Source: a virus. From it: a stretch of DNA of 64,000 nt. The stretch lies in the IMG/VR virus record IMGVR_UViG_3300020056_000007; one strand, given 5' to 3'. Shown piece by piece: positions 1 to 64,000 of this stretch. The translations under genes were made by a program, and so were the position numbers. The stretch's first letter is position 1. The number at the start of each line of letters is the position of its first letter. The notes below the pieces were generated by a model, which had not been told where the DNA came from, did no database searches, and saw nothing but the letters and a program-made list of their open reading frames with translations.

Positions 1-13
1 TTGGAGGAAGCTT

Positions 14-238
14 TTGAGTCTGTTCGAAATTTTAAATATTCGATATAACTATGAAGAGGCAGTGAAGAAGTTTTCATTGCCTTCTTATGATTCTGATATA
101 AATAGTGTTGAATGGTTTTTAGAATTTGGTCATAAATCGAACTCACTTCGTAATGGTTATGGCGATGCTGTGAAGTACGCACAACTAATTAAGGAGTATG
201 CCGATGGCACCTGCAAAGAAGTTAAGCCCAGACTCTAG
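14..238 (+). CDS. hypothetical protein
   Basis: 74-aa ORF; TTG start preceded by GGAGG at 3-7. Confidence 0.55.
   Translation: MSLFEILNIRYNYEEAVKKFSLPSYDSDINSVEWFLEFGHKSNSLRNGYGDAVKYAQLIKEYADGTCKEVKPRL
97..104 (+). promoter_or_regulatory. T4-type late promoter (gp55-dependent)
   Basis: Exact TATAAATA about 100 nt upstream of the EF-hand/glycosyltransferase gene run. Confidence 0.65.
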
Positions 239-587
239 ATGGGCCCATTTAGATAGAGATGGTGATGGTGTAATTACCGATGAAGAAATTGCTATGGAAG
301 AGCGCATGATTGAATTAGAAGATCTACGATCCGATATGGAAAATGAAGATAAAAAACAAGATGCTCAAAGAAACATGGCATGGTTTGCTTTATTTGGAAT
401 GTTATTATATCCATTTTCAGTAGTATTAGCAATATGGCTAGGATTAGAACAAGCTGGTAAAATTCTTGGAGATATGGCAGCAGTATATTTTGTTTCTGTT
501 GCAGCCATTGTTGCAGCATTCTATGGAAAAGAAGCCATTGCACAGAAAAACAAACCGGCACCTAAGAAACCTATAGATAATAGGTAA
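204..587 (+). CDS. EF-hand-containing two-TM membrane protein (holin-like topology)
   Basis: Canonical EF-hand loop DRDGDGVITDEE, two hydrophobic helices, basic C-tail; AAGGAG 7 nt before ATG 204. Confidence 0.6.
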   Translation: MAPAKKLSPDSRWAHLDRDGDGVITDEEIAMEERMIELEDLRSDMENEDKKQDAQRNMAWFALFGMLLYPFSVVLAIWLGLEQAGKILGDMAAVYFVSVAAIVAAFYGKEAIAQKNKPAPKKPIDNR

Positions 588-605
588 ACAATAAAAGGTT
601 TTGTT

Positions 606-1394
606 ATGAAACGTTTGATATATCAAGTGTACGTTGGATCTCGTTCTAAATTATATGATCACTGCACCGCTTCAGTTGCAGATTATTGTAATTATTACAG
701 TATAGATCATAAGATCCAACGTACTCCAATTCTCCGAATAAAACCAGATGTTTTCTCAACTAATCGTAGTAAAGAGTCATATGAAAAACATGGTGGTTAT
801 CTCCCAATATTTGAAAAAGAAAATGCATTCCATTATTTTGATGAGTATGACCAAATAGCTATTATTGATTCTGATATTTGGTTTAGACCAGGATGCCCAG
901 ATGTATTTGATTACCTTGATAGCCAATCTGATTGTGGATTTGTTATGGAAAGACAAATGCCAATTACAGATGCATATAAAGCAAAGATAGCCAATTATTC
1001 AAGAATGCAATATGGTATGCCATCGATCAATAAATTATTTGATTGGAATGCAAGTGGTGCCGATTTCTATAATATGGGAATGATGGTTATGAATAAGAGT
1101 TTTGCTAAATACTTAAACGGTGAGACTCCTAGACAATTTTTAGCTCGTCCCAAATTTAAACCTTTCATTGATGGTATGGGAGCGTGGAAATGGTCTACTG
1201 ATCAAACTCTTTTGAATGTATGGATTAAAGAAGAAGGTATAAAAGTCAAAAATTTAGACTGGAAATGGAATGGACTTTTTACAGGTATACATATGAATAG
1301 AATTAAAGAAGCACATTTTGTTCATTTCTTTTTGAAAGATAAATTGCCAAATAGAGGTGAAGATGTTAAAAAATTAATGGAGTATGTCCAATGA
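606..1394 (+). CDS. GT-A fold glycosyltransferase (GT8/GT34-like)
   Basis: IIDSD DxD motif, YNMGMMV, DQTLLN, WKWN and HFVHF motifs. Confidence 0.8.
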   Translation: MKRLIYQVYVGSRSKLYDHCTASVADYCNYYSIDHKIQRTPILRIKPDVFSTNRSKESYEKHGGYLPIFEKENAFHYFDEYDQIAIIDSDIWFRPGCPDVFDYLDSQSDCGFVMERQMPITDAYKAKIANYSRMQYGMPSINKLFDWNASGADFYNMGMMVMNKSFAKYLNGETPRQFLARPKFKPFIDGMGAWKWSTDQTLLNVWIKEEGIKVKNLDWKWNGLFTGIHMNRIKEAHFVHFFLKDKLPNRGEDVKKLMEYVQ

Positions 1395-1963
1395 TGAGAG
1401 GTATTAATACCAACTCTTTAGAAACCGTAAAAAGAATACCTTCGAACAGCATTGGGGTTGAACTTGGTGTATGGATAGGTGATAGTTCAGAAAAGTTTTT
1501 AATGAAAACTAAAAAACTAACACTTGTAGATTCTTGGAGTGTTGAACCATACAAAGAAAGTAATGAAACTTGGGAAAGATATATCAATCGATATAAACAA
1601 ATGGTTGGCGGAGAAACTGAAGAAGATTTTAAAAATTATTATGATAATATTTACGATACAGTAGTTGAAAGATTTTCAACTCGAGTAAATGTTAATATTT
1701 TAAGAATGTCCACTGATTCTTTTTTTGCACAATTAGAAGAACCAGTGGATTGGTTTTATGTAGATGCATCTCATGAAGAAATGGGTGTTTATAAAGATTT
1801 AGTTAATTCATATAATCACTTAAAAAAACATAACGGTGGATATATTTTTGGTGATGATTATGGTAATAAGCCAGGCGTGGTAAAAGGAGTTGATAAGTTT
1901 GTAAAAGACTATAAATTATCAATTAAGAAATTTGCGGTAAATCAATATGAGATAAAGATATGA
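1391..1963 (+). CDS. class I SAM-dependent methyltransferase (Methyltransf_24-like)
   Basis: GVELGVWIGDSS, VDSW, DWFYVDASH, GGYIFGDDY motifs. Confidence 0.85.
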   Translation: MMRGINTNSLETVKRIPSNSIGVELGVWIGDSSEKFLMKTKKLTLVDSWSVEPYKESNETWERYINRYKQMVGGETEEDFKNYYDNIYDTVVERFSTRVNVNILRMSTDSFFAQLEEPVDWFYVDASHEEMGVYKDLVNSYNHLKKHNGGYIFGDDYGNKPGVVKGVDKFVKDYKLSIKKFAVNQYEIKI

Positions 1964-2514
1964 AGATTCATAAATACGAAAATTATGAAGATTATGTTGA
2001 AGCTCAAACAGAAGCAAACGTTAGAAAATTACAAGTTGTTTGGGTAAGGCCAGAAACTATACAGTCAATTCATAAATTACAACCATTTGCATCTAAAATT
2101 TTATGTCATGGTACTAGGAATGCTAGAGAACAAACATTGTTTAAGCAATTATATCCTACTGCTGAAATTTTAGGAACTGAAATATCTCATACTGCCACTA
2201 AATTTCCAATGACAATTCAACATGATTTTCATGAGCATCTTGATGGTAAATGGGACATAGTATATACTAATTCATTTGATCATAGTTATGATCCAGAAAA
2301 AGCACTTACAACTTGGAAATCTCAAATTGCTCCAGGAGGATCTCTTTATTTAGAGCATGCATTTGGTGAAGAAGTAAATAGAGCAAGAAGGTCTGATCCT
2401 CTTCAAATAGATGCAGATGAATTATTACAATTAATTGATAAATTAGGAATGAAAACCTCTGATAATTTTATAACAGTAAAACAAGTAAGTAGAGTTTACA
2501 GGATTACATTATGA
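1960..2514 (+). CDS. putative SAM-dependent methyltransferase
   Basis: ILCHGTRN motif I variant; WDIVYTNSFDHSYDP...APGG. Confidence 0.65.
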   Translation: MKIHKYENYEDYVEAQTEANVRKLQVVWVRPETIQSIHKLQPFASKILCHGTRNAREQTLFKQLYPTAEILGTEISHTATKFPMTIQHDFHEHLDGKWDIVYTNSFDHSYDPEKALTTWKSQIAPGGSLYLEHAFGEEVNRARRSDPLQIDADELLQLIDKLGMKTSDNFITVKQVSRVYRITL

Positions 2515-3182
2515 AATCTTATGTGATATATGTAAAAGGACATAAAGCATCGGAAAAGCAAGCTGAAAAAGCTAGAGCTAGTTGTTATCAATCAGGATTT
2601 GATGTTACAATGATTGAAGGCATAACACCTTCAACGCTTGGCCAATATCCTGATTGGCCAGATGCATTAAATGGCAGGGTAACACATTTTAAACGAGAAA
2701 ATATGTCTACTTATACTCATAAAAAATCTTGCTTTGCTAATCATTATAGATTATGGAAAGAATGTGTCGACATTAATGAACCAATTGCATTTTTAGAACA
2801 TGATGTTGGTAATATTAGAAAATGGTTGCCTGACACTAAATTAAATGAAGTTCTTATATTAAATGCTGAATCTGCTTTTAAACAGCCAGTATTTGATCAT
2901 GTAAGAAATAAACCTTGGCTTAAATTTGGTGTCAATGAATATAATGAAACCCCTCTTAGATATAAATTTAATAATCAATGGCATGGTGGATTAATGATTC
3001 CTGGAACTGGCGCATATGTAGTAACACCAAAAGGTGCTGCAAAATTATTAGAAGCTTTAGAAGATTATGGATGGGAACAAAGTGACTTTTTTATTAATTC
3101 ATTAAATGTAGATATAGATTATATCGTACCTGAATATTTTACATTTAAATCAACAAATCTGAATACATCGCATGGATATTGA
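2511..3182 (+). CDS. glycosyltransferase family 25-like
   Basis: SYVIYV, SCFANHYRLWKEC, FLEHD, GAYVVTPKGAAKLL. Confidence 0.8.
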   Translation: MKSYVIYVKGHKASEKQAEKARASCYQSGFDVTMIEGITPSTLGQYPDWPDALNGRVTHFKRENMSTYTHKKSCFANHYRLWKECVDINEPIAFLEHDVGNIRKWLPDTKLNEVLILNAESAFKQPVFDHVRNKPWLKFGVNEYNETPLRYKFNNQWHGGLMIPGTGAYVVTPKGAAKLLEALEDYGWEQSDFFINSLNVDIDYIVPEYFTFKSTNLNTSHGY

Positions 3183-3873
3183 AGCTCATATTATAACACT
3201 TTCTAATAATGAAATTTCTCAAAAGGGATCTAAAGCATGTATTGAATCTTCAAAAGCAGTAGGTAATGATTTTGAAGTGAATATGTTTGAAGCTACTCAC
3301 ATGGATAATGTGGGTGTATATATGATTGAACATGATCTTGAATGGAATTATCCGTGGGAAGGATCTGTAATAGACTTTGCAACTGGCTTAACTAAATCAG
3401 CTTATCGTACAACACATCCAAGTGCACGAGTTGCTTGTTCCATAAGCCACTATAGGTTATGGAAGGCGTGTGCACACGGTGCAGCTGCTTATTTGGTGTT
3501 AGAACATGATGCTATTTTTACCGCTAAACTTGATACAAATATTATCGAAAATGACCGTTTTGAGATCATTGGTATCAATAATCCACTGTACGCGACTAGG
3601 AAATCAAGGGATTATGCTTATGCTATAAACAGCGCCAAAAACCATGACATCTTACCAGTCCCTACGGTTGATAAACACGATGTTCCTCAAGGGTTGGCTG
3701 GAAACTCGGCATATATAATTAAACCAAGTGGAGCACAACAGATGCTTAACCTTGTAAAACAATATGGACTTTGGCCAAATGATGCATTAATGTGTAAACA
3801 ACTAGTAAAAGGATTGGGTGTAACTCGTAAATACTATACAAGAGTTCAAGGGTTACCATCAACTACTACATGA
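3172..3873 (+). CDS. glycosyltransferase family 25-like
   Basis: ACSISHYRLWKAC, VLEHDA, SAYIIKPSGAQQML. Confidence 0.8.
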   Translation: MDIEAHIITLSNNEISQKGSKACIESSKAVGNDFEVNMFEATHMDNVGVYMIEHDLEWNYPWEGSVIDFATGLTKSAYRTTHPSARVACSISHYRLWKACAHGAAAYLVLEHDAIFTAKLDTNIIENDRFEIIGINNPLYATRKSRDYAYAINSAKNHDILPVPTVDKHDVPQGLAGNSAYIIKPSGAQQMLNLVKQYGLWPNDALMCKQLVKGLGVTRKYYTRVQGLPSTTT

Positions 3874-4088
3874 AACCAAACACTAAATTTGAATTATCAA
3901 TTAGGGATATTGAAATCATAGAAGTTGCTTTAAGAGCAAAAGCTGGCCGTAGAGGTATTGCTATTGCTACTGGTTCATCCTCAAAAGAATTTAAAAAAGA
4001 AATGCATGAAATCCAAGATTTACTTGGTAGAATTCATAATCAAAAGCATTGGTTTCGTCCCAAAGATAAAACATATGTAGGTGGATAA
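3870..4088 (+). CDS. hypothetical protein
   Basis: 72 aa; ATGA and TAATG coupled to both neighbours. Confidence 0.7.
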   Translation: MKPNTKFELSIRDIEIIEVALRAKAGRRGIAIATGSSSKEFKKEMHEIQDLLGRIHNQKHWFRPKDKTYVGG

Positions 4089-4735
4089 TGTTAAAAAATT
4101 ATGTAATCACAATAAAAGATAATGATAAATCAGTTGCAGCTGCAGAAAGATGTATTCAATCTGGATACCAAAATGGTATGAACATTAAAATGTTTTCTGC
4201 TATTACGCCAAAAGATAAACCTAGTGTTCTTATGGCGGAAGAAGGAATTCCTACAAAAAATTTCGATGAAAAATATTCACGTACCGAAAATTGTATGGCA
4301 GCATTCATGTCTCATTATTATTTATGGAAAGAGTGTCAAGAATCTAATGTGCCTATAACTATATTTGAACATGATGCAGTGATCGTAAATAGTATACCAA
4401 CTGATATGCGATTTAAAACTGCTGTAAATCTTGGAGCTCCATCTTATGGAAAATTTATTACTCCATCTTTTTTAGGCGTAGGTAAACTTACATCTAAACA
4501 TTATTTTCCTGGTGCACATGCGTATAGAATAAGTCCAAGCGGCGCTACTGAATTAATAAATGTAGCAAAAAAAGATGCGGGCCCAACAGATGTATTTCTT
4601 CATATTTTAAGATTTCCAGATTTGGAAGAAAGATATCCTTGGCCAGTAGAGTGTAAAGATTCATTTACAACAATTCAAAATGAAACGGGATGCTTAGCTA
4701 AACATAATTACAATGCACAATACGAAATTATCTAA
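4088..4735 (+). CDS. glycosyltransferase family 25-like
   Basis: AAFMSHYYLWKEC, IFEHDA, AHAYRISPSGA. Confidence 0.8.
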   Translation: MLKNYVITIKDNDKSVAAAERCIQSGYQNGMNIKMFSAITPKDKPSVLMAEEGIPTKNFDEKYSRTENCMAAFMSHYYLWKECQESNVPITIFEHDAVIVNSIPTDMRFKTAVNLGAPSYGKFITPSFLGVGKLTSKHYFPGAHAYRISPSGATELINVAKKDAGPTDVFLHILRFPDLEERYPWPVECKDSFTTIQNETGCLAKHNYNAQYEII

Positions 4736-5321
4736 ATTATTCATTACTGGTTGTGATTCTAAAACTAGATGGCAACTCCCTTGGTTTCAAGAAAACTTTA
4801 AAAAGCATAATCCAGATGCTACATTATATGTTTATGATTTTGATACAGATTTTCCTGAAGAAGCTGGTTGGTTTAAAAAACCGTCTGCAATGATTAACGC
4901 TTCTAAAAAAGCTGATAATATATGTTGGCTTGATACTGATTGTCAAGTATTACAAAATCTTGATGAAATTTGGAATCATATAGAACCCAATAAAATAACG
5001 ATGGCCCAAGATATGCCATGGACTACAAGATCAGGTGAAACTTGGCATAACTCTGGTGTAGTTTTATTTAATGATATACCAAGAATATTATGGATATGGA
5101 AATCTTTAATAAAAAATCAAGCCGTTCAAGGTGATCAAGAAACTTTACATATGTATTTAAAAGATGGCTTAAATAGAATGATACATATTAATGATTTACC
5201 AAGAAGATTTAATGTTTTAAGGATTGATCATTTAGATAATACAGTTCCAAAAAATCCAGCAATTTTTCATTGGACAGGTTATAAAGGAAATTTAAAAATA
5301 AAGGAAATGATAAATGGCTAG
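4713..5321 (+). CDS. GT-A fold glycosyltransferase (GT8/GT77-like)
   Basis: WFKKP, WLDTD, HNSGVV, GDQETL, IFHWTG. Confidence 0.75.
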   Translation: MHNTKLSKLFITGCDSKTRWQLPWFQENFKKHNPDATLYVYDFDTDFPEEAGWFKKPSAMINASKKADNICWLDTDCQVLQNLDEIWNHIEPNKITMAQDMPWTTRSGETWHNSGVVLFNDIPRILWIWKSLIKNQAVQGDQETLHMYLKDGLNRMIHINDLPRRFNVLRIDHLDNTVPKNPAIFHWTGYKGNLKIKEMING

Positions 5322-5961
5322 AGTAGTACAAGTTATAGGAAATGGTGATTGGGCTCATTTATATCAAAGAGAACCCCGTAAAGGTTTAAAACTTACATGT
5401 AATTTACCTCCATTTCCAGTTCCTGGAAATTATGCTACATGCATTGTAGATTTTAAATTTATGAAAGCTTTAACAGAAGGAATTATTGATGTACCTGGAG
5501 ATTGGATATTAGGATTTAGGCCAAAAATTTGGATGGATAAACATCCAAAATTTTATGTAGATAGAGCTAAGCAAGTTAAAGAGTTCTATACAGAATTACC
5601 AAAATATGCTATTCCTCCTGGTGGAAAAATAGGTCTTGGATATACTAATTTTAGTTGTGGTCATATGGCAGTTCATTATGCAGCAAATAAATTAAAAGCA
5701 GATGAAATCCATATGTGGGGATTTGATTCTATATTTGATTTTAATTTAAATAGTTGTTCTGATTTTTACTTATCTTCTGTTAGAGATCCTCAACAAAATA
5801 ATAAATTATCAAGTAATTGGAGACCTCTATATTCTAATATGTTTAAAGATTTTAGTAATACCAAGTTTGTTATTCATCATATACATAATAAATTTAAAAT
5901 ACCTCACGTTCCAGATAACGTAGAAGCTTGTGTTCACGAACAAAAAGTGAAAAAAATGTAA
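5314..5961 (+). CDS. DUF115/MptE/Maf- or sialyltransferase-like protein
   Basis: VIGNG near N-terminus; SCGHMAVHYA..L..DEIHMWGFD motif. Confidence 0.5.
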   Translation: MARVVQVIGNGDWAHLYQREPRKGLKLTCNLPPFPVPGNYATCIVDFKFMKALTEGIIDVPGDWILGFRPKIWMDKHPKFYVDRAKQVKEFYTELPKYAIPPGGKIGLGYTNFSCGHMAVHYAANKLKADEIHMWGFDSIFDFNLNSCSDFYLSSVRDPQQNNKLSSNWRPLYSNMFKDFSNTKFVIHHIHNKFKIPHVPDNVEACVHEQKVKKM

Positions 5962-5980
5962 AAAAATGCATTTTAATGAA

Positions 5981-6026
5981 AAAAACGGTGTACATTTCCT
6001 CAAAACTGTGGTAGAATATATCTATA
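5981..6026 (+). promoter_or_regulatory. early sigma70-like phage promoter (copy 1)
   Basis: TGTACA (5989-5994)-17 bp-TAGAAT (6012-6017), with TGTGG extended -10 and A-tract UP element. Confidence 0.85.
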
Positions 6027-6042
6027 ATCAAAAAAGAGGAGA

Positions 6043-6327
6043 ATGATTATGATTAATTATGTAACTGGAAACGAATATACCGGTCAAAACTATAACACCT
6101 TAGCTGCTTTGGGTTATAGCGATGACGATGCATTCGTAACATTTAAGCAGGCTATTAAAATTGATGGTCTTTCTGGTAAAGCTTTAAAGGGTATCAAAAA
6201 AGCTGCTAGCTTGGTACGCTATTCTAAGCATAATACTGAAATTGATGAAACTGGCAAAGAGGTTACTAAGCCTATTTATTTTTCAGTTTTTGACATTAAA
6301 GACGTCCTCGCACGGAGGGAATCATAA
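6043..6327 (+). CDS. ArdC-like N-terminal ssDNA-binding domain protein
   Basis: NYVTGNEYTGQN..L...GY....FVTFKQA....G....G......L.....PIYFSVFD matches the ArdC/DUF1738 pattern; AGGAGA RBS. Confidence 0.6.
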   Translation: MIMINYVTGNEYTGQNYNTLAALGYSDDDAFVTFKQAIKIDGLSGKALKGIKKAASLVRYSKHNTEIDETGKEVTKPIYFSVFDIKDVLARRES

Positions 6328-6527
6328 TGGGTAAAGTAAAGTCACTTATAATGGACGGTGAAGAATTCGCTCAAGAACATTATAATATACCCGAAGCTGA
6401 TTTTAAGCAAAAAGTAAAAGAAAAATATGGCAATGTTCTAACGATCGAAGCCAGATCAGCTATTGATCATTGGTTTGAAATTCAAATGGAATTGAAAGGT
6501 TTTTTTCGTGATGAATGTCCTTACTAA
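6327..6527 (+). CDS. hypothetical protein
   Basis: 66 aa; TAATG coupling, GGAGG RBS. Confidence 0.7.
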   Translation: MGKVKSLIMDGEEFAQEHYNIPEADFKQKVKEKYGNVLTIEARSAIDHWFEIQMELKGFFRDECPY

Positions 6528-6651
6528 TTTTCTTGGTTATCTTTTACTTCTCATCTTTTCCTTAAGCTGGATAGATTTCCTTTGGATTTTTGGGGTAGTA
6601 AATAGTCAAGATTACACTATGTGGAAACTTATTCAATTTATGAGTCATTGA
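6511..6651 (+). CDS. small membrane protein (46 aa, not in ORF track)
   Basis: MNVLTNFLGYLLLLIFSLSWIDFLWIFGVVNSQDYTMWKLIQFMSH; its stop overlaps the next ATG (TGATG). Confidence 0.55.
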   Translation: MNVLTNFLGYLLLLIFSLSWIDFLWIFGVVNSQDYTMWKLIQFMSH

Positions 6652-7022
6652 TGATTTTTGTTACAGGTGGAAATAAAAAATTGAAAGAGGCGGCTTATGA
6701 GGCTGCCTCTTTTTCGTGGAAACAATTATTTCCTAGAATAAATAACTGTAGTATAGAAATTCAATTAATGAATTTAGATGGTAAAACAGGTGATTGCTTA
6801 CAGTGCGATGATAGAGAATTTGAAATACGAGTTGATAAAAATCAAAATTTTGATGATTTTATGACATGTATTATACATGAAATGGTTCATGTTAAACAGC
6901 ATATTCGCAATGAATTTAACAGCTATGATTTTAAAACATATGATGAGTATATTAATCATCCAGCTGAAAAAGAAGCATATGCTTTACAGGAGGAGTTATA
7001 TAAAAAATGGAAGATTTCATAG
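6651..7022 (+). CDS. zinc metallopeptidase-like protein (HExxH)
   Basis: IIHEMVHVKQ...PAEKEAY; start moved to the coupled ATG at 6651. Confidence 0.65.
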   Translation: MIFVTGGNKKLKEAAYEAASFSWKQLFPRINNCSIEIQLMNLDGKTGDCLQCDDREFEIRVDKNQNFDDFMTCIIHEMVHVKQHIRNEFNSYDFKTYDEYINHPAEKEAYALQEELYKKWKIS

Positions 7023-7207
7023 ATACGTCTCAAAAAGATGGTTGGAAAAACCATGAAGAAGTTCCTGAAGAAAAATATAGGAAAGCCATGGTTGGCTTAA
7101 CTAGCGAAATTACTTTATTAAAAGAAGAAATTGCCATGCTTGAGTCAAGTCGGTATCAATTAATGAAAAGAATTAAAGAGCTTACAGATGCAGCTAACAG
7201 TAACTGA
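7007..7207 (+). CDS. small coiled-coil protein
   Basis: 66 aa with heptad pattern; GGAGGAG RBS. Confidence 0.6.
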   Translation: MEDFIDTSQKDGWKNHEEVPEEKYRKAMVGLTSEITLLKEEIAMLESSRYQLMKRIKELTDAANSN

Positions 7208-7472
7208 TTCAGCAAAAGAATATTTAAAAAAAGTAGGTAAACCAAATGTATCTCTTTCAGTAAAAGGAGGAGGATGTTCAGGTTTTCAATATGAGTGGGG
7301 AACAACTGATAAGAAACCCACTGTCGCCAATCTATGGTTAGATCCATTAGCAGAAATGTTTGTATTTGGATGTACTGTAGATTATGTAGAGGAACTTGGT
7401 GGTTCGTATTTAAAAGTATTAAATCCTAATGCGACTGCTTCTTGTGGATGTGGAGAAAGTTTTGCAATATAA
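7188..7472 (+). CDS. iscA: A-type Fe-S cluster carrier (IscA/SufA/HesB family)
   Basis: VTDSA, VKGGGCSGFQY, NPNATASCGCGESF with all three conserved Cys. Confidence 0.92.
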   Translation: MQLTVTDSAKEYLKKVGKPNVSLSVKGGGCSGFQYEWGTTDKKPTVANLWLDPLAEMFVFGCTVDYVEELGGSYLKVLNPNATASCGCGESFAI

Positions 7473-7716
7473 AATTTATTCAAAAGCTGGTTGTATATTC
7501 TGCGATGCTGCTATGGAATTATTAGAAAAGCATAATATAGAATATGAAGAAATCAAAGTCCTTGGTAATGAAAAAGCAATGGAGCTTTTCAAACAGAGAA
7601 AATTTAAAACAGTTCCTCAAATTTTTGATAAAGAAGGTAGACACGTAGGTGGATATCAAGATTTAAAACAGAGGTTTGAGTGGCCTGATAATCCAGCAGA
7701 GAGCTATGCAATATGA
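7462..7716 (+). CDS. glutaredoxin
   Basis: IYSKAGCIFC, TVPQIF, VGGYQDL; TTG start after GGAG. Confidence 0.88.
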   Translation: MQYKIYSKAGCIFCDAAMELLEKHNIEYEEIKVLGNEKAMELFKQRKFKTVPQIFDKEGRHVGGYQDLKQRFEWPDNPAESYAI

Positions 7717-7961
7717 ATTGGGAAGATTTTGAAGAAAGGGATTTTTCAGAGGTCTATAATCATTATGTTAATTTAACGATGGATTTAGTTGGTGAAGATA
7801 AAGATCCCTTATTGATTGCAGCTATACTTGTCAGCACGGGTCTTAGTATGTATAGAACATTGTTGAATGAACGCGATTATGATAAAATGGTAGACCAGAT
7901 TGCGTTTTTTAAAGATGACATAACTAGTTTCGAACAAGTCAAAAAAGGTCATTTACATTAA
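7713..7961 (+). CDS. hypothetical protein
   Basis: 82 aa; ATGA coupling. Confidence 0.65.
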   Translation: MNWEDFEERDFSEVYNHYVNLTMDLVGEDKDPLLIAAILVSTGLSMYRTLLNERDYDKMVDQIAFFKDDITSFEQVKKGHLH

Positions 7962-7984
7962 AAAAAATGAAAAAAATCGCATTT

Positions 7985-8026
7985 AACGGTTTACATTTAT
8001 TCAAAACTGTGGTAGAATATATCTAT
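7985..8026 (+). promoter_or_regulatory. early sigma70-like phage promoter (copy 2)
   Basis: TTTACA (7990-7995)-17 bp-TAGAAT (8013-8018); shares CAAAACTGTGGTAGAATATATCTAT with copy 1. Confidence 0.85.
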
Positions 8027-8051
8027 CAAATGGAAAAAGAGGAGAAACATT

Positions 8052-8393
8052 ATGGAATATGTAGTAGAAACACAAGGTCTTGAGAATTATGGCGCCCATA
8101 GTGAGTCTGGCAAATTTGCCGATTCAACTCACTATTGGAAGTTTAAGGGAGGCACAAATTACATCGTGTCTGGTCTTGATCGCCCTCAAGACGCTATGGC
8201 TTTCATTGCCGCTATTGGTATGGAAAATGGCATTGGCTGGAAAGAGTGGCCTTGCCAAGTCCAAACACTTGCAGAGTGGGAGCAGCAGTTTGATATGAAC
8301 GATCCTTGGGATGTCCAACATCATGAATTCAAACTTTCTATTATGAAACGGGTTAGTCCCGGTGAAATGATCAAAAGCAAGAAAGCGGCGTAA
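8052..8393 (+). CDS. early hypothetical protein
   Basis: 113 aa; AGGAGA RBS, directly after promoter. Confidence 0.75.
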   Translation: MEYVVETQGLENYGAHSESGKFADSTHYWKFKGGTNYIVSGLDRPQDAMAFIAAIGMENGIGWKEWPCQVQTLAEWEQQFDMNDPWDVQHHEFKLSIMKRVSPGEMIKSKKAA

Positions 8394-8624
8394 TGGAACG
8401 CTTCCGTATTGAAGGTCTAAAAAAATATCAAGTCCAACTCCTTGATCAAATGTGGGAATGTGAAACTCCAAATGACTTATTTGAATTTAGATCAAGTCTT
8501 AATCCTGCCATGCAACAAGAAGTTGATACTCTTGTTACACTCGTACATCTATCTCAAATAGATTATGAAGTTGAACAAATGTCAAGGTTTCCAGTAGTTG
8601 AAGCTCTATTGAAAAAAATTAAAG

Positions 8625-8638
<14 letters not shown>
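8393..8638 (+). CDS. hypothetical protein
   Basis: 81 aa; TAATG coupling. Confidence 0.7.
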
Positions 8639-8867
<229 letters not shown>

Positions 8868-8885
8868 ATTATTAAGGAAAGTGAA

Positions 8886-8999
8886 ATGGCAGCAAAAAAT
8901 GCAAAGAAAACTTCTATCGGTGGTAGAAATCAAAAAATGTCTTCTATGAATAAATCTAAAAAACGTGGCTTTAAAAAATATAGAGGTCAAGGGAAATAA
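8886..8999 (+). CDS. 37-aa basic peptide ending KKYRGQGK (not in ORF track)
   Basis: MAAKNAKKTSIGGRNQKMSSMNKSKKRGFKKYRGQGK; AAGGA RBS; fills the gap between two tRNAs. Confidence 0.75.
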   Translation: MAAKNAKKTSIGGRNQKMSSMNKSKKRGFKKYRGQGK

Positions 9000-9076
<77 letters not shown>

Positions 9077-9079
9077 ATA

Positions 9080-9164
9080 GCCTCCGTGATGAAATAGGTA
9101 GACATAACAGACTTAAAATCTGTGGCCAATTGGCGTGCCGGTTCGAGTCCGGCCGGAGGTACCA
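9080..9164 (+). tRNA. tRNA-Leu(UAA)
   Basis: Anticodon arm ACAGA-CTTAAAA-TCTGT; long variable arm; CCA. Confidence 0.95.
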
Positions 9165-9167
9165 ACT

Positions 9168-9584
9168 TTGTTAAAAGGTAATCATCTTTTAAATATTTGT
9201 AATTATACCAAATGGGATTGGCGAGTATCAAATAAAAATCAAATTATAAGAATAAATAAATTGGCTCCTATTATAGAGAAGCTAGAACCCGTTTTGATTC
9301 ACCATGATGAAATATGTTGGAAATATATGGCTGATCCAGAACAAAGAAAATTAGAAAGTAAGGTAAGATATAATAATGCTAACGTAATGATTCCTGGAAT
9401 ATTGGCAGAAGTGCCTAATCCATGTAATCTTAAATATAGAATGATCGACGGCGGACATAGAATGTGTAAATTAAAACTTGAAACAAATTTTACTAAATCT
9501 ATGTTTTATATCATAGATGCGAAAGATTTTTATAATTTGCTTGAAGACTTACCTACAGAAATGGAGAAATATGTTTATTATTGA
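9168..9584 (+). CDS. ParB/Srx N-terminal-like domain protein
   Basis: YRMIDGGHRM motif; start uncertain (must lie after the tRNA). Confidence 0.55.
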   Translation: MLKGNHLLNICNYTKWDWRVSNKNQIIRINKLAPIIEKLEPVLIHHDEICWKYMADPEQRKLESKVRYNNANVMIPGILAEVPNPCNLKYRMIDGGHRMCKLKLETNFTKSMFYIIDAKDFYNLLEDLPTEMEKYVYY

Positions 9585-10149
9585 TAATTATTTAGATGAA
9601 GAGACTTTCAATGGAATGAAGAATACTATGTTGTCAAGTAGCTTTCCATGGAATTACGCTCAAGTCAAATCTGGAAAAAATACTCACAATACGCCTCAAG
9701 AAGAAATAGAACATTATTCTAATCAACAAATGTACCATGAATTTCATGGATTTGAGCACGCTATTCATAAAACCCATAGTCAAACAATGAAAATCATATG
9801 GCCGCTATTAAAGAAAATTCAACCAGCCGTATTAGGAAGAATTAAAGCCAATCTGCAATTTCATACACAAACTCAATATCAAAGTCCTTTTCATACAGAT
9901 ATGACATTGATGCCAAAAGATGTACCATATTATACTGCTGTATTTTATTTAAATACAAATGATGGGTATACTATACTTGAAGATACTGATGAAAAAATTT
10001 ATTCATATGAAAATAGATTTGTTGTATTCGATGGTCATAGAGCTCATGCTGGATCAACATGTACAGATTCTAAAATTAGAGCTGTAATTAATCTTAATTT
10101 TATACCTAGTGTAGATACAAAATTTGCAGATAATATCATATATAGTTGA
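9571..10149 (+). CDS. 2OG-Fe(II) oxygenase superfamily protein
   Basis: IIDNYL, HTD...TAVFYLN..DGYT...NRFVVFDG...H......R..INLNF. Confidence 0.85.
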   Translation: MFIIDNYLDEETFNGMKNTMLSSSFPWNYAQVKSGKNTHNTPQEEIEHYSNQQMYHEFHGFEHAIHKTHSQTMKIIWPLLKKIQPAVLGRIKANLQFHTQTQYQSPFHTDMTLMPKDVPYYTAVFYLNTNDGYTILEDTDEKIYSYENRFVVFDGHRAHAGSTCTDSKIRAVINLNFIPSVDTKFADNIIYS

Positions 10150-10185
10150 TTTTAAAGAAAACTTTTTTTCATTAAAATGCATTTT

Positions 10186-10228
10186 TTCCTTTACATTTGC
10201 TAAAAACTGTAGTAGAATAGTACTATAA
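10186..10228 (+). promoter_or_regulatory. early sigma70-like phage promoter (copy 3)
   Basis: TTTACA (10190-10195)-17 bp-TAGAAT (10213-10218). Confidence 0.8.
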
Positions 10229-10229
10229 A

Positions 10230-10484
10230 ATGGAAAAGAGGATAAAGCAAATGTCAAGAATAGTACACCTAGAAGATGGTACAGCAATCAAAGCAGACGT
10301 AATCGAATGCTTTGATATCGCCGTTAAAGATGAATTCAACACACGTAACGGTGTTGGTACAACTGACTTTTGGAATTTTGTAGAGTCAGACATGTATATG
10401 GGTCTTCGCATCTTCTACAATTCTGAATATATTGATGCTTGCTTTAACAAACTTGCCGATATCTTTGAAGGAGAACTTGTATAA
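10230..10484 (+). CDS. early hypothetical protein
   Basis: ORF after promoter; true start probably the ATG at 10251 after GAGGA. Confidence 0.7.
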   Translation: MEKRIKQMSRIVHLEDGTAIKADVIECFDIAVKDEFNTRNGVGTTDFWNFVESDMYMGLRIFYNSEYIDACFNKLADIFEGELV

Positions 10485-10714
10485 TGCAAACTAAAGCTGA
10501 ACGCCTAGCAATGATCAAAGCTGCTGCTGAAAAATTCAATAAAAAGCAAAAGCGTAATCGTCGTGTCCGTGAATCTGAAACATCATTTATGGACAGATAT
10601 TCTGGACTAGATGGTGAAAATATTAACCACTATACAGATGCATCCAAATACGCCAAAGAATACTATGGCGAAACAATGTTTGAAACAACGAGGTTTGATA
10701 ATGATTGGGATTAA
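10484..10714 (+). CDS. hypothetical protein
   Basis: 76 aa; TAATG coupling, AAGGAG RBS. Confidence 0.7.
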   Translation: MQTKAERLAMIKAAAEKFNKKQKRNRRVRESETSFMDRYSGLDGENINHYTDASKYAKEYYGETMFETTRFDNDWD

Positions 10715-10793
10715 TGAAATCTTTTGGGGAATGATCATAGGATTATCTTTGGTCGCAATAGATGCTTGGTTTATACCAGGAGGAATGTATTAA
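10701..10793 (+). CDS. small membrane peptide (30 aa)
   Basis: MIGINEIFWGMIIGLSLVAIDAWFIPGGMY; GAGGT RBS; coupled to the next gene. Confidence 0.5.
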   Translation: MIGINEIFWGMIIGLSLVAIDAWFIPGGMY

Positions 10794-11059
10794 TGTCTAT
10801 TGGCATTAATCAAGAAATACGTAATAGAATTCGTCTTTCAGTTGCAGCATATGCATATGAATATGACGATAATTCTATTATGTCTGATGCAGAATTTGAT
10901 GAATTGTCTAAAAAAATAAATCCATTTGAAAAAACTGGTAATAAGTTAATGGATAATTTTTTCAAAGAGCATTTTCATCCTGATACTGGAATGTGGATAA
11001 GAAATCATCCAGACATCAATGGCATTAAAAGAATATATAAGGAATTCTATAAGAAATGA
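10793..11059 (+). CDS. stand-alone domain resembling NAD+-dependent DNA ligase N-terminal subdomain Ia
   Basis: AYAYEYDDNSIMSDAEFDEL resembles LigA Y-Y-x-x-D-x-P-x-I-S-D-x-E-Y-D; AGGAGG RBS. Confidence 0.6.
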   Translation: MSIGINQEIRNRIRLSVAAYAYEYDDNSIMSDAEFDELSKKINPFEKTGNKLMDNFFKEHFHPDTGMWIRNHPDINGIKRIYKEFYKK

Positions 11060-11229
11060 GAGTTGTACACTATTTAGAAATATTTGCAATGCCATTTGCT
11101 GTTGTGTTGTCTTTAATTGGTGGTCTTTTGATTGGATATGAATCTCATCCTTACGAAAGTTGTAAACGTATGTATAAAACATTCGAAGATATTAGTGAAT
11201 GTGTTTACTTAAAGGAGACTCCGCAATGA
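11056..11229 (+). CDS. small membrane protein (57 aa, not in ORF track)
   Basis: MRVVHYLEIFAMPFAVVLSLIGGLLIGYESHPYESCKRMYKTFEDISECVYLKETPQ; ATGA coupling at both ends. Confidence 0.6.
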   Translation: MRVVHYLEIFAMPFAVVLSLIGGLLIGYESHPYESCKRMYKTFEDISECVYLKETPQ

Positions 11230-11420
11230 GAACTGTACACTATGTTGGATTTAGAGGTGACGAATACACCAGAGCTTATCGCATTTGGGGTGGTCCTGCT
11301 ATGATCCACAAAGTTTACGATGATCGTGTATTCACTGAAGTTGGAGATGACGATGTTGTTATCTTTGGACCAAAACATAAATATGTCCCATATGTTTGGG
11401 ATGCAAGTGGAGATATGTAA
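11226..11420 (+). CDS. hypothetical protein
   Basis: MRTVHYVGFRG...; AAGGAG RBS. Confidence 0.65.
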   Translation: MRTVHYVGFRGDEYTRAYRIWGGPAMIHKVYDDRVFTEVGDDDVVIFGPKHKYVPYVWDASGDM

Positions 11421-11776
11421 TGTCTATGCACCTTATACGTGGTATGACAACTAATTCTTCGAAGCGCCGTAAGACCAACCGTAAACCCGGTTGGCAGGCA
11501 GCCGAAGAAAAGCATAATAAATGGCTTAAAAAAATGGGTGTACATCCAGATCAATTGAAAGGTAAGGAACGTAATGCGGGTCTCTCAATTCCGGACTATT
11601 CAGAAAATCGTCCAACAATCAAAACGTCGGACGCAATTCCAGGTTATTCGCCGAAATCCAAAGCTAACGAATACACCGGTGATTATATTATCGGGATCGG
11701 GACCATGCACAAATCAAACATGGTCCCCGTTACCAGAAAAAAAGATGCAGTAGAAATGGCAAAAATGCGAAGATAA
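11420..11776 (+). CDS. basic hypothetical protein
   Basis: TAATG coupling; C-terminal GIGTMHKSNMVPV. Confidence 0.7.
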   Translation: MSMHLIRGMTTNSSKRRKTNRKPGWQAAEEKHNKWLKKMGVHPDQLKGKERNAGLSIPDYSENRPTIKTSDAIPGYSPKSKANEYTGDYIIGIGTMHKSNMVPVTRKKDAVEMAKMRR

Positions 11777-11780
11777 TGAA

Positions 11781-11825
11781 AAAAACGGTGTACATTTGTT
11801 GAAAACTGTGGTAGAATATATCTAG
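11781..11825 (+). promoter_or_regulatory. early sigma70-like phage promoter (copy 4)
   Basis: TGTACA (11789-11794)-17 bp-TAGAAT (11812-11817). Confidence 0.85.
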
Positions 11826-11847
11826 AATTGAAAAAGAGGAGTATAAT

Positions 11848-12975
11848 ATGGCAGCACGTAAAATGAAAGCAAAGGCTTCAAAACGCAGAATTGGTACAAC
11901 ACAGATTCCAATCGATAAAGGTTGGGAAGCTGTAAAATATTATTTCCATCTTGAAATGGAAAAGAAAGATTTGGCACATACTATCAAAACGTATATTAAA
12001 AATACTTACAATAAGTCTGATGTTAAATCTATTTTTGCCAATCCTGAATATTGCTTTACCATGTATACTCATCATTCATGCACAGCATTTTGGGTTAATA
12101 ATAAACTAGATATAGATGCTAATGAAAAAATTCCTGGCTACATTAATTCACTTAAAAAGTATTGTGATAGCCTTATACCAAAAGGGAAACAGATTTTGAA
12201 TGAAAAAGCTCTTGAAGCTAAAGTTCAAAGTAATATAGTAGTATTATCTCCACAACAGCGACTTCAAAAGAAAATTGGTGATACTATTATGCAAGATCTC
12301 ATGGAACTTGAAGATGAATGGATTGAAGGTGAAAAAACTACCCGCGATATCTATAATCTTTTTAAGAAACATGGGCTACCGGCCAGTGCAACGCTACCGG
12401 TTAGATCGATGATTGATGGTTGGTTACTTGATTATGAAGATGCTTATCACAAGCGATGCCCTCAAGCTGTGGAAGGCTATTCACACCTGAAAAGACCAGA
12501 AATTAATCGTCGAATCAAAGCATGCCAAGACATGCTTATGGATCTGGATAGGATCAAGTCTAGTGCTAAGGCTACTCGCAAAATACGCGTAAAAAGGCCC
12601 GTGGCAGCAGATAAGCAAGTTGCTCGTGTTCAATTTTGTCAAGCGAACAAAGAGTTCAAGTTAACATCAATTAATCCAATTATGATAATTGGTCAAACTA
12701 GACTCTATACGTTCAATGTGAAAACACGGATCCTTACAGAATATCTTACCCAAAGCCCAGGTGGGTTCACCATTAGCGGTAGTACCCTTAAAGGAATTGA
12801 TATGGATAATTCTAGATGTACTAAACTTCGGAAACCTGAACAATTCCTATCTGTGGTTTTGGGTAAGACTCCTAATCAAATTAATAAAGAGTGGCAGTCG
12901 CTTTCAACTAAGACTAACACTCCTAATGGACGTATCAATAAAGATACTATCCTACTAAGAGTATTGGACCGCTAA
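11848..12975 (+). CDS. conserved T4-like phage hypothetical protein upstream of gene 33
   Basis: 375 aa; AGGAG RBS; C-terminal KLRKPE...NGRINKDTILLRV. Confidence 0.75.
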   Translation: MAARKMKAKASKRRIGTTQIPIDKGWEAVKYYFHLEMEKKDLAHTIKTYIKNTYNKSDVKSIFANPEYCFTMYTHHSCTAFWVNNKLDIDANEKIPGYINSLKKYCDSLIPKGKQILNEKALEAKVQSNIVVLSPQQRLQKKIGDTIMQDLMELEDEWIEGEKTTRDIYNLFKKHGLPASATLPVRSMIDGWLLDYEDAYHKRCPQAVEGYSHLKRPEINRRIKACQDMLMDLDRIKSSAKATRKIRVKRPVAADKQVARVQFCQANKEFKLTSINPIMIIGQTRLYTFNVKTRILTEYLTQSPGGFTISGSTLKGIDMDNSRCTKLRKPEQFLSVVLGKTPNQINKEWQSLSTKTNTPNGRINKDTILLRVLDR

Positions 12976-13208
12976 TGATTGAAGATCAATTTTTAACTAA
13001 ATCCAAATTTACAAAGTTGGTGGAAGCTACTGTTATTGAACTTAAGATTCCATATATGGAAGCTATCCTTCATCTTTGTGAAAAGAATGATATTGAACCT
13101 GAAGATGTAAAGAAATTTATATCTCCAATTATAAAAGATAAGCTTGAGGCAGAAGCTCGTAATTTAAATTTTTTGCCTCGACAAAATGCACTTGAACAGT
13201 TTATGTGA
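12975..13208 (+). CDS. 33: late transcription coactivator gp33
   Basis: F...VE..V......YMEAI...CE...IE.E.V...IS..IK.KLE.EA..LN.L pattern. Confidence 0.88.
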   Translation: MIEDQFLTKSKFTKLVEATVIELKIPYMEAILHLCEKNDIEPEDVKKFISPIIKDKLEAEARNLNFLPRQNALEQFM

Positions 13209-13214
13209 TATGTG

Positions 13215-13255
13215 TATAAATAAACCTGTACAACAACGTATGAATGTTGTATAAT
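13215..13255 (+). promoter_or_regulatory. tandem late (TATAAATA) and early (TGTACA-17-TATAAT) promoters for gene 32
   Basis: TATAAATA 13215-13222; TGTACA 13227-13232; TATAAT 13250-13255. Confidence 0.75.
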
Positions 13256-13288
13256 ATTTCAGTAGATACAAGCAAGACGGAGTAACAT

Positions 13289-14170
13289 ATGAGCTTTGAA
13301 AATCTAAAAAGAAACCGTGATCAGATTTCTAAACTGGTCCAAGCCGCCGAAAAAGTTGGTGGCAATACCGAAACAAAATCCTACGAAGATAACCGCATTT
13401 GGAAACCCACAGTAGATAAAGCTGGTAATGGGTATGCCGTACTACGGTTTCTTCCTGCAGCTGAAGGTGAAGAACTACCTTGGGTTCGTTATTGGGATCA
13501 TGGCTTTAAGGGCCCAACAGGTCTTTGGTACATCGAGAATAGCTTGACTTCAATTGGTCAAAATGACCCAGTTGGTGAATTGAATTCTCGTCTCTGGAAT
13601 TCAGGCATTGAGTCTGATAAAGATAAAGCCCGTACCCAAAAGCGTAGGTTGCATTATGTGACTAATGTATATGTTGTTGAAGATCCATCTAATCCAGAAA
13701 ATGAAGGTAAAGTTTTCCTTTATAAGTTTGGTAAGAAAATCTTTGATAAGATTATGGATGTCATGCAGCCAGCATTTCAGGATGAAACACCCATCAATCC
13801 ATTTGATTTTTGGGAAGGTGCTAATTTCAAACTAAAGATTCGAAATGTTGAGGGTTACCGCAACTATGACAAATCTGAGTTTGCAAGTGCATCTCAACTC
13901 GCTGAAGACGATAAGTTAGAAGCAATTTATGATAAAATGTATTCTCTTAAAGAGTTTACCGATCCAAGTAACTATAAAACATATGATGAACTTAAAACAA
14001 AATTGATGCGAGTTCTTGGTGAGGAAGCTACTGCTGGAGCATACACTGTGAAAGAAGAAGCAAAAATAAATGAACCTATTCCAGCATATGAACCAATTAC
14101 GGCTGAGCAGGTTGATACATCTGAAGATGACACTATGTCATATTTTGCTAAACTGGCACAGGAAGACTAA
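13289..14170 (+). CDS. 32: single-stranded DNA-binding protein gp32
   Basis: DKAGNGYAVLRFLP, HGFKGPTGLWYIENSLT, FGKKIFDKI, NYDKSEF, acidic tail. Confidence 0.96.
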   Translation: MSFENLKRNRDQISKLVQAAEKVGGNTETKSYEDNRIWKPTVDKAGNGYAVLRFLPAAEGEELPWVRYWDHGFKGPTGLWYIENSLTSIGQNDPVGELNSRLWNSGIESDKDKARTQKRRLHYVTNVYVVEDPSNPENEGKVFLYKFGKKIFDKIMDVMQPAFQDETPINPFDFWEGANFKLKIRNVEGYRNYDKSEFASASQLAEDDKLEAIYDKMYSLKEFTDPSNYKTYDELKTKLMRVLGEEATAGAYTVKEEAKINEPIPAYEPITAEQVDTSEDDTMSYFAKLAQED

Positions 14171-14312
14171 GGCGAACGGGGAAAGCCTGGCAATCAAGCC
14201 GAATGTACCCAAGCAAATCCATTCTTGTAGTCTGCAGCTCTTGGATGGTCGGTAAAAGCGCTGGTACCGTAGAAGAAAATCCAGCCGGTTGCTGCATACG
14301 TCAAATGCAGAT
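14171..14312 (+). ncRNA. candidate structured non-coding RNA
   Basis: GC-rich intergenic island with nested stems GGCAATC/GGTTGCT, GCCGA/TCGGT, CCAAG/CTTGG, GCTGG/CCAGC, CTGCAT/ATGCAG. Confidence 0.5.
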
Positions 14313-14313
14313 A

Positions 14314-14352
14314 GAAGGGGAGGTACCTAGGAAGGCCTCCCCTTTGATTTTT
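14314..14352 (+). terminator. intrinsic terminator between convergent genes
   Basis: AAGGGGAGG...CCTCCCCTT stem followed by TGATTTTT. Confidence 0.75.
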
Positions 14353-16339
14353 AATTTTCTGGATCTAATATATTAGCTGTATTTATAGTACCAATAACCA
14401 ATGGAGTAGTATTCATTGTGCTTTGATCTTGATTAAACACTATTGCATTGCCGCCGTTTCTATCTGCAAAAGCTTTCATAATAGCTAAAAAATTGTTATA
14501 TTCATTAGCACCTGTATTCCCTTGACTATGCTTGAAAAATTCTGGGAATAGTGTATCTATATCTTGTCTAAGGTTTGATGCTCTGAAAGTGTTCTTATTG
14601 AAAGTTCTGGTAACATTATATCCAGCTGCTCTTAATTCTGGGTATGAAAGAGCCCCGTCACCATCAGTATCAGCTCCCATTAATCGTGCCAATGCCGCAG
14701 TCTTTTCTCTAGCTACGTTTTCTGCTTCTGCTCTATCAATTTCAGCTTGAACTTCAGGCGGTGTTTCGAAACCGAACCATGATCTTGCCCAGTCTGGGAC
14801 TAAAGATTCAATGGTTTTACTAATTCCTTCTTTTATCTCAGTCATAGTTGGTAATAGACTTCCAATGTAGTCAAATAGATCTGTAACCCAGTTCTTTATT
14901 ACACCGCCTAAGCTATCGGCCTCATTTTTCTCGAGAAATTTATTATAAGCATCTGTAACATATCCTACAGGATCGCCAAAGAATTTAGTAAGTTCTTCAA
15001 ATGCGGCTGTAATGAATCCCCATGCACCTTCTATAAAATTATCAATGAATTCTACAAATGAGAAGTTTTGTAACTTAACACCAATGTCACCAGCCAAACC
15101 TTGCCCTGGTATTATTTTTCCATTCTCATCGGTTTCTAAGCCAAATAGTTTTTTGTATATCCAGGTCAATCCCATCTTTAATAGATCTAATGGTGCACCA
15201 ACAAAATCACTAACAAATGCAGATATAGCACTTACTACTCTATCACCCATAGTCATATCTGGATTATCTGCATTCTTTAACCAATCTTGCACAGCTTCAT
15301 ACCCAGAAAAAATAAGACCAATTGGCCATAATAATTTACTAACTAATTTTAAAAAGCTTCCACCGATATTAACTATACCTTTTCCAAGTTCAGTAATTCC
15401 TAAAAATTTTGCGGTTGCAGCAAATGTTTTTATAAATGTATTAAAAGTACTTCCAATTGCATCACCTATTAAAACCATTGGTTTTGTAATTTTTCCAAAA
15501 GCATCTACTATTGTGCTAAATGCTTTTCCAACTTTACCACCGTCTGCCGCAGCATCACCTAGTTTTAAAGTATCTGCTAAAGAATCAGCGGCTTTAATGT
15601 CTTTTGGATCTAATTCTGGTATGTTAATTTTCATTTTACCAGCTTCATCTAGCTCAACACCGAGTATTCTAGATACTATTCCATTCTTTGCTTTAACTAA
15701 AGCTTCTTCAAACATTTGTAATGTTGTTTTAAGTTGAAACCCTTTGGCAAATTTTCCTTTTTCACGATTTTGTACTTTTTTTCCATCTTCATCTGTAAGG
15801 AACTCATCAATATCAAAGCCTTTTAGACGATTTCTAATAAAGTCATCTAGTTTTGTAGTAAAATTAGTCATACCCAACTTTAAATTTTCAGGTAAATTTT
15901 TCGCAAAATCTGTTAACTTAAGAAGTGCACCGGCTTCCCAACCTCTTAAACCCTGTGATGCTAGTTCAAGTGCAGTAAGGCCTGCAAGAATAGGTGCAAT
16001 CATGCGTGTTAAAGCTCCAAGCATTCTACCTAAAATAGATCCACCTAATGCTCCACCCAGTCCACCGAATGCTGATTTAGCCCAGTCTGGGAATCCAAAG
16101 CCACTTTTACCTTTTTGTTCCGAACCAGCACCTCCAACACCACCACCTTTTCCTAAGGCTGCAGCTAATTTTTTCATAGATTCACGTTGGTCTTCAAGAT
16201 CTTTTAATCTATTTGTTTTTAATGTTTCAAGATAATTTTGAAGAAGCGTATTGCCCTTATTAACCGCAGCGGTTGTTTCCTGCTGCGATTTCTTATTATC
16301 TTTTAATTGACCAATAATGTGATCTAATGTTGCTGCCAT
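14351..16339 (-). CDS. tail tape-measure / baseplate hub protein (gp29-like)
   Basis: 662 aa, Gly/Ala-rich amphipathic helical protein, downstream of gp26/gp51. Confidence 0.6.
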   Translation of the reverse strand: MAATLDHIIGQLKDNKKSQQETTAAVNKGNTLLQNYLETLKTNRLKDLEDQRESMKKLAAALGKGGGVGGAGSEQKGKSGFGFPDWAKSAFGGLGGALGGSILGRMLGALTRMIAPILAGLTALELASQGLRGWEAGALLKLTDFAKNLPENLKLGMTNFTTKLDDFIRNRLKGFDIDEFLTDEDGKKVQNREKGKFAKGFQLKTTLQMFEEALVKAKNGIVSRILGVELDEAGKMKINIPELDPKDIKAADSLADTLKLGDAAADGGKVGKAFSTIVDAFGKITKPMVLIGDAIGSTFNTFIKTFAATAKFLGITELGKGIVNIGGSFLKLVSKLLWPIGLIFSGYEAVQDWLKNADNPDMTMGDRVVSAISAFVSDFVGAPLDLLKMGLTWIYKKLFGLETDENGKIIPGQGLAGDIGVKLQNFSFVEFIDNFIEGAWGFITAAFEELTKFFGDPVGYVTDAYNKFLEKNEADSLGGVIKNWVTDLFDYIGSLLPTMTEIKEGISKTIESLVPDWARSWFGFETPPEVQAEIDRAEAENVAREKTAALARLMGADTDGDGALSYPELRAAGYNVTRTFNKNTFRASNLRQDIDTLFPEFFKHSQGNTGANEYNNFLAIMKAFADRNGGNAIVFNQDQSTMNTTPLVIGTINTANILDPEN

Positions 16340-16340
16340 A

Positions 16341-16514
16341 TTATTGCCTCATTTGCTGTGCTCTTTGAGCTTCTTCTTGTCTTTTCAAATGTTCTTCTAG
16401 CATTCCCATATATATTTCCCTTTCCCAAGGTAGCCAATGGTCTATCTCACTCAATGAATAATTATGATGTTGAACCAGGGCGAAAGTCATTTGGTAATAT
16501 ACCGCTAGGTTCAT
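16341..16514 (-). CDS. 51: baseplate hub assembly catalyst gp51-like
   Basis: YYQMTFALVQHHNYSLSEIDHWLPWEREIY; may also be made as a frameshift fusion to gp26. Confidence 0.8.
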   Translation of the reverse strand: MNLAVYYQMTFALVQHHNYSLSEIDHWLPWEREIYMGMLEEHLKRQEEAQRAQQMRQ

Positions 16515-16528
16515 GTGAGATAGACCTA

Positions 16529-17236
16529 CTAGAAAAAACTTTGCACTCCTTCTAAATCCATTGAAATTTCTTCTCCGCAAGAATTACAGGTATATTCAAT
16601 TTTATGTGATAGCTTTGGAATAGTATCAATAAAATCTCTAATTTTCTGAAATTGCTCTTGTGACATAGATTCAATAAATTCGTTTAATTCTTGTTGACTT
16701 ACATCAGTTGATTTAATATTTTCATCTTCTGTTTGAATACTATCAATACATAATGAAATTAAATTAAAAACTGTATCTGTACTACTGCCTTCAACAATAT
16801 CAACATCTGACATTTCCACAAAACTTGGTGCCTTTAAATTAATAAAAATATTATTTCCTAAATCTACTTTTTGTTGACCAAGATGATTACCTTCAGGTGG
16901 TTCAATGGTGTCTAAATTAATTGTATGTCCTTGTGAAGCTTCACACTTTGGACATTTTAAACTAATTTCAGATGTTTCACCTACTGATTTTGCTCTTACT
17001 TTTAAAAAACAATATTCAACATCAACAGGTGCTAAATTTTGTTTTTCTACACCTTCTACACAGCTTTCAACCATGTCGGCTAAGGCATGAATCATTTGCT
17101 TAGAATCCTGAGATTCCTGAGCTATTAGTAACACCTTTTCTTCTTTAACAAGAAAAGGCCGAAACCTATGCTTCTGTTTAGTGGTAGGCATAGTCAGTTC
17201 ATATTTTGGTTCGGCATTAAGCTTTGGTAAAGCCAT
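16529..17236 (-). CDS. 26: baseplate hub subunit gp26-like
   Basis: MALPKL..PKYEL, FRPFLVKEEKVLL, RAKSVGE, two CxxC, C-terminal LEGVQSFF. Confidence 0.88.
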   Translation of the reverse strand: MALPKLNAEPKYELTMPTTKQKHRFRPFLVKEEKVLLIAQESQDSKQMIHALADMVESCVEGVEKQNLAPVDVEYCFLKVRAKSVGETSEISLKCPKCEASQGHTINLDTIEPPEGNHLGQQKVDLGNNIFINLKAPSFVEMSDVDIVEGSSTDTVFNLISLCIDSIQTEDENIKSTDVSQQELNEFIESMSQEQFQKIRDFIDTIPKLSHKIEYTCNSCGEEISMDLEGVQSFF

Positions 17237-17250
17237 TATATACTCCTAAA

Positions 17251-17931
17251 TTATATTCCAATATTAAAGTCAAATAGTTGACCGGCTGATAAATTAATAT
17301 CTTTTCCTTTCCATTTGGTGTATGAAAAAGATACTACTAATTGAACGAGTCCGTCTAAGTCATTACTTAAATCAATACCATTCACAGTTGTAGGAAATGC
17401 ATCTTCTAAAACGCATGAATAAACACTTCCTCCGCCTAGTCCTAAATTTAAATTAAGTGGACCAATATTTTTACTTAGACCAGCTAAAGGTCTTCTTAAC
17501 TGATGTATTACAATTCTTTTTTCATATTTATCTTTATATTTTACTGTACCACTTTCTTGATCTAAAATGGTTTCATACCATGCATCAAAATAATTCTTAA
17601 CTCCATAATCATTCATAAGATAAAATGTCATTGATACTTCTGGTACAGCATATCCATATGCAACCTTTGACATTTCCATGCCAATTCTTCTATCTGATGT
17701 TAATACTTGTCTACCAGGTAAGGTTACATTAGAACATAAAATATTCATGTCTCTTGTACTAGGATTACTTTGTGCCACACCAGGAAAAGATGGCAAAGGA
17801 AGTAAACTTGCTAAAAATCCACCGAATCCACCTCCGCTACCAATTGCAGGAAGCTCAACCATAAATTGATTATTTTTGGCAAATCCAAATTTAGCATTAG
17901 ATATGGTTTTTAATTCTTCTATAGTACTCAT
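17251..17931 (-). CDS. tail tube-fold protein (gp54/gp19-like baseplate tube initiator)
   Basis: NQFMVEL, CSNVTLPG, YFDAW, DAFPTTVNGIDLS, VSFSYTKW. Confidence 0.7.
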   Translation of the reverse strand: MSTIEELKTISNAKFGFAKNNQFMVELPAIGSGGGFGGFLASLLPLPSFPGVAQSNPSTRDMNILCSNVTLPGRQVLTSDRRIGMEMSKVAYGYAVPEVSMTFYLMNDYGVKNYFDAWYETILDQESGTVKYKDKYEKRIVIHQLRRPLAGLSKNIGPLNLNLGLGGGSVYSCVLEDAFPTTVNGIDLSNDLDGLVQLVVSFSYTKWKGKDINLSAGQLFDFNIGI

Positions 17932-18518
17932 GAATTAATTACTTTCTTTGAATCTGAATAAACTCTTGATGCTGAAGCTTTTCTCCATTGTGCTGTTGGA
18001 AGAAAAGTAGCAATTTCCCATTCAGATGGTTGCACCACAGAAAATCTACTTTTTACATGGTTGGTCAAATAATGTTTATAGCATGGTTCATAATATTTAA
18101 ATTTTGCTGCAGACTTCAATAGTCTAGCTGAAACATTAAATTTTGTTGAGTCATCATACGCCATATTATTTGTAACATCCAATAGGCTATCCAATAATTT
18201 AGCTCTAAGAATTGGGGGAAGATAATGTAGATTTAATCCAAAAAATCCGCCAGGAGCTCGATCAACAACAACTGTAAGAGGAAACTTATCGTAATAAGGT
18301 AATGTTTCTTTATGCTTTGGGTCATAAAAATACATCATCATTCTTCCTGGACCAAATGTATCAGCCTTGGTTAATTCTGGTTCATTTAATAATGCACTTC
18401 TATTAACACGTGTTAACTTTTGAATCCTACGGCGAAACCAATCCCTGGACTCACGAGTCCGTGGTTGTATTCCTCTACGGAATGCTTCAATTTCTAGCTT
18501 TTGAAATAGATTACTCAT
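17928..18518 (-). CDS. 2: DNA end protector protein gp2
   Basis: MYFYDPKHKETLPYYDKFPL, GLNLHYLPP, CYKHYL..HV.S. Confidence 0.9.
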   Translation of the reverse strand: MSNLFQKLEIEAFRRGIQPRTRESRDWFRRRIQKLTRVNRSALLNEPELTKADTFGPGRMMMYFYDPKHKETLPYYDKFPLTVVVDRAPGGFFGLNLHYLPPILRAKLLDSLLDVTNNMAYDDSTKFNVSARLLKSAAKFKYYEPCYKHYLTNHVKSRFSVVQPSEWEIATFLPTAQWRKASASRVYSDSKKVINS

Positions 18519-18523
18519 ACTTG

Positions 18524-18531
18524 TATTTATA
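18524..18531 (-). promoter_or_regulatory. T4-type late promoter
   Basis: TATAAATA on minus strand immediately upstream of gene 2. Confidence 0.65.
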
Positions 18532-19033
18532 TCTTTTTCTTACGTTTTTTTCTAGTATAAGGTTTCATTGGTTTAAGCGGTTTTAATTTTCCAGGAATAG
18601 GTTTAGCTAGCAAACCCATTTGAGCTAGAGTTTTTTCTGTCCATATTTGAAACTCCCAACCGCGGTCTTTACAATATTCATTTGCTGCTTCCCACTTATT
18701 CATATTTTTAACATATGTCATTCCTTCAGTAATATATCTTTTGGTTCTTTTAGGACCAATTGGAGGAACTGTTTCTTTTTCAGGTTTTATTTCAATAAGT
18801 ATAGTTTTATCTTCCATAAATACTAATAAATCTGGAAAATATCTATGATATTTTTTATCAACTTCATAATAATATGGGATAATAAGTTCTTCTGATGACC
18901 ATTTTTTTACTTTAGGATTTTGATCACACCATTGAAAGCATGCTTTTTCCCATAATGAACGATAGATGACATTATCAAAATCACCCTTATACTTCTTAAT
19001 ATTGTTTACTTTATATCTTCCAGAATATGGCAT
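18527..19033 (-). CDS. 4: head completion nuclease gp4 (TnsA-like)
   Basis: YSGRY...KKYKGD...IYRSLWE, WSSEE, HRYFPD, IEIKP, N..KWEAA. Confidence 0.92.
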   Translation of the reverse strand: MPYSGRYKVNNIKKYKGDFDNVIYRSLWEKACFQWCDQNPKVKKWSSEELIIPYYYEVDKKYHRYFPDLLVFMEDKTILIEIKPEKETVPPIGPKRTKRYITEGMTYVKNMNKWEAANEYCKDRGWEFQIWTEKTLAQMGLLAKPIPGKLKPLKPMKPYTRKKRKKKI

Positions 19034-19040
19034 GTTTTCA

Positions 19041-19048
19041 TATAAATA
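19041..19048 (+). promoter_or_regulatory. T4-type late promoter
   Basis: TATAAATA upstream of the gp48-like gene. Confidence 0.75.
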
Positions 19049-19086
19049 AGAGAAAATAGTCTTACTTTTATTTATTAGGAAAACAA

Positions 19087-20226
19087 ATGGCAGAACTTTC
19101 TTATCCACTAAATTTGAATCCCGCCACTCAAGCTAGAATTGGATTTAATTGCTATAAAGCTCAACCAATCGATATGGCAAGTAGTGCTGCAATTCAAGAA
19201 GGATTTTCAGGCATATTATCCGCTGGTAAAGGTGCGTTACTTAATAGTATACAAGCCAATAACACTTTCGCTGATTTTCTCGGAATTGGTGGTGAAAAAC
19301 AAGAAGGGGATGAGGGGAAAACTGCTGAAGAAGCAAAGGCGGATGCTGAAGCTGCTGCTGCACAAAAAAATGCATCAACTCAAAAAATATTAGAAGGATT
19401 GCAAGGATTTAAATATTTTTTAGATACTAAATCTCCGAAAGTGAGTATGTATGTTCCTTTATCACTTGCATATAATGATAATATAATTTATGATAATGTA
19501 AATCTTGGTGCTGCAGGTGCTGCATTTGGCAGAGCACTTAATGAAGGTAGTGGATTAATTGGTGCAATTGGCCAAGGTTTTTTTGATGGATTAAGTAATG
19601 CTACAGAAGTTTTATCAAAAGGAATTGGTGCCGTTGGAGAAGGTGCTGCTGGTAGATTAGCAGCTCAAAGAACTGTACAATTAGCGTCTGGGAAATTATC
19701 TCCTGGTATAGCTAATACCGCAACTCTTGCATTACAAACAACAGTTAATCCTAATACAAGAAGTATGTTTAGAGGGGTTGCTATTAGAGAATTTACTTTT
19801 ACATTTCAAATGGTGCCGAGAAGTGAAAGAGAAGCTAGAGAAGCTCAAAAAATAATTCAATTTTTTAGACAAAGAATGTATCCAACTACGTTCAATCCGT
19901 TTTCACAAACATCAACAATTCCAATTGGATATGAATTTCCAGACTTATTTAGAATTTCATTCAAAATTGGTAACACAAGAATAAAAATTCCTAGAATTCA
20001 TTTAGCATATTTAAGAAATTGTCAAGTAAATTATAACCCAACTGGTTCTAGTTTTCATGATGATGGACAACCGAACGAAATGACAATAACATTGAACTTT
20101 ATGGAACACAAAACATTAAGCCGTAAAGAAATTGGTAATGCTAGTGGTGATGAGTCCGAATTAAGTGAAAGACAAGAAGTAACTAAAAGAATTTACGGTG
20201 CAGGAATGTCAAGTGATGGGTATTAA
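19087..20226 (+). CDS. 48: baseplate tail-tube cap gp48-like
   Basis: NPNTRSMFRGVAIREFTFTFQMVPRSEREA, vNYNP.G, TLNFME. Confidence 0.82.
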   Translation: MAELSYPLNLNPATQARIGFNCYKAQPIDMASSAAIQEGFSGILSAGKGALLNSIQANNTFADFLGIGGEKQEGDEGKTAEEAKADAEAAAAQKNASTQKILEGLQGFKYFLDTKSPKVSMYVPLSLAYNDNIIYDNVNLGAAGAAFGRALNEGSGLIGAIGQGFFDGLSNATEVLSKGIGAVGEGAAGRLAAQRTVQLASGKLSPGIANTATLALQTTVNPNTRSMFRGVAIREFTFTFQMVPRSEREAREAQKIIQFFRQRMYPTTFNPFSQTSTIPIGYEFPDLFRISFKIGNTRIKIPRIHLAYLRNCQVNYNPTGSSFHDDGQPNEMTITLNFMEHKTLSRKEIGNASGDESELSERQEVTKRIYGAGMSSDGY

Positions 20227-20228
20227 AA

Positions 20229-20954
20229 ATGTATTTTAAAGATTACGAAAAAATTAGATATAGTTTTGGAGATGAAACAACCAGAACTCTTTTTCAGAAT
20301 TTAACATTATACACTGATATACTTGATCAGATAAAAGATGATTTAAGTTTTTATGATGTTAAATTTATACAAGAAGGCGAAAGGCCTGATCAAACTTCAG
20401 TGAGATTTTATGGAACACCAATTTATTATTGGACTTTCTTTTTACTTAATGATAAATTAAGAGCAAAAGGTTGGCCAATTGATCGAGTTCAATTATTGCA
20501 AAAACTAAAAACAGAATATAGTAAATTTACTCTTACTTTAAGGCGAGATTTATCTCAAACATTTACACTAGGAGTATATGTTACCGGTAACACTAGTGGT
20601 GCAAGAGGAAAAATTATTCATAGAAATTTAGATAGTGGTCAAATTATAGTTGAATTAGATGATGAGACAGTTAAATTTTTACCAGACGAAGTAGTAACAA
20701 TACTTCAACCTACAACAATTACTGAACAATTGTATGGTGCATCCGAAGAATATTTAGCAGCCAAATATTATAGAGATGGAAGTAAGACAAGAGTTGATTA
20801 TGATCCAATTGTTGGTCCTGGTGCATTATTAGAAGAAGTAACGGTACTTGATCATTATAATGAACAAAACGAAGATTTGAGAAGAATTAAAGTATTGAAA
20901 CCAGAATATTTGGAAAAACTAGCATCAGCATATACACAAGCGGTACAATCATAA
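20229..20954 (+). CDS. 53: baseplate wedge subunit gp53
   Basis: MYF, IQEGERPDQTS..FYG....YW..FLLN.....WP, NE..RRIKVLKPEY. Confidence 0.88.
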   Translation: MYFKDYEKIRYSFGDETTRTLFQNLTLYTDILDQIKDDLSFYDVKFIQEGERPDQTSVRFYGTPIYYWTFFLLNDKLRAKGWPIDRVQLLQKLKTEYSKFTLTLRRDLSQTFTLGVYVTGNTSGARGKIIHRNLDSGQIIVELDDETVKFLPDEVVTILQPTTITEQLYGASEEYLAAKYYRDGSKTRVDYDPIVGPGALLEEVTVLDHYNEQNEDLRRIKVLKPEYLEKLASAYTQAVQS

Positions 20955-22352
20955 ATGCCTCAAGAAAATTCAAGACAACCGGCTCAGCCGTTCATATTTT
21001 CAAGAGCTGATCTTATATCAACGCGAACTGGTGTAGCTAATCGGTTTGTAAGTCATGATATAAGAGATGCGCTGGTTGATGTAATTATATATGAACAATT
21101 AAATAAACCATATACTACATGCATGATCACATACGTTGATAATGCTGATACGCTATCAAGTTTAGATATTCAAGGTGGAGAAATACTTCATTTAGAGGTT
21201 AAACCTTCAGTAGATCCTCAAGCACCTGGAATAAAAAAAGATTATTATGTTATGAGTGTAACAAATTCTGTAAGGACAAGTGATCTTATGGAAACACAAA
21301 CCTTACTTTGTGTTGATAAAAATTATTTTGAATCTATTAGAAAAAATTGCAATGATGTACTTACTGGTACACCATTAGATATGATATTATCAATAGCGAC
21401 GGATTATTTCAATGACTTAAATGTCTTACACAATTTTAATGATTATCAAGAACTTCATAAAGTTATTGTACCCAATAAAACTCCTTTACAAGCTATGACA
21501 TGGATCAATTCTATGAATATGACATCAGTTGGTCTACCATATTTCTTATACGCCACTATGGGAGACGATACTCTTCGTTATTTTAGTTTAGAAGATCTTA
21601 TCACTCAAGATACGTTTAATGTTGATAAACCTTTAACATATGGTTTTCATACAACAATGGAAACAGTGCAAACCAATGATGTACTTCAAAATTCTTTTAG
21701 TATTCAGCAATATGATTATAAAAACACTCACAAATTAAAAGATTTGATTGATGGAGGATTTACATCAGCTATTCATAGATATTATGATACAAATGTAAAT
21801 AAACATTTTGTTACAGAGTTTTCTGCTGTAGATGCAATGGAACAACTTCATACAAATAACATATATTCAAAAGGTCAAACACGATATAATATTCCAGCTG
21901 GTCAACAATTTGAAGATGAAGGTTTTTTTGATAATTATCATAGAGTCTTTCAACATATAAGTAGTTCAAGACCATACACTGGTTATCTTTCATATCATCA
22001 AAAAGCAAATGAAGCAAATTATCATAAAGAAACAAATAGACGAGCTTACAGAAACTATTTGGTAAAAGAACCACTTAGTGTACAATTTGATGGTAAGTAT
22101 CTTGGAGTTTTGCATGGCATTTTAAGAAAAGAATATCCATCTGCACCTCATTTAATAGGACAAAAAATAAGAATATTATTTAAAAGAACAGCTGAAAATC
22201 CTTCAAGAGATAACGCTGCACTTGATATTAAAAAATCAGGTGATTATATAGTACATTCTGTAAAACACATCTTACAGCGAGAAAGATACGATATTCAAAT
22301 GACTGGCGTAAAAATACAAAGTTATGATGATGGAAGGACGGTGGCTAAATGA
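20955..22352 (+). CDS. baseplate hub protein (gp27-like)
   Basis: Position between gp53 and gp5; IYEQL.KPY, IVPNKTP, SGDYIVHSVKH. Confidence 0.6.
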   Translation: MPQENSRQPAQPFIFSRADLISTRTGVANRFVSHDIRDALVDVIIYEQLNKPYTTCMITYVDNADTLSSLDIQGGEILHLEVKPSVDPQAPGIKKDYYVMSVTNSVRTSDLMETQTLLCVDKNYFESIRKNCNDVLTGTPLDMILSIATDYFNDLNVLHNFNDYQELHKVIVPNKTPLQAMTWINSMNMTSVGLPYFLYATMGDDTLRYFSLEDLITQDTFNVDKPLTYGFHTTMETVQTNDVLQNSFSIQQYDYKNTHKLKDLIDGGFTSAIHRYYDTNVNKHFVTEFSAVDAMEQLHTNNIYSKGQTRYNIPAGQQFEDEGFFDNYHRVFQHISSSRPYTGYLSYHQKANEANYHKETNRRAYRNYLVKEPLSVQFDGKYLGVLHGILRKEYPSAPHLIGQKIRILFKRTAENPSRDNAALDIKKSGDYIVHSVKHILQRERYDIQMTGVKIQSYDDGRTVAK

Positions 22353-23368
22353 GCGCAAAGACTCACTTCTATGGTGATAACGTAAGATGGTTTATTGGCC
22401 AAGTTGCACGTAATACTTCACCTGATCCAACTCGAACTGGAAGAATAAAGGTTAGAATTTTTGGTATACACGATTCTTATGATATTCGTGAAGCTGATCT
22501 TCCGTGGGCTCAAGTGATATCGCCAAGTGTTTTTGGTGGTGGATCTGGGCTAACACCTGGAACTCGTATAGAAGCTCAGACTCTAGTGTTTGGATTTTTT
22601 CTTGATGGTGAGCATTCTCAACTTCCTCTCGTCATTGGTTCTATACCAACTCGTGAGTCTCTTGTAACTCCTCAATATCAATATGGAGATACTCAAAATA
22701 AAATAAACGAAACAACTGTATTTTCAGATGCAGAAAATGAACAATTTTCATCATATGGATTTGATGAAAATGCTGAAGGAGGTATGGCAAATCCTGGACC
22801 AGATAATTATGATGTAACTCGAGGATCTGATGTCTTATTCGGCCAAGACAATTTAGAAAGAGCATGGTATTGGTTTAGAAGTGTAACTGGTGGAGATTAT
22901 AGTGCTGAAGCAACTGCAGGTCTTCTTGGAAATTTTTGGATAGAGTCAGGTCCACCTGCTGGTGGATTGCCAGATGATATTAACCCAGACGCAAGGAATG
23001 ACACAGATGAACAATCTTATGGAATTGCACAATGGAATCCTTTTAATGGTGGTAATAGAGCCTATGTTAATCCTAAGTCTCGATTAGCAAAATATTATGC
23101 ATTTGTTGCTGATTTCGGTGGAGATATGCAAGTAGAATGGTTGCTTCCTCAGCTCATGTTTGTAACTTATGAACTCGAACATGACCCAGTTCATGGTTGT
23201 AGCGCTGAATTACATGCTGCTACTACTCCAGAAGAAGCAGCTCGTATTGTAGAAGTTCATTACGAAAAACCAGAATTCTATGATAAACCTAATCATCCAA
23301 GATCGAGTAGCTTTGCTCGGCGTGCAGCGGCTAGAAACATTTATAAAAGATTCACAGGGACTGATTGA
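22349..23368 (+). CDS. gp5 N-terminal OB-fold fused to a phage tail lysozyme domain
   Basis: WFIG.V....DP...GRIKVRIFG.H...LPWA...VFGFFLDG...P.V.G; then AGLLGNFWIES...YGIAQW...QL.FV..EL...YEKP. Confidence 0.85.
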   Translation: MSAKTHFYGDNVRWFIGQVARNTSPDPTRTGRIKVRIFGIHDSYDIREADLPWAQVISPSVFGGGSGLTPGTRIEAQTLVFGFFLDGEHSQLPLVIGSIPTRESLVTPQYQYGDTQNKINETTVFSDAENEQFSSYGFDENAEGGMANPGPDNYDVTRGSDVLFGQDNLERAWYWFRSVTGGDYSAEATAGLLGNFWIESGPPAGGLPDDINPDARNDTDEQSYGIAQWNPFNGGNRAYVNPKSRLAKYYAFVADFGGDMQVEWLLPQLMFVTYELEHDPVHGCSAELHAATTPEEAARIVEVHYEKPEFYDKPNHPRSSSFARRAAARNIYKRFTGTD

Positions 23369-25380
23369 TGCCAGAAATTAGAGCGTATAATACAAATATA
23401 GTTCAGCTTGATTTGAATACTTCGAGTATTGTAAAGGTTCAAACTAAAACAAAAGCTGATAATAACTTTTTCGGAACCACGACACAATTTACACTTTCTG
23501 GTTCAGTTCTTGTATTACGAAAAAAATATGCAGAGATCGTAGTTGAATATACTGTAAGCGATCAGAAAAGAGAACTTGAGCAAAGACTTCCTACTACTGA
23601 ACTCGAAAAAAAGCTGAATAATTTAGCAAATTCACCTGAAGCTCTTACACTAAAAAACAAAGCAAATGAGGTAGCAGCCAAACTGGTTGGCCAAGAAGGA
23701 GCGCTTGCAAAAGCACTCGGAGAAGATCTCAATGGATTTAAAGCATTGGGCGAAGCATTCGAAGAAAATGTCAAAACAACTATGCAAGCGTTACCAGTTC
23801 TTTCTACTTCAAGTAGTCTTGGCGCAGCCAAGACTTCGCTCGAGAAGGCCAATTCGGATTTAATTACAGGTAAGTCTACAGGCAACGGAGCACCAAACTT
23901 TGTCGTAGCCCAAGGTTCTCCAAAGGCATTGAATGAATTATTCCAAGGTGCAAATAAGATCTTCGAAGCAGCAAAGCCAGAATTGACTACACTTCTCAAG
24001 GAAGTATCAGCAGTCGCCGAAGAGATTGATGCAGATAAAGTATTGAATGATGTAGCAACCGAAGCATCGACTGAAATCAAAAAGACCGTAAAAGCTTTCA
24101 TGAAAGACATTACACCGAACGAACCATTCGTACAAGCAAAGGAAACTTCATTCGGAAATCTTCTTGCTACTGTAGTCGGAGCTGCTCGGTCTCTTGAACA
24201 AGCAGCATTTGATCTTCCTCTTCAAGGGCTAAAAGAAGATCTACCTGATCTCATAGATGAATTCAAACAGACTAATATATCAAAAAATGTTATCAACGGA
24301 TTGTATTCAGATCCATCGACTAAGACTCCTCTGACAAACGTGATTCAAAAACTTGGAGGAGAGATAAACGAATTTGGTACTTCGAGACAAAAGTTCGATC
24401 TGGTTGATACTATCGAAGAATTTCAGTACGACATCGCTACATGCAAAAGAGATATTACCGCATCAGTTATTCATTGGACTAAATCATTCTCTGATCAGTA
24501 TCTTACTGCATATGATATTGACTTGAATCATAAAAAATTGCAAATTGCAAAACTCGGAGATGAGGAAGTTGCAAATGCAAAAAACAAAAGTGGAATCATG
24601 TGGCATTATGTTATATTAAAAGATGGATCACTACAGAGAGGTCGACCACTTGAACTTGAAACGATTCCAGAGTCACCTTGGCCTACAAGAACCATTCATA
24701 TAGGGTTTGTAGCTGGATATACAATACCATTTGGAGAACAATCTGCCACAATCTATCCATCATCAGAGTCTATTACATCTGCTCAATGGAATACATTTGA
24801 CAAAATAGTAGAATCTCTTATACTACTTAAGCCAGGAATAGCAATCACTGGACATAATACAATCCATCGAGTGACCGCATGTCCAGGCTTCGATGTACAA
24901 TCTTATGTAGAAAGAAAATACAACTACTATACTCCATACACCTCAGAGTATCTCGATCGTGATGAACCATTTACTATAGAAGAACTCGCATCAGTGCCCG
25001 CTAAGAAAATTGCAAACGCGCAAAAGGGCTTCGAACCCTCTAGTGTCGTCGCTGATGTCTTAGCAAAGCGGAACACAAACACGGACAAAAAAACAGGTGA
25101 GACTAAGTTGCCTACGGAACAGGAAATCACCGATGCTATTAGCGAGTTTAAAACCAAAGTGAAAGAACTCGATACTCAAGATATTCAACTTAAAATAAAA
25201 GAAGCTAAAGCTCAGCTCACAGAGCAGTTCAGTAATCCTCGCTCTGAGCTCAATACAGAGATTCAGAAGTTAGCGAACCAAAAGGATGAGATAGTATCCT
25301 CTTTAGAAAGCGCGCGGAAGACATTAGTGAACAGCGGATATGAGTATAGCTCAAAGGAGAACACATGGCTGAAAAAATAA
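23368..25380 (+). CDS. structural protein with T7-lysozyme-like N-acetylmuramoyl-L-alanine amidase domain
   Basis: VIHWT, HYVI..DG..QRGRP, HIGFVAG, T.AQW, ITGH....CPGFDV; flanked by coiled coils. Confidence 0.75.
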   Translation: MPEIRAYNTNIVQLDLNTSSIVKVQTKTKADNNFFGTTTQFTLSGSVLVLRKKYAEIVVEYTVSDQKRELEQRLPTTELEKKLNNLANSPEALTLKNKANEVAAKLVGQEGALAKALGEDLNGFKALGEAFEENVKTTMQALPVLSTSSSLGAAKTSLEKANSDLITGKSTGNGAPNFVVAQGSPKALNELFQGANKIFEAAKPELTTLLKEVSAVAEEIDADKVLNDVATEASTEIKKTVKAFMKDITPNEPFVQAKETSFGNLLATVVGAARSLEQAAFDLPLQGLKEDLPDLIDEFKQTNISKNVINGLYSDPSTKTPLTNVIQKLGGEINEFGTSRQKFDLVDTIEEFQYDIATCKRDITASVIHWTKSFSDQYLTAYDIDLNHKKLQIAKLGDEEVANAKNKSGIMWHYVILKDGSLQRGRPLELETIPESPWPTRTIHIGFVAGYTIPFGEQSATIYPSSESITSAQWNTFDKIVESLILLKPGIAITGHNTIHRVTACPGFDVQSYVERKYNYYTPYTSEYLDRDEPFTIEELASVPAKKIANAQKGFEPSSVVADVLAKRNTNTDKKTGETKLPTEQEITDAISEFKTKVKELDTQDIQLKIKEAKAQLTEQFSNPRSELNTEIQKLANQKDEIVSSLESARKTLVNSGYEYSSKENTWLKK

Positions 25381-26831
25381 TTGTAGATGATGAATATAAT
25401 TACTATGGACCAACTCAACGAGAAGAAGCGACTCGCGGAAAAACAAATAATTCGGTACGTGCTGATAAAACTCATGAGTTCCCTAAACTCCCATATTCAC
25501 ACCAATCTTCGGTAAATAAAACATCGCGTGGTGGTAGGAAAAACTATGTCTATACCGGTGGTGGAGATAAAATAGTCGACTATGTAGACGCCATTCCAGC
25601 GTCGCGAAGATCGAGCTCACAGTATGGTAAGACGTCTGTACATGAGACTATATCTGGTCATACCATTGAATACGACGATACGCCTGGTTCAGAAAGAATC
25701 ATGATATACCATAAGACAGGATCTGGTGTAGAACTTCTTGCCGACGGAACTTCTATCTATAGTAGTGTAGGTAATACAGTGCGCGTGGTACAGAAAGATG
25801 AGAAGGTTGTAGTAGAAGGAGACGCGCACTTAAGTTATAATGGCAATTTAACATTAGACGTCTCTGGTGACTTTAATGTGAAGGTTGGTGGTAACTATAA
25901 CGTTGAGGTGGGTGGAAATGAAGTAAGGAAGACTGATGGCTCGGTCGGTGTCACGATAGGGAAGAAGCACCAAAAGACTGTAAAAGGTAATGAAGTCTCT
26001 ATGGTAGCGGGATCTATTACTGATCAGACTCTCGGTCAACGGTATAGCGTAACAAAGGGCGTTTTTACGGTGCTAGCTGAAGGTGACTATATACAGGCCT
26101 GTAAAGGTACGTTATCTTTGACATCGGAAGATGAAGTTATTCTCTCAAGCCCAGACATGAATATAGCAGCGAATGATTTATCCGTTTTTGGTGCCACTGG
26201 AACGTTTGGTGGAGATACTATAACGGGATATTTCCAGAATGTATTTTGTAAGAGTGGAAGTTTTACTGAGGGAGTAACAGCCCCTACATTCCATGGGGAT
26301 TTAACTGGTAGGGCAGATGAAGCTATAGCTTCTGATACTGCGGTATATGCTTCTTATGGAGGTGGACCAGGTAGTGCGGAAAATTGGACTAATACAAATA
26401 CTGCCACAGACCTTACCGAAACAGCGAGACCTACAAGTGCAATTTTATCAGACTATTTAGATAATAGTGATAGAGCATATATTAGAGTATCTATAGATCC
26501 AGGTGACTATATGAAAAAAGCTATTAATAGAAGTGATTTTTACGGTGGTATTACTGATAAGGATCCTAATATATCTGAGGTACGGGCTTTATTAAAAGAT
26601 CCAGATAATACAAATAATGATACATTTCTTGGTAATTTATTAGCAGCTGGAAAAATATCGAGTTTATATAGCAATGTAGTTCCTTTATATACAGGCAGGC
26701 AAGTAAATCCTGTAGATGCATTATTAACTGGTAGTACAAATCTTGGACAAACTACTCGAGGTGGAAGTAAACAATTTACAATGGGTACAAATACTCGACT
26801 CGAAGATCAATTAAAGAAAAGAGGATTATAA
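25365..26831 (+). CDS. gp5 C-terminal beta-helix (tail needle) protein
   Basis: ETISGH.IEYDDTPGSERI..YH.TG..VE...DG followed by VxG repeats. Confidence 0.85.
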   Translation: MAEKIIVDDEYNYYGPTQREEATRGKTNNSVRADKTHEFPKLPYSHQSSVNKTSRGGRKNYVYTGGGDKIVDYVDAIPASRRSSSQYGKTSVHETISGHTIEYDDTPGSERIMIYHKTGSGVELLADGTSIYSSVGNTVRVVQKDEKVVVEGDAHLSYNGNLTLDVSGDFNVKVGGNYNVEVGGNEVRKTDGSVGVTIGKKHQKTVKGNEVSMVAGSITDQTLGQRYSVTKGVFTVLAEGDYIQACKGTLSLTSEDEVILSSPDMNIAANDLSVFGATGTFGGDTITGYFQNVFCKSGSFTEGVTAPTFHGDLTGRADEAIASDTAVYASYGGGPGSAENWTNTNTATDLTETARPTSAILSDYLDNSDRAYIRVSIDPGDYMKKAINRSDFYGGITDKDPNISEVRALLKDPDNTNNDTFLGNLLAAGKISSLYSNVVPLYTGRQVNPVDALLTGSTNLGQTTRGGSKQFTMGTNTRLEDQLKKRGL

Positions 26832-26832
26832 T

Positions 26833-27495
26833 ATGGCAGGTGTACAATTTGTAGTAGATCAACAATATAATCCAGAATGGCAAGCTAATATTACGAGTGG
26901 TACAAAATTAGCTGCTGGAATAAGTATGGCAAAATTTATATATGGAAGTAGTAATCCAAATGGTATAGATCATATTACCGAAAATGTATCTGATGAAAAT
27001 AAATATAAACTTGCGAAACAATATATTATGCAAGCGACAGCCCTTTTATCGTGCCGTATAAAACCCTTCTCTCGATATAGGGTTAAAGTGGCAGAGGGTT
27101 ATTATAGAATAACAGATAAAAGTCGTGTATATGATGTAGATAGTATATTATATCTACGAAATAAAGGCCGGGCAGTAGTATATGAAATATATGGTGAAGA
27201 TGGAAATGTCGATAATTTAAAAAGTTTTGATTTAGCTCTCCATTTTTCTACTCATAGATATGGCGGTGTTATGCCAGCCAAAACTATTTTATCTTATGAC
27301 AATTATAATCCAAGCGGAAAACTCCATTCTCAAGTTACTCTCATTATGCCCGAAATTCAAGATGGATGGAATGTAAGATATTCATTTACACCGAATCAAG
27401 TAGAAACAAAATATAATGGACATAATCTCACAACTGGTGAATTTGTAGAAGTACTTGAACAACCAAGTGATGGAACAGTTTTATATGGAACATGA
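26833..27495 (+). CDS. hypothetical baseplate-associated protein
   Basis: 220 aa between the gp5 C-part and gp25. Confidence 0.6.
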   Translation: MAGVQFVVDQQYNPEWQANITSGTKLAAGISMAKFIYGSSNPNGIDHITENVSDENKYKLAKQYIMQATALLSCRIKPFSRYRVKVAEGYYRITDKSRVYDVDSILYLRNKGRAVVYEIYGEDGNVDNLKSFDLALHFSTHRYGGVMPAKTILSYDNYNPSGKLHSQVTLIMPEIQDGWNVRYSFTPNQVETKYNGHNLTTGEFVEVLEQPSDGTVLYGT

Positions 27496-27506
27496 TCTCT
27501 TTGCGG

Positions 27507-27514
27507 TATAAATA
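27507..27514 (+). promoter_or_regulatory. T4-type late promoter
   Basis: TATAAATA upstream of gp25. Confidence 0.8.
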
Positions 27515-27534
27515 GAAAGAAAGGATAATTACAC

Positions 27535-27990
27535 ATGGCTGTGAGAGCTTTTGCTGCAGAAGATAACCCTACCGATGCTTCCTTTGTTGTTACACGGGAG
27601 AAAAAGTTTTCGGACGTTGATTTTGATTTTCGGAATATCGAAAATGATAATAATGTTCGTACTGATCTTCGCAAAGTACAGGATCTTAATTCAGTAAAAC
27701 AAGCTGTGAAAAATATCCTTTTAACAAATCAAGGTGAAAAACCTTTTATGCCAGTATTTGGTAGTCAATTAAACTATCTTTTATTTGAATTAGATACAGA
27801 ACTTGATGAAGATATAATTGAAGAAGAAATTGCGAATAGTTTAGAAATATATGAACCAAGAGCTATTTTAAGAAATGTTGAAATAGACATGAATGGTGAA
27901 CAAAACAAATGCGATGTAACCGTAGAATTTCAAGTAGTGAATACCGGTGAAATTGCACAAGTCACAGTAGATATTACGAGGATCAGATGA
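27535..27990 (+). CDS. 25: baseplate wedge subunit gp25
   Basis: SVKQAVKNILLTNQGEKPFMPVFGS...LFE...YEPR. Confidence 0.92.
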   Translation: MAVRAFAAEDNPTDASFVVTREKKFSDVDFDFRNIENDNNVRTDLRKVQDLNSVKQAVKNILLTNQGEKPFMPVFGSQLNYLLFELDTELDEDIIEEEIANSLEIYEPRAILRNVEIDMNGEQNKCDVTVEFQVVNTGEIAQVTVDITRIR

Positions 27991-29828
27991 CCACATCAAT
28001 AAAATCTTCCGATCTTGATTTTGCGAATATTAAAGCAGAATTAAAAGATTATTTAAAACAAAAGTCTGAATTTACAGACTATAATTTTGAGGGATCTGCA
28101 CTCAGTAACATTCTGGATGTATTAGCATATAATACTCATCTAAATGGATTAATTGCTAATTTCTCTACAAATGAATCTTTTCTCAATACCGCACAATTGA
28201 GAAGCTCAGTGATTTCCTTAGCTACTGCACTTGGTTATGTTCCTCGGTCAGTTACAACTAGTCAAGCTATTGTAAATTTATCGATTAATATACTTGATGC
28301 AGTGAGACCATCTTCAGTATTTATGCCAAAGAATTTTCTTTTCAACACATCGGTAGAGGGAAGATCTTATACTTTCAGAACTCTTGAGAAAATCTCAGCA
28401 AATGATAATGGTAATGGATTTTATTCTTTTACACTCTCCGATGGATCTGATCTTGTATCTCTATACGAAGGCGTGCAAAAAACGAAAACATTCTATGTCG
28501 GTGAACTTGCTGATGAACAAGTATATGTCATTCCTGATAAAACAATTGATACCGCAACTGTGGAAGTAAAAGTATATCCAACTGCTGCTTCTCCAGATGA
28601 AGATGCTGAAGCTTATACACCAATTAAAGATGCGGTGCGAATCACAGCAGATAGTACTCATTATCAAATTCGCGAGGTCCCTAACGGGACCTATGAACTA
28701 GTATTTGGCGATGGCATCGTAACAGGTAAAAGACCTGTTAGCGGTAACAAAATTATAGTAACATACTTATCATCTATAGGTGCTCCAGCAAATAATGCTA
28801 CAGTATTTACCGCAGCTTCTCAACTTTCGGTTTCTGGTTATGGTAACTACAATGTAAATGTAACAACTGTATCTGAATCGGCAGGAGGAGCTAAAAAAGA
28901 ATCTATAGATTCAATTCGACAAAACGCTCCAATCGCTTTTTCTTCTCAACAAAGATTAGTTACAGCCGAAGACTATACAGCGCAGATTTTATCTCGCTAT
29001 GGAAACGTTCTTGATGATGTTATTACATGGGGTGGTGCTGATAATGATCCTCCTAAATATGGCGTAGTTTATGTAGGACTTAAATTTAAAGCATCTACAA
29101 GTGATGTTATTAAAGCTCAAACAAAAGACGATATTGTAAATTTACTTACAACCAATTTAGGAATTATGTCTATTGGTACAGAGTTTACTGATCCAATAGA
29201 TACATTTATTGAATTAAACTGTCAATTTAGATATGATCCAGACTTATCAGCTATTACACCTAGAGCAACACAAAATGCTATTGTTCAAGCTATGAAAGAT
29301 CATTTTGTGGAAAACTTAAATAAGTTTGGTACAGTTTTTAGACGGTCAAAATTGCTTGCTGAGATTGATGACTTGGATGCCGCCATCTTAAATTCATCAA
29401 TTACTGTAAAAGTTCAGCAAAGATTTTTACCAATAACTAATAAATCTTTAGGTTATAAATTAACATTTCCAATGCAAATAGCTGCGCCAGATGATGAATT
29501 TCATAGAGTTACTTCTGCTCGTTTTTCAATAGCAGGAATTAGTTGCTTTATTAGAAATAGACTTAAAACAAATATTTTAGAGATAGTATCAGTTGGTGGT
29601 GATATTATAAAAGATAATGTTGGTTATTATGAAGAAGGTAGTGGTATAGTTCAATTAGAAGGATTTAATCCATCTACAATTGATGGTGGTGGAGAACTAA
29701 AAGTTTCAGTTGTTCCTGCCAATCAAAGTACTGTTGCACCATTACGTAATTATACTTTAAATTTTGATGAATCATTGAGTTCAGCAAGCGCTATCTTAGA
29801 CTATCAAGAATTACAGGTAACTCTCTAA
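27987..29828 (+). CDS. 6: baseplate wedge subunit gp6
   Basis: LDF..IK..LK.YL....EFTDYNFEGS.LS..LD.LAYNTH, NESFL.TAQLRSSV, QQRLVTAEDY. Confidence 0.95.
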   Translation: MTTSIKSSDLDFANIKAELKDYLKQKSEFTDYNFEGSALSNILDVLAYNTHLNGLIANFSTNESFLNTAQLRSSVISLATALGYVPRSVTTSQAIVNLSINILDAVRPSSVFMPKNFLFNTSVEGRSYTFRTLEKISANDNGNGFYSFTLSDGSDLVSLYEGVQKTKTFYVGELADEQVYVIPDKTIDTATVEVKVYPTAASPDEDAEAYTPIKDAVRITADSTHYQIREVPNGTYELVFGDGIVTGKRPVSGNKIIVTYLSSIGAPANNATVFTAASQLSVSGYGNYNVNVTTVSESAGGAKKESIDSIRQNAPIAFSSQQRLVTAEDYTAQILSRYGNVLDDVITWGGADNDPPKYGVVYVGLKFKASTSDVIKAQTKDDIVNLLTTNLGIMSIGTEFTDPIDTFIELNCQFRYDPDLSAITPRATQNAIVQAMKDHFVENLNKFGTVFRRSKLLAEIDDLDAAILNSSITVKVQQRFLPITNKSLGYKLTFPMQIAAPDDEFHRVTSARFSIAGISCFIRNRLKTNILEIVSVGGDIIKDNVGYYEEGSGIVQLEGFNPSTIDGGGELKVSVVPANQSTVAPLRNYTLNFDESLSSASAILDYQELQVTL

Positions 29829-30848
29829 ATGCCTCATACGCTTAAAAATACTGGAAGAAAAGATGAACTCTTTTTCAATCGTAAAGTTGATGAAGCTTTA
29901 CCTGAACATATAAAAGAGAATCATCCAAAAATTGTAAGCTTCTTAAATGAATATTATAATTTTTTAGATTCTGATGGTGCTAAAGCATTTCAATCTGATA
30001 TTCATAATATTCTTTCATTTAGAGATGTAGAAGAAATACCAAATGATTTATTAAATTTATTGGTATATGAAATTGGATCTAAATTAGAAAATGTAGATAA
30101 ATTTAATGATGAAAGATTTGCTTTAGGAAGACTTCCATATTTTTATAGAGATAAAGGAACATTAAAAGGTACTGAAGAATTTTTTAAATTATTTTTTGGA
30201 ACTGAAGTTGAAGTTGAATATCCGAAGAAAGATATTTTTATTGTAGGTCAAGATGAAATTGGTCCTGATTATGAAAACTATATACAAAACTATGCAAGGT
30301 ATCAAACATATTCTATTCTTTTAAAAATTGGTTTATCAGTTTCTCAGTATAGATCTCTGTATAAAAAGTTTGCACATCCAGCTGGTTGGTATTTTGAAGG
30401 ATTGGTTTCATTTGCAACTGAAGCTAATTTAAATCTATTTGCACAAGAAGCTTTGCAAGATTCAATCTTTGTATCTTCAATTACTGAAGTTTATCAACCA
30501 TTGTTCCACCAATCACGTTATACGGGTTCTGTATCAATTGGGCAGGATGATGTAAGTTATGCAGAATTTGGCGGTACTATAAAGGTAAGAGATGGCAGAA
30601 TTACTAATCAACCAGATCAAAAAGATTCAAGTGAAGATCATTATATTATGACTATTATTGATAAATATCAGAATGTCACTGCTGAGGAATTGGCAAGACA
30701 TTATGTGGTTGGAGAAATAGGTCATCCAAATTCAAGAACATTTGATGAAGACTCTTCAGCTGATCCAGTAATGAGCTTCGATAATGATAAAGAAACATTA
30801 GATGAAGATATGTTTACAAGATATGACGAACAATATCACTATAGATGA
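29829..30848 (+). CDS. baseplate wedge subunit gp7-like (short)
   Basis: FL.EYY.FL, FYRDKGT.....FFKLFFG, HPAGW; follows gp6. Confidence 0.7.
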   Translation: MPHTLKNTGRKDELFFNRKVDEALPEHIKENHPKIVSFLNEYYNFLDSDGAKAFQSDIHNILSFRDVEEIPNDLLNLLVYEIGSKLENVDKFNDERFALGRLPYFYRDKGTLKGTEEFFKLFFGTEVEVEYPKKDIFIVGQDEIGPDYENYIQNYARYQTYSILLKIGLSVSQYRSLYKKFAHPAGWYFEGLVSFATEANLNLFAQEALQDSIFVSSITEVYQPLFHQSRYTGSVSIGQDDVSYAEFGGTIKVRDGRITNQPDQKDSSEDHYIMTIIDKYQNVTAEELARHYVVGEIGHPNSRTFDEDSSADPVMSFDNDKETLDEDMFTRYDEQYHYR

Positions 30849-30857
30849 TAATTTTTA

Positions 30858-30865
30858 TATAAATA
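30858..30865 (+). promoter_or_regulatory. T4-type late promoter
   Basis: Intergenic TATAAATA. Confidence 0.8.
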
Positions 30866-30889
30866 GAATTAAATTTTCAAAGGTTTAAC

Positions 30890-31933
30890 ATGGCAAAGCA
30901 AGCAATATCACTAGGCACTGTAGCCAACGATGGAACAGGAGATACATTAAGATCTGCTGGTTCTAAAGTAAATGCTAATTTTGATGAGATTTATACACAA
31001 TTTGGAGATGGTAATGCATTAACAACTGGTTTACAATTTTCATCTAATGGTATTATTTTTGAAGGTTCAGTACCAGATAATAATGAAACTACTCTTACTG
31101 TTGAAAATCCAACAGCCGATAGAATTGCAACGCTTCCTGATCATACAGGAGCTATATTAGTTGATAGCGCAATTCAAACTATTGCAAATAAAAGAATTGT
31201 TAGACCTGAAATAGATAGTGCTCAATTAAATGGTTTATTAATAAAAGATAGAGATTCTTCTCACGATTATAATATTATTTCTGGATCATTAACTTCAAAT
31301 GTAAATGTTACTTTACCAAATATTAGTACAGATGATCAATTTACATTTAATAATGCAACTCAGCAATTAAGTAATAAGACTTTATATAGACCTAGAGTTG
31401 AGCAAATGATTTCCGATAGTGTCGGTGAACCATTGCTTGAATTTTTAAGAGTAGGCACGGCTAGTCATATTAGATTTACAAATGCAGATAATCCAGTTAT
31501 CGAAGCCCAAACTACTCTTACAAATGCTCATTTAAATATCGATGCGGCTGGAACTGGATCGGTGGAAATAAGTAAAGTGGCACATGCCACATTAGAAATT
31601 TCTACAGGTGGAGATACAGTAGGTGCACCAGTAACTTCTGGTAACAATGCCAACTTCCAACCAAGCGGACATATACGAGGAGATAAAGCTACATCACTTT
31701 ATATTCAACAACATAATGGAACAATAAATGGTGAAACCAAAGTATATACTAATGGTGGATCAGGAAATATTGAAGTTGCGTTTCCAACCGCAAATAATTT
31801 TGCACAAGGTACTTCTCTCACCATTCATCCAAATGGAGCAGCACAACTTATTTGGAGTGATGATAGATGGTTCATCATGGGTGGACTAGATAGTGACCAT
31901 AATGGAAACAGATTATTGACTATTAACGCATAG
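30890..31933 (+). CDS. gp9/gp10-like N-terminus baseplate/fibre connector
   Basis: MAKQ.I..G...NDGTGD.LR..G.K.N.NF.EIY. Confidence 0.75.
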   Translation: MAKQAISLGTVANDGTGDTLRSAGSKVNANFDEIYTQFGDGNALTTGLQFSSNGIIFEGSVPDNNETTLTVENPTADRIATLPDHTGAILVDSAIQTIANKRIVRPEIDSAQLNGLLIKDRDSSHDYNIISGSLTSNVNVTLPNISTDDQFTFNNATQQLSNKTLYRPRVEQMISDSVGEPLLEFLRVGTASHIRFTNADNPVIEAQTTLTNAHLNIDAAGTGSVEISKVAHATLEISTGGDTVGAPVTSGNNANFQPSGHIRGDKATSLYIQQHNGTINGETKVYTNGGSGNIEVAFPTANNFAQGTSLTIHPNGAAQLIWSDDRWFIMGGLDSDHNGNRLLTINA

Positions 31934-31942
31934 GATTAAAAA

Positions 31943-33400
31943 ATGCCAGCAGTATTAACAGATAAAATTAAAAGAAACATTTTGCAAGTAATGTACGATG
32001 AAGTGAATGACGTACTTGCAAATTACTTTATTTCTATTGGCCACGGTGAAGAATGGGTTACATCAGACGATACAGTTCCACCCAATACACCAATTAATTC
32101 TATTAAAGAAGAAAGAGATTTTAGACTAAGAGCGCAATCGGCAAAAAAAGTAGCAGATGTTTCTTTTGTAGTACCAAGATTTAATTGGACATCGGGTTCA
32201 ATATATTCACAATATGATGATAATAGAAGTATTACGCCTGGTATTTCAGGTGCAGCAAATATATATCCGTATTATATTTTAACAGATGAAAATCAAGTTT
32301 ATATTTGTTTGAAACAACCAAGAGATGCCAATGGTGTAGCTTTAAGATCTACAGTACAACCAACAGGAACTTCAAATAAACCAAAAAAAGAAACTGATGG
32401 ATATGTATGGAAATTTTTATATGCTATTGGTGGTGCAAAATCTTCAGCGTTTCTATCAGCAAACTTTATGCCTGTTGAATATGTTAAAACTGGACAAGCT
32501 GGATTAAACTCATTACAAGATCAACAAGCATTAATAAGAGATGCTGCTGTTCCAAAACAAGTTTTAGGTATTGAAATTATTGATCCTGGCGCAGGATATA
32601 CTAGTGCTCCTACTGTTCAAATTATAGGAAATGGGGATAGTGTTGGTAGTAATCAATATACTCCTAAAGCTACAGCAACAGCAACAATTGATCCAAGTTC
32701 TGGTGGTTTCGTTACTAAAATTGAAATTGATTCTAGTTCAAATATTGGTAGTGTTTCTGATAGTGTGTTAGAAGCTGGTCGTAATTATGATTATGCCGAT
32801 GTAATTATTTCTGGTGGAGGTGCATCAAGAGATGCTACAGCTAGAGCAGTTCTTCATGGTAACGATTCAGGTGTAGGAGCAAATCCAGTATTTGATTTAA
32901 GATCTACATCACTAATGTTTAATGTTAAAATTGAAGGTGGAGAAGCTGGCGCAGATGGATTTAGAGATTTTATAGTTGATGATAGAGATTACCGTCAAGT
33001 TGGATTATTTAAAAATCTTAGAGATTTTGATGGAAATCTATATACAGAACTTAGTGGTAGAATGATGAAATCTTTTAGAGGTGTTAGAGCAGATGTCCAA
33101 CAATTAAAAAATCTAACAGATCCAATTATTACTCAGAGCACAGGATTTACTGCTATTGTTGCAGATGTTGATAGTGATACGTGTTATTATTATCAAACGG
33201 ATTCGACTGGTTTTGTACCGATATCAAATGTTCAAATTGAAAACAGTTCTCAGAATTTTAATAATATTAGTCCTACTCATCTAATTGATAGTTCAGACAT
33301 TAATCCTTTTTCTGGAGATTTATTATACGTAGAAAGTAGACCAGCAATTAAAAGACTTGATACTGAAACAAATGACATTAAAATCATCGTAAGTTTATAG
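31943..33400 (+). CDS. 8: baseplate wedge subunit gp8
   Basis: VVPRFNWTSG..Y..YDD, VYICL, DGYVWKFLY, SGDLLYVE.R..I.R.....DIKII. Confidence 0.88.
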   Translation: MPAVLTDKIKRNILQVMYDEVNDVLANYFISIGHGEEWVTSDDTVPPNTPINSIKEERDFRLRAQSAKKVADVSFVVPRFNWTSGSIYSQYDDNRSITPGISGAANIYPYYILTDENQVYICLKQPRDANGVALRSTVQPTGTSNKPKKETDGYVWKFLYAIGGAKSSAFLSANFMPVEYVKTGQAGLNSLQDQQALIRDAAVPKQVLGIEIIDPGAGYTSAPTVQIIGNGDSVGSNQYTPKATATATIDPSSGGFVTKIEIDSSSNIGSVSDSVLEAGRNYDYADVIISGGGASRDATARAVLHGNDSGVGANPVFDLRSTSLMFNVKIEGGEAGADGFRDFIVDDRDYRQVGLFKNLRDFDGNLYTELSGRMMKSFRGVRADVQQLKNLTDPIITQSTGFTAIVADVDSDTCYYYQTDSTGFVPISNVQIENSSQNFNNISPTHLIDSSDINPFSGDLLYVESRPAIKRLDTETNDIKIIVSL

Positions 33401-33408
33401 GATAGAAT

Positions 33409-36400
33409 ATGGCACAACTCGTAAATAAAAATACTTTTTCATCAACTTATCGAGATGATTTTGCTGATAGTGATGGATACTATCGAATTCTTTTTAATAG
33501 TGGAAAGAAACTTCAAGCTCGTGAATTAACACAAATGCAAACCATTATTCAAAAGCAAATTGAAAGAATGGGAAATAATTTATTTGCAGATAATAGTGTT
33601 ATTAAACAAGCAGCAGCTCAAGTTGATAATAATTACCAGTTTATTAGATTAAATACTACTAATGAACCAATTAGTGATCCTCAAAGTTTAGTTGGTGCAA
33701 TATATACAGGAGTTACTTCTCAGGTTGTATTTAGAGTTGATGAGGTTGTAGAAGCTGGAGTTAATCCTGTAACTGATCCATTAACCTTATATGGAACATA
33801 TACTTCAACAGAAAATTCATCGCTAGCAACTGATCAACAAGCAGTTGCTCAACCTAATGAAGTAATGCAAGGAACAAACTTACCAAATATTAGAGTCGAA
33901 AATTCTGCGCAATCTACAGGATTTGGTTCTAGATTTTTATCCGATGGAGGAATTTATTATTCCAAAGGATTCTTTATATTTGCAGATAAACAAGAAAAAA
34001 TAATTTCTAAATATACAAATACTCCAACGGTGGTAGTTGGTTTTAAAAGAATTGATGAAGTTGTAACAAGTGCAGATGATACTGCTTTATTTGATAATCA
34101 AGGGGCGTCACCTAATCTTACTGCTCCTGGTGCGGATAGATTTAGAATTAGATTAGAACTATCTCTTGAAAGTGAGATGGGCCCAACAGACACATTCATT
34201 AGAAAAGCAAAAGTTGTTAATGGAAAAATCGTAGCAACTTCTCCAGTTGGAAATGAATATAACAAACCTAGAGAATTTGTAGCACAAAGAATAAAAGAAA
34301 ATTCTGGAGACTATATTGTAAAACCATTTAATTTAAGATACGCTGATGATTCAGATGATAATTTCTTACTAGCTCAAACTTCAAGTGGCGTTGCAGTAGT
34401 TAATGGTTATCGTGCTTCAGTGTATACTTCTGATACTCCTCCAAGAGTACGTAAAGCAAGATCCACTGTTAATATTGCAGATCAATTCGTACCAATTTCA
34501 TTTGGTAACTTTTTTGAATTAGATTCTGTTCCAGCACAAATGCCAGATATAACTAATTCAGTTGGATTTGAAAAACAAAATGTTAGAGATGGAGCAGATT
34601 ATGGTGGAGCTACAATTGGAACATGCTTTGTAAGATTTATTCAAGAAGACGGAGCTGGATATAGGGCTTATATAACAAACTTAGTTCTTAATTCTGGATC
34701 TGGAATTGGCGACATAGGTAGTATTGGTACTGGTGCTAATGCATATTTTAATATTAATCAAAATTCAAGAGATAACGGACCATTTAATAATAGTGGAACT
34801 TTAAATAGTTTAATTTTTCCTCTTCCAAATAGAAGACCAGAAAATATTACGAATGCTGATATAACGGTTCAAAGGCAATTTAGATTTACACCAACTGGTT
34901 CTACATTTGATATTACAACTGATAATAGTACTGAAATATTTTTAAATGAAGGTGATTGGCTTATTACCGATTTAAATGGTGATATTCCTGGCGCAACAAT
35001 TACATTACAAAACGTAGATAAGACAGCAAGAATTGGTGGGCTTTCAGCTGGAGTTTCTGTAGCTGTAACAGCATTTGTTAGAAAAAGTAATGAAACTTCT
35101 AGGTCTAAAACAAAAACTTCTGCTAATAAAGTATTTAAAGTTATAACAGACGGTGTTACAAATCAGCAATTTATTAATTTACATAAACCAGATATTATTG
35201 AAGTTACTCATATTGAAGATCCAAATGATAGTACACAGAGTTATTTAGGTAACTTTACCTTAGACGATGGTAGAAAAGATAATTTCTATGACAATGGTAG
35301 ATTGTTTTTAACTGGAGCTCTTCCACCTAATGCAACCACTACTGGATTACGCATAAGATGGGATTATTTTCAACATGAACCAGGTAAAAGCTTTTTTAGT
35401 AAAAATTCATATGATGGTGAAGTTGATTATAAAGACATTCCAACTCATACATTTCAAAATGGCGAGCAAATATTTTTAGCGGATGCTTTAGATTTTAGAC
35501 CAACTGTTGATTCAGATGGTGATTTTGAAGTGGCTAATGGTGGATCTACAAACGAAATTCCCGATCCAGCCACTGTAATCGATTTAGATGTTTCTTATTA
35601 TTTACCAAGAATTGATAAAGTTATAATTGATCAAAATGGTAAGATTAGAGTTATTCCAGGTGCGTCCTCATTTGCACCAAGTCCTCCAGAAACACCTAAA
35701 GGTACTATGGAATTATTTAAAGTTAAATATGATGCTAATACTCTCGACAATAATGATATAACTATTACTCGAATAGACCATAAAAGATATACTATGAGTC
35801 AAATTAATTTATTAGAAAAAAGACTTGGTCGATTAGAAGATGCAGTATCATTAAGTTTATTAGAAAATAAAGCAGCTGATATTGTTGAGTTTGATGCGAA
35901 TGGAGATCCTAGATTAAAAAGTGGATTTATAGTTGATAACTTTACAAGTCATGCTTTAACTGATAAAAATAATTCAAATTTAAGATCATCTATGGATTTT
36001 TCTTCTGGATTACTATTTCCTCAAAATATCGAACGGGTTATTGATTTAGAATATGATTCAGATACTAATAATCCATCTCCTGCGCTAAATGTAGCATTAA
36101 GAGGAGGATTCATTGTACCTAGATATGATACAGAATTATATATGGAAAATGAATACGCAAGTGATGCATTACAAGTAAATCCATTTCAAGTTAATAATTT
36201 CAATGGGACTATTCAGTTATCGCCATCTTCAGATAATTGGTATGAAACTCGTTTTCCTTTTGAGAAAGTAGTTAACTATCAAGGATCAGAAATTTTATCT
36301 GATGGTGCATATCAATGGAATAATCATGAATGGAATTGGCTTGGAAAAGATTTAGAATCTCTTCAAACTGGTGATAAAACTAATACTACAGCATCTACTT

Positions 36401-37389
36401 CTGGAAGAACCACTACTACTTCTTGGAATGTAGTGGAAAATATTTTTATTCAAGAAGACTTTGTTGAAAATAGATTAGTACGCACAGAATCAATTCCAAA
36501 AGTAAGAGCTAGACTAGTTAGGTTTAAAGCTACTGGATTAAGACCAAATGCTAAACACTATGCTTTCTTCGATAATGTTTCAGTGGATGCTTGGGTGAAA
36601 GAAGAAACATTTACAAGTACATGGCGTAATGATTTTGCTTATGATTCTGATTATGGTACAGAATACATTAATGCGACTGGACACCCTAGTGGAAGTCAAC
36701 AATTAACTTCCGATGAGTTCGGAGTTATTGAAGGATCATTCTTTATTCCAGCTACTTCAGCAATATCTTTCTTATGTGGAAATGTCAAGTTTGAATTAAA
36801 AGATGTAACTGGATCTGGAAATGAAAACTATTTATCACGAGCAGTTACTAATTATACCGCTGAAGGCACATTAAAACTTTATGAAGAAGTATGGACATCT
36901 ACAAGGTATATTGAAATTGAAGGTGATCAATCTGTTTATACAGCCCCAGTAGTAACTAATAATTCTGGTGGAGGAGATGATGGATATAGTGGTGGTAATG
37001 ATAATTTCAGTTCTCCGGGATTAGACGCATTTGGTGGACCAGGTCCAAATGTTGGAGATGCAAATTCATGTGGAGGTAATGACGTATGTGTAATTGCTAC
37101 ACATGCTACGCAAAATAATGTAGAAGGATTTAGCTTAATGGATAAAGCTAAAGCTGAGATTTGGTGCGAAAAGAAATATCATGGAACATGGTATGGAGAA
37201 GCATTTAGACGCGGTTATAGGTACCTTGGAAATAGAGCGATTGAACGAGGTGAAGCGCATAAACATTATCAAGAGTTTAAAGACTTTGTAGCTTATGGTA
37301 GAGGTTTAAAGAAAGGGTTAAAACCTGCATTAAACTATTACTTTAGAACAGCGCAATTCTTTGCGATTGGTTTATTTACAAATGAATAG
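33409..37389 (+). CDS. large virion structural protein (VrlC/DUF4815-like), N-terminal part
   Basis: YRDDF....YYRILF.....QARELTQMQT..Q.Q, APGADR, E.SGDY.V.PF, RYTM..I..LEKR...LE, KSGFIVDNF. Confidence 0.8.
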   Translation: MAQLVNKNTFSSTYRDDFADSDGYYRILFNSGKKLQARELTQMQTIIQKQIERMGNNLFADNSVIKQAAAQVDNNYQFIRLNTTNEPISDPQSLVGAIYTGVTSQVVFRVDEVVEAGVNPVTDPLTLYGTYTSTENSSLATDQQAVAQPNEVMQGTNLPNIRVENSAQSTGFGSRFLSDGGIYYSKGFFIFADKQEKIISKYTNTPTVVVGFKRIDEVVTSADDTALFDNQGASPNLTAPGADRFRIRLELSLESEMGPTDTFIRKAKVVNGKIVATSPVGNEYNKPREFVAQRIKENSGDYIVKPFNLRYADDSDDNFLLAQTSSGVAVVNGYRASVYTSDTPPRVRKARSTVNIADQFVPISFGNFFELDSVPAQMPDITNSVGFEKQNVRDGADYGGATIGTCFVRFIQEDGAGYRAYITNLVLNSGSGIGDIGSIGTGANAYFNINQNSRDNGPFNNSGTLNSLIFPLPNRRPENITNADITVQRQFRFTPTGSTFDITTDNSTEIFLNEGDWLITDLNGDIPGATITLQNVDKTARIGGLSAGVSVAVTAFVRKSNETSRSKTKTSANKVFKVITDGVTNQQFINLHKPDIIEVTHIEDPNDSTQSYLGNFTLDDGRKDNFYDNGRLFLTGALPPNATTTGLRIRWDYFQHEPGKSFFSKNSYDGEVDYKDIPTHTFQNGEQIFLADALDFRPTVDSDGDFEVANGGSTNEIPDPATVIDLDVSYYLPRIDKVIIDQNGKIRVIPGASSFAPSPPETPKGTMELFKVKYDANTLDNNDITITRIDHKRYTMSQINLLEKRLGRLEDAVSLSLLENKAADIVEFDANGDPRLKSGFIVDNFTSHALTDKNNSNLRSSMDFSSGLLFPQNIERVIDLEYDSDTNNPSPALNVALRGGFIVPRYDTELYMENEYASDALQVNPFQVNNFNGTIQLSPSSDNWYETRFPFEKVVNYQGSEILSDGAYQWNNHEWNWLGKDLESLQTGDKTNTTASTSGRTTTTSWNVVENIFIQEDFVENRLVRTESIPKVRARLVRFKATGLRPNAKHYAFFDNVSVDAWVKEETFTSTWRNDFAYDSDYGTEYINATGHPSGSQQLTSDEFGVIEGSFFIPATSAISFLCGNVKFELKDVTGSGNENYLSRAVTNYTAEGTLKLYEEVWTSTRYIEIEGDQSVYTAPVVTNNSGGGDDGYSGGNDNFSSPGLDAFGGPGPNVGDANSCGGNDVCVIATHATQNNVEGFSLMDKAKAEIWCEKKYHGTWYGEAFRRGYRYLGNRAIERGEAHKHYQEFKDFVAYGRGLKKGLKPALNYYFRTAQFFAIGLFTNE

Positions 37390-37397
37390 GAGCAAAA

Positions 37398-39047
37398 ATG
37401 CCTGAAGTAAGTAGACAAAATACGAGCAGAATAGCTCAATCATTTTATGTAGATAAAAATAGTGGCATATTTATTACTGATATTGGATTATTTTTCAAGT
37501 CTGCACCTGACACAACGGGTCAACCGGTATATGTAACCATTAGAGCTCTTGAAGGTGGGGTTCCTCATGGATACGTATATATTGCTAAAGCTGAGCAAAG
37601 TTATTCAAATATAAGTGCTTCTATTCCTAATCCTAATGCCACGAATGAAATAAAATTTACATTTGCGCATCCAGTTTATTTAGAGCCTTTTAAATATTAT
37701 GCCTTTACAGTTGAAACTGGAAGTTCTGAATATGAATTATACTATGCAGAAATTTATGACCATGTTCTTAATTCTACTGAAAAATTGGTTGATAAAAATC
37801 CAGTAAGTGGATCTATTTTTTATTCTCAAAATGGTGTGACTTGGTCTGAAAATCAAAACCAAGATTTAAAATTCAAAATATATAAAGCTAATTGGGCAGC
37901 TTATTGGTCAGGGACACGAGCAAATGTATCTCTTCAAAATAAAGCCATATCTCAAGAAATTCTTCCTAATAACCCAATAACTACTGACGGTGCTACTACT
38001 GATATTATCATATCGCATAAACATCATGGATTCCAAGAAGGTGATAAGGTAAATATTTCTGGAGTAACATCAAATTCTGGATATATTGGAGGAATTCATA
38101 TTAATAATATTAATGGACTTAGAACAATAAAATCCGGATCAGGCAACGTTGCTTCTCGTGATTGGCAAGGATATATTTTAGAAACTGGAAGTGGTACTGC
38201 AAACACAACTTTGACAAATGAAATTGGGGGCGGGGCTAATGTTAAGGCTGATAGAAATTTTTTATATAGTACATTTGTTCCAAGTGTTAGTGTTTTAAAA
38301 ACTCATAATACTGCCAGTTTTTATGGCGTAAAAACTATGGCTGCAGGAAAAAATCCATATAATTCTGAAGCTGGTGCATACGTAAGAGACACTGCATACT
38401 CTCAAGTTATGCCAAATAAAACTATGTTTATGTTTAATAATCCAGGATTAATTGCTAGCACTGAAATGGAAGGTGATAATCCTGGTACTTCAATTCCAAA
38501 TAATAAATCTTTTGATTTGAGAATAACACTTTCTTCTGAAGATCCAGCTAATGTTATGCCTTTTGTTGATTTAGAAAGAGCTAGCATTGCTACAATGTAT
38601 GCAGCAGTTGATAATCCAAGTTTAACTGTTAATAGTAGCAGTGGTCAAAATATGGTAATAAATCCGATTGCTGAAACTTTACCAGAAGGTGGAACAACAT
38701 TAGCTAAACACATTACTAAAATATTTCCACTTGAATCAAGCGCTATAGGACTTAGAGTAGCAGTTGCCGGAAACGTATTATCTGGTGGAAGTTTTGATCT
38801 TTATTATAGAGTTGCTGAACTTGATACAAATATATCTACTCAAGCATGGGTATTGATTGCACCATCAAATAATCCAACAACTTCTGAAAAAAGAGGAGTG
38901 TTTAAAGATTATGAATATTTGATTGGTGGTCAATCTGGGTTTACTACACCATTTCAACAGTTTCAATTTAAAATTACAATGAAAGCAAATAATGCAATTA
39001 AAGCGCCTATTTTAAGGGAGTTCAGAGCAATAGCACTGAGTACATAA
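37398..39047 (+). CDS. virion structural protein (VrlC-like C-terminal part)
   Basis: IAQSFYV.....FIT.IGLFF, GSIFYSQNG.TW...Q..DLKF.IYKA, P.LREFRAIAL. Confidence 0.75.
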   Translation: MPEVSRQNTSRIAQSFYVDKNSGIFITDIGLFFKSAPDTTGQPVYVTIRALEGGVPHGYVYIAKAEQSYSNISASIPNPNATNEIKFTFAHPVYLEPFKYYAFTVETGSSEYELYYAEIYDHVLNSTEKLVDKNPVSGSIFYSQNGVTWSENQNQDLKFKIYKANWAAYWSGTRANVSLQNKAISQEILPNNPITTDGATTDIIISHKHHGFQEGDKVNISGVTSNSGYIGGIHINNINGLRTIKSGSGNVASRDWQGYILETGSGTANTTLTNEIGGGANVKADRNFLYSTFVPSVSVLKTHNTASFYGVKTMAAGKNPYNSEAGAYVRDTAYSQVMPNKTMFMFNNPGLIASTEMEGDNPGTSIPNNKSFDLRITLSSEDPANVMPFVDLERASIATMYAAVDNPSLTVNSSSGQNMVINPIAETLPEGGTTLAKHITKIFPLESSAIGLRVAVAGNVLSGGSFDLYYRVAELDTNISTQAWVLIAPSNNPTTSEKRGVFKDYEYLIGGQSGFTTPFQQFQFKITMKANNAIKAPILREFRAIALST

Positions 39048-39050
39048 TTT

Positions 39051-39263
39051 ATGATTGACAATAAAAGACAAGTAGCTGGCAGGCCTGGTCTAGTAAAAAA
39101 TGAAAATACCGGTGTGTTTAACTATATAAATAGCAATGAAACAATTGAAAACATTCGAAAAGCAAAACAGAAAAAACTTGATCAGGAAAAAGATATTGAA
39201 AGCTTAAAAGAAGAAGTAACGGAGATAAAAGATATGCTCCAAAAAATTATGCAAAAACTATAG
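39051..39263 (+). CDS. small coiled-coil protein
   Basis: 70 aa; LKEEVTEIKDMLQKI. Confidence 0.7.
   Translation: MIDNKRQVAGRPGLVKNENTGVFNYINSNETIENIRKAKQKKLDQEKDIESLKEEVTEIKDMLQKIMQKL
39125..39132 (+). promoter_or_regulatory. T4-type late promoter
   Basis: TATAAATA about 150 nt upstream of the 1156-aa fibre gene. Confidence 0.55.
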
Positions 39264-39275
39264 GTAAGAAAAAAG

Positions 39276-42200
39276 ATGGCAAAAGTCTATGTAAATCTAC
39301 AAAATACCATTGGTACATGGGTCGCTAATCACAACGATGTTGTGAATAAAATTGGTGATCTAGCACTATTAGGGACACTTGAAGATAGTAGCTTAGTTAT
39401 GGCTACTAATGAAATACATGACTCTTTAAATGCTACCATAACTCTCCTTGGTTTATATAATCCTGCGGGTTTATCAACAGTAGCTGACTCAGTAGTAGGA
39501 GCAGTAAATGAACTTGATTCTGATATTGGCAACAGAGCTGATTTAGTTACCTTAAATAGAAATACAATTGTAGCTGCAATTAATGAATTGCATGATTCTA
39601 TGGGCACTGCTGCCCTTGGTACATTGGCAACCGATATAAAAGGTGCAATTAATGAACTTCATGATTCAGTAGATCAACTTAATACATTCGTAGATCCAGA
39701 CACAGCACTTAACACAACAGCATCTACTGTATCTGGTGCAATTAACGAACATGAAACTGATATTGGTAATATGACCTTTACAGGTCTAAGTGCAACTAAT
39801 ATCTCTGCAGCGATTAGAGAATTAAGAACTGAACTGGGCGACCACACTTCTCTTACTACTACAGCAACTAATAATGTGGTTGCAGCTATTAATGAAATTA
39901 ATTCAGAACTTTATAATACACCAGATGGAAGTGGATCTAACTTTAATACGACTGCTACAACCATCGAAGGAGCAATTAACGAATTTGAAGCAGCACTTAG
40001 AAATTCTACTGGCGGTGGTGTTAATAACTATACGCTATCGACATTAAAGCAAACTATTGTTGAAGCAATTAATGAACTTCATGATTCACTAGGCACTGAC
40101 GCTCTTAATACATTATCAACTAATATTAAAAGTGCAATTAATGAACTTCATGATTCACTGGGCACTGACTCTCTTAATACATTATCAACTAATATTAAAA
40201 GTGCAATTAATGAACTTCATGATTCACAATCAGCAATTAAAACTTTATTAGGTGGTACTACTACTTTAAGAACCACTGCAACCTCGGTTGTTGGTGGTGT
40301 AAACGAAGTTGACTCACAAATGTCATTCGTTTTACAAGCATTAGGACTTGGTGATCCTAATACAGCATTTGGTACTTATACGCCAGGTACAGATACATAT
40401 GCTGGTAATCTTGGTCAACTTGACGCTAATCTTGGTGATAAATCATCTATTAGACACGCTATAAATGATTTACAAAGTTCTATTGATACCATTGAAGGTA
40501 ATGAACAAACAACGAATACAACAATTGGTTCTTTAGCCAATTTAGATAATGAAATACAAAGATCAAGTATTGTTGGTGCTATTAACTCTTTAAGAGATTC
40601 TGTTCTTGCAATTTATGATTCTCTTACGGTTGATAATTTAACATTCAATGATAATATTATTAGATCTAATTCTACCAACGGACAAATTGATTTAAGACAT
40701 GGTGGACCTGGTGTTGCATCTGAGTTTACATATTTAACAATTAAAAGATTTGCTGATAGCGATACACTTATTACTACTGATGCTGGTGGTTCAGGTATAC
40801 TTCTTGCCGATTCTGCAGTTACCATTCAAGGTAATTTAAGAGTACAAGGTACGACTACTTATGTCAATACCGAAACAGTTGAGATTGATGACAACATTAT
40901 ATTATTGAATGCTAACGTAGCATCAAATGTTGCTGGAACTGAAAATGCTGGACTCGAAGTTAATCGTGGAAATTTAGCGAATGCATTTATAAGATGGAAT
41001 GAAACTAATGACAAGTGGGAAGCCACTATGGCAAATGATGGTTCTGTTGAAACCATCTTAACCACATCTGATAAGAGCGGTATTAGTGGAGCTAATATTA
41101 ATGATGATGCTGTCTCTAATGCTAAACTTGCAAACATGGGTGCAAACACTGTTAAGGTTAGAGATGCTAATAGTGCTGGTGATCCATCGGATAAAGCGGT
41201 TGGAATTGCTCAAATCTTAATTGGTACACCAACAGGATTTACTTCGGATTCACTTTCAGGTGATGTCAGTATGACAAGTGCTGGCGCGGTAACTATTGTC
41301 GATGATGCAGTTACATATGCTAAAATCCAAAATGTATCGGCGACAAATAGAATTTTAGGTAGAGATACTGCAGGTGCTGGAGTTATAGAAGAAATTACTC
41401 CAACTAATGTAAGAACAATGCTTAATGTTGAGGATGGCGCAAATGCTTATAGCCATCCTAATCACTCAGGCGATGTTACTTCAACCGGTGATGGTGCTAC
41501 TACCATTGCAAATGATGCAGTTACATATGCTAAGATGCAAAATGTTGTAACAGCCAATAGAGTTCTTGGTTCTACTTCAGCGGATGGTGTGGTTAGTGAA
41601 GTTCAAGTATCTACTAATATGATTGCCGATTCCGCAGTTACATACGCTAAAATGCAGAATGTTTTAACAGCTAATAGACTCCTTGGATCTACATCAGCAA
41701 ATAGTAACGTTAGTGAAGTTCAAGTAGCCACTGGTATGATTGCAAATGATGCTGTGACTTATGCTAAAATCCAAAATGTTGCGACAGCTAATAGAGTTCT
41801 TGGCTCTTCTTCGGCAGGGGGTGTAGTATCTGAAGTTCAAGTTTCTAATGCCATGTTAGCTGGTTCAATTGCTAATAATAAATTAGCTAACAGCGCTATT
41901 ACTATTGCTGGAGTATCAACTTCATTAGGTGGATCAATTTTAGATTCACTTGGCGAAGTTCCAGGGATACATACCGGAGGAGGAAGTGCAGATCAAGATA
42001 GTACACAATCTATTTTCATTGGTCATCAAAATCCAATAAGTGGAGTTCTTGGTACATCTTCAGTAGGTATTGGTTGGCATGCAGGACAGTCACTTACTAA
42101 TGCTTCGAATTATGCTACTTCAGTAGGACACGGATCTGGTAAAAATAATAATGGTGATTATAATAGTTCTTTTGGCGCAAATGCAATGGGTGCTGGATCA

Positions 42201-42746
42201 GCTACATCAGGAAATTATAATACATCACTAGGTTATCAGGCAGGTTATGAGATAAGTAGTGGCACAAATAATGTGAATGCTGGTGCATTTGCTGGCGCGG
42301 AAATCCAAACTGGTGGTGGTAACGTTGCACTTGGTTATGGGGCAGGTCCTGCAAATGGAGGTTCTGGTGTTTCTGATAATATTTACATCGGACATTTGGC
42401 AGGAAGTACGGGAACGACTGGTGATAACAATATTATTATTGGTAAAAATGCTCAGAAATCTGCTGCTACTGTAAGTAATGAAATTACGCTCGGTGATACG
42501 GCAATTACAAGATTTAGAATACCTGGGCTTGATCTCGATACTAATAGTGCAACTGGTGGCCAAGCACTTAGATGGAATGCTACTAATGGAGGATTTGAAT
42601 GGTATACTCCATCAAGTGGAGTAACTGCTGGAGATTATATAACTAACAGTAGTGGTACATTTAATGTAAATGCAGGAGATACATTACTTATTAAAAATTC
42701 TGGAGGTACCACACTAAAAACAATTGTGAGTTTGGGTAGTGTATAA
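39276..42746 (+). CDS. tail fibre / fibritin-like repetitive structural protein
   Basis: Repeated AINELHDS helical units, DAVTYAKMQNV repeats, Gly-rich YadA-head-like repeats. Confidence 0.75.
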   Translation: MAKVYVNLQNTIGTWVANHNDVVNKIGDLALLGTLEDSSLVMATNEIHDSLNATITLLGLYNPAGLSTVADSVVGAVNELDSDIGNRADLVTLNRNTIVAAINELHDSMGTAALGTLATDIKGAINELHDSVDQLNTFVDPDTALNTTASTVSGAINEHETDIGNMTFTGLSATNISAAIRELRTELGDHTSLTTTATNNVVAAINEINSELYNTPDGSGSNFNTTATTIEGAINEFEAALRNSTGGGVNNYTLSTLKQTIVEAINELHDSLGTDALNTLSTNIKSAINELHDSLGTDSLNTLSTNIKSAINELHDSQSAIKTLLGGTTTLRTTATSVVGGVNEVDSQMSFVLQALGLGDPNTAFGTYTPGTDTYAGNLGQLDANLGDKSSIRHAINDLQSSIDTIEGNEQTTNTTIGSLANLDNEIQRSSIVGAINSLRDSVLAIYDSLTVDNLTFNDNIIRSNSTNGQIDLRHGGPGVASEFTYLTIKRFADSDTLITTDAGGSGILLADSAVTIQGNLRVQGTTTYVNTETVEIDDNIILLNANVASNVAGTENAGLEVNRGNLANAFIRWNETNDKWEATMANDGSVETILTTSDKSGISGANINDDAVSNAKLANMGANTVKVRDANSAGDPSDKAVGIAQILIGTPTGFTSDSLSGDVSMTSAGAVTIVDDAVTYAKIQNVSATNRILGRDTAGAGVIEEITPTNVRTMLNVEDGANAYSHPNHSGDVTSTGDGATTIANDAVTYAKMQNVVTANRVLGSTSADGVVSEVQVSTNMIADSAVTYAKMQNVLTANRLLGSTSANSNVSEVQVATGMIANDAVTYAKIQNVATANRVLGSSSAGGVVSEVQVSNAMLAGSIANNKLANSAITIAGVSTSLGGSILDSLGEVPGIHTGGGSADQDSTQSIFIGHQNPISGVLGTSSVGIGWHAGQSLTNASNYATSVGHGSGKNNNGDYNSSFGANAMGAGSATSGNYNTSLGYQAGYEISSGTNNVNAGAFAGAEIQTGGGNVALGYGAGPANGGSGVSDNIYIGHLAGSTGTTGDNNIIIGKNAQKSAATVSNEITLGDTAITRFRIPGLDLDTNSATGGQALRWNATNGGFEWYTPSSGVTAGDYITNSSGTFNVNAGDTLLIKNSGGTTLKTIVSLGSV
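40065..40227 (+). repeat. 69-bp tandem repeat (about 2.4 copies)
   Basis: GCAATTAATGAACTTCATGATTCAC... at 40065, 40134 and 40203; the two full copies differ at 2 positions. Confidence 0.9.
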
Positions 42747-42786
42747 AACGTAATATATAATACCATATAATGGAGATGATAGTAAT

Positions 42787-43866
42787 ATGGCTGTAGTAAC
42801 ACCACTTAAAGTTTTAAACGGCGGAGATCTCAAGCAAATGAGTACTGCCGAAATAACTTATATTAAAGATAGATGTAGATATTTGTATGGTACAGACCCA
42901 ACTGTAACATTATCAGTTGTAACTACTGGTGCAACCAATCATATTGATGTTGAAGGTACGAATCAATATATGATTGATGATAGATGGCAAACTGGTACCT
43001 CTGCAACAAATGCAACTACTTATCCCGCCGAAGCTACAACAGGCGAACCAACAATTATTACACCAATTCAATATGATTATATTGATGAAACACGTACAGC
43101 TGCAAGTCAACCCTCTGACATTAATTCTGTAAGGTTTCCACTTTATTATGATGGAAATGGAGATCTTAGATCTATGTCTCAAACAGATATGTTAGATACA
43201 TTTATTTTGCCAGCAATTGATACTATAACGGCATCTGTGGGTCAGCCTGGAACATATAGAGTGCATACTGCAACAACGTTAGCTGGTTATACTGCTGTTG
43301 CAACAGATGCAATTTTTACTGATACTCGCGCAGATCAAAGTGCATATAATGTTACAGATACCCCTACAGCTCCAACAGGTGCAGCAGCAACAATTGGAGC
43401 TTCTGGTACTACACAAGATATTTCTGAAATAGTAAGTAACTATTATTTGTTACAAGCAAATAATATAAGTGAGCCAAGTATTACATTAGCATCAGATGAT
43501 TTAAATTATGGTGGTACTGAAGAACTTGCGCTTGCTTATATAGTAGCAGGACCTAATGATATTAGGGAGTATACTTTAGCTCAGCTAGATGATATATTAA
43601 AAAGTTACATGAAATATGCTGCGTCTGCTCATACTGGGTCAAGAATTCGTTATAGATTAGCATATGATGCGGATGGCGCTGGAGCAGGAACGGCTACTTA
43701 TACAGGTACAACGCTAGGAAGTGTAATTGCTAATACTAGGATCACATCAGTATCAGGTGATTTAAAAAGAAGGTTTGTGAATGCTAATGATTATCGTTCA
43801 CAAGAATTTCCCGTTGGAACTGCAACGGCTCAACAATATTGGACTTTAAAGATGGATCAATACTAA
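42787..43866 (+). CDS. virion structural protein (fibre-associated)
   Basis: Thr/Ala-rich 359 aa with internal repeat (GDLKQMS/GDLRSMS); GGAG RBS. Confidence 0.65.
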   Translation: MAVVTPLKVLNGGDLKQMSTAEITYIKDRCRYLYGTDPTVTLSVVTTGATNHIDVEGTNQYMIDDRWQTGTSATNATTYPAEATTGEPTIITPIQYDYIDETRTAASQPSDINSVRFPLYYDGNGDLRSMSQTDMLDTFILPAIDTITASVGQPGTYRVHTATTLAGYTAVATDAIFTDTRADQSAYNVTDTPTAPTGAAATIGASGTTQDISEIVSNYYLLQANNISEPSITLASDDLNYGGTEELALAYIVAGPNDIREYTLAQLDDILKSYMKYAASAHTGSRIRYRLAYDADGAGAGTATYTGTTLGSVIANTRITSVSGDLKRRFVNANDYRSQEFPVGTATAQQYWTLKMDQY

Positions 43867-44354
43867 TGTTTACAAAAGAAAACGTAATTAACGCAAGATA
43901 TTCTAATAACAGAGATTTAGTGTTAGTAGAATGGGTTGACGAAAATGATATTCGTCGAATTTATAATTTATTTGAAGATAATAATGATCCAGCATGGAAA
44001 TCTCTTAGAGAAGCTGGCTGGACTAAAAAGAAAATTGATGAAGCAAGCGAAAAGTATAAAGTCGATTTTTCAAAAAACTTCGAAGATTTAGCTAGAAATA
44101 TTTTTAGAAAAAATGATGAAGCTGAGTATAGAAATCTTTTAGAAGATTTATTTAATGATAATGTAGAAGATGGTCGTGATACTCAGCATTTATTCACTTT
44201 AAAATTATTTTTATTTGAATTAAGCGAAGTTAAAAGAAGCACTAATAGAGAAGCTAAAGTGGCTTTACGTAAAGCGAAAAGTTCAAGGGAAGCTTTGTTT
44301 ATAGCTATTGATATTGTAAAAGAAACTCCCCCAGTTGAGGCGGAAGAATCTTAG
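43866..44354 (+). CDS. hypothetical protein (possible fibre chaperone)
   Basis: TAATG coupling; charged helical protein. Confidence 0.6.
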   Translation: MFTKENVINARYSNNRDLVLVEWVDENDIRRIYNLFEDNNDPAWKSLREAGWTKKKIDEASEKYKVDFSKNFEDLARNIFRKNDEAEYRNLLEDLFNDNVEDGRDTQHLFTLKLFLFELSEVKRSTNREAKVALRKAKSSREALFIAIDIVKETPPVEAEES

Positions 44355-44901
44355 GATTCAACATAGTTTCATACGATTGATTAAATAAGTAAACGTTATA
44401 ATCAATTACATTTATTTTTTCTTTTTGTTCTATAAATTCATAAGAACAATACTTATCACTTCGTAAATATTGATTGAATGTTCCAGCAAATTTTTCATAA
44501 ATAAATTGATCTATTCCTCTTGAATATTCAATCATAAAATAATTTGGATCTTTCTCAAATCCTTTATAGATGTGAGAGTAATCGCCAGACCATGACATTA
44601 TACTACTATTAAGTGGTGTGTGAAATGGCTTTCTCCACCATGCATGGCATAAAGTAAAATTTTTTCTTACAAGATTATTACAGTCTCCTGTAATAATTAT
44701 GTCTAAGTCAAAATATATATTTTGGCCATCTCTATATCTATCGAACATAAGAAGCTTATTAAAAACTCCTTCATATTCATCATCTCTTATTACCACAAAT
44801 TCTTCATATTGTAAACCAGAAAAATTATCAATCATATGTTTTAAATTATCAACATACCATTCACTAAATTTATTTCCAGTGTTTACACAAATAATTCTCA
44901 T
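44305..44901 (-). CDS. GT-A fold glycosyltransferase-like
   Basis: ICVNTGNKF...YV..L, NKL, YFDLD, NSSIMSW, GIDQFI. Confidence 0.75.
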   Translation of the reverse strand: MRIICVNTGNKFSEWYVDNLKHMIDNFSGLQYEEFVVIRDDEYEGVFNKLLMFDRYRDGQNIYFDLDIIITGDCNNLVRKNFTLCHAWWRKPFHTPLNSSIMSWSGDYSHIYKGFEKDPNYFMIEYSRGIDQFIYEKFAGTFNQYLRSDKYCSYEFIEQKEKINVIDYNVYLFNQSYETMLNPKILPPQLGEFLLQYQ

Positions 44902-45569
44902 GTCCAATGCTTTCTTATCCAAGATGTATTAGATTTATGTATATAATTGTTATTAGTAAAATGCACAATTTTTATATCTTTATCAATTTCTTCATCCATA
45001 ATCATAAATTCTTTATTATATAATTTACAATATTCTAATTGCATTTGATAATTTAAAGCATCATCATTGTAGTATCGTACCATCCAATTATCTGGTAGAG
45101 TTACTATGTTTTCTACATTATCAAAAACAAAATTTTGTTCGCCGTGTCCTTTAATATTTACAGTGCCATTATTATAATAATATGATTCCCAATACTCTTT
45201 ATTTTTTGACCATTTATCAGTTAGATCAGTAAACGCATTTCCTTTAAATTTATAAAAGCCACCATTTATCGGTAGTGTACTTACTGTACTTGAATATGTT
45301 AATAATTCATTATCTTTAATTGGATATGATAACATGTCGTCAATATTGTTAACAATAACTTGATCTATATCCATAACTATAACATCATCGAGTGTTTCAG
45401 TAAATGTTGGATCAAAAAATTCTAATTTGTGCCAATGCGATTTTCTTTTTGGTTTATAACAAAAAAATTCAAAATCAATAGTCGTATTTTTAGATATTCC
45501 TCTTTCAAGTTTTTCAACATAATCATAAGAATATTTTCCTTCATAATATAAACAAAATATTTTTAACAT
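44898..45569 (-). CDS. GT-A fold glycosyltransferase-like
   Basis: KY..DYV..L, WHKLEFF, MDIDQ, INGGFY, GEQNFV, KIVHF. Confidence 0.75.
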   Translation of the reverse strand: MLKIFCLYYEGKYSYDYVEKLERGISKNTTIDFEFFCYKPKRKSHWHKLEFFDPTFTETLDDVIVMDIDQVIVNNIDDMLSYPIKDNELLTYSSTVSTLPINGGFYKFKGNAFTDLTDKWSKNKEYWESYYYNNGTVNIKGHGEQNFVFDNVENIVTLPDNWMVRYYNDDALNYQMQLEYCKLYNKEFMIMDEEIDKDIKIVHFTNNNYIHKSNTSWIRKHWT

Positions 45570-46291
45570 TTTCCTATAACCATAAACCTTTTATAACCAT
45601 TAGGCATATCAAGTGATCCTTTATATATTTTTTGTTTAATTCCTGATTTTTCTAATAATTCATCTTCATTTTCAACACAATTAATATGATCATTTACATG
45701 AAACATATTATTACTTTGTAAAGCAAATATTGTATTTTCTCTATAATTTTTATTTTCTAATATTTTAGGTAAGCTAGGCATATGTTCAGAAGAAGTATTA
45801 ATAACTACATGTGTTTTATCGTCATCCATAATTGGATCGAGTATGTTTTGACAATAATGATTTCCTGCAATATTATAAATTGACATAAAATTTTCAAAAA
45901 ACTTTTTCGTTTTAGGATCTATATCAATGTTATCAATTGATTCGATTTGATCTGAATTTTGTTTTAGCATTATAGATAATGGAGATCCAAACCAACCTCC
46001 TAATAGTTGAACTCTTATTTTCTCATTTAATTCAAAAAATGTTGGAATAACTAAAGATAATTTTTCAACTAACCATGTTTTAGATTCAATTTGGCTTGGG
46101 CCCATACTATCAAGAAAATGAACAATATCCATTTCTTTTTCGTATGCTATAGTCCATAACATTTGTAATAGATGTTTATTAATTTTATCTTCTAATAATG
46201 GTTTAGTAACTTTTAAATATGAATATGGATCAAGCTTTTCTTCGTTAAAAGCTTTCCATAACACATTCCATATTTCTTTTTCTATAATCAT
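45563..46291 (-). CDS. class I SAM-dependent methyltransferase-like
   Basis: SK.WL, LLGGWFG, IDID, VINTSSEH, ALQSNN, RFMVIG. Confidence 0.6.
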   Translation of the reverse strand: MIIEKEIWNVLWKAFNEEKLDPYSYLKVTKPLLEDKINKHLLQMLWTIAYEKEMDIVHFLDSMGPSQIESKTWLVEKLSLVIPTFFELNEKIRVQLLGGWFGSPLSIMLKQNSDQIESIDNIDIDPKTKKFFENFMSIYNIAGNHYCQNILDPIMDDDKTHVVINTSSEHMPSLPKILENKNYRENTIFALQSNNMFHVNDHINCVENEDELLEKSGIKQKIYKGSLDMPNGYKRFMVIGKC

Positions 46292-47781
46292 TTTCTTATA
46301 ATATAATCATTAATTACTAATAGATCCATTCCTGTTTTATTAAAAGTGGCAATTGCTTCTTCTGGTGTTTCTACAATTGGTTCTTGACAATTAAAGCTTG
46401 TATTTAATAACATAGGCATTGCAGTTGCATAAAAAAAATCAGTGATTAACTTATAAAATTTAGGATTATCACTTTCATTTACTGTTTGTATTCTTGCAGT
46501 ATTATCTATGTGAGTTACACCCGGAATTTTATCTTTATGTTTAACTTTTACAATTCTACTCATATATGGACTTGGTTTATGTGTATCAAAAAAATATTCA
46601 TACCACTCTTCTAAGACTGCTGGTGCGAATGGCCTAAAATCTTCACGTAATTTTATAGTATTATTAATTACAAATTTAATATCATGCCTTCTTGGATCTG
46701 CTAATATACTTCTATTTCCTAAAGCTCTATTTCCACTTTCTGATTCATCTTGAAACCAACCAACAATTGCACCATCTGCAATTGCTTGTGCTATTTCTTT
46801 GTAATTAACTTTTTCTTTACCTTTAAAATTATATTTTTTTCCAGCATATGTTTTTGGAGTATGAATGTTATTATTTAACATATAATCAGCATGCATATAT
46901 GTCCCTAATGCCTGTCCTTCATCTCCAGCTGCAGGCGGTACATGCACGTTTTCGTATTTTTCAAAAAACATTTCATTCACATATCCATTATAAGCAACTC
47001 CTCCTGCAATACATAAATTTGTTGATGATTGCAGAGGATATACGTGTTCTCTTATAATATCTTCTGTAAAGACTTGTAATGTATGTGCAATTGAATCTGG
47101 TGGAACATTTTGTGAATCTACCATACGTATAAAATCATCTTTATCAATTCGGTTTTGATGTAATTCTTCTAACATAAGATAGATAGAATCTTTTAAAGCG
47201 CCGTAAGCAGAAAGACCCATTACTTTTCCTGCACCTAAAAATCCGAAACCTAAATATTGAGAGATAAAATTCCAAAGTTCACCAATATTTATTTTGCTAG
47301 ATAAATCTATAATTTTTTGATTTTTATCAATAAAAATACAATTAAAATTATATCCTCTTCCGTCAATTGCTAATATATCTGATTCTTCAAATCCAGAAGT
47401 TAAATAAGCATATGCAGCATGTGATTGATGATGATCAATATAATATGTGTTATTAATCATTTTATAATCCCATAGATTAGTGGGTTTAAAATCAAGATAT
47501 TCTTTAGAAATTTTATATGGTGTTATTTGATTAACACCACCAATAGTAGTTGTGAAAGCAAACACTTCATGGTTTTCAGGTTTATAATATTCTTCATAGA
47601 ATTTTATACCAGCTTCGTTAGAATGTTTTTGTGGTATAAACACACCATTAAATGGATATACGTTTTCATCTAACTTAGGTAGATTATGTTTTAATCTACT
47701 ATATCTTTCTATTTGATTATGAAATAAACCATCATATGTATTATGATCATGAGGACTAAATGATGCACTAAAGATTTTCAT
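46288..47781 (-). CDS. carbamoyltransferase (NodU/CmcH/TobZ family)
   Basis: HD, ER..R.KH, DHHQSHA, IDGRG, GKVMGLSAYG, AGGVAYN, GDEG.ALG, E.G.RALGNRSILADPR, RE.FRPFAP, H.D.TAR.QTV, LLNTSFN. Confidence 0.95.
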   Translation of the reverse strand: MKIFSASFSPHDHNTYDGLFHNQIERYSRLKHNLPKLDENVYPFNGVFIPQKHSNEAGIKFYEEYYKPENHEVFAFTTTIGGVNQITPYKISKEYLDFKPTNLWDYKMINNTYYIDHHQSHAAYAYLTSGFEESDILAIDGRGYNFNCIFIDKNQKIIDLSSKINIGELWNFISQYLGFGFLGAGKVMGLSAYGALKDSIYLMLEELHQNRIDKDDFIRMVDSQNVPPDSIAHTLQVFTEDIIREHVYPLQSSTNLCIAGGVAYNGYVNEMFFEKYENVHVPPAAGDEGQALGTYMHADYMLNNNIHTPKTYAGKKYNFKGKEKVNYKEIAQAIADGAIVGWFQDESESGNRALGNRSILADPRRHDIKFVINNTIKLREDFRPFAPAVLEEWYEYFFDTHKPSPYMSRIVKVKHKDKIPGVTHIDNTARIQTVNESDNPKFYKLITDFFYATAMPMLLNTSFNCQEPIVETPEEAIATFNKTGMDLLVINDYIIRK

Positions 47782-48781
47782 AAATATAATCCGCTATTTT
47801 TATATGAGTTTCATTATTTGGATGACTATCTCCACCAATAGTATCACTATTAGAATTTATCCAAGTTTTTTTTCTACTAGCATAGTTAGTAAATCTTTGT
47901 TGAATATTATTTTCTATTTCTGTCTGTATAAATTCTAAACCATATTTTTCGCATTTTAACTTAAGTGTTTCTGGTGGATCGCTAAATGTAATATCATTTT
48001 TATTCCATGTTATATTATTAGGTTTATCAATTGGCCAATTTATAAAATTTTTAATTTTATCATAATACATATTGTTAGGTAAATACTCAATTAATTCTTT
48101 TTTTGATTTGTAAGGCCAATTATGTGCATGTAAATTTTTTACAATTGTAAAATTTGTGCGTTTATCACCAGACCTTTCACGGAATGGAATCATTGTTTTA
48201 AAGTTTTCATTTTCTTGAAAATCTCCATTCATCAAATTAAGCTTATCTTGGCTTGTAACTCTCCACCAATTCCAATATAAATTCATCCCTTGAATTTGTA
48301 CATATGGTATATTATAATTTTCACATAAGATTTGAAACATGTAAAAATAGCGTAAAGAATTATGAATCCAATCTTCGTAATTTCCAGGCGACCAATTGTT
48401 GTTACCATGCTTATACGCAGATTTTTTCATTTTTTCTGGTAAATCATTTTTATATTCTGGATTAATCAAATGAGGTTCAGTTTCTTGAGCTTCATAATCA
48501 CGCCTATTTGATTCAGTCCACATATGTATAACTAAACCAATATCTTTATGATCTATATAATTTAATAAATCAAGAGTACGATTATAAATTCCGTTATTTC
48601 CAGAACCACCAATCGCTAGATTAATTAATTTCATATTTAATTTTTTGGCTAAATGAACAGGCCAAGGAGTGTAATTTATACTTTTTAAAAAATTGTGTTT
48701 TGATGATCGATCTTCTAAATTAGTATTGCGGCCATATGTATATGCAGAAAAACTACATCCATTGACAATTAAGTATTTCAT
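47768..48781 (-). CDS. SGNH/GDSL hydrolase-like (esterase/acyltransferase)
   Basis: NGCSFS, NLAIGGSGN, C-terminal DSHPN..H. Confidence 0.7.
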   Translation of the reverse strand: MKYLIVNGCSFSAYTYGRNTNLEDRSSKHNFLKSINYTPWPVHLAKKLNMKLINLAIGGSGNNGIYNRTLDLLNYIDHKDIGLVIHMWTESNRRDYEAQETEPHLINPEYKNDLPEKMKKSAYKHGNNNWSPGNYEDWIHNSLRYFYMFQILCENYNIPYVQIQGMNLYWNWWRVTSQDKLNLMNGDFQENENFKTMIPFRERSGDKRTNFTIVKNLHAHNWPYKSKKELIEYLPNNMYYDKIKNFINWPIDKPNNITWNKNDITFSDPPETLKLKCEKYGLEFIQTEIENNIQQRFTNYASRKKTWINSNSDTIGGDSHPNNETHIKIADYIYENL

Positions 48782-49596
48782 TTCATAACTGCTCCAGCTG
48801 CTACAATATCTAAAATATCTTCTGGAAATCTTTTTTCAATAAACTCTGTACATTTTTTACAGTATTCTTCAAATTCAAATAATTCATAATTCATCATTTT
48901 TTCAATATTTTCTGGTGTAATATCAAATTGTCTAGATCCATTAATTACTTTTTTACTACAATGTCTTAATTTTTTTATTTCAAAATCAATTACCGGAACC
49001 TTTGGAAATGCAGCGCACATTCTTCTATCAAACTCAGGCGCCTGATCTGTTTCAGTCCAATCAGGAGATCTTGAATTAAATTCTTTAAACTGTGTATTTT
49101 CATGATCTAATATACTTAAATCAAAATTTTCTCTGTATTTAAAATAATTTGGTGTCATAATTACTACGTTATAATTATTCAAATTATTTTTTTCAAAAAA
49201 TTCAAAGTTGCCAAGTTTTTCAATTTTATCTTCGTGGAAATCTAAAACTAAATGTTCCATATAATATATAGTTGGATCTTCTAAAACTTCAGAATATCTT
49301 TTACGTACAAATGAATTAGAAAGAATTGATACAACAAATGTATCATACTCTTTTATCATATTAATGACTTCTGTTAAATTTTTAACTAGGCCTGGTTCAC
49401 CGCCCAATATATTAAAAATTATTTTATGCCCTTTAAAACATTCAAGTGTATGTCGTAAAAAATCCATATCAACATGAAGATTTCTCATTTCCAAAGTCCA
49501 TGCTGTACAATAATGACATGACTTATTACAAGATTTTGTTAAATAAAAATCAACTCCTTTATATCCATCTTCAAGTAATTCACGTCTAGTTTTCAT
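48778..49596 (-). CDS. radical SAM protein
   Basis: CNKSCHYC, LGGEPG, extra C-terminal Cys (C...C...CKKC). Confidence 0.9.
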   Translation of the reverse strand: MKTRRELLEDGYKGVDFYLTKSCNKSCHYCTAWTLEMRNLHVDMDFLRHTLECFKGHKIIFNILGGEPGLVKNLTEVINMIKEYDTFVVSILSNSFVRKRYSEVLEDPTIYYMEHLVLDFHEDKIEKLGNFEFFEKNNLNNYNVVIMTPNYFKYRENFDLSILDHENTQFKEFNSRSPDWTETDQAPEFDRRMCAAFPKVPVIDFEIKKLRHCSKKVINGSRQFDITPENIEKMMNYELFEFEEYCKKCTEFIEKRFPEDILDIVAAGAVMK

Positions 49597-49958
49597 GTTG
49601 ATTTAACATATCCTTTTGTTTGCTCAGACTCTAAAAATATTTCTTTTTTATGTTGAGGCGAATTTCTTTTTCTACATACTAAATGGCATAATGGAAATCC
49701 TTTTCCTTTACTTAAATTATTACGAAATTCAATCCATTCTTCTGTTAAAAAGATTTCTTCTACAGAATCATAATCTTCTAATCTACTAGCTAACAATAGT
49801 TGCTGATATTCAAAATTCTGTCTATTTACTTGAGTATCAAGCCAACAACACGGAATAACTTCCATTCTGTTTGTTAAGGCAAAAGCTTCTTGTCGCCTAT
49901 CAAAACATTTAGGATCTAATTCACTATTTTCATCTATATCTGGAATTTCTCTACCCAT
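49593..49958 (-). CDS. stand-alone SPASM/twitch-like Fe-S domain
   Basis: PKC...VIPCCW...C..VC. Confidence 0.65.
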   Translation of the reverse strand: MGREIPDIDENSELDPKCFDRRQEAFALTNRMEVIPCCWLDTQVNRQNFEYQQLLLASRLEDYDSVEEIFLTEEWIEFRNNLSKGKGFPLCHLVCRKRNSPQHKKEIFLESEQTKGYVKST

Positions 49959-50580
49959 CGTGTAAACTCAAGCTATGTTCTTTAGATGGTCTATATGGAT
50001 CATGTTCACCCAGCCATCTTGATGAATTAACTAACATAAATTGTACTCCCGCTTCTTTTGCCATACTATGTGCTTCTTCAATTGTATGTTCATTATAGTT
50101 AAATACAATATATTGCCAAACAGGCAATTGTTCTAAATGATTTTTTGCTTCTTTACAAATTTCAAAAAGTTTTTCACCGTCTTGGTTTATTCTATACTTG
50201 TGAGAATCTTTTGGTAAACCATCTATTCCAAACCACCAACGAGCTCTAGGGTTTGCTTGAAATGCTTTAATATACCATTCCATTTTCTTATAACCAGTTG
50301 CGTGATGTACAGATGTAGATTTTGGTGTTTCAGTATTATAAAAAGAATGAATATGACTTAAAAAGTCTATAAATTTTGGATGATGAACTGGATCTGAAAC
50401 TTGTCCGCAAAAGTTTATATGAGTAAAGTGATCAACTATTTTTTTAAATTCATCAAAAGGTAAATCTTTTCCAGGAACTTTAAGTCCTTTATGAACAAAG
50501 GCAGATTGTCTTTGACACCTTGGACATTCTAAAGGGCACCTATGAGTAATATCAACATTAATATGCCTTCTTTTAAGCAT
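49951..50580 (-). CDS. radical SAM protein
   Basis: CPLECPRC, FCGQVSDP, FGIDG....YR, WQYIVF.YNEH; start uncertain (50580-50622). Confidence 0.9.
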   Translation of the reverse strand: MLKRRHINVDITHRCPLECPRCQRQSAFVHKGLKVPGKDLPFDEFKKIVDHFTHINFCGQVSDPVHHPKFIDFLSHIHSFYNTETPKSTSVHHATGYKKMEWYIKAFQANPRARWWFGIDGLPKDSHKYRINQDGEKLFEICKEAKNHLEQLPVWQYIVFNYNEHTIEEAHSMAKEAGVQFMLVNSSRWLGEHDPYRPSKEHSLSLHDG

Positions 50581-50594
50581 ACGTAATCCATTGT

Positions 50595-51680
50595 TTATAA
50601 TATCGTTTGAATTGTTGAACATATATTTTTCACTTCACTTTCTGTTAACCATGGATTTATTGGCAATGATAAAACTGTATTAGATGCTATTTCAGCATTT
50701 TTTCCTTTACTTTTTCTATATTTTATGTTATTATATAAAGAATTTTTAGATAGAGGTTTATCGTAGTGAATTTGTAATCTAATATCAAATTCACGTAATG
50801 CTTGTATTACCCAATCTCTTGTTTCTTGATCTTCGAACCTTATAACATATTTGTGATAATTATGATCTAAATTTGGATCATAAGCCTTGTCCATAATAAT
50901 TGGTAAACTATTTAATTCATTATTATATATTTTAGCAATTTCTTGTCTTTTATCTTGCCACGATCTCCAATGTGATAATCTAAAAGATATAATTTCAGTA
51001 TTAAGTCTATATGGTTTAGAATTATATCCAACAAATTCGAAATCAGAAATTTTTCCATGACGGCGAAGACCTTTAACATATTCAGCTTTACTTTCTTCAT
51101 CAGTCATAAAAATGCCGCCGCCATTAATTCCAGCAATAACTTTATTAGAATTAAAACTATAAGAGCTACAATTTCCTATAGTTCCAGCTTTTCTACCATT
51201 TAAACTAGATCCTAATGATTGAGCAGAATCTTCAATAAAAACAATATTCTTTTCTTTACAGAATTTTTCTATTTCTGCAGTATCAGTCATATTGCCAAAT
51301 AGATGAGTATAGATTAAAGCTTTAACTTTAGGGCTATACATTTTTTGAATTTCTTTTAATGTTATATGATATGAATTCAAATCAATATCACAAAACACAG
51401 GAGTTGCGCCAACCATGGAAATGCAAGAAGATGAAGAAATCCACGAAAAATTACTTACTAAAACTTCATCACCTGGTCCAACATTGTGTGCTAATAACGA
51501 AAATTTTAATGCATCAGTAGCAGATGCAACTGCAACACAATATTTTCTACCATTAAAACTTGATATATCATTTTCTAATTTTTCTATACCAGTTTCATAA
51601 TTTTCATTCATATTGTCATTAAATATTTTCATATAATGACTAAAATTTGTTACAAATTCTTTATGCCAATTGTCGTACAT
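50595..51680 (-). CDS. DegT/DnrJ/EryC1/StrS PLP-dependent sugar aminotransferase
   Basis: SATDAL, GPGDEV, GATPVFCD, IEDSAQSLG, YSFNSNK, LSLPINP. Confidence 0.93.
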   Translation of the reverse strand: MYDNWHKEFVTNFSHYMKIFNDNMNENYETGIEKLENDISSFNGRKYCVAVASATDALKFSLLAHNVGPGDEVLVSNFSWISSSSCISMVGATPVFCDIDLNSYHITLKEIQKMYSPKVKALIYTHLFGNMTDTAEIEKFCKEKNIVFIEDSAQSLGSSLNGRKAGTIGNCSSYSFNSNKVIAGINGGGIFMTDEESKAEYVKGLRRHGKISDFEFVGYNSKPYRLNTEIISFRLSHWRSWQDKRQEIAKIYNNELNSLPIIMDKAYDPNLDHNYHKYVIRFEDQETRDWVIQALREFDIRLQIHYDKPLSKNSLYNNIKYRKSKGKNAEIASNTVLSLPINPWLTESEVKNICSTIQTIL

Positions 51681-52524
51681 TATCGTATGCTTTCAAAATA
51701 GGATTAAGGTTTTGTTTTTGAAAATCTCTATTCCAATAAACGTATCCTCCATCGTGTAAAGTTTTATCTCTTTCATATATCATATTTATGTTGTAATATC
51801 TACATTCCTGTATAATTCTTGGAGCAGGATCAAATTGTTCTTTACAATAAACATATGTATTAAATGTTCCTAATAAATTTTTTACTGGAGCCCATAAATT
51901 ATTTAAGCTTTTATCAACATAAAAATCATCATATGCTACTATTCCATAATTATCGTAATTATTAATAAGTTTTTGAGCAGTTATATAATAATCTTTATTT
52001 GTTCCAAGGAAAAGATTATCTACTAATATATTTTCAACTGGATCTTGATAAATTTCGAAATTAATTATTTTTTCAAATTGTTCTCCAACTCCTTTTAAAT
52101 ATACTTCGTGATCACATAAATCATATGTTGATTTAACGTTAAAATATTTTAATGCTTCAGTGTATCCATTTACATTTTGTTCTGAATACACTGATATTAT
52201 TATATCAAATAATAAGTGCAATGTAAACCGTTGATTTTCATTATATTCATTTATATTTTCGTATGGAATAGAAAGCATATTTCTACCCAATATAAGAGTC
52301 ACATCTCCTGCATTAGGAATATAATCATTAATATGAATATATTTAACGTAAATATATTTCTCTTTGAGAGAATTAATATAATCCTCTTCTTTAAAATTTC
52401 CTCTAGTAATAATAATTAAATTTGTTTCTATACCGGCTTCATTTAAAGCACAGCAATATTCATAACTATAATATAGTAATCCATCACATGGTTTACTAGT
52501 ACATACAATATTTAAACAACCCAC
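51661..52524 (-). CDS. hypothetical protein (possible GT-B-like fragment)
   Basis: 287 aa within operon; FDPAPRIIQEC weakly like GT-B C-terminal motif. Confidence 0.5.
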   Translation of the reverse strand: MGCLNIVCTSKPCDGLLYYSYEYCCALNEAGIETNLIIITRGNFKEEDYINSLKEKYIYVKYIHINDYIPNAGDVTLILGRNMLSIPYENINEYNENQRFTLHLLFDIIISVYSEQNVNGYTEALKYFNVKSTYDLCDHEVYLKGVGEQFEKIINFEIYQDPVENILVDNLFLGTNKDYYITAQKLINNYDNYGIVAYDDFYVDKSLNNLWAPVKNLLGTFNTYVYCKEQFDPAPRIIQECRYYNINMIYERDKTLHDGGYVYWNRDFQKQNLNPILKAYDNVRQLA

Positions 52525-53129
52525 TTAATAATCTCATCAACATCAGGTTTTTCATGCGCTTCAAGAATTGGAGGAGCAGCTTTATATCCTAATTGCATAC
52601 TAAATAATACGGGCTGTTTTTGTAAAAATTTAAATTCTTCGTCCCATCTTTTATCTTGTAATTGGTCTGGAAAGCATAATAAGTAAGAAACATTAATATC
52701 TTTTTCTATGCATAAACCAGTAAGTAGTTTACAAAACATTCCAATTTCTATAGCTGTTTCCATTTTTTGTTGAGGTCCAGCAAAATTATTTGGATCGCAT
52801 GTTTTATATAATTCCGCGTTTTTTCTCATAGCCTTTGCAATAGATGCGGGTGGGTATACTAATCTTGGAGTAAACATTAACACATATGGGGCTTTTGCAT
52901 TTGTATTATTAAATGAATTTGTATGTGTAGTCATATCATAAAAAGTTTCTTTAAGCTGTTTTTGTTTTGGACCTAAAACATAAACACTATATGGCATTAG
53001 CCTTTGTTTTGAAGCAACCAACTTATATGCTGTTTCAAGTAAAATTTGCACATCAGTTTCAGATGGATATATATCTTGTTGATATATTCTTATCTGTTGT
53101 CTTTTTGAATATACTTTTTCTATTGTCAT
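52512..53129 (-). CDS. nitroreductase-family flavoprotein
   Basis: KRQQIR.Y, LE.A....S.Q...PY.V.V, APYVL, EIGM, LGY. Confidence 0.75.
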   Translation of the reverse strand: MTIEKVYSKRQQIRIYQQDIYPSETDVQILLETAYKLVASKQRLMPYSVYVLGPKQKQLKETFYDMTTHTNSFNNTNAKAPYVLMFTPRLVYPPASIAKAMRKNAELYKTCDPNNFAGPQQKMETAIEIGMFCKLLTGLCIEKDINVSYLLCFPDQLQDKRWDEEFKFLQKQPVLFSMQLGYKAAPPILEAHEKPDVDEIIKWVV

Positions 53130-53860
53130 TTAAACGCCCATTCTTTTTCTTTACACCAAAAACATTTTCCACATGGTTTTGAAAAATAATTTGTTTCTTC
53201 TTCTGAACCTACACACGAACTTGTTAAAGGATATAATGTATCCATAAGTTCATGTTCTTTATAAACATTCGCTACAAACTTCTTATCGATATTTATATAA
53301 GGTTGATATATTGTTTTAAACCATGGCATTTGATTTCTAGTATCTCTACGCCTTTCAGCTAATTCATAAAAATTATTTTTTCTTTGTTCTTCTATTGGAG
53401 GATTACAAGTCATTCCTGTAATCATTAAGGCATTATTCCATTTTTTTCTAAGTTCGTTTTCAAAATGCCTTTTCATTAATATTTTTGTGAGTCCAGATAT
53501 AGAACTAGCTCTTTCAACTTTTTTTCCATCAATAATAACTTTTTCTTCTTCCCATTTTTCTTTAGCAAGATTTCTCCATTCTTTATCATTAATGTCAAAT
53601 TCAAAAACTTCATGCTCTAATATTTTTTGCTTTGGAAATTTTTCTTTCATAAATTGAATAATATCTTTAGCACATAAGTAATCAAATGGGGCCGTTTTGT
53701 CCCAACCGGTATACGGAATAATTTCAATTTCCGGAAAATTATTACAGATTAAATAAAACAATGATGCCGAATCTAAACCTCCCGATAAAGCAAGTAATAC
53801 TTGACTTGGAATTTTTTTATCAAATAAGTCTATTTCTTGGTTTCCATAAGATAATTTCAT
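53126..53860 (-). CDS. QueC-like PP-loop ATP pyrophosphatase
   Basis: LSGGLDSA; T.SC...PCGKCFWCKE zinc motif. Confidence 0.8.
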   Translation of the reverse strand: MKLSYGNQEIDLFDKKIPSQVLLALSGGLDSASLFYLICNNFPEIEIIPYTGWDKTAPFDYLCAKDIIQFMKEKFPKQKILEHEVFEFDINDKEWRNLAKEKWEEEKVIIDGKKVERASSISGLTKILMKRHFENELRKKWNNALMITGMTCNPPIEEQRKNNFYELAERRRDTRNQMPWFKTIYQPYINIDKKFVANVYKEHELMDTLYPLTSSCVGSEEETNYFSKPCGKCFWCKEKEWAFK

Positions 53861-55068
53861 GCTAGCTCCGGATATATTTCAAATAAGTTTGTTTTATATA
53901 GTTCGTCAGTTTTACGAATGTATTGAATAGCTTTATTATATTCATCTTCGTTTCTATCTAATAATAAACTATTATAAACTATTTCGTTATTAATGTACAT
54001 AGGCATCAATTTATTTTTTATTTTATCAGGTAAATTTTTTGGATGAAGTTCTTTTGGATCATCTACTACATATAATCTTTGGTCCAAATTGTTTTCATTA
54101 CACCATTTTTCTAATTCTTTAAATCTTAAAATACTTAAAAGTGATACAGTTGAAAATACTTGCATATGTACATTTTCATATTCTTTTAACAAATTATAAT
54201 TGTACATAATATCTTTCCAAAAAGATCTCCTTCTAATATAATCGTTATATTTTCCAAACCCATCTAAAGAAATATTGATTTGTAGAAACTCAAAATGTTT
54301 TATATAATCTAAAATGCTTTTATTTCCTGATCCTAATATTGTAAGATTAGAATTCATTTCTAATATTATATCTTCTCCACCCCAATCTGATTCTATTACT
54401 TTATCTAAATATTCAAATTGTTTTTTAAGAAGAAATGGCTCTCCTCCTTGTAATACAATTATTCTTGTGTATGGAATAATCTTTTCTATATTATCCAAAA
54501 ATCTATTTTGATTTTCTCCTCCTTTAAAAGGTTGCGGTTTTTCAAATGATACTAATTCATAATAATTATTTTCTCTTGAAGTTTTTTCTCGTACAGATGA
54601 ATTAAATGGATGACACATGTAACAATCTAAATTACAAGTAGTTCCAAATTGTCTAAATTGGAGTATTAAACCATTTTGTCGTAAAGATGGTTTACCATTT
54701 CTATAAAAATCATTGGTGATTTTAATAACTTCATCAATATCATTTATTTTGTTAGATAATTGTATTCTTTCAGAGTTGCCGTGGGTTTTTTCTTGTTCAA
54801 TACATCTTTGACATTGATGCTCTAATATTTTTTTATCTTTATCATCACCCAAACCAAGCGCAGCTCTCCGACAACTTTGATATACATTTCCAAAATACCA
54901 ATCAAGGGGATCCGTGTTTGATACTGTTTCTTTATTTGATCCTCCAACACAGCAAACGGTATATTCTCCAGTTGTGTTTGTGTAAATATGATCAAATAAT
55001 CTTGGACACCACCATGTTTGTTTTCTTAGATAATCTAAACTGCGTTCATTTTTAAGATCATTATTCAT
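53857..55068 (-). CDS. radical SAM protein with N-terminal twitch/SPASM-like Cys cluster
   Basis: CP...VCC...CQRC; CNLDCYMC; GGEPF; SLDG...DYIR. Confidence 0.92.
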   Translation of the reverse strand: MNNDLKNERSLDYLRKQTWWCPRLFDHIYTNTTGEYTVCCVGGSNKETVSNTDPLDWYFGNVYQSCRRAALGLGDDKDKKILEHQCQRCIEQEKTHGNSERIQLSNKINDIDEVIKITNDFYRNGKPSLRQNGLILQFRQFGTTCNLDCYMCHPFNSSVREKTSRENNYYELVSFEKPQPFKGGENQNRFLDNIEKIIPYTRIIVLQGGEPFLLKKQFEYLDKVIESDWGGEDIILEMNSNLTILGSGNKSILDYIKHFEFLQINISLDGFGKYNDYIRRRSFWKDIMYNYNLLKEYENVHMQVFSTVSLLSILRFKELEKWCNENNLDQRLYVVDDPKELHPKNLPDKIKNKLMPMYINNEIVYNSLLLDRNEDEYNKAIQYIRKTDELYKTNLFEIYPELA

Positions 55069-56459
55069 TCATAATATTCTTTCAATTCTGGAAATACATC
55101 GAATAAATGCATTTCCCATTTGGTTCCAATATATGCTTTATCTTGTTTTAGCAAATAATTAAATGTATCTTGAATACTTATATCTGGTTCTGGGTCTTTA
55201 GATAGTGCTGCTTGAATATCTGGCCAATCTTTATATTTTGGTAATAAATTTTCTTTTATTTTATCTGGTAAATTATTAACACGTAAATGTTTTGGTCTTT
55301 CAATCATTGCCCAGTTTATTTGATGAATCTTATCATTTCCCTTACAATAATCAATAACTTCATAAAAACGAAGTACACTTAAAAAAGAAACTAAACCGTT
55401 AAAATCAACATCAATATTAGGATACTTATTACACATATCGATATTATTTTCTAACTCATTCCAATTAGTTCTTCTTCTCATATATTCTATAGATTTTCCG
55501 ATTCCATCAACTGAACCTACCATAGCAATATTTTTAAAATGAGGGACATAATTAAAAAAATTATGTTTACCAGCAACCATTGTAGTAAAATTAGTTTGAT
55601 ATTTTATTCTAATATCTTTAGAATCTCCAGTCTCAACTAAAGCATCTAATAACTCATATTGTTTTTTCATAATTAATGGTTCACCACCAATAATTTTTAT
55701 GCTTCTTATATAAGGTGCTAATTCTACAACCTGTTCAACTATTCCCTTTGTTCTATCTTTACTTACATTTTCGTATATAGCTTTTTTTCTATCGAGAGAT
55801 CCCCAAATTTTTTCATCCCATACACCCTTTTTAGCCATATCCATGCGCATTGATGAATTAGCATGAATACACATATGGCAATCTAAATTACATTCTGATC
55901 CAAAAACTTTTAGTTGAATTTCAAATACTCTATCTTCAAAATCAAATATTCCACTTGCTTTAAACATATCTGCAGATTTTTCTATTCCATCCCAATGTTC
56001 CCAGTCATTAGTATGCATTTTCATACAGTTTGTTCTACGTGATCTTCCATATCTTTTTTCATCATCAACACACCTTTTACATATTTTATTTACTGCTTCA
56101 AAATTAGAGTTTGGATCAAGCATTTCTTCACGAATACTATTCATGTATTCGCTTTCTTCCATCCATTCTCTTAATGAAACATCTTCAACTTTTACACCAG
56201 AATCCGCACCAAAGCAACATGCTTTATAGTTGCCATTAATTTCTGAATATACTTGAGTAAAGGGAATAGAACAAAACCATATTTTTTTGTTCTTAGTCAG
56301 ATTTAATATAGAATTTGGATCTTTTTCTTTATTTTTACCAGTTGGGGAAAGTTTGGCAAACCAAGCTGAAGTATCATATTCTCCGGGTTTTGTTTTATCG
56401 CCTGGACCACCACGCAATAAATTATTCTTCAAAACTTCTTTTTTCACATATATCTCCAT
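55065..56459 (-). CDS. radical SAM protein with N-terminal twitch/SPASM-like Cys cluster
   Basis: CSIPF...ACC...CKRC; CNLDCHMC; GGEPL; SVDG...EYMR. Confidence 0.92.
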   Translation of the reverse strand: MEIYVKKEVLKNNLLRGGPGDKTKPGEYDTSAWFAKLSPTGKNKEKDPNSILNLTKNKKIWFCSIPFTQVYSEINGNYKACCFGADSGVKVEDVSLREWMEESEYMNSIREEMLDPNSNFEAVNKICKRCVDDEKRYGRSRRTNCMKMHTNDWEHWDGIEKSADMFKASGIFDFEDRVFEIQLKVFGSECNLDCHMCIHANSSMRMDMAKKGVWDEKIWGSLDRKKAIYENVSKDRTKGIVEQVVELAPYIRSIKIIGGEPLIMKKQYELLDALVETGDSKDIRIKYQTNFTTMVAGKHNFFNYVPHFKNIAMVGSVDGIGKSIEYMRRRTNWNELENNIDMCNKYPNIDVDFNGLVSFLSVLRFYEVIDYCKGNDKIHQINWAMIERPKHLRVNNLPDKIKENLLPKYKDWPDIQAALSKDPEPDISIQDTFNYLLKQDKAYIGTKWEMHLFDVFPELKEYYE

Positions 56460-56474
56460 AGTAATTACTTTTTT

Positions 56475-56482
56475 TATTTATA
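56475..56482 (-). promoter_or_regulatory. T4-type late promoter driving the radical SAM/carbamoyltransferase operon
   Basis: TATTTATA on + equals TATAAATA on -, 15 nt upstream of the ATG at 56459. Confidence 0.7.
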
Positions 56483-56503
56483 TCATTTACAAAGCGATTT
56501 TTT

Positions 56504-56511
56504 TATAAATA
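56504..56511 (+). promoter_or_regulatory. T4-type late promoter
   Basis: TATAAATA upstream of the 124-aa structural gene. Confidence 0.8.
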
Positions 56512-56562
56512 AAGGTAAAGCGGCAGGGTAGTAATACCGACAAAGAAACAAACGAGGATTTC

Positions 56563-56937
56563 ATGGCCCAATACGAAGAATTTACGATCGACCAAGGCAC
56601 AGATGTGGCCATTGAAATTCATTTAGTTGATGAACAAGGTAATGCTAAAGATCTTACCAACCACACAGTTAAAGCCCAATTAAGAAAAAATTATTCATCA
56701 GCAACCGCAACTGATTTTAATTCTATTATTGCAACTCCACCTACTGATGGTATTGCAACCCTTTCATTAACAAATACAGAAACACAAGCTTTAGATAAAG
56801 GTAGATACGTTTATGACGTTGAACTTTCTTTCTTAGATAGTGATAATCAACCAGTAATTGAAAGAATCCTTGAAGGTAGAGTTCAAGTTACTCCTGGTGT
56901 AACAACGCTTGATCATAGTGGCGGAGGAGTTAACTAA
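56563..56937 (+). CDS. small virion structural protein (BppU-N-like fibre adaptor)
   Basis: IDQGTD......DLT.....AQLRK.Y.S...G...LSL....T..L..GRYVYDVE...RILEG...VTPGVT. Confidence 0.75.
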   Translation: MAQYEEFTIDQGTDVAIEIHLVDEQGNAKDLTNHTVKAQLRKNYSSATATDFNSIIATPPTDGIATLSLTNTETQALDKGRYVYDVELSFLDSDNQPVIERILEGRVQVTPGVTTLDHSGGGVN

Positions 56938-59900
56938 TGGCAACTTTTGTAAAAAAGGTATTAGTTGGAACACCAGTAAGAAGAGTTACAGCTGGTTCAT
57001 TTGATATTAGTAACATCGGTGGTGTTAATATTTCAGGCGATGCTGGAACTGGTTATAACGTTGGTGAAGGTGTACATAATGATATTTTGGTTTATGACTC
57101 ATCAGCATCTGAATATCGTAATCTTAATACGTTAAGACAATTAAAAATAGATCATTTTACAATTGATAGTAATAAAATTAGTGTTGATTTTAATGATCCA
57201 ACTATTTTAGATGAAATGTACATCTCTGCTCCAGATGGTGTATTTATTGACGGAAGATTAGAAGTTGATCGTATTAATCAAAGACAACTTGCTGTTTTTG
57301 ATGATAGTTCACTTACAACTAAATTTTATGTAGATCAAGAAATTGATAAGGTAAAAGAAGTTACCTTTACAATGGATGATGGATTTACTGACTCTGTTCA
57401 AATATATGATGGTGAAACTATCACTATGGCCGGTGGACGAGGACTATCTACTCGTGGTGTAAAAGTTGGCAATGTTCTTACTATTACAACTGACCTTGAT
57501 TCTACAGGCGCAGATTCTGGAACATTTGGTTCTTCTATTCGTATTCCAATTCTTACAACCAATTCTCGTGGTCAAATTACAACAATTTCAGATGTAGCGG
57601 TTGCTTCACTTGATTCGATTAATTATGATTCTTCAAATGGGTCTGGTGTACTTAGTATTAATACATCAGATGGTGGACTATATCAAACAACCATTAATTT
57701 AAATCCATTTACAACAACTGATCTTGAAGAAGGTACAGAAATACCTCCTACTGCATCTTTCACATATTCAGTTACTGCATCTGGCAATTTTTTCTATAGT
57801 GTAACTGGCACTGATAGAAATGGATCTATAAGTGGCGGTGATCCAGCTCTTACAGTTAGAGTTGGTGATACACTAACATTTAATAACTCCGTTTGGGAAG
57901 ATCATCCATTATTAATTAAAACAGTTGCTGGAACAGGAATTAATGATTTAGCTTCTGGAGTAACAGGTCAAGGTACGGCAACCGTAACTTGGACGCCTGA
58001 TACAGCTGGAACATATTACTATCAATGCCGTGTCCATGAAGATATGGTTGGAGTCATTACAGTATTAGCCCGACAAGAAGCAGCGCAATACTATTCAAGA
58101 GCGAGATTTGATTCTGCATTAGGCGATGGCACTTCTATTGCAACAATTCGTGGTTATGTAAGTGGATCTGGTGACCTTCAATACGATTCTGCAACAGGTG
58201 TATTCTCAGTTGACGTTCAACAAGTTTATGGTAGAGATGATTTTGACTCTGACCTAGACGATGCTATGAATAGCAATTCGAATTTGCATTGGTATCCAGA
58301 TAGCAACTTCTTTGATCTTACACCAATTAATGATTCAACAGCTGGCACATATGGTTCACCAACACAAATGCCAGTATTTACTGTTGATAGCTATGGTCGT
58401 ATTGATAGCATCGGTGAAGTTTTAGTTGCTTCAGTAGATAGTACACGTTGGATCTCAAGTACAAATACTTATAGAATTAGTACTGGTGACGGTCAAGTAT
58501 TTAATACTATTATCGATAGCTTTAATAGTAACGTTTTAATACAAGACGATATATCATTAAACTTTGGTGCAGGTAATGATCTTGTAATTAAACATAATAC
58601 AACTGCTAACTTAGATGAAATTACTGCTACAATTCCATTAGTAATTAGTTCAAGTGACTCAATTTCTATTGATGCCACAAGCGGCAATATTCATATTGGC
58701 GGAGATCTTTTACCATCAGTTGATTCTACATATGATCTTGGTTCACCAACTAAAAAATGGAAAGATCTATATTTATCTGGTCAAACAATTAATCTTGGAA
58801 CAGTAAAATTAGAAGATAGCCAGGGATCACTTTCTATTAAAACTGCAAGTGGTTTAGCTGGAGATTTAAGTCTTAAATATTTAAGAGCTGACTCTGCATA
58901 TATTAGTCAGTTAAATGTTGATAGCATTAGTATTTCTCAGTTGAATCTATCTAATGCTGATATGGATAGCCTATACGTTGATAATTTTAATGCTGTTATC
59001 GGCGATATCGATAATGCTACATTAGGTCAAGTTACTATCGACAGCGCTTATATTACACAGCTAAACGTAAGTCAACTAGATGTTGATAGCATTAATATTG
59101 TTGATGGTAAAGCTTATTTTGATAGTGCTTATATTACACAGTTAAATGTAGCAACAGCAGACATTGATACTTTTACATCAGCTAATGCTATTTTAGATAG
59201 TGCTTATATTGGTCAGCTTAATGTAAGTCAAGCAGATGCGGATAGTTTACATGTTGATCAATTAAATGTTGGCACAGCAGATATTGATAATGCTATATTG
59301 GGTCAAGTTACTATTGATTCAGCACATGCTACGCAATTAGACGTTTCGAATGCTCATATTGATGCTGCTACCGTTGATTCTGCAAGAATTGAAAACTTAA
59401 GCGTAGACATTTTAAATGCCGATTCAGTATCGGCAGACTTTATAAGATTTGATCGAGTTCTTTGGGATGATAATACTAAACCTACAACTGATGAAGGTAC
59501 AGTATACTATAATTCTGGACCTGATGCTCTTGTTTATAAACCTGCCACTGCTTCTCCAATTAAAATTGGTCAAGACGCAGTAACACGAGTTTATAACAAC
59601 ACTGGCGCTATGATTCCTCGTGGTTCTCCAGTTTATGTTACTGGTGCGACTAACGACTTCCCAACAATTGCGAAAGCACAAGCAAACGATATCACTACTA
59701 TTGATGCTACTATTGGTGTTCTAAAAGACAGTATTAATACAAATTCTTTTGGTCTCGTACTAAATAGAGGTTTACTTGGAAGATTAGACACTTCGTCATA
59801 TAGTGTTGGTGATTTACTATTTGTATCTGCAGATAGCGCTGGTAAGTTTACTACAACTGCTCCAACATATCCAAACTTTGCATATGAAGTTGGTAGAGTT

Positions 59901-62540
59901 CTAGTTGTAGACTCAGCGGGTGGAGCTAATGTTGGTGGTTGTGTACAAATTGCACAACAAAAAGAATTTTTCGAACAATTAAGAGTTACTGGTTCTGGCC
60001 GGATAGATCAAAACTTTACAATTGGTGGTAACCTTACTGTTATTGGTTCACAAATCCAAACTACAACTCAAAGTTTGGCGGTTGACGATACAGTTATTGA
60101 AGTAGGTGCGGGTGATACTATTGGCGCAGCTGGAACAAGTTTCGGTGGTACTGGACAGAATGATGGTGTATTCATTGGTCATTATACCGGTGATAGTGTT
60201 ATTAATTATCATGTAAGAATTGATTCTGCGGGTGGATCAGGAGATACAATTGAATGGTCTTACGATAGCCAATATGGAGTATTACAAACATTCGATTCTG
60301 CAGGTGGTACTGGACCTACTAAATTTGTATTATCAGCAGGTTCTTTAGTAGCTGCATTAAGTGATGGTATAAGTATTAAGTTTACTGCTGCTACGGGTCA
60401 TGATTTAAACGATAGTTGGGCTGGAGAAGCTTCACCAATTAATGTTCAAATTGGTCTTGTTGGTAATTATAATCCAGATGATGATTCACATGCATATTCA
60501 GGTTTAATTAGAGATCCAGCAGATAATAGATGGAAATTCTTCCAACAATATTTACCAGATCCACAAGCAAATGTTAATTTTGCCGATCCTTCATTAGAAT
60601 TTGCTCCAGTTCAAGTTGGAACATTATATGCAAGTACAGTAGATGCTAATTTAACTGGTAATGTTACTGGTACAGTATCTGATATTTCTAATCATACAAC
60701 TACACAACTTGCTGAAGGTACAAATCTATACTTTACTGATGCAAGAGTAAAAGCTGCAATTGCTGATTCAGCTGTAGCTGTAAGATTTGATGCTGATTCT
60801 GGCCAAATTAAACAATTTATTTCAGACTCTGCCTATATTGGTCAACTCAATGTAAGTCAATTAGATGTCGATAGCTTATACGCAGATCAAATCAATATTA
60901 GTCAAGCCGATGTTGATTCACTTTATGTCGATCAATTAAACGTAAGTCAAGCCGATGTTGATTCACTTTATGTCGATCAATTAAATGTAAGTCAATTAGA
61001 CGTTGATAGCATTAATATTGTTGATGGTAAAGCTTATTTTGATAGTGCTTATATTGGCCAATTAAACGTAACAATTGCTGATATAGACACATTAACTTCG
61101 GCCGATGCTATATTAGATAGTGCTTATATTGGCCAACTTAATGTTGCAACTGGAGATATCGACACCCTTACATCAGCTAATGCTTCACTTGATTCTGCTT
61201 ATGTTGGACAATTAAATGTCATAACTGGTGATATTGATAATGCTACATTAGGCCAAGTAACGATTGATTCTGCTTATATCACTCAAATAAACGTTTCACA
61301 AGGTGATATTGATAGTTTACATGCTTCTCAATTAAATGTTGATAGTGCTTATATTACACAATTAAATGTAAGTCAAGCGCATATCGATAGTTTATATGCA
61401 GATAATATTAACTTAGCATTAGTTGATATTGATACCTTTACTGCTGATTCAGCTATTATTACCAACATATCAGGTACTAGTGCAAACTTTACTACAATTG
61501 AAAGATCAGGTGCAACAGATTATAATGGAGTCTGGGGTTCAGCTTCATTAGTACCAATAATTACACTTAATTCATCCGGTTTTGTTGATAGTATTGGAAC
61601 AACTTCTGTTGCTGGTGTAACAGCATTTGCATGGGATTCAGCAACTTCAACAGCTACAATTAGTACAGCAGATGGTGGATCGTTTACGTCGGTTATTAAT
61701 GGTTTTGGTAGTATTACAAGTGATCTTATACCATCACTTGATTCAACATATGATCTAGGTTCTGTAAGTAATAAATGGAAAGACTTATATCTTTCTGGAT
61801 CTACTATTACCCTTGGCAATGTAAAATTACAAGATAGCGCCGGTGGCTTAAAAGTTATGCACACATCAGGTGCTATGACACAAGTTAAAGCTGGTCATCT
61901 TAAAGCAGATTCAGCCGCAGTTGATCTATTAGGTGTATTAAACGATTCAAATGGTCATTATCGTATATCACATAATACGGTAATGCGTTCATATGAAAAT
62001 AGAGATTCAAATAACCTAATATCTGGAATTACTCAAGATTCAAATAATCAAGGGCTTGTAAATATTTACGTAAGAACTGGATTTAAAACTGGAGCACATA
62101 GATATTGGAAGCAAGGATCTTCTAAAGGCTACTTTATAGCCTATGATTCAGACGATTTGTACACAGCGAAAGAAATCCAAGCACCACATTTAGATTTATT
62201 ACCAGGCGTTACATATCGATTCCACCATAATGACTCATCTATGTCAACGCACGATATTAGATTTTATTGGGATGATGCAAAATCTGGATTAGTTTCAGAT
62301 AGTGCAGCAGATATAATTTATGCTGGAGTTGCTGGTAATATAGATGTTGGTAATTCATATGCACAAATTAAAGTAAAACAAGATGGTCCTAGATCATTAG
62401 CATATCAATGTATTAATCATCCATATATGGGTAATAGTTTAAATACAAATACAACAGGTGGATCAAGAATTCTTGGAACATCAACAGGTATTAAAGTTGA
62501 TGGTGATATTGATGGAATTATTGATGGTGGAACATATTAG
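56937..62540 (+). CDS. giant repetitive tail fibre protein with cupredoxin-like domains and DS-rich repeats
   Basis: 1867 aa; DSAYIxQLNV repeats, YDLGS...WKDLYLSG x2, YYYQC..H..M.G, C-terminal IDGGTY. Confidence 0.8.
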   Translation: MATFVKKVLVGTPVRRVTAGSFDISNIGGVNISGDAGTGYNVGEGVHNDILVYDSSASEYRNLNTLRQLKIDHFTIDSNKISVDFNDPTILDEMYISAPDGVFIDGRLEVDRINQRQLAVFDDSSLTTKFYVDQEIDKVKEVTFTMDDGFTDSVQIYDGETITMAGGRGLSTRGVKVGNVLTITTDLDSTGADSGTFGSSIRIPILTTNSRGQITTISDVAVASLDSINYDSSNGSGVLSINTSDGGLYQTTINLNPFTTTDLEEGTEIPPTASFTYSVTASGNFFYSVTGTDRNGSISGGDPALTVRVGDTLTFNNSVWEDHPLLIKTVAGTGINDLASGVTGQGTATVTWTPDTAGTYYYQCRVHEDMVGVITVLARQEAAQYYSRARFDSALGDGTSIATIRGYVSGSGDLQYDSATGVFSVDVQQVYGRDDFDSDLDDAMNSNSNLHWYPDSNFFDLTPINDSTAGTYGSPTQMPVFTVDSYGRIDSIGEVLVASVDSTRWISSTNTYRISTGDGQVFNTIIDSFNSNVLIQDDISLNFGAGNDLVIKHNTTANLDEITATIPLVISSSDSISIDATSGNIHIGGDLLPSVDSTYDLGSPTKKWKDLYLSGQTINLGTVKLEDSQGSLSIKTASGLAGDLSLKYLRADSAYISQLNVDSISISQLNLSNADMDSLYVDNFNAVIGDIDNATLGQVTIDSAYITQLNVSQLDVDSINIVDGKAYFDSAYITQLNVATADIDTFTSANAILDSAYIGQLNVSQADADSLHVDQLNVGTADIDNAILGQVTIDSAHATQLDVSNAHIDAATVDSARIENLSVDILNADSVSADFIRFDRVLWDDNTKPTTDEGTVYYNSGPDALVYKPATASPIKIGQDAVTRVYNNTGAMIPRGSPVYVTGATNDFPTIAKAQANDITTIDATIGVLKDSINTNSFGLVLNRGLLGRLDTSSYSVGDLLFVSADSAGKFTTTAPTYPNFAYEVGRVLVVDSAGGANVGGCVQIAQQKEFFEQLRVTGSGRIDQNFTIGGNLTVIGSQIQTTTQSLAVDDTVIEVGAGDTIGAAGTSFGGTGQNDGVFIGHYTGDSVINYHVRIDSAGGSGDTIEWSYDSQYGVLQTFDSAGGTGPTKFVLSAGSLVAALSDGISIKFTAATGHDLNDSWAGEASPINVQIGLVGNYNPDDDSHAYSGLIRDPADNRWKFFQQYLPDPQANVNFADPSLEFAPVQVGTLYASTVDANLTGNVTGTVSDISNHTTTQLAEGTNLYFTDARVKAAIADSAVAVRFDADSGQIKQFISDSAYIGQLNVSQLDVDSLYADQINISQADVDSLYVDQLNVSQADVDSLYVDQLNVSQLDVDSINIVDGKAYFDSAYIGQLNVTIADIDTLTSADAILDSAYIGQLNVATGDIDTLTSANASLDSAYVGQLNVITGDIDNATLGQVTIDSAYITQINVSQGDIDSLHASQLNVDSAYITQLNVSQAHIDSLYADNINLALVDIDTFTADSAIITNISGTSANFTTIERSGATDYNGVWGSASLVPIITLNSSGFVDSIGTTSVAGVTAFAWDSATSTATISTADGGSFTSVINGFGSITSDLIPSLDSTYDLGSVSNKWKDLYLSGSTITLGNVKLQDSAGGLKVMHTSGAMTQVKAGHLKADSAAVDLLGVLNDSNGHYRISHNTVMRSYENRDSNNLISGITQDSNNQGLVNIYVRTGFKTGAHRYWKQGSSKGYFIAYDSDDLYTAKEIQAPHLDLLPGVTYRFHHNDSSMSTHDIRFYWDDAKSGLVSDSAADIIYAGVAGNIDVGNSYAQIKVKQDGPRSLAYQCINHPYMGNSLNTNTTGGSRILGTSTGIKVDGDIDGIIDGGTY
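59082..61055 (+). repeat. 54-bp identical direct repeat pair (59082-59135 and 61002-61055) plus 45-bp tandem duplication at 60901-60990
   Basis: GTTGATAGCATTAATATTGTTGATGGTAAAGCTTATTTTGATAGTGCTTATATT occurs twice, 1920 bp apart. Confidence 0.9.
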
Positions 62541-62543
62541 GAG

Positions 62544-62551
62544 TATAAATA
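62544..62551 (+). promoter_or_regulatory. T4-type late promoter
   Basis: Intergenic TATAAATA. Confidence 0.8.
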
Positions 62552-62601
62552 GAGTAAAGCAAGATTTTTATCTGTAATGCTTTCCTTATTAGGATATAGA
62601 A

Positions 62602-63840
62602 ATGGCTACTATTAGACTTAAAAAATCTTCCGTTACTGGGAAGGAACCAACCGCATCAGATCTTGAGTATGGTGAATTAGCATTAAACTATGCTGATGGA
62701 GTTTTGTATTATAAAAATACAAGTAATGTTGTTGCTAATATTTCTGGCGGTGGTGCCACTGCAGATAGTGATGCTCCAGCTGGAGCAAATTTAAGATCAG
62801 GTGATCTTTGGTGGGATGCTATTAATGGCCGTTTAAAAATTTATTATGATGATGGCGATCCAGCTGCAGCAAGTCCACTTACTGTAACTCTTACAGTTAA
62901 TTCTACATATACTACAAATTTAAATTATTCATTTGATACAGGTTGGACTGATCGCAATGGTCTGAAGTCATACACAAATGGCGCAACAGAATCTTTAGAT
63001 CCTGCAATTAATATTCAGCAAGGTGATACTATTACCATTAATAATGGTGAATCAGTAAATCATCCACTTTTCTTTGTAACTCAATTAGATCCAATTTCAA
63101 ACAATTATAATTCAAGTTATAATGTTGAACTTCCTGCAAGTAATTATGGTGGAGGTTCAGGTTCTGTTTCTTATCAATTCAATTCTCCAGGAACATATTA
63201 CTATATCTGTGGTGTTCATGCTGATATGTTTGGAGTTATTACTGTTGTTTCAAGTGCTACAGCTTCAAAACAATGGGTTGATGCATCTCCTCAAGGTAGA
63301 GGTTATACTGGTTCAGCCGGTGCAATTAACTATTCAGAAACTGCTCCATCTTCTCCAGCGGGTGGTCAAATTTGGTATGATACTAAAACTGGTAAATCAT
63401 ATATGTACTATATCGTTTCAGGTTATGGTCATTGGGTTTTATTTAGTGATCCAACAATTGCTGATGGTAATGAAGGGTTTACAGGATCACAAGGTTATAC
63501 AGGATCACGTGGTACAATTTCTCCAAGAAGTTTAATATTCCTAGCACCGCAACCAAACGATGAACAAACATTATTATTTACAAATAGCGCTTTAGTAGTA
63601 TCTGAAATAAGAGGAGTGATCAGGGCAGGAACAGACGTTGATATAGACGTAAAATATGCAACTTCGCGAAATCAAACAGGCACAACTATTGCGAGCGGTA
63701 CAATAGCAAATAATAGTACTGGTGCTACTCTTACAGTTTCTAATGCTAATATTCCAGCAAATAGTTATGTTTGGTGTGAAATAACAACAGTAACCGGAAT
63801 TGTAGATGAATTCCATCTTAACGTATTATTTAGTGAGTAA
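62602..63840 (+). CDS. tail fibre-associated protein with cupredoxin-like domain
   Basis: IRLKKSS..GK.P....L.YGELALNYADG N-terminus; HP...GTYYYICGVHADMFG; short GxTGSxG collagen-like run. Confidence 0.75.
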   Translation: MATIRLKKSSVTGKEPTASDLEYGELALNYADGVLYYKNTSNVVANISGGGATADSDAPAGANLRSGDLWWDAINGRLKIYYDDGDPAAASPLTVTLTVNSTYTTNLNYSFDTGWTDRNGLKSYTNGATESLDPAINIQQGDTITINNGESVNHPLFFVTQLDPISNNYNSSYNVELPASNYGGGSGSVSYQFNSPGTYYYICGVHADMFGVITVVSSATASKQWVDASPQGRGYTGSAGAINYSETAPSSPAGGQIWYDTKTGKSYMYYIVSGYGHWVLFSDPTIADGNEGFTGSQGYTGSRGTISPRSLIFLAPQPNDEQTLLFTNSALVVSEIRGVIRAGTDVDIDVKYATSRNQTGTTIASGTIANNSTGATLTVSNANIPANSYVWCEITTVTGIVDEFHLNVLFSE

Positions 63841-63843
63841 CAT

Positions 63844-64000
63844 ATGTCAACATTAATATTTCCAAACACTCCAGCACATTTAGATACTTACGTTGATCCT
63901 AATCAAGCTACGTGGCAATATGATAGCGATGGACCGTATTGGAATGTAATTACATCGACTGTTCGTAAAGCTTTTAGTGGTGTAAAATTAGAAAATACCT
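63844..64000 (+). CDS. partial structural protein (runs off window)
   Basis: MSTLIFPNTP...TWQYDSDGPYW open to the end of the window. Confidence 0.6.
   Translation, partial: MSTLIFPNTPAHLDTYVDPNQATWQYDSDGPYWNVITSTVRKAFSGVKLENT

What the first reader, a model, noticed from the sequence alone, without database searches (positions are those of the whole stretch)
44305..56482. 12-kb, 14-gene biosynthetic-type operon (4 radical SAMs, carbamoyltransferase, aminotransferase) inserted antisense among tail-fibre genes
Seen: contiguous, mostly overlapping minus-strand genes in the order rSAM, rSAM, QueC-like ATPase, nitroreductase, unknown, DegT aminotransferase, rSAM, SPASM-like, rSAM, SGNH, NodU-type carbamoyltransferase, MTase-like, GT, GT. 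The block is visibly more AT-rich than the flanking fibre genes and starts at a TATAAATA. Known: DegT enzymes make amino-sugars, NodU/TobZ enzymes O-carbamoylate sugars, and twitch-type rSAMs (BtrN-like) oxidise or epimerise sugars, a toolkit reminiscent of aminoglycoside tailoring. Inference: a swappable cassette making an unusual modified sugar late in infection, most plausibly for the virion. Alternatives are DNA hypermodification (phage carbamoyltransferases acting on hydroxymethylcytosine are known), host-surface modification or a small molecule.
Basis: partly seen in the sequence, partly recalled or inferred. Interest (0 to 1): 0.85.

Follow-up and report, generated by a model that had tools for sequence, protein, structure and literature searches.

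The report
Phage sugar-tailoring operon beside tail fibres
A marine T4-like phage carries a real, tightly packed 14-gene operon of soluble sugar-transferring, radical-SAM, amino-, carbamoyl- and methyl-adding enzymes beside its tail-fibre genes; it is the largest version of a variable enzyme island known in outline in SAR11 phages, and its product and target are untested.

Summary
Fourteen minus-strand genes (44305-56459) overlap at all 13 junctions and follow a TATAAATA late-type promoter. The one "unknown" gene (g5) is a compact GT-B glycosyltransferase.

The block is not a one-off insertion.
- A core of GT-B, DegT aminotransferase, radical SAM with a Cys-rich partner, nitroreductase-like flavoprotein, BtrN-like twitch radical SAM, TobZ/NovN-type carbamoyltransferase and MTase-like protein recurs in at least 122 IMG/VR phage stretches and in the cultured Pelagibacter phage Mosig.
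- It sits at the same site (VrlC - p359 - island - fibre-assembly gene).
- Relatives show gene fusions: PP-loop with rSAM, and GT8-like with MTase-like.
- The site holds a graded series of islands whose constant part is MTase-like plus GT8-like; this window holds the fullest form.

All 14 proteins are soluble. No lipid-carrier or export genes are present. No dCMP hydroxymethylase, DpdA or DOI synthase is linked.

Best reading (about 45%): late, cytoplasmic building and tailoring of an amino/carbamoyl/methyl sugar on a virion protein. The island type is already described (host recognition cluster, PMC7029224), and this scan found similar islands before on other DNA. Verdict: new member of a known kind, function untested.

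The parts
56475..56482 (-). T4-type late promoter motif TATAAATA, 15 nt upstream of the g1 ATG. A divergent copy at 56504-56511 (+) serves the fibre-assembly gene.
   Evidence: NATAAATA variants lie before the first island gene in relatives. Positional enrichment P 2e-14.
55065..56459 (-). g1: radical SAM with an N-terminal twitch-type Cys domain (N_Twi_rSAM); CNLDCHMC
   Evidence: NF033640 292 bits against cut-off 170; C-x12-G-x4-C at residues 63-81; fused to the g3 homologue in 4 loci
53857..55068 (-). g2: paralogue of g1 (29% identity), N_Twi_rSAM
   Evidence: NF033640 239 bits; alignment A5
53126..53860 (-). g3: QueC-like PP-loop ATPase (SGGLDS; C216, C230xxC233xxC236). Probably adenylates or amidates a carboxylate.
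   Evidence: Below the QueC equivalog cut-off (23.8 vs 150 bits).
52512..53129 (-). g4: nitroreductase-fold flavoprotein
   Evidence: family profile against PDB nitroreductases 1.3e-8; no single-sequence Pfam hit
   Evidence: Atlas structure matches to GT4/GT1 families, TM 0.64-0.69; 1437 homologues; present in 63 of 80 loci
50595..51680 (-). g6: DegT/DnrJ/EryC1 PLP aminotransferase
   Evidence: PF01041 6.5e-80; below all equivalog cut-offs; 77 of 80 loci
49951..50622 (-). g7: radical SAM core (CPLECPRC) without a C-terminal auxiliary domain
   Evidence: 63 of 80 loci
49593..49958 (-). g8: small Cys-rich protein, always directly after g7. Probably the detached SPASM/twitch-type auxiliary domain of g7.
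   Evidence: invariant C18, C37, C38, C91, C95 and consensus C-x14-G-x4-C; hhalign to the g1 N-terminus not significant
48778..49596 (-). g9: compact twitch radical SAM, BtrN-like. The most conserved gene of the island.
   Evidence: CNKSCHYC plus invariant C194, C213, C246, C249; 77% mean column identity; model pLDDT 75; BtrN Z 10.8, rmsd 3.8, 198 aligned; at least 1058 clusters
47768..48781 (-). g10: SGNH/GDSL-like hydrolase or acyl-esterase (motif level only)
   Evidence: invariant S10, G59, N62, D318, H320; no PDB or Pfam support
46288..47781 (-). g11: NodU/CmcH/TobZ-family O-carbamoyltransferase
   Evidence: PF16861 4.6e-63 and PF02543 2.8e-24; NovN, GdmN, TobZ 1e-45 to 1e-48; HHQSH aligned with their HHxxH
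45563..46291 (-). g12: class I SAM-dependent methyltransferase-like protein (an aminopropyltransferase is not excluded)
   Evidence: profile against PDB: spermidine synthases 4.7e-5, KsgA 0.03; viral-only Atlas family; fused to the g14 homologue in 5 loci
44898..45569 (-). g13: GT8-like GT-A glycosyltransferase, distant paralogue of g14
   Evidence: phrog_1962 8e-8
44305..44901 (-). g14: GT8-like GT-A glycosyltransferase with invariant DxD (D65, D67)
   Evidence: model pLDDT 67; Foldseek glycogenin 1.8e-4, GlyE 2e-4, Skp1 alpha-GalT; alignment A4
42787..43866 (+). p359: Thr-rich (15%) unannotated protein that always follows VrlC and bounds the island. Candidate acceptor (speculative).
   Evidence: 507 IMG/VR relatives; the only cultured phage with it is Mosig; no Pfam or PHROG family; alignment A8
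56563..56937 (+). tfa124: tail-fibre-assembly-like protein, the other boundary of the island, followed by the 1867-aa fibre
   Evidence: phrog_3304 8e-22; upstream and on the opposite strand in 16 of 16 loci

Best explanation
This is a late-expressed, single-operon set of 14 soluble cytoplasmic enzymes. It builds and decorates an unusual sugar, most likely on a virion protein encoded beside it: one of the flanking fibres, or the Thr-rich p359 protein.

Proposed order of events (inferred, not shown):
1. The GT-B enzyme (g5) and two GT8-like enzymes (g13, g14) attach sugars.
2. The BtrN-like twitch radical SAM enzyme (g9) oxidises a sugar hydroxyl to a ketone.
3. The DegT aminotransferase (g6) converts the ketone to an amine.
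4. The TobZ/NovN-like enzyme (g11) carbamoylates.
5. The MTase-like enzyme (g12) methylates.
6. The g7+g8 radical SAM, the nitroreductase-like flavoprotein (g4), the SGNH-like enzyme (g10) and the optional PP-loop ATPase plus two N-twitch radical SAMs (g3, g1, g2) add further tailoring, such as deoxygenation or epimerisation, (de)acylation, or amidation of a carboxylate.

Shown: gene content, operon structure, promoter motif, conserved linkage, fusions and site.
Inferred: the chemistry, its order, and the acceptor.
For: - Operon structure: all junctions overlap, there is one late-type promoter, and no convincing internal terminator.
- Conserved linkage: g9 occurs with g6 in 77, g11 in 76, g12 in 69, and g5 and g7 in 63 of 80 loci, with g9 followed by g11 almost invariably.
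- Rosetta-stone fusions: g3-g1, g3-g7 and g14-g12.
- Three glycosyltransferases.
- The g9 fold is nearest BtrN, anSME and SpeY, which are twitch/SPASM dehydrogenases. No SDR dehydratase lies in the operon or the held contig, so an rSAM-made ketone for DegT is the simplest route.
- g11 is homologous to sugar and natural-product O-carbamoyltransferases, with the metal motif intact.
- All 14 proteins lack TM segments, and there is no Wzx/Wzy or polyprenyl-phosphate transferase.
- The site is fixed between VrlC-p359 and the fibre-assembly gene in Mosig and in every locus where the flanking genes are detectable.
- In 45 of 45 p359-centred loci with at least 8 kb downstream, an MTase-like and/or GT8-like gene follows, and 40 have at least one rSAM.
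- The best structural matches of g14 are protein-glycan GT8s: glycogenin, GlyE and the Skp1 GalT.
- In Bacteroidota, N_Twi_rSAM genes sit beside an SGNH-like gene, an MTase, an MTase-GT2 fusion, GT-C enzymes and a fibre-like S74/T9SS protein.
Against: - No glycosylated virion has been reported for any marine T4-like phage in the papers I could find.
- The fibre region is a known permissive, hypervariable site that also collects auxiliary genes, so position alone is weak (PMC7029224).
- Enzyme specificities are undefined. g6 and g11 fall far below every equivalog cut-off.
- The g9 match to BtrN ties within 1 Z unit with peptide-modifying SPASM enzymes.
- The g14 model is of low confidence (pLDDT 67).
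- No nucleotide-sugar supply genes lie in the operon.
- The late-promoter call rests on a motif, not on expression data.
Confidence: 0.45

Rival explanations
1. Host-envelope remodelling: the enzymes make or alter host O-antigen or capsule sugars to block superinfection by competing phages. This is the reading proposed for glycosyltransferases of pelagimyophage host recognition clusters.
For: Proposed in PMC7029224. DegT, GT4-like and GT8-like enzymes, carbamoylation and methylation are all common in O-antigen pathways (established knowledge of these families). The DegT protein's best partial matches are PseC, LegC and ArnB.
Against: The late-type promoter is shared with virion genes, and exclusion functions are usually early. 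There is no membrane protein, flippase, polymerase or lipid-carrier transferase among the 14 genes. The fixed site is next to VrlC-p359 and the fibre-assembly gene.
Confidence: 0.15
2. A diffusible small molecule: an aminoglycoside-like pseudo-oligosaccharide or modified nucleoside, made late and released at lysis, for example to interfere with competitors or with host translation.
For: The triad of a BtrN-like rSAM, a DegT-type aminotransferase and a TobZ/NovN-like carbamoyltransferase, plus a GT4-like transferase, mirrors butirosin, tobramycin and novobiocin tailoring. A cyanophage paper flags similar genes as 'antibiotic synthesis genes' (PMC12801897).
Against: No 2-deoxy-scyllo-inosose synthase (DHQS-like) in the contig, in Mosig or in three large relatives. 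No exporter or self-resistance gene. The constant part of the island series is just GT8-like plus MTase-like beside structural genes.
Confidence: 0.12
3. DNA hypermodification: the glycosyltransferases and tailoring enzymes decorate hydroxymethylated bases, or another modified base, in phage DNA.
For: A 5hmC carbamoyltransferase of this family exists (PMC8670742). T4 glucosyltransferases are GT-B enzymes, and radical SAM and PLP enzymes take part in thymidine hypermodification (own knowledge). One island-bearing relative (G003) has a gp42-like gene with a KNDYAWQ motif. An unchecked scan note (e1-5736714) reports one in this genome, outside the held contig.
Against: No ThyA/gp42-type, TGT/DpdA or TET/JBP gene in the held contig (62% complete), in the complete Mosig genome or in a 91%-complete relative, all of which carry the core. 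No gp42-like gene within 10 kb in 161 loci (2.6 Mb), whereas 5hmC carbamoyltransferases co-occur with one within about 3 kb. The promoter is of late type.
Confidence: 0.1
4. Direct post-translational modification of fibre-protein side chains by the radical SAM enzymes (epimerisation, cross-links, oxidation followed by transamination), with the sugars secondary.
For: The SPASM/twitch relatives of g9 include the peptide-modifying anSME, SuiB, PqqE and EpeE within 1-3 Z units of BtrN. N_Twi_rSAM genes in a Bacteroidota genome sit beside a fibre-like S74/T9SS protein and five PhyH dioxygenases.
Against: Three glycosyltransferases, a sugar-type aminotransferase and a sugar-type O-carbamoyltransferase form the conserved core. 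There is no leader-peptide-like small ORF and no RiPP recognition element.
Confidence: 0.08

Closest known systems
Host recognition cluster (HRC), the hypervariable fibre island of pelagimyophages and cyanomyophages (Zaragoza-Solas et al. 2020, PMC7029224)
   Same: It lies in the structural module directly after VrlC, among tail-fibre genes. It carries glycosyltransferases and 'radical SAM cassettes' and varies between relatives by the gain and loss of cassettes.
   Different: That paper gives no gene-level account. New here: the defined core (GT-B, DegT, rSAMs, nitroreductase-like, carbamoyltransferase, MTase-like), the fixed p359/fibre-assembly boundaries, the fusions and the late-type promoter. 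The paper favours host O-chain modification.
Pelagibacter phage Mosig EXVC030M, genes Mosig_00082-00094 (MT647606)
   Same: Homologues of g4-g14 at 27-58% identity, at the same site and in the same inverted orientation between the p171/p359 homologues and the fibre-assembly homologue.
   Different: Different gene order. It lacks g1-g3 and has a second, opposite-strand cassette of Fe/2OG hydroxylases and others. Its rSAMs and the GT-B homologue are annotated as 'molybdenum cofactor biosynthesis enzyme'. Backbone proteins are only 27-42% identical.
Aminoglycoside and aminocoumarin tailoring: BtrN with BtrS (butirosin), SpeY (spectinomycin), TobZ (tobramycin), NovN (novobiocin)
   Same: Same enzyme logic: a twitch rSAM dehydrogenase makes a ketone, a DegT-family enzyme aminates it, and a TobZ/NovN-type enzyme O-carbamoylates (pathway roles from established literature).
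   Different: No DOI synthase or inositol-phosphate synthase. Sequence identity to these enzymes is 11-30%. The host is a phage and the context is virion genes. Membership in any of these pathways is not supported.
Cytoplasmic protein O-glycosylation systems: serine-rich-repeat adhesin glycosylation (GT4 GtfA/B plus GT8 GlyE and others), glycogenin, chlorovirus PBCV-1 A064R (GT-GT-MTase fusion), mycobacteriophage virion glycosylation
   Same: Soluble GT4-like plus GT8-like transferases act without lipid carriers. GT-MTase fusions occur in relatives, as in A064R. g14's best structural matches are glycogenin and GlyE. The system descriptions come from my own knowledge.
   Different: No acceptor has been shown here. 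None of those systems uses radical SAM enzymes, a DegT aminotransferase or a carbamoyltransferase.
5-hydroxymethylcytosine carbamoyltransferase system (Yang et al. 2021, PMC8670742)
   Same: Same carbamoyltransferase superfamily, found in phages.
   Different: Those enzymes sit next to a dCMP hydroxymethylase homologue. g11-type genes sit between a radical SAM gene and an MTase/GT gene, with no such neighbour in 161 loci, and the core occurs in genomes without one.

Membership tests
Host recognition cluster (HRC) of marine T4-like myophages (PMC7029224) | Lies in the structural module immediately downstream of the VrlC gene, among tail-fibre genes | tested here: met
   VrlC-like ORFs at 33409-39047 (phrog_358, 7e-208 and 8e-82); fibres at 39276, 56937 and 62602
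Host recognition cluster (HRC) of marine T4-like myophages (PMC7029224) | Bounded on the far side by the neck gene gp14 | not tested
   I did not identify gp14; the window ends within the fibre genes
Host recognition cluster (HRC) of marine T4-like myophages (PMC7029224) | Non-syntenic or hypervariable between relatives, and carries glycosyltransferase or radical SAM cassettes | tested here: met
   Island content ranges from GT8-like plus MTase-like only (2.8-4.5 kb) up to the full 14 genes
N_Twi_rSAM (NCBIfam NF033640), g1 and g2 | Whole-protein score above the curated cut-off (170 bits) and a CxxxCxxC motif | tested here: met
   292 and 239 bits; CNLDCHMC and CNLDCYMC
Twitch-type radical SAM dehydrogenase (BtrN-like), g9 | CxxxCxxC plus four conserved C-terminal Cys for an auxiliary cluster; compact size of about 250-270 aa | tested here: met
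   C23/27/30 and C194, C213, C246, C249 are invariant in 21 sequences
Twitch-type radical SAM dehydrogenase (BtrN-like), g9 | Fold closest to BtrN rather than to other radical SAM classes | tested here: inconclusive
   BtrN ranks first (Z 10.8, 198 aligned), but SuiB, anSME and PqqE are within about 1 Z unit; Foldseek E 3e-3
Twitch-type radical SAM dehydrogenase (BtrN-like), g9 | Oxidises a secondary alcohol of a sugar or cyclitol | not testable with these tools
   Needs an enzyme assay
DegT/DnrJ/EryC1 sugar aminotransferases, g6 | Full-length Pfam PF01041 match above cut-off | tested here: met
   269.5 bits against 19.8, covering profile positions 26-359 of 360
PseC / LegC / ArnB equivalogs, g6 | Score above the equivalog cut-off | tested here: not met
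   187.5 vs 423.5; 175 vs 420; 164 vs 631 bits
NodU/CmcH/TobZ O-carbamoyltransferases, g11 | Both Carbam_trans_N and Carbam_trans_C domains above cut-off, and the HxxxH metal motif | tested here: met
   86.6 and 212.2 bits; HHQSH aligns with HHLAH and HHEAH of NovN and GdmN. The NodU equivalog is not met (121 vs 1000 bits).
5hmC carbamoyltransferase DNA-modification system (PMC8670742) | Carbamoyltransferase gene co-located with a dCMP hydroxymethylase (thymidylate-synthase fold) gene | tested here: not met
   No PF00303 in the held contig or in Mosig; no gp42-like hit within 10 kb in 161 loci. The held contig is only 62% complete.
7-deazaguanine DNA modification (QueC/QueE/DpdA) | DpdA/TGT transglycosylase present, and QueC at equivalog level | tested here: not met
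   No PF01702 in 5 records; g3 scores 23.8 bits against the 150.3 QueC cut-off
2-deoxystreptamine aminoglycoside pathway | 2-deoxy-scyllo-inosose synthase (DHQS fold) | tested here: not met
   No PF01761 in the held contig, Mosig or three relatives
GT8 glycosyltransferases, g14 (and g13) | GT-A fold with a DxD motif, nearest GT8 structures | tested here: met
   Glycogenin 1.8e-4 and GlyE 2e-4, probability 1.0; invariant D65 and D67. The model pLDDT is only 67, so this is fold-level only.
SGNH hydrolases, g10 | Conserved Ser, Gly, Asn and His blocks, plus a family or fold match | tested here: inconclusive
   S10, G59, N62 and H320 are invariant, but there is no Pfam match above cut-off and no PDB profile match

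The most novel reading that the evidence does not exclude
The island is a viral, cytoplasmic protein-glycosylation system. It tailors the sugar after attachment with radical SAM oxidation, transamination and carbamoylation (aminoglycoside-type chemistry), and decorates a virion protein: p359 or a fibre. The graded island series would then be a way to diversify the virion surface chemically. No virus is known to use radical SAM enzymes to tailor its own glycans.
Probability: 0.35. Interest if true: 0.8.

Novelty: new member of a known kind. Interest (0 to 1): 0.45.

Why it matters
T4-like phages of SAR11 and their neighbours are among the most abundant large phages in the sea. The g9 family alone has more than 1000 sequence clusters in metagenomes. 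These phages spend up to 12 kb on this enzyme set, and nobody has shown what it makes.

If the product decorates the virion, it would be a new layer of host-range or immune-evasion chemistry and a source of new radical SAM sugar enzymes. The practical gain from this work is a defined core, defined boundaries and a culturable test system: phage Mosig on Pelagibacter ubique HTCC1062.

Tried and rejected
- Megablast of the block against cultured phages: no match.
- Single-sequence PDB searches of g1 and g5: nothing.
- g9 relatives in 185,579 bacterial and archaeal genomes by pattern: none. g1: only one 1.7-kb contig of a Flavobacteriaceae MAG, probably phage DNA. The core therefore looks phage-restricted at this sensitivity.
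- Alignment A5 was too divergent for a genome scan.
- g8 against the g1 N-terminal domain by hhalign: aligned at the expected Cys motifs but not significant.
- g10 and g14 family profiles against PDB: nothing useful.
- Sigma-70 promoter scan: at chance level. Terminator-like sites: weak and inside genes.
- Rfam: no RNA family in 43000-57500.
- RiPP reading rejected: there is no room for a precursor ORF, and g8 is a Cys-domain protein.
- DS 'sequon' idea: counts confirmed (66 observed vs 20.6 expected in the 1867-aa fibre; 19 vs 7 in the 1156-aa fibre). Most copies sit inside tandem structural repeats, so this is not evidence of a glycosylation site.
- Low GC as a sign of foreign origin: rejected as mainly amino-acid composition.
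- p359 has no PHROG or Pfam family.
- I did not run complex prediction, because enzyme-acceptor pairs are outside what it tests well.

Full report
**Observation.** The window is part of a 104,858-bp IMG/VR virus contig, about 62% complete. Every one of the 13 junctions overlaps by 4-28 nt. g14 most likely starts at 44901 in an ATGA overlap. A TATAAATA lies 15 nt upstream of the first ATG, and a second, divergent copy serves the neighbouring plus-strand gene. The raw count of this octamer is not above chance. Its placement is: 14 of 20 copies in the contig lie within 120 nt upstream of a gene start in the right orientation, where 5% would be expected (P 2e-14). No sigma-70 excess, no convincing terminator and no Rfam element lies inside the block. 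The block is the lowest-GC 12 kb of the contig (27.6% vs 34.4%). The difference is mainly at codon positions 1+2, so it reflects enzyme versus fibre amino-acid composition more than foreign origin.

**Gene by gene.**
- g1 and g2 are paralogous radical SAM enzymes of NCBIfam N_Twi_rSAM, well above its cut-off. They have an N-terminal C-x12-G-x4-C twitch-type motif.
- g3 is a PP-loop ATPase (SGGLDS) with a QueC-like C-terminal Cys cluster, far below the QueC equivalog score.
- g4 has no single-sequence hit, but its family profile matches nitroreductase structures at 1.3e-8.
In phage Mosig its homologue is annotated as a molybdenum-cofactor enzyme.
- g6 is a full-length DegT aminotransferase, below every equivalog cut-off.
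- g7 is a radical SAM core. g8 always follows it. It has five invariant Cys, and the family consensus has a C-x14-G-x4-C signature, so it is probably a detached auxiliary-cluster domain. Profile comparison with the g1 N-terminus was not significant.
- g9 is a 272-aa radical SAM with four invariant C-terminal Cys. Its model (pLDDT 75) matches BtrN best (Z 10.8, 198 residues aligned). anSME, SuiB, PqqE and SpeY follow within 1-2 Z units.
- g10 is SGNH-like only at motif level.
- g11 has both carbamoyltransferase domains. It aligns to NovN, GdmN and TobZ at 1e-45 to 1e-48 with the HxxxH motif conserved.
- g12 has a class I methyltransferase-type fold. Its best but weak matches are spermidine synthases.
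- g13 and g14 are GT8-like GT-A transferases with an invariant DxD. g14's best structural matches are glycogenin, the adhesin-glycosylating GlyE and the Skp1 galactosyltransferase.
- None of the 14 proteins has a membrane-spanning segment.

**Context.** Upstream lie a baseplate wedge gene, a VrlC-like protein split into two ORFs, a 1156-aa fibre, an unannotated Thr-rich 359-aa protein (p359) and a 171-aa ORF. Downstream lie a fibre-assembly-like 124-aa protein, an 1867-aa fibre and a 412-aa fibre. This is the 'host recognition cluster' described for pelagimyophages. [quoted passage not shown]

**Relatives.**
- The only cultured phage with this set is Pelagibacter phage Mosig. It has homologues of g4-g14 at 27-58% identity, in a different order. 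They sit in the same inverted position between the p171/p359 homologues and the fibre-assembly homologue. Its VrlC and baseplate proteins are only 27-33% identical, and the nearest cultured backbone is another phage, C48C1.
- A scan with g9 found 122 IMG/VR stretches. In the 80 kept, g6 is present in 77, g11 in 76, g12 in 69, g5 and g7 in 63 each, g4 in 52, the g3+g1+g2 trio in about 32-36, g14 in 28 and g10 in 19. g9 is followed by g11 almost invariably.
- Where flanking homologues are detectable they are on the opposite strand and on the same sides as here.
- NATAAATA variants precede the first island gene in relatives.
- Single-ORF fusions link g3 to g1 (four loci), g3 to g7 (one locus) and g14 to g12 (five loci).
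- Scanning from the other side, the p359 family has 507 IMG/VR stretches. In all 45 loci with at least 8 kb downstream, an MTase-like and/or GT8-like gene follows; 40 have a radical SAM gene and 29 a carbamoyltransferase. The distance from p359 to the fibre-assembly gene ranges from 2.8 kb upward.
- The window therefore holds the fullest form of a graded series at one fixed site.
- The g9 and g5 families have more than 1000 clusters each in metagenomes. No close relative of g9 was found in 185,579 prokaryote genomes.

**Testing the rivals.**
- DNA hypermodification. 5hmC carbamoyltransferases are real and co-occur with a thymidylate-synthase-fold hydroxymethylase within about 3 kb (PMC8670742). 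Here no PF00303, TGT/DpdA or TET/JBP gene is found in the held contig, in the complete Mosig genome or in a 91%-complete relative that carries the core. None of 161 island- or p359-centred loci (2.6 Mb) has a gp42-like gene within 10 kb. One relative does have a gp42-like gene about 52 kb away. An unchecked scan note reports one in this genome, outside the held contig. The rival is weakened, not excluded.
- A 2-deoxystreptamine-type small molecule lacks its committed enzyme.
- Host O-antigen remodelling lacks any membrane, flippase or lipid-carrier step and fits a late promoter poorly.
- A RiPP-type reading lacks a precursor ORF.

**Bacterial context of the N-twitch radical SAM family.** I sampled 300 Bacteroidota genomes and examined two loci. 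In one genome a pair of these genes sits beside five PhyH dioxygenases, a WelO5-like protein, a methyltransferase, an SGNH-like protein and a secreted fibre-like protein with an S74 chaperone domain. In another, four copies sit beside a GDSL-like protein, an MTase-GT2 fusion and two GT-C transferases. Both contexts point to surface-protein or glycan modification. This is a lead, not a proof.

**Mechanism proposed.** Late in infection one transcript yields soluble enzymes.
1. The glycosyltransferases attach sugars to an acceptor in the cytoplasm.
2. The BtrN-like g9 oxidises a hydroxyl. No SDR dehydratase is encoded in the operon or the held contig.
3. g6 aminates the ketone, g11 carbamoylates and g12 methylates.
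4. The remaining enzymes add optional tailoring.

The acceptor is most plausibly a virion protein encoded beside the island. Only the gene content, architecture, promoter motif, linkage and fusions are shown. The chemistry and the target are inference (confidence about 0.45).

**Comparison and novelty.** The island is a member of the already described host recognition cluster. This scan has reported several similar fibre-adjacent radical SAM and glycosyltransferase islands in other phage genomes. New here are:
- the defined core and its optional modules;
- the fixed p359/fibre-assembly boundaries;
- the fusions;
- the identification of g5 as a GT-B enzyme;
- the BtrN-like fold of the most conserved gene;
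- the negative linkage to DNA-modification genes;
- a culturable test system (Mosig).

I rate it a new member of a known kind with moderate interest. It would rank much higher if virion glycan tailoring by radical SAM enzymes were demonstrated.

Noticed in passing
window 42787-43866 (+): p359 is an unannotated Thr-rich (15%) protein family with 507 IMG/VR stretches. It always follows VrlC and always precedes an enzyme island. Among cultured phages it occurs only in Mosig. The window's copy carries extra Thr/Ala/Gly-rich insertions relative to 21 homologues.
   Followed up: partly
window 56937-62540 and 39276-42746 (+): Asp-Ser dipeptides are enriched in the two fibres flanking the operon (66 observed vs 20.6 expected; 19 vs 7). 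Most lie inside tandem repeats (about 15 aa, ...VDSAYIGQL...; AINELHDS), and many fit D-S-[AILV]. Structural repeats are the simpler explanation.
   Followed up: partly
window 33409-37389 and 37398-39047 (+): The VrlC-like baseplate protein is split into two adjacent ORFs. They match successive parts of phrog_358 (positions 589-1411 and 1761-2055).
   Followed up: no
window 62602-63840 (+); also 56937-62540: The 412-aa fibre protein has a plastocyanin/azurin-type copper-binding domain above the Pfam cut-off (PF00127, 24.9 bits against 21.2). The 1867-aa fibre has a weak cupredoxin hit.
   Followed up: no
L097 (G084:C2:1208000-1227999) and L098 (G156:C6:33000-52999): Bacteroidota chromosomes carry clustered N_Twi_rSAM paralogues. 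In one they sit beside five PhyH dioxygenases, a WelO5-like protein, an MTase, an SGNH-like protein and an S74/T9SS fibre-like protein. In the other they sit beside a GDSL-like protein, an MTase-GT2 fusion and GT-C enzymes. These are uncharacterised bacterial counterparts of the phage tailoring sets.
   Followed up: partly
L001 (Mosig MT647606, 60990-71305 of the record): The public annotation calls the GT-B homologue and the radical SAM genes 'molybdenum cofactor biosynthesis enzyme'. A second, opposite-strand cassette of Asp/Arg hydroxylases, a TauD-like dioxygenase, an acetyltransferase, a methylase and an FMN reductase abuts it.
   Followed up: no
L082 (G003:C1:119247-122909): An island-bearing relative has a gp42-like thymidylate-synthase-fold gene with a KNDYAWQ motif, about 52 kb from its island. 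The search tool counted two TAA stops within the matched stretch; in my translation the stops lie in the 90-nt flanks.
   Followed up: no
L083-L087 (G005, Flavobacteriaceae MAG contigs of 1.7-2.9 kb): Short MAG contigs carry phage-like N_Twi_rSAM genes (52% identity to g1). This is probably phage DNA binned into a bacterial MAG.
   Followed up: no
window 53290-53297 (-): A second exact TATAAATA lies inside g3, 160 nt upstream of the g4 start. It may be an internal late promoter or chance.
   Followed up: no
window 8791-9164 (+): A cluster of three tRNA genes: Arg-TCT, Pro-TGG and Leu-TAA.
   Followed up: no

What the first reader, a model, noticed from the sequence alone, without database searches (positions are those of the whole stretch)
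56937..62540. Virion proteins are studded with an Asp-Ser motif: candidate sequon for a phage-encoded virion O-glycosylation system
Seen: by hand count the 1867-aa fibre has about 66 DS dipeptides but only about 10 SD and about 10 DT. DS is also frequent in the 1156-aa fibre (about 19, e.g. INELHDS), gp8 (7), the gp9-like protein (5), gp7 (4) and the VrlC-like protein (7), while gp32 has none. It occurs in helical, beta-repeat and globular contexts. Ser is encoded by both TCN and AGY, so selection acts on the protein. Known: D-(S/T)-(A/I/L/V/M/T) is the Bacteroidetes general O-glycosylation sequon, and many sites here read DSA, DSI, DSL or DSV. Inference: the two late-expressed enzyme clusters in this window (about 7-9 GT-like genes, aminotransferase, carbamoyl-, methyl- and acyl-transferases, radical SAMs) build and attach a tailored glycan at DS sites. 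The result would be a densely glycosylated tail for shielding, stability or receptor binding.
Basis: partly seen in the sequence, partly recalled or inferred. Interest (0 to 1): 0.92.

Follow-up and report, generated by a model that had tools for sequence, protein, structure and literature searches.

The report
Asp-Ser-rich marine phage tail fibre
A giant tail fibre of an uncultured marine T4-like phage, and its whole protein family, holds about three times too many Asp-Ser pairs; the excess is real and under selection, but it sits at tight turns and does not track the sugar-enzyme clusters, so a structural motif is somewhat more likely than a sugar-attachment code.

Summary
The hand count is exact: the 1867-aa fibre has 66 DS, 10 SD and 10 DT, against 20.6 DS expected. 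After keeping one copy of every internal repeat, 30 DS remain against 10.6 expected (0 of 20,000 shuffles). Both serine codon families are used. Eighty-seven homologous fibres show the same 2.8-fold excess, and DS pairs are better conserved than lone D or S. Only the two or three long fibres are enriched, not virion proteins in general.

DS lies on outer corners of two pentapeptide-repeat blocks and at strand exits before Gly turns. The same central domain in other phages keeps the Asp but not the Ser.

The window is a pelagimyophage-type "host recognition cluster". The 12-kb radical-SAM/aminotransferase cluster is absent from all 80 relatives' fibre flanks. GT25 genes occur in 4 of 10 relatives' fragments, and no single GT family is shared. 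However, some GT-A-like gene sits just upstream of the fibre in 26 of about 30 relatives, and late-promoter motifs precede both clusters. The Bacteroidota analogy fails.

My odds: structural turn/corner motif 0.45, modification sequon 0.3. This scan has seen the same motif before on other DNA, in at least 16 genomes.

The parts
56937..62540 (+). 1867-aa modular tail fibre: 66 DS against 20.6 expected
   Evidence: 120 homologues
58857..59441 (+). Pentapeptide-repeat block 1 (aa 641-835) with 11 DS. DS occupies the outward positions i+1 and i+2 of every second to fifth pentapeptide (spacing 10, 15 or 25 residues).
   Evidence: PDB sequence matches to Np275/Np276-derived pentapeptide proteins, E 1e-7
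60747..61466 (+). Pentapeptide-repeat block 2 (aa 1271-1510) with 15 DS
   Evidence: self-BLAST to block 1
59469..60716 (+). Central globular domain (aa 845-1260) with 9 DS, five of them in DSAG(G/K) loops. AF2 pLDDT is about 85-94. The domain is shared with DS-poor fibres of other phages.
57471..57725 (+). Module X copy 1 (aa 179-263). Further copies lie at 58305-58529 and 61524-61727. It is a beta-hairpin fibre module with variable DS/NS/TT at homologous turns.
   Evidence: self-BLAST
58623..58856 (+). Module Y copy 1 (aa 563-640), with the LDSTYDLGS...KWKDLYLSG motif. Copy 2 lies at 61728-61937.
   Evidence: weak Pfam End_tail_spike match
57744..58076 (+). Cupredoxin-like insert (aa 270-380) with candidate ligands H323, C364, H367, M370
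62034..62537 (+). C-terminal domain (aa 1700-1867, pLDDT about 85), weakly cupredoxin-like (C1825, H1828, M1831), with 4 DS
56563..56937 (+). 124-aa ORF overlapping the fibre start by one base. It matches phrog_3304 'L-shaped tail fibre assembly' and is conserved upstream of the fibre in 26 relatives.
56475..56511 (.). Back-to-back TATAAATA motifs (56475-56482 on the minus strand, 56504-56511 on the plus strand) in the 103-bp divergent spacer between cluster 2 and the fibre operon
   Evidence: reading them as late promoters is an inference from T4
39276..42746 (+). 1156-aa second fibre (DUF5907 repeats, INELHDS repeat): 19 DS against 7.0 expected
44305..56459 (-). Cluster 2, an inverted low-GC (27-28%) enzyme island. 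It holds 2 GT-A-like ORFs (44305-45569), a methyltransferase-like ORF (45563-46291), a carbamoyltransferase, a DegT aminotransferase, 3-4 radical SAM enzymes and a PP-loop protein. It does not co-vary with DS.
198..5961 (+). Cluster 1: a GT8-like ORF (606-1394), a methyltransferase (1391-1963), 3 GT25 ORFs (2511-4735) and a weak GT8 match (4713-5321). A TATAAATA motif lies at 97-104. In relative L002 its homologues (56-73% identical) fill the 10 kb upstream of the fibre, ending about 3.5 kb before it; a GT8-like pair lies directly upstream there.

Best explanation
The ORF is a modular tail fibre in the 'host recognition cluster' of a pelagimyophage-type marine T4-like phage.

Asp-Ser is a conserved two-residue structural unit of this fibre family. 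It marks the outward corner of pentapeptide-repeat coils. Elsewhere it marks the exit of a beta-strand just before a tight turn, with the context hydrophobic-D-S-x-G. There the Asp side chain caps the turn and a small hydroxyl residue follows. The unit was multiplied by internal duplication and shuffling of fibre modules and is kept by purifying selection.

On this reading the neighbouring enzyme islands are interchangeable cargo of the hypervariable cluster and are not needed for the motif.

Shown: the excess, its conservation, its location at turns and corners, and its lack of co-variation with the named clusters. Inferred: the turn-capping role itself.
For: 1. Location. 26 DS sit at positions i+1/i+2 of pentapeptide repeats. 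In parts of the AF2 models with pLDDT of 70 or more, 14 of 14 DS are at strand or helix ends or in loops, just like the other Asp residues (28 of 30).
2. Context. A hydrophobic residue precedes DS in 49 of 66 cases (background 40%). Gly is at position +3 (the second residue after Ser) in 11 of 40 non-repeat sites.
3. Position-specific conservation. DS at residue 992 is kept in 71 of 87 family members and at residue 1110 in 74 of 87, at only 33-45% overall identity. Pair retention is 54-92% in close homologues.
4. In DS-poor homologues the Asp at these turns is usually retained (DA, DN, DG, DQ), so it is a structural Asp.
5. Module-bound behaviour. Within one clade of the central-domain tree, the domain has 2-4 DS whether the rest of the fibre is DS-rich or DS-poor.
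6. No enzyme tracks the motif.
7. Other exposed virion proteins of this phage are not enriched.
Against: 1. The same fold elsewhere does without the Ser, so the fold does not require it.
2. The excess spans at least five different structural contexts in two unrelated fibres.
3. Generic turn chemistry would also favour Asn and Thr. Instead NS is 0.73, DT 0.53 and ES 0.39 of expectation. Lost DS sites go to anything rather than to DT (1.5%) or NS (0.9%).
4. DSAGG loops appear as insertions absent from other lineages.
5. T4 gp34 and gp37 (O/E 1.3-1.4) and the fibres of HTVC008M, C48C1, P-SSM2 and S-MbCM100 lack the excess.
6. Only secondary structure of monomer models was available, so no side-chain geometry was checked.
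Confidence: 0.45

Rival explanations
1. DS is the acceptor motif of a phage-directed, cytoplasmic, late-expressed modification of the fibres. The most likely form is O-glycosylation of the Ser by GT-A-type enzymes encoded beside the fibre genes, giving a decorated fibre surface. The particular enzymes differ between relatives.
For: - Selection acts on the protein.
- The motif behaves all-or-none and is specific for Asp and for Ser.
- At conserved Asp turns of the central domain (residues 992, 1110, 1159) DS-poor homologues have DA, DN or DQ where the DS-rich family has DS, and the DS-rich family carries DS-bearing loops that are gaps in DS-poor homologues; the direction of change was not inferred.
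- The sites lie at loops, strand ends or solenoid corners (secondary structure and repeat positions only; solvent exposure was not computed).
- 26 of about 30 relatives with at least 5 kb of upstream flank carry GT-A-like genes just upstream of the assembly ORF and fibre. These are a GT8-like pair, the 44305/44898 family, or family H with an invariant Y-x-D-x-D motif and an Atlas score of 0.97 to Nucleotid_trans/GT8 clusters.
- Divergent TATAAATA motifs link cluster 2 and the fibre operon.
- A 1090-aa GT-B + GT-A + FkbM-methyltransferase protein sits inside the structural block.
- Precedents exist: Che8 virion glycans (cited in PMC11256854 and PMC12619734) and SdgB acting on DSD (PMC8561734).
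Against: - No GT family is shared by all DS-rich phages. Families H, GT8-like and 44305 are mutually undetectable by hhalign.
- Four loci have no GT-like gene within 10 kb.
- The multi-GT protein is absent from 5 of 5 large relatives' fragments.
- GT-rich hypervariable clusters are a general, already described feature of these phages, so adjacency may be incidental (PMC7029224).
- DS-poor comparison loci belong to other phage types, so the contrast is confounded by relatedness.
- Only the fibres are enriched.
- Only 5 independent contrasts were available, and none was significant.
- No modification has been observed.
Confidence: 0.3
2. DS serves a non-covalent function specific to this lineage. 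Examples are cation (Ca/Mg) or water-mediated bridges between fibre chains or between fibre and tail, or a repeated weak binding site for a host surface glycan.
For: The motif is specific for the charged Asp over Asn. It lies at loops, strand ends and solenoid corners (exposure not computed). It is restricted to one fibre family. It is confined to fibres rather than other virion proteins.
Against: No known ion- or sugar-binding motif of this form was matched. Ser is a poor metal ligand (own knowledge). Nothing here tests this reading directly.
Confidence: 0.12
3. The excess is an artefact of repeats or of composition.
For: 26 of the 66 DS are in two repeat blocks, and three further modules are duplicated.
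Against: After collapsing all repeats, 30 DS remain against 10.6 expected (0 of 20,000 shuffles). SD is at 10, below its expected 20.6. The rest of the contig has 90 DS against 114 expected. Both Ser codon families are used.
Confidence: 0.02

Closest known systems
Host recognition cluster (HRC) of pelagimyophages and cyanomyophages (Zaragoza-Solas et al. 2020, PMC7029224)
   Same: [quoted passage not shown] It holds several long fibres plus glycosyltransferases (GT8 is the commonest) and radical-SAM cassettes. Here VrlC-like ends at 37389 and the neck protein lies about 42 kb downstream. The published mean HRC size in pelagimyophages is 44.6 kb.
   Different: In the passages of the paper retrieved here the GTs are read as modifiers of host LPS, and no Asp-Ser excess in the fibres is mentioned. 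The host of this phage is not established. Its gp6 is 42% identical to phage C48C1 and 32-33% to Melnitz, HTVC008M and cyanophages.
General O-glycosylation of Bacteroidota, sequon D-(S/T)-(A/I/L/V/M/T) (PMC12871550)
   Same: Asp immediately precedes the hydroxyl residue, Glu is not accepted or is depleted, and a small or hydrophobic residue follows in 71-77% of sites.
   Different: That system is periplasmic. It transfers a glycan built on undecaprenyl phosphate to non-cytoplasmic proteins only, and it uses Thr almost as much as Ser. Here the substrates would be virion proteins, which in tailed phages assemble in the cytoplasm (established knowledge, not tested here). DT is depleted. No Wzy_C/PglL-type transferase is present in the contig. 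Nothing points to a Bacteroidota host.
SdgB/SdgA O-GlcNAcylation of staphylococcal Ser-Asp repeats (PMC8561734, PMC3794999)
   Same: A glycosyltransferase recognises Ser flanked by Asp and densely decorates a fibrous surface protein.
   Different: The minimal motif is DSD in long SD repeats, whereas here DS is followed by D in only 2 of 66 sites. SdgB is a GT-B enzyme. The only GT-B domain in this contig lies in a 1090-aa multidomain protein outside the window.
Mycobacteriophage virion glycosylation (Che8; Freeman et al. 2023, as cited in PMC11256854 and PMC12619734)
   Same: Phage-encoded glycosyltransferases decorate the phage's own virion proteins.
   Different: There the glycans sit at the C-termini of capsid and tail-tube subunits. 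No dispersed dipeptide sequon and no fibre glycosylation are described in the passages I could read. The primary paper is not held in the library.
Pentapeptide-repeat proteins (Rfr fold, e.g. Np275/Np276)
   Same: Two blocks (aa 641-835 and 1271-1510) follow the five-residue period, with small or hydrophobic residues at i-2 and i. They match solved pentapeptide proteins at E 1e-7.
   Different: The blocks are embedded in a phage fibre. They form a regular super-repeat (10, 15 or 25 residues between successive DS; 15 commonest, 5 of 10 and 6 of 14 intervals in the two blocks) that places D-S at one corner, which is not part of the family consensus A(D/N)LXX.

Membership tests
Bacteroidota general O-glycosylation substrates | Motif D-(S/T)-(A/I/L/V/M/T) with Ser and Thr both used | tested here: not met
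   DS is 3.2-fold enriched and 47 of 66 sites have an allowed residue at +1. However, DT is 10 against 18.3 expected here and 0.53 of expectation in 87 relatives. PMC12871550 reports only a slight preference for Ser.
Bacteroidota general O-glycosylation substrates | Substrate is a non-cytoplasmic (exported) protein glycosylated in the periplasm | not tested
   No signal-peptide or localisation test was run. By established knowledge tailed-phage virions, fibres included, assemble in the cytoplasm, so the feature is expected to fail. The requirement is stated in PMC12871550.
Bacteroidota general O-glycosylation substrates | An oligosaccharyltransferase of Wzy_C/PglL type, or a Bacteroidota host, is available | tested here: not met
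   PF04932 is absent from the 105-kb contig, which is 62% complete. The nearest phages infect OM43, SAR11 and cyanobacteria. A scan of GTDB genomes gave no host clue.
SdgB-type SD-repeat glycosylation | DSD minimal motif in long Ser-Asp repeats | tested here: not met
   DS is followed by D at 2 of 66 sites, SD is 10 against 20.6 expected, and there are no SD runs.
SdgB-type SD-repeat glycosylation | Dedicated GT-B (GT4) enzyme | tested here: inconclusive
   The window has none. One Glycos_transf_1 domain lies in a 1090-aa multidomain protein 12 kb beyond the window. It is not conserved in 5 DS-rich relatives.
   No match at E up to 0.1 in the contig, which is 62% complete.
Pentapeptide-repeat family | Tandem five-residue repeats matching solved Rfr-fold proteins | tested here: met
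   phmmer matches to 4yfo, 4yc5 and 2j8k over aa 636-826 at E 1e-7 to 2e-4. Homologue P0006 carries precomputed PF13599.
Host recognition cluster of pelagi- and cyanomyophages | Variable island between VrlC and the neck genes holding fibres, GTs (GT8) and radical-SAM cassettes | tested here: met
   The VrlC-like DUF4815 protein lies at 33409-37389. Fibres, GT-like and radical SAM genes lie downstream. The neck protein and gp15 lie about 42 kb downstream. The definition is in PMC7029224.
Phage virion glycosylation (Che8 type) | A glycan covalently bound to a virion protein | not testable with these tools
   This needs mass spectrometry or glycan staining of virions or of co-expressed protein.

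The most novel reading that the evidence does not exclude
A clade of abundant, uncultured marine T4-like phages writes a two-residue Asp-Ser sequon onto turn and corner positions of its tail fibres (exposure not computed). It decorates these serines late in infection with glycans built by the interchangeable GT-A-type enzymes of its host recognition cluster. Swapping the enzyme cassette would then change the fibre's sugar coat without changing the fibre.
Probability: 0.3. Interest if true: 0.85.

Novelty: new variant of a known kind. Interest (0 to 1): 0.55.

Why it matters
Tail fibres decide which cells a phage can infect, and phages of this type prey on the most abundant bacteria of the ocean. 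The many glycosyltransferases in their host recognition clusters have so far been explained only as modifiers of the host surface.

A strongly selected, clade-wide Asp-Ser motif on exactly the proteins encoded next to those enzymes gives a concrete and cheap test: look for a mass shift on one well-folded 415-aa domain. A positive result would be the first sequon-directed glycosylation of a phage fibre. It would also reassign a large class of 'LPS' auxiliary genes. A negative result would define a new turn and corner motif useful for modelling these fibres, most of which have no solved relatives.

Tried and rejected
- Repeat or composition artefact: rejected.
- DNA-level motif: rejected, because TCN and AGY codons are used about equally.
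- General property of phage fibres: rejected. T4 gp34-37, HTVC008M, C48C1, P-SSM2 and S-MbCM100 are not enriched.
- Fold-intrinsic motif of the central domain: rejected. CRP-6 and 20 other fibres with that domain have DS O/E of about 0.9.
- Cluster 2 as the DS system: rejected as a necessary component.
- GT25 cluster: present in only 4 of 10 DS-rich fragments.
- The 1090-aa multi-GT protein as a conserved partner: rejected.
- Maf-like enzyme: none found.
- Foldseek against the PDB found only the cupredoxin inserts and nothing for the central domain.
- Profiles of families H and I against PDB sequences found nothing. Pfam and PHROGs also found nothing for H and I.
- hhalign did not join family H to the GT8-like family.
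- Independent contrasts on the central-domain tree: only 5 pairs, with the same direction in 2.6-2.8 of 5 at sites 992 and 1110, and not significant.
- ARAGORN found no tmRNA in the contig held here.
- The primary paper on Che8 glycosylation is not held.
- AF2 models of the N-terminal half and of the pentapeptide blocks have pLDDT of about 40-55, so DS positions there were read only from sequence periodicity.

Full report
**1.

The ORF at 56937-62540 encodes 1867 aa with exactly 66 DS, 10 SD and 10 DT. Composition predicts 20.6 DS. No shuffle of 5000 exceeds 36, and DS is the most over-represented of all dipeptides.

A third of all Asp and a third of all Ser lie in DS. Ser codons in DS are TCN 36 and AGY 30, so selection acts on the protein.

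**2. Anatomy of the fibre**

A sequence search of solved structures shows that aa 641-835 and 1271-1510 are pentapeptide-repeat blocks, and that aa 302-376 is a cupredoxin (Foldseek).

Self-BLAST adds three copies of a hairpin module X and two copies of a module Y. A central domain (aa 845-1260) folds with pLDDT of about 90, and a C-terminal domain with about 85. The rest is modelled poorly as a monomer.

Keeping one copy of every repeat leaves 1189 aa with 30 DS against 10.6 expected (0 of 20,000 shuffles).

**3. Which proteins are enriched**

The 1156-aa fibre is enriched: 19 DS against 7.0 expected, and 14 against 6.3 after masking its INELHDS repeat (p 0.002). The 1767-aa protein just beyond the window is mildly enriched (20 against 12.3).

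The gp8-like, 339-aa, 347-aa and VrlC-like proteins are not clearly enriched. Three other structural proteins have no DS. The remainder of the 105-kb contig has 90 DS against 114 expected.

'Virion proteins are studded' is thus true only of the long fibres.

**4. A family trait**

Of 120 homologues from metagenomes, nearly all have DS O/E of 2-4.5. Pooled over 87 of them, DS is 3945 against 1408 expected (2.8-fold). By contrast ES is 0.39, DT 0.53, DD 0.48 and NS 0.73 of expectation.

In alignments, DS is retained at 59% of homologue positions. Within it D is retained at 71% (53% for other D) and S at 63% (38% for other S). Lost sites become almost anything: DT 1.5% and NS 0.9%.

The excess is not general to fibres. 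T4 gp34 and gp37 are at 1.3-1.4, and the fibres of HTVC008M, C48C1, P-SSM2 and S-MbCM100 are at 0.4-1.75.

**5. Where DS sits**

- In the pentapeptide blocks, DS occupies the two outward positions after the central hydrophobic residue. It recurs every 10, 15 or 25 residues.
- Elsewhere the context is hydrophobic-D-S-x-(G). A hydrophobic residue precedes DS in 49 of 66 cases.
- In confidently modelled parts, 14 of 14 DS lie at strand or helix ends or in loops. So do 28 of 30 other Asp residues.

DS is therefore not buried in mid-strand ladders. Its positions are also classic tight-turn positions.

**6. The central domain as a natural experiment**

The central domain also occurs in fibres that are not DS-rich, such as Roseobacter phage CRP-6 and 20 IMG/VR fibres.

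- None of the nine DS of this window is conserved in CRP-6 at 35% identity.
- Across the family, DS is nearly fixed at residues 992 (71 of 87) and 1110 (74 of 87).
- DS-poor homologues keep the Asp but have DA, DN, DG or DQ at those positions.
- The DSAGG loop at residue 1120 is an insertion.

This argues that the fold does not need the Ser. On the other side:

- The DS-poor group has DS at two other turns where the DS-rich group has NS or DT.
- DT stays fixed at residue 1060.
- Within one clade the domain has 2-4 DS whether the rest of the fibre is rich or poor.
- The tree needs at least 5 rich/poor switches. Five contrasts cannot reach significance.

**7. The enzymes**

The window matches the published 'host recognition cluster' of pelagimyophages. 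This is a variable island between VrlC and the neck genes, rich in fibres, GT8-type transferases and radical-SAM cassettes, which the authors read as host-LPS modifiers (PMC7029224).

TATAAATA motifs lie upstream of cluster 1 (97-104). They also lie back to back between cluster 2 and the fibre operon (56475-56482 on the minus strand, 56504-56511 on the plus strand). Eight or nine of the 12 motifs in the window sit just upstream of a same-strand start. This fits late expression, as an inference from T4.

Co-variation fails for the named clusters:

- Most of cluster 2 has no homologue within 10 kb of any of 80 relatives' fibres: the carbamoyltransferase, the DegT aminotransferase, the 272-, 403- and 464-aa radical SAM enzymes and three unassigned ORFs. 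Five of its ORFs (44305-46291, 49593-50622, 53126-53860) recur in 1-6 loci.
- DegT is in 0 of 5, radical SAM in 2 of 5 and GT25 in 4 of 10 DS-rich fragments.
- In the closest IMG/VR relative, cluster-1 homologues lie in the 10 kb upstream of the fibre in place of cluster 2, with a GT8-like pair directly upstream.

Even so, 26 of about 30 relatives with enough flank carry some GT-A-like gene just upstream of the small assembly ORF and the fibre. These genes fall into three groups:

- a GT8-like pair (weak Pfam matches);
- the 44305/44898 family (phrog GT; hhalign 98.6-98.8%);
- family H, with an invariant Y-x-D-x-D motif and an Atlas score of 0.97 to Nucleotid_trans/GT8 clusters (a lead), paired with a cupin-like family I.

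These families are not detectably related to one another. The DS-poor controls are other phage types. A 1090-aa GT-B + GT-A + FkbM protein lies in this phage's structural block but not in five relatives.

**8. Comparison with known systems**

- The Bacteroidota sequon shares Asp at -1 and a hydrophobic residue at +1. It fails on Thr usage and on the enzyme type; the periplasmic site conflicts with cytoplasmic virion assembly (established knowledge, not tested here), and nothing points to a Bacteroidota host (PMC12871550).
- SdgB needs DSD repeats (PMC8561734).
- Che8 shows that phage virions can be glycosylated by phage enzymes, but at C-termini (PMC11256854, PMC12619734).

**9. Verdict**

The excess is real, selected and specific to this fibre family. 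It sits where tight turns and solenoid corners are, and no enzyme tracks it. I therefore rate a lineage-specific structural unit at 0.45.

The Asp- and Ser-specificity, the all-or-none turnover, the DA/DN/DQ-versus-DS difference between DS-poor and DS-rich homologues at conserved Asp turns, and the recurrent late-expressed GT-like neighbours keep a modification sequon at 0.3.

Earlier follow-ups of the same motif in other genomes of this scan were split in the same way.

Noticed in passing
window 57744-58076 and 62034-62537; also ORF 62602-63840: The fibre carries two cupredoxin-like domains, each with a full type-1 copper ligand set (H323, C364, H367, M370 and H1772-region, C1825, H1828, M1831). 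The next ORF has a Pfam Copper-bind domain. Blue-copper folds on a phage fibre are unusual.
   Followed up: partly
G000:C1:96090-99362 (locus L089:11659-14931), 12 kb beyond the window: A 1090-aa protein in the structural block joins Glycos_transf_1 (GT-B), Glycos_transf_2 (GT-A), a weak Anp1-like stretch and an FkbM methyltransferase. The layout recalls (own knowledge, not checked here) the multidomain enzymes that build capsid glycans in chloroviruses. It is not conserved in five relatives.
   Followed up: partly
loci L011:7620-9058, L016:4124-5544 and 13 others: A conserved gene pair lies upstream of DS-rich fibres in 15 relatives. Family H is GT-A-like with an invariant Y-x-D-x-D motif. 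Family I has invariant W-H-x-N, a later Y-H and an Arg; the Atlas gives weak leads (0.87) to 2OG oxygenases and to viral Asp/Asn beta-hydroxylase-like clusters. The pair is absent from this window.
   Followed up: partly
window 56937-62540: 14 of the 17 AGC serine codons of the gene directly follow an Asp codon (13 GAT-AGC, 1 GAC-AGC). This codon-context bias is unexplained by the protein motif alone.
   Followed up: no
window 18527-19108 (-): An ORF with a TnsA-like endonuclease N-terminal domain (Pfam E 1e-20) lies among the baseplate genes. It overlaps the divergent start region of the next operon.
   Followed up: no
window 8791-9164: Three clustered tRNA genes: Arg-TCT, Pro-TGG and Leu-TAA (ARAGORN on the contig at 29222-29595).
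   Followed up: no
L089:6487-8535 (G000:C1:90918-92966): A 682-aa collagen-triple-helix protein (7 Pfam Collagen stretches) lies in the same cluster, next to GT25-family genes elsewhere in the genome. GT25 also includes collagen galactosyltransferases (own knowledge).
   Followed up: no
window 44001-56000: Cluster 2 has 27-28% GC against about 34% for its surroundings, and it lies on the opposite strand. This looks like a recently acquired cassette.
   Followed up: partly
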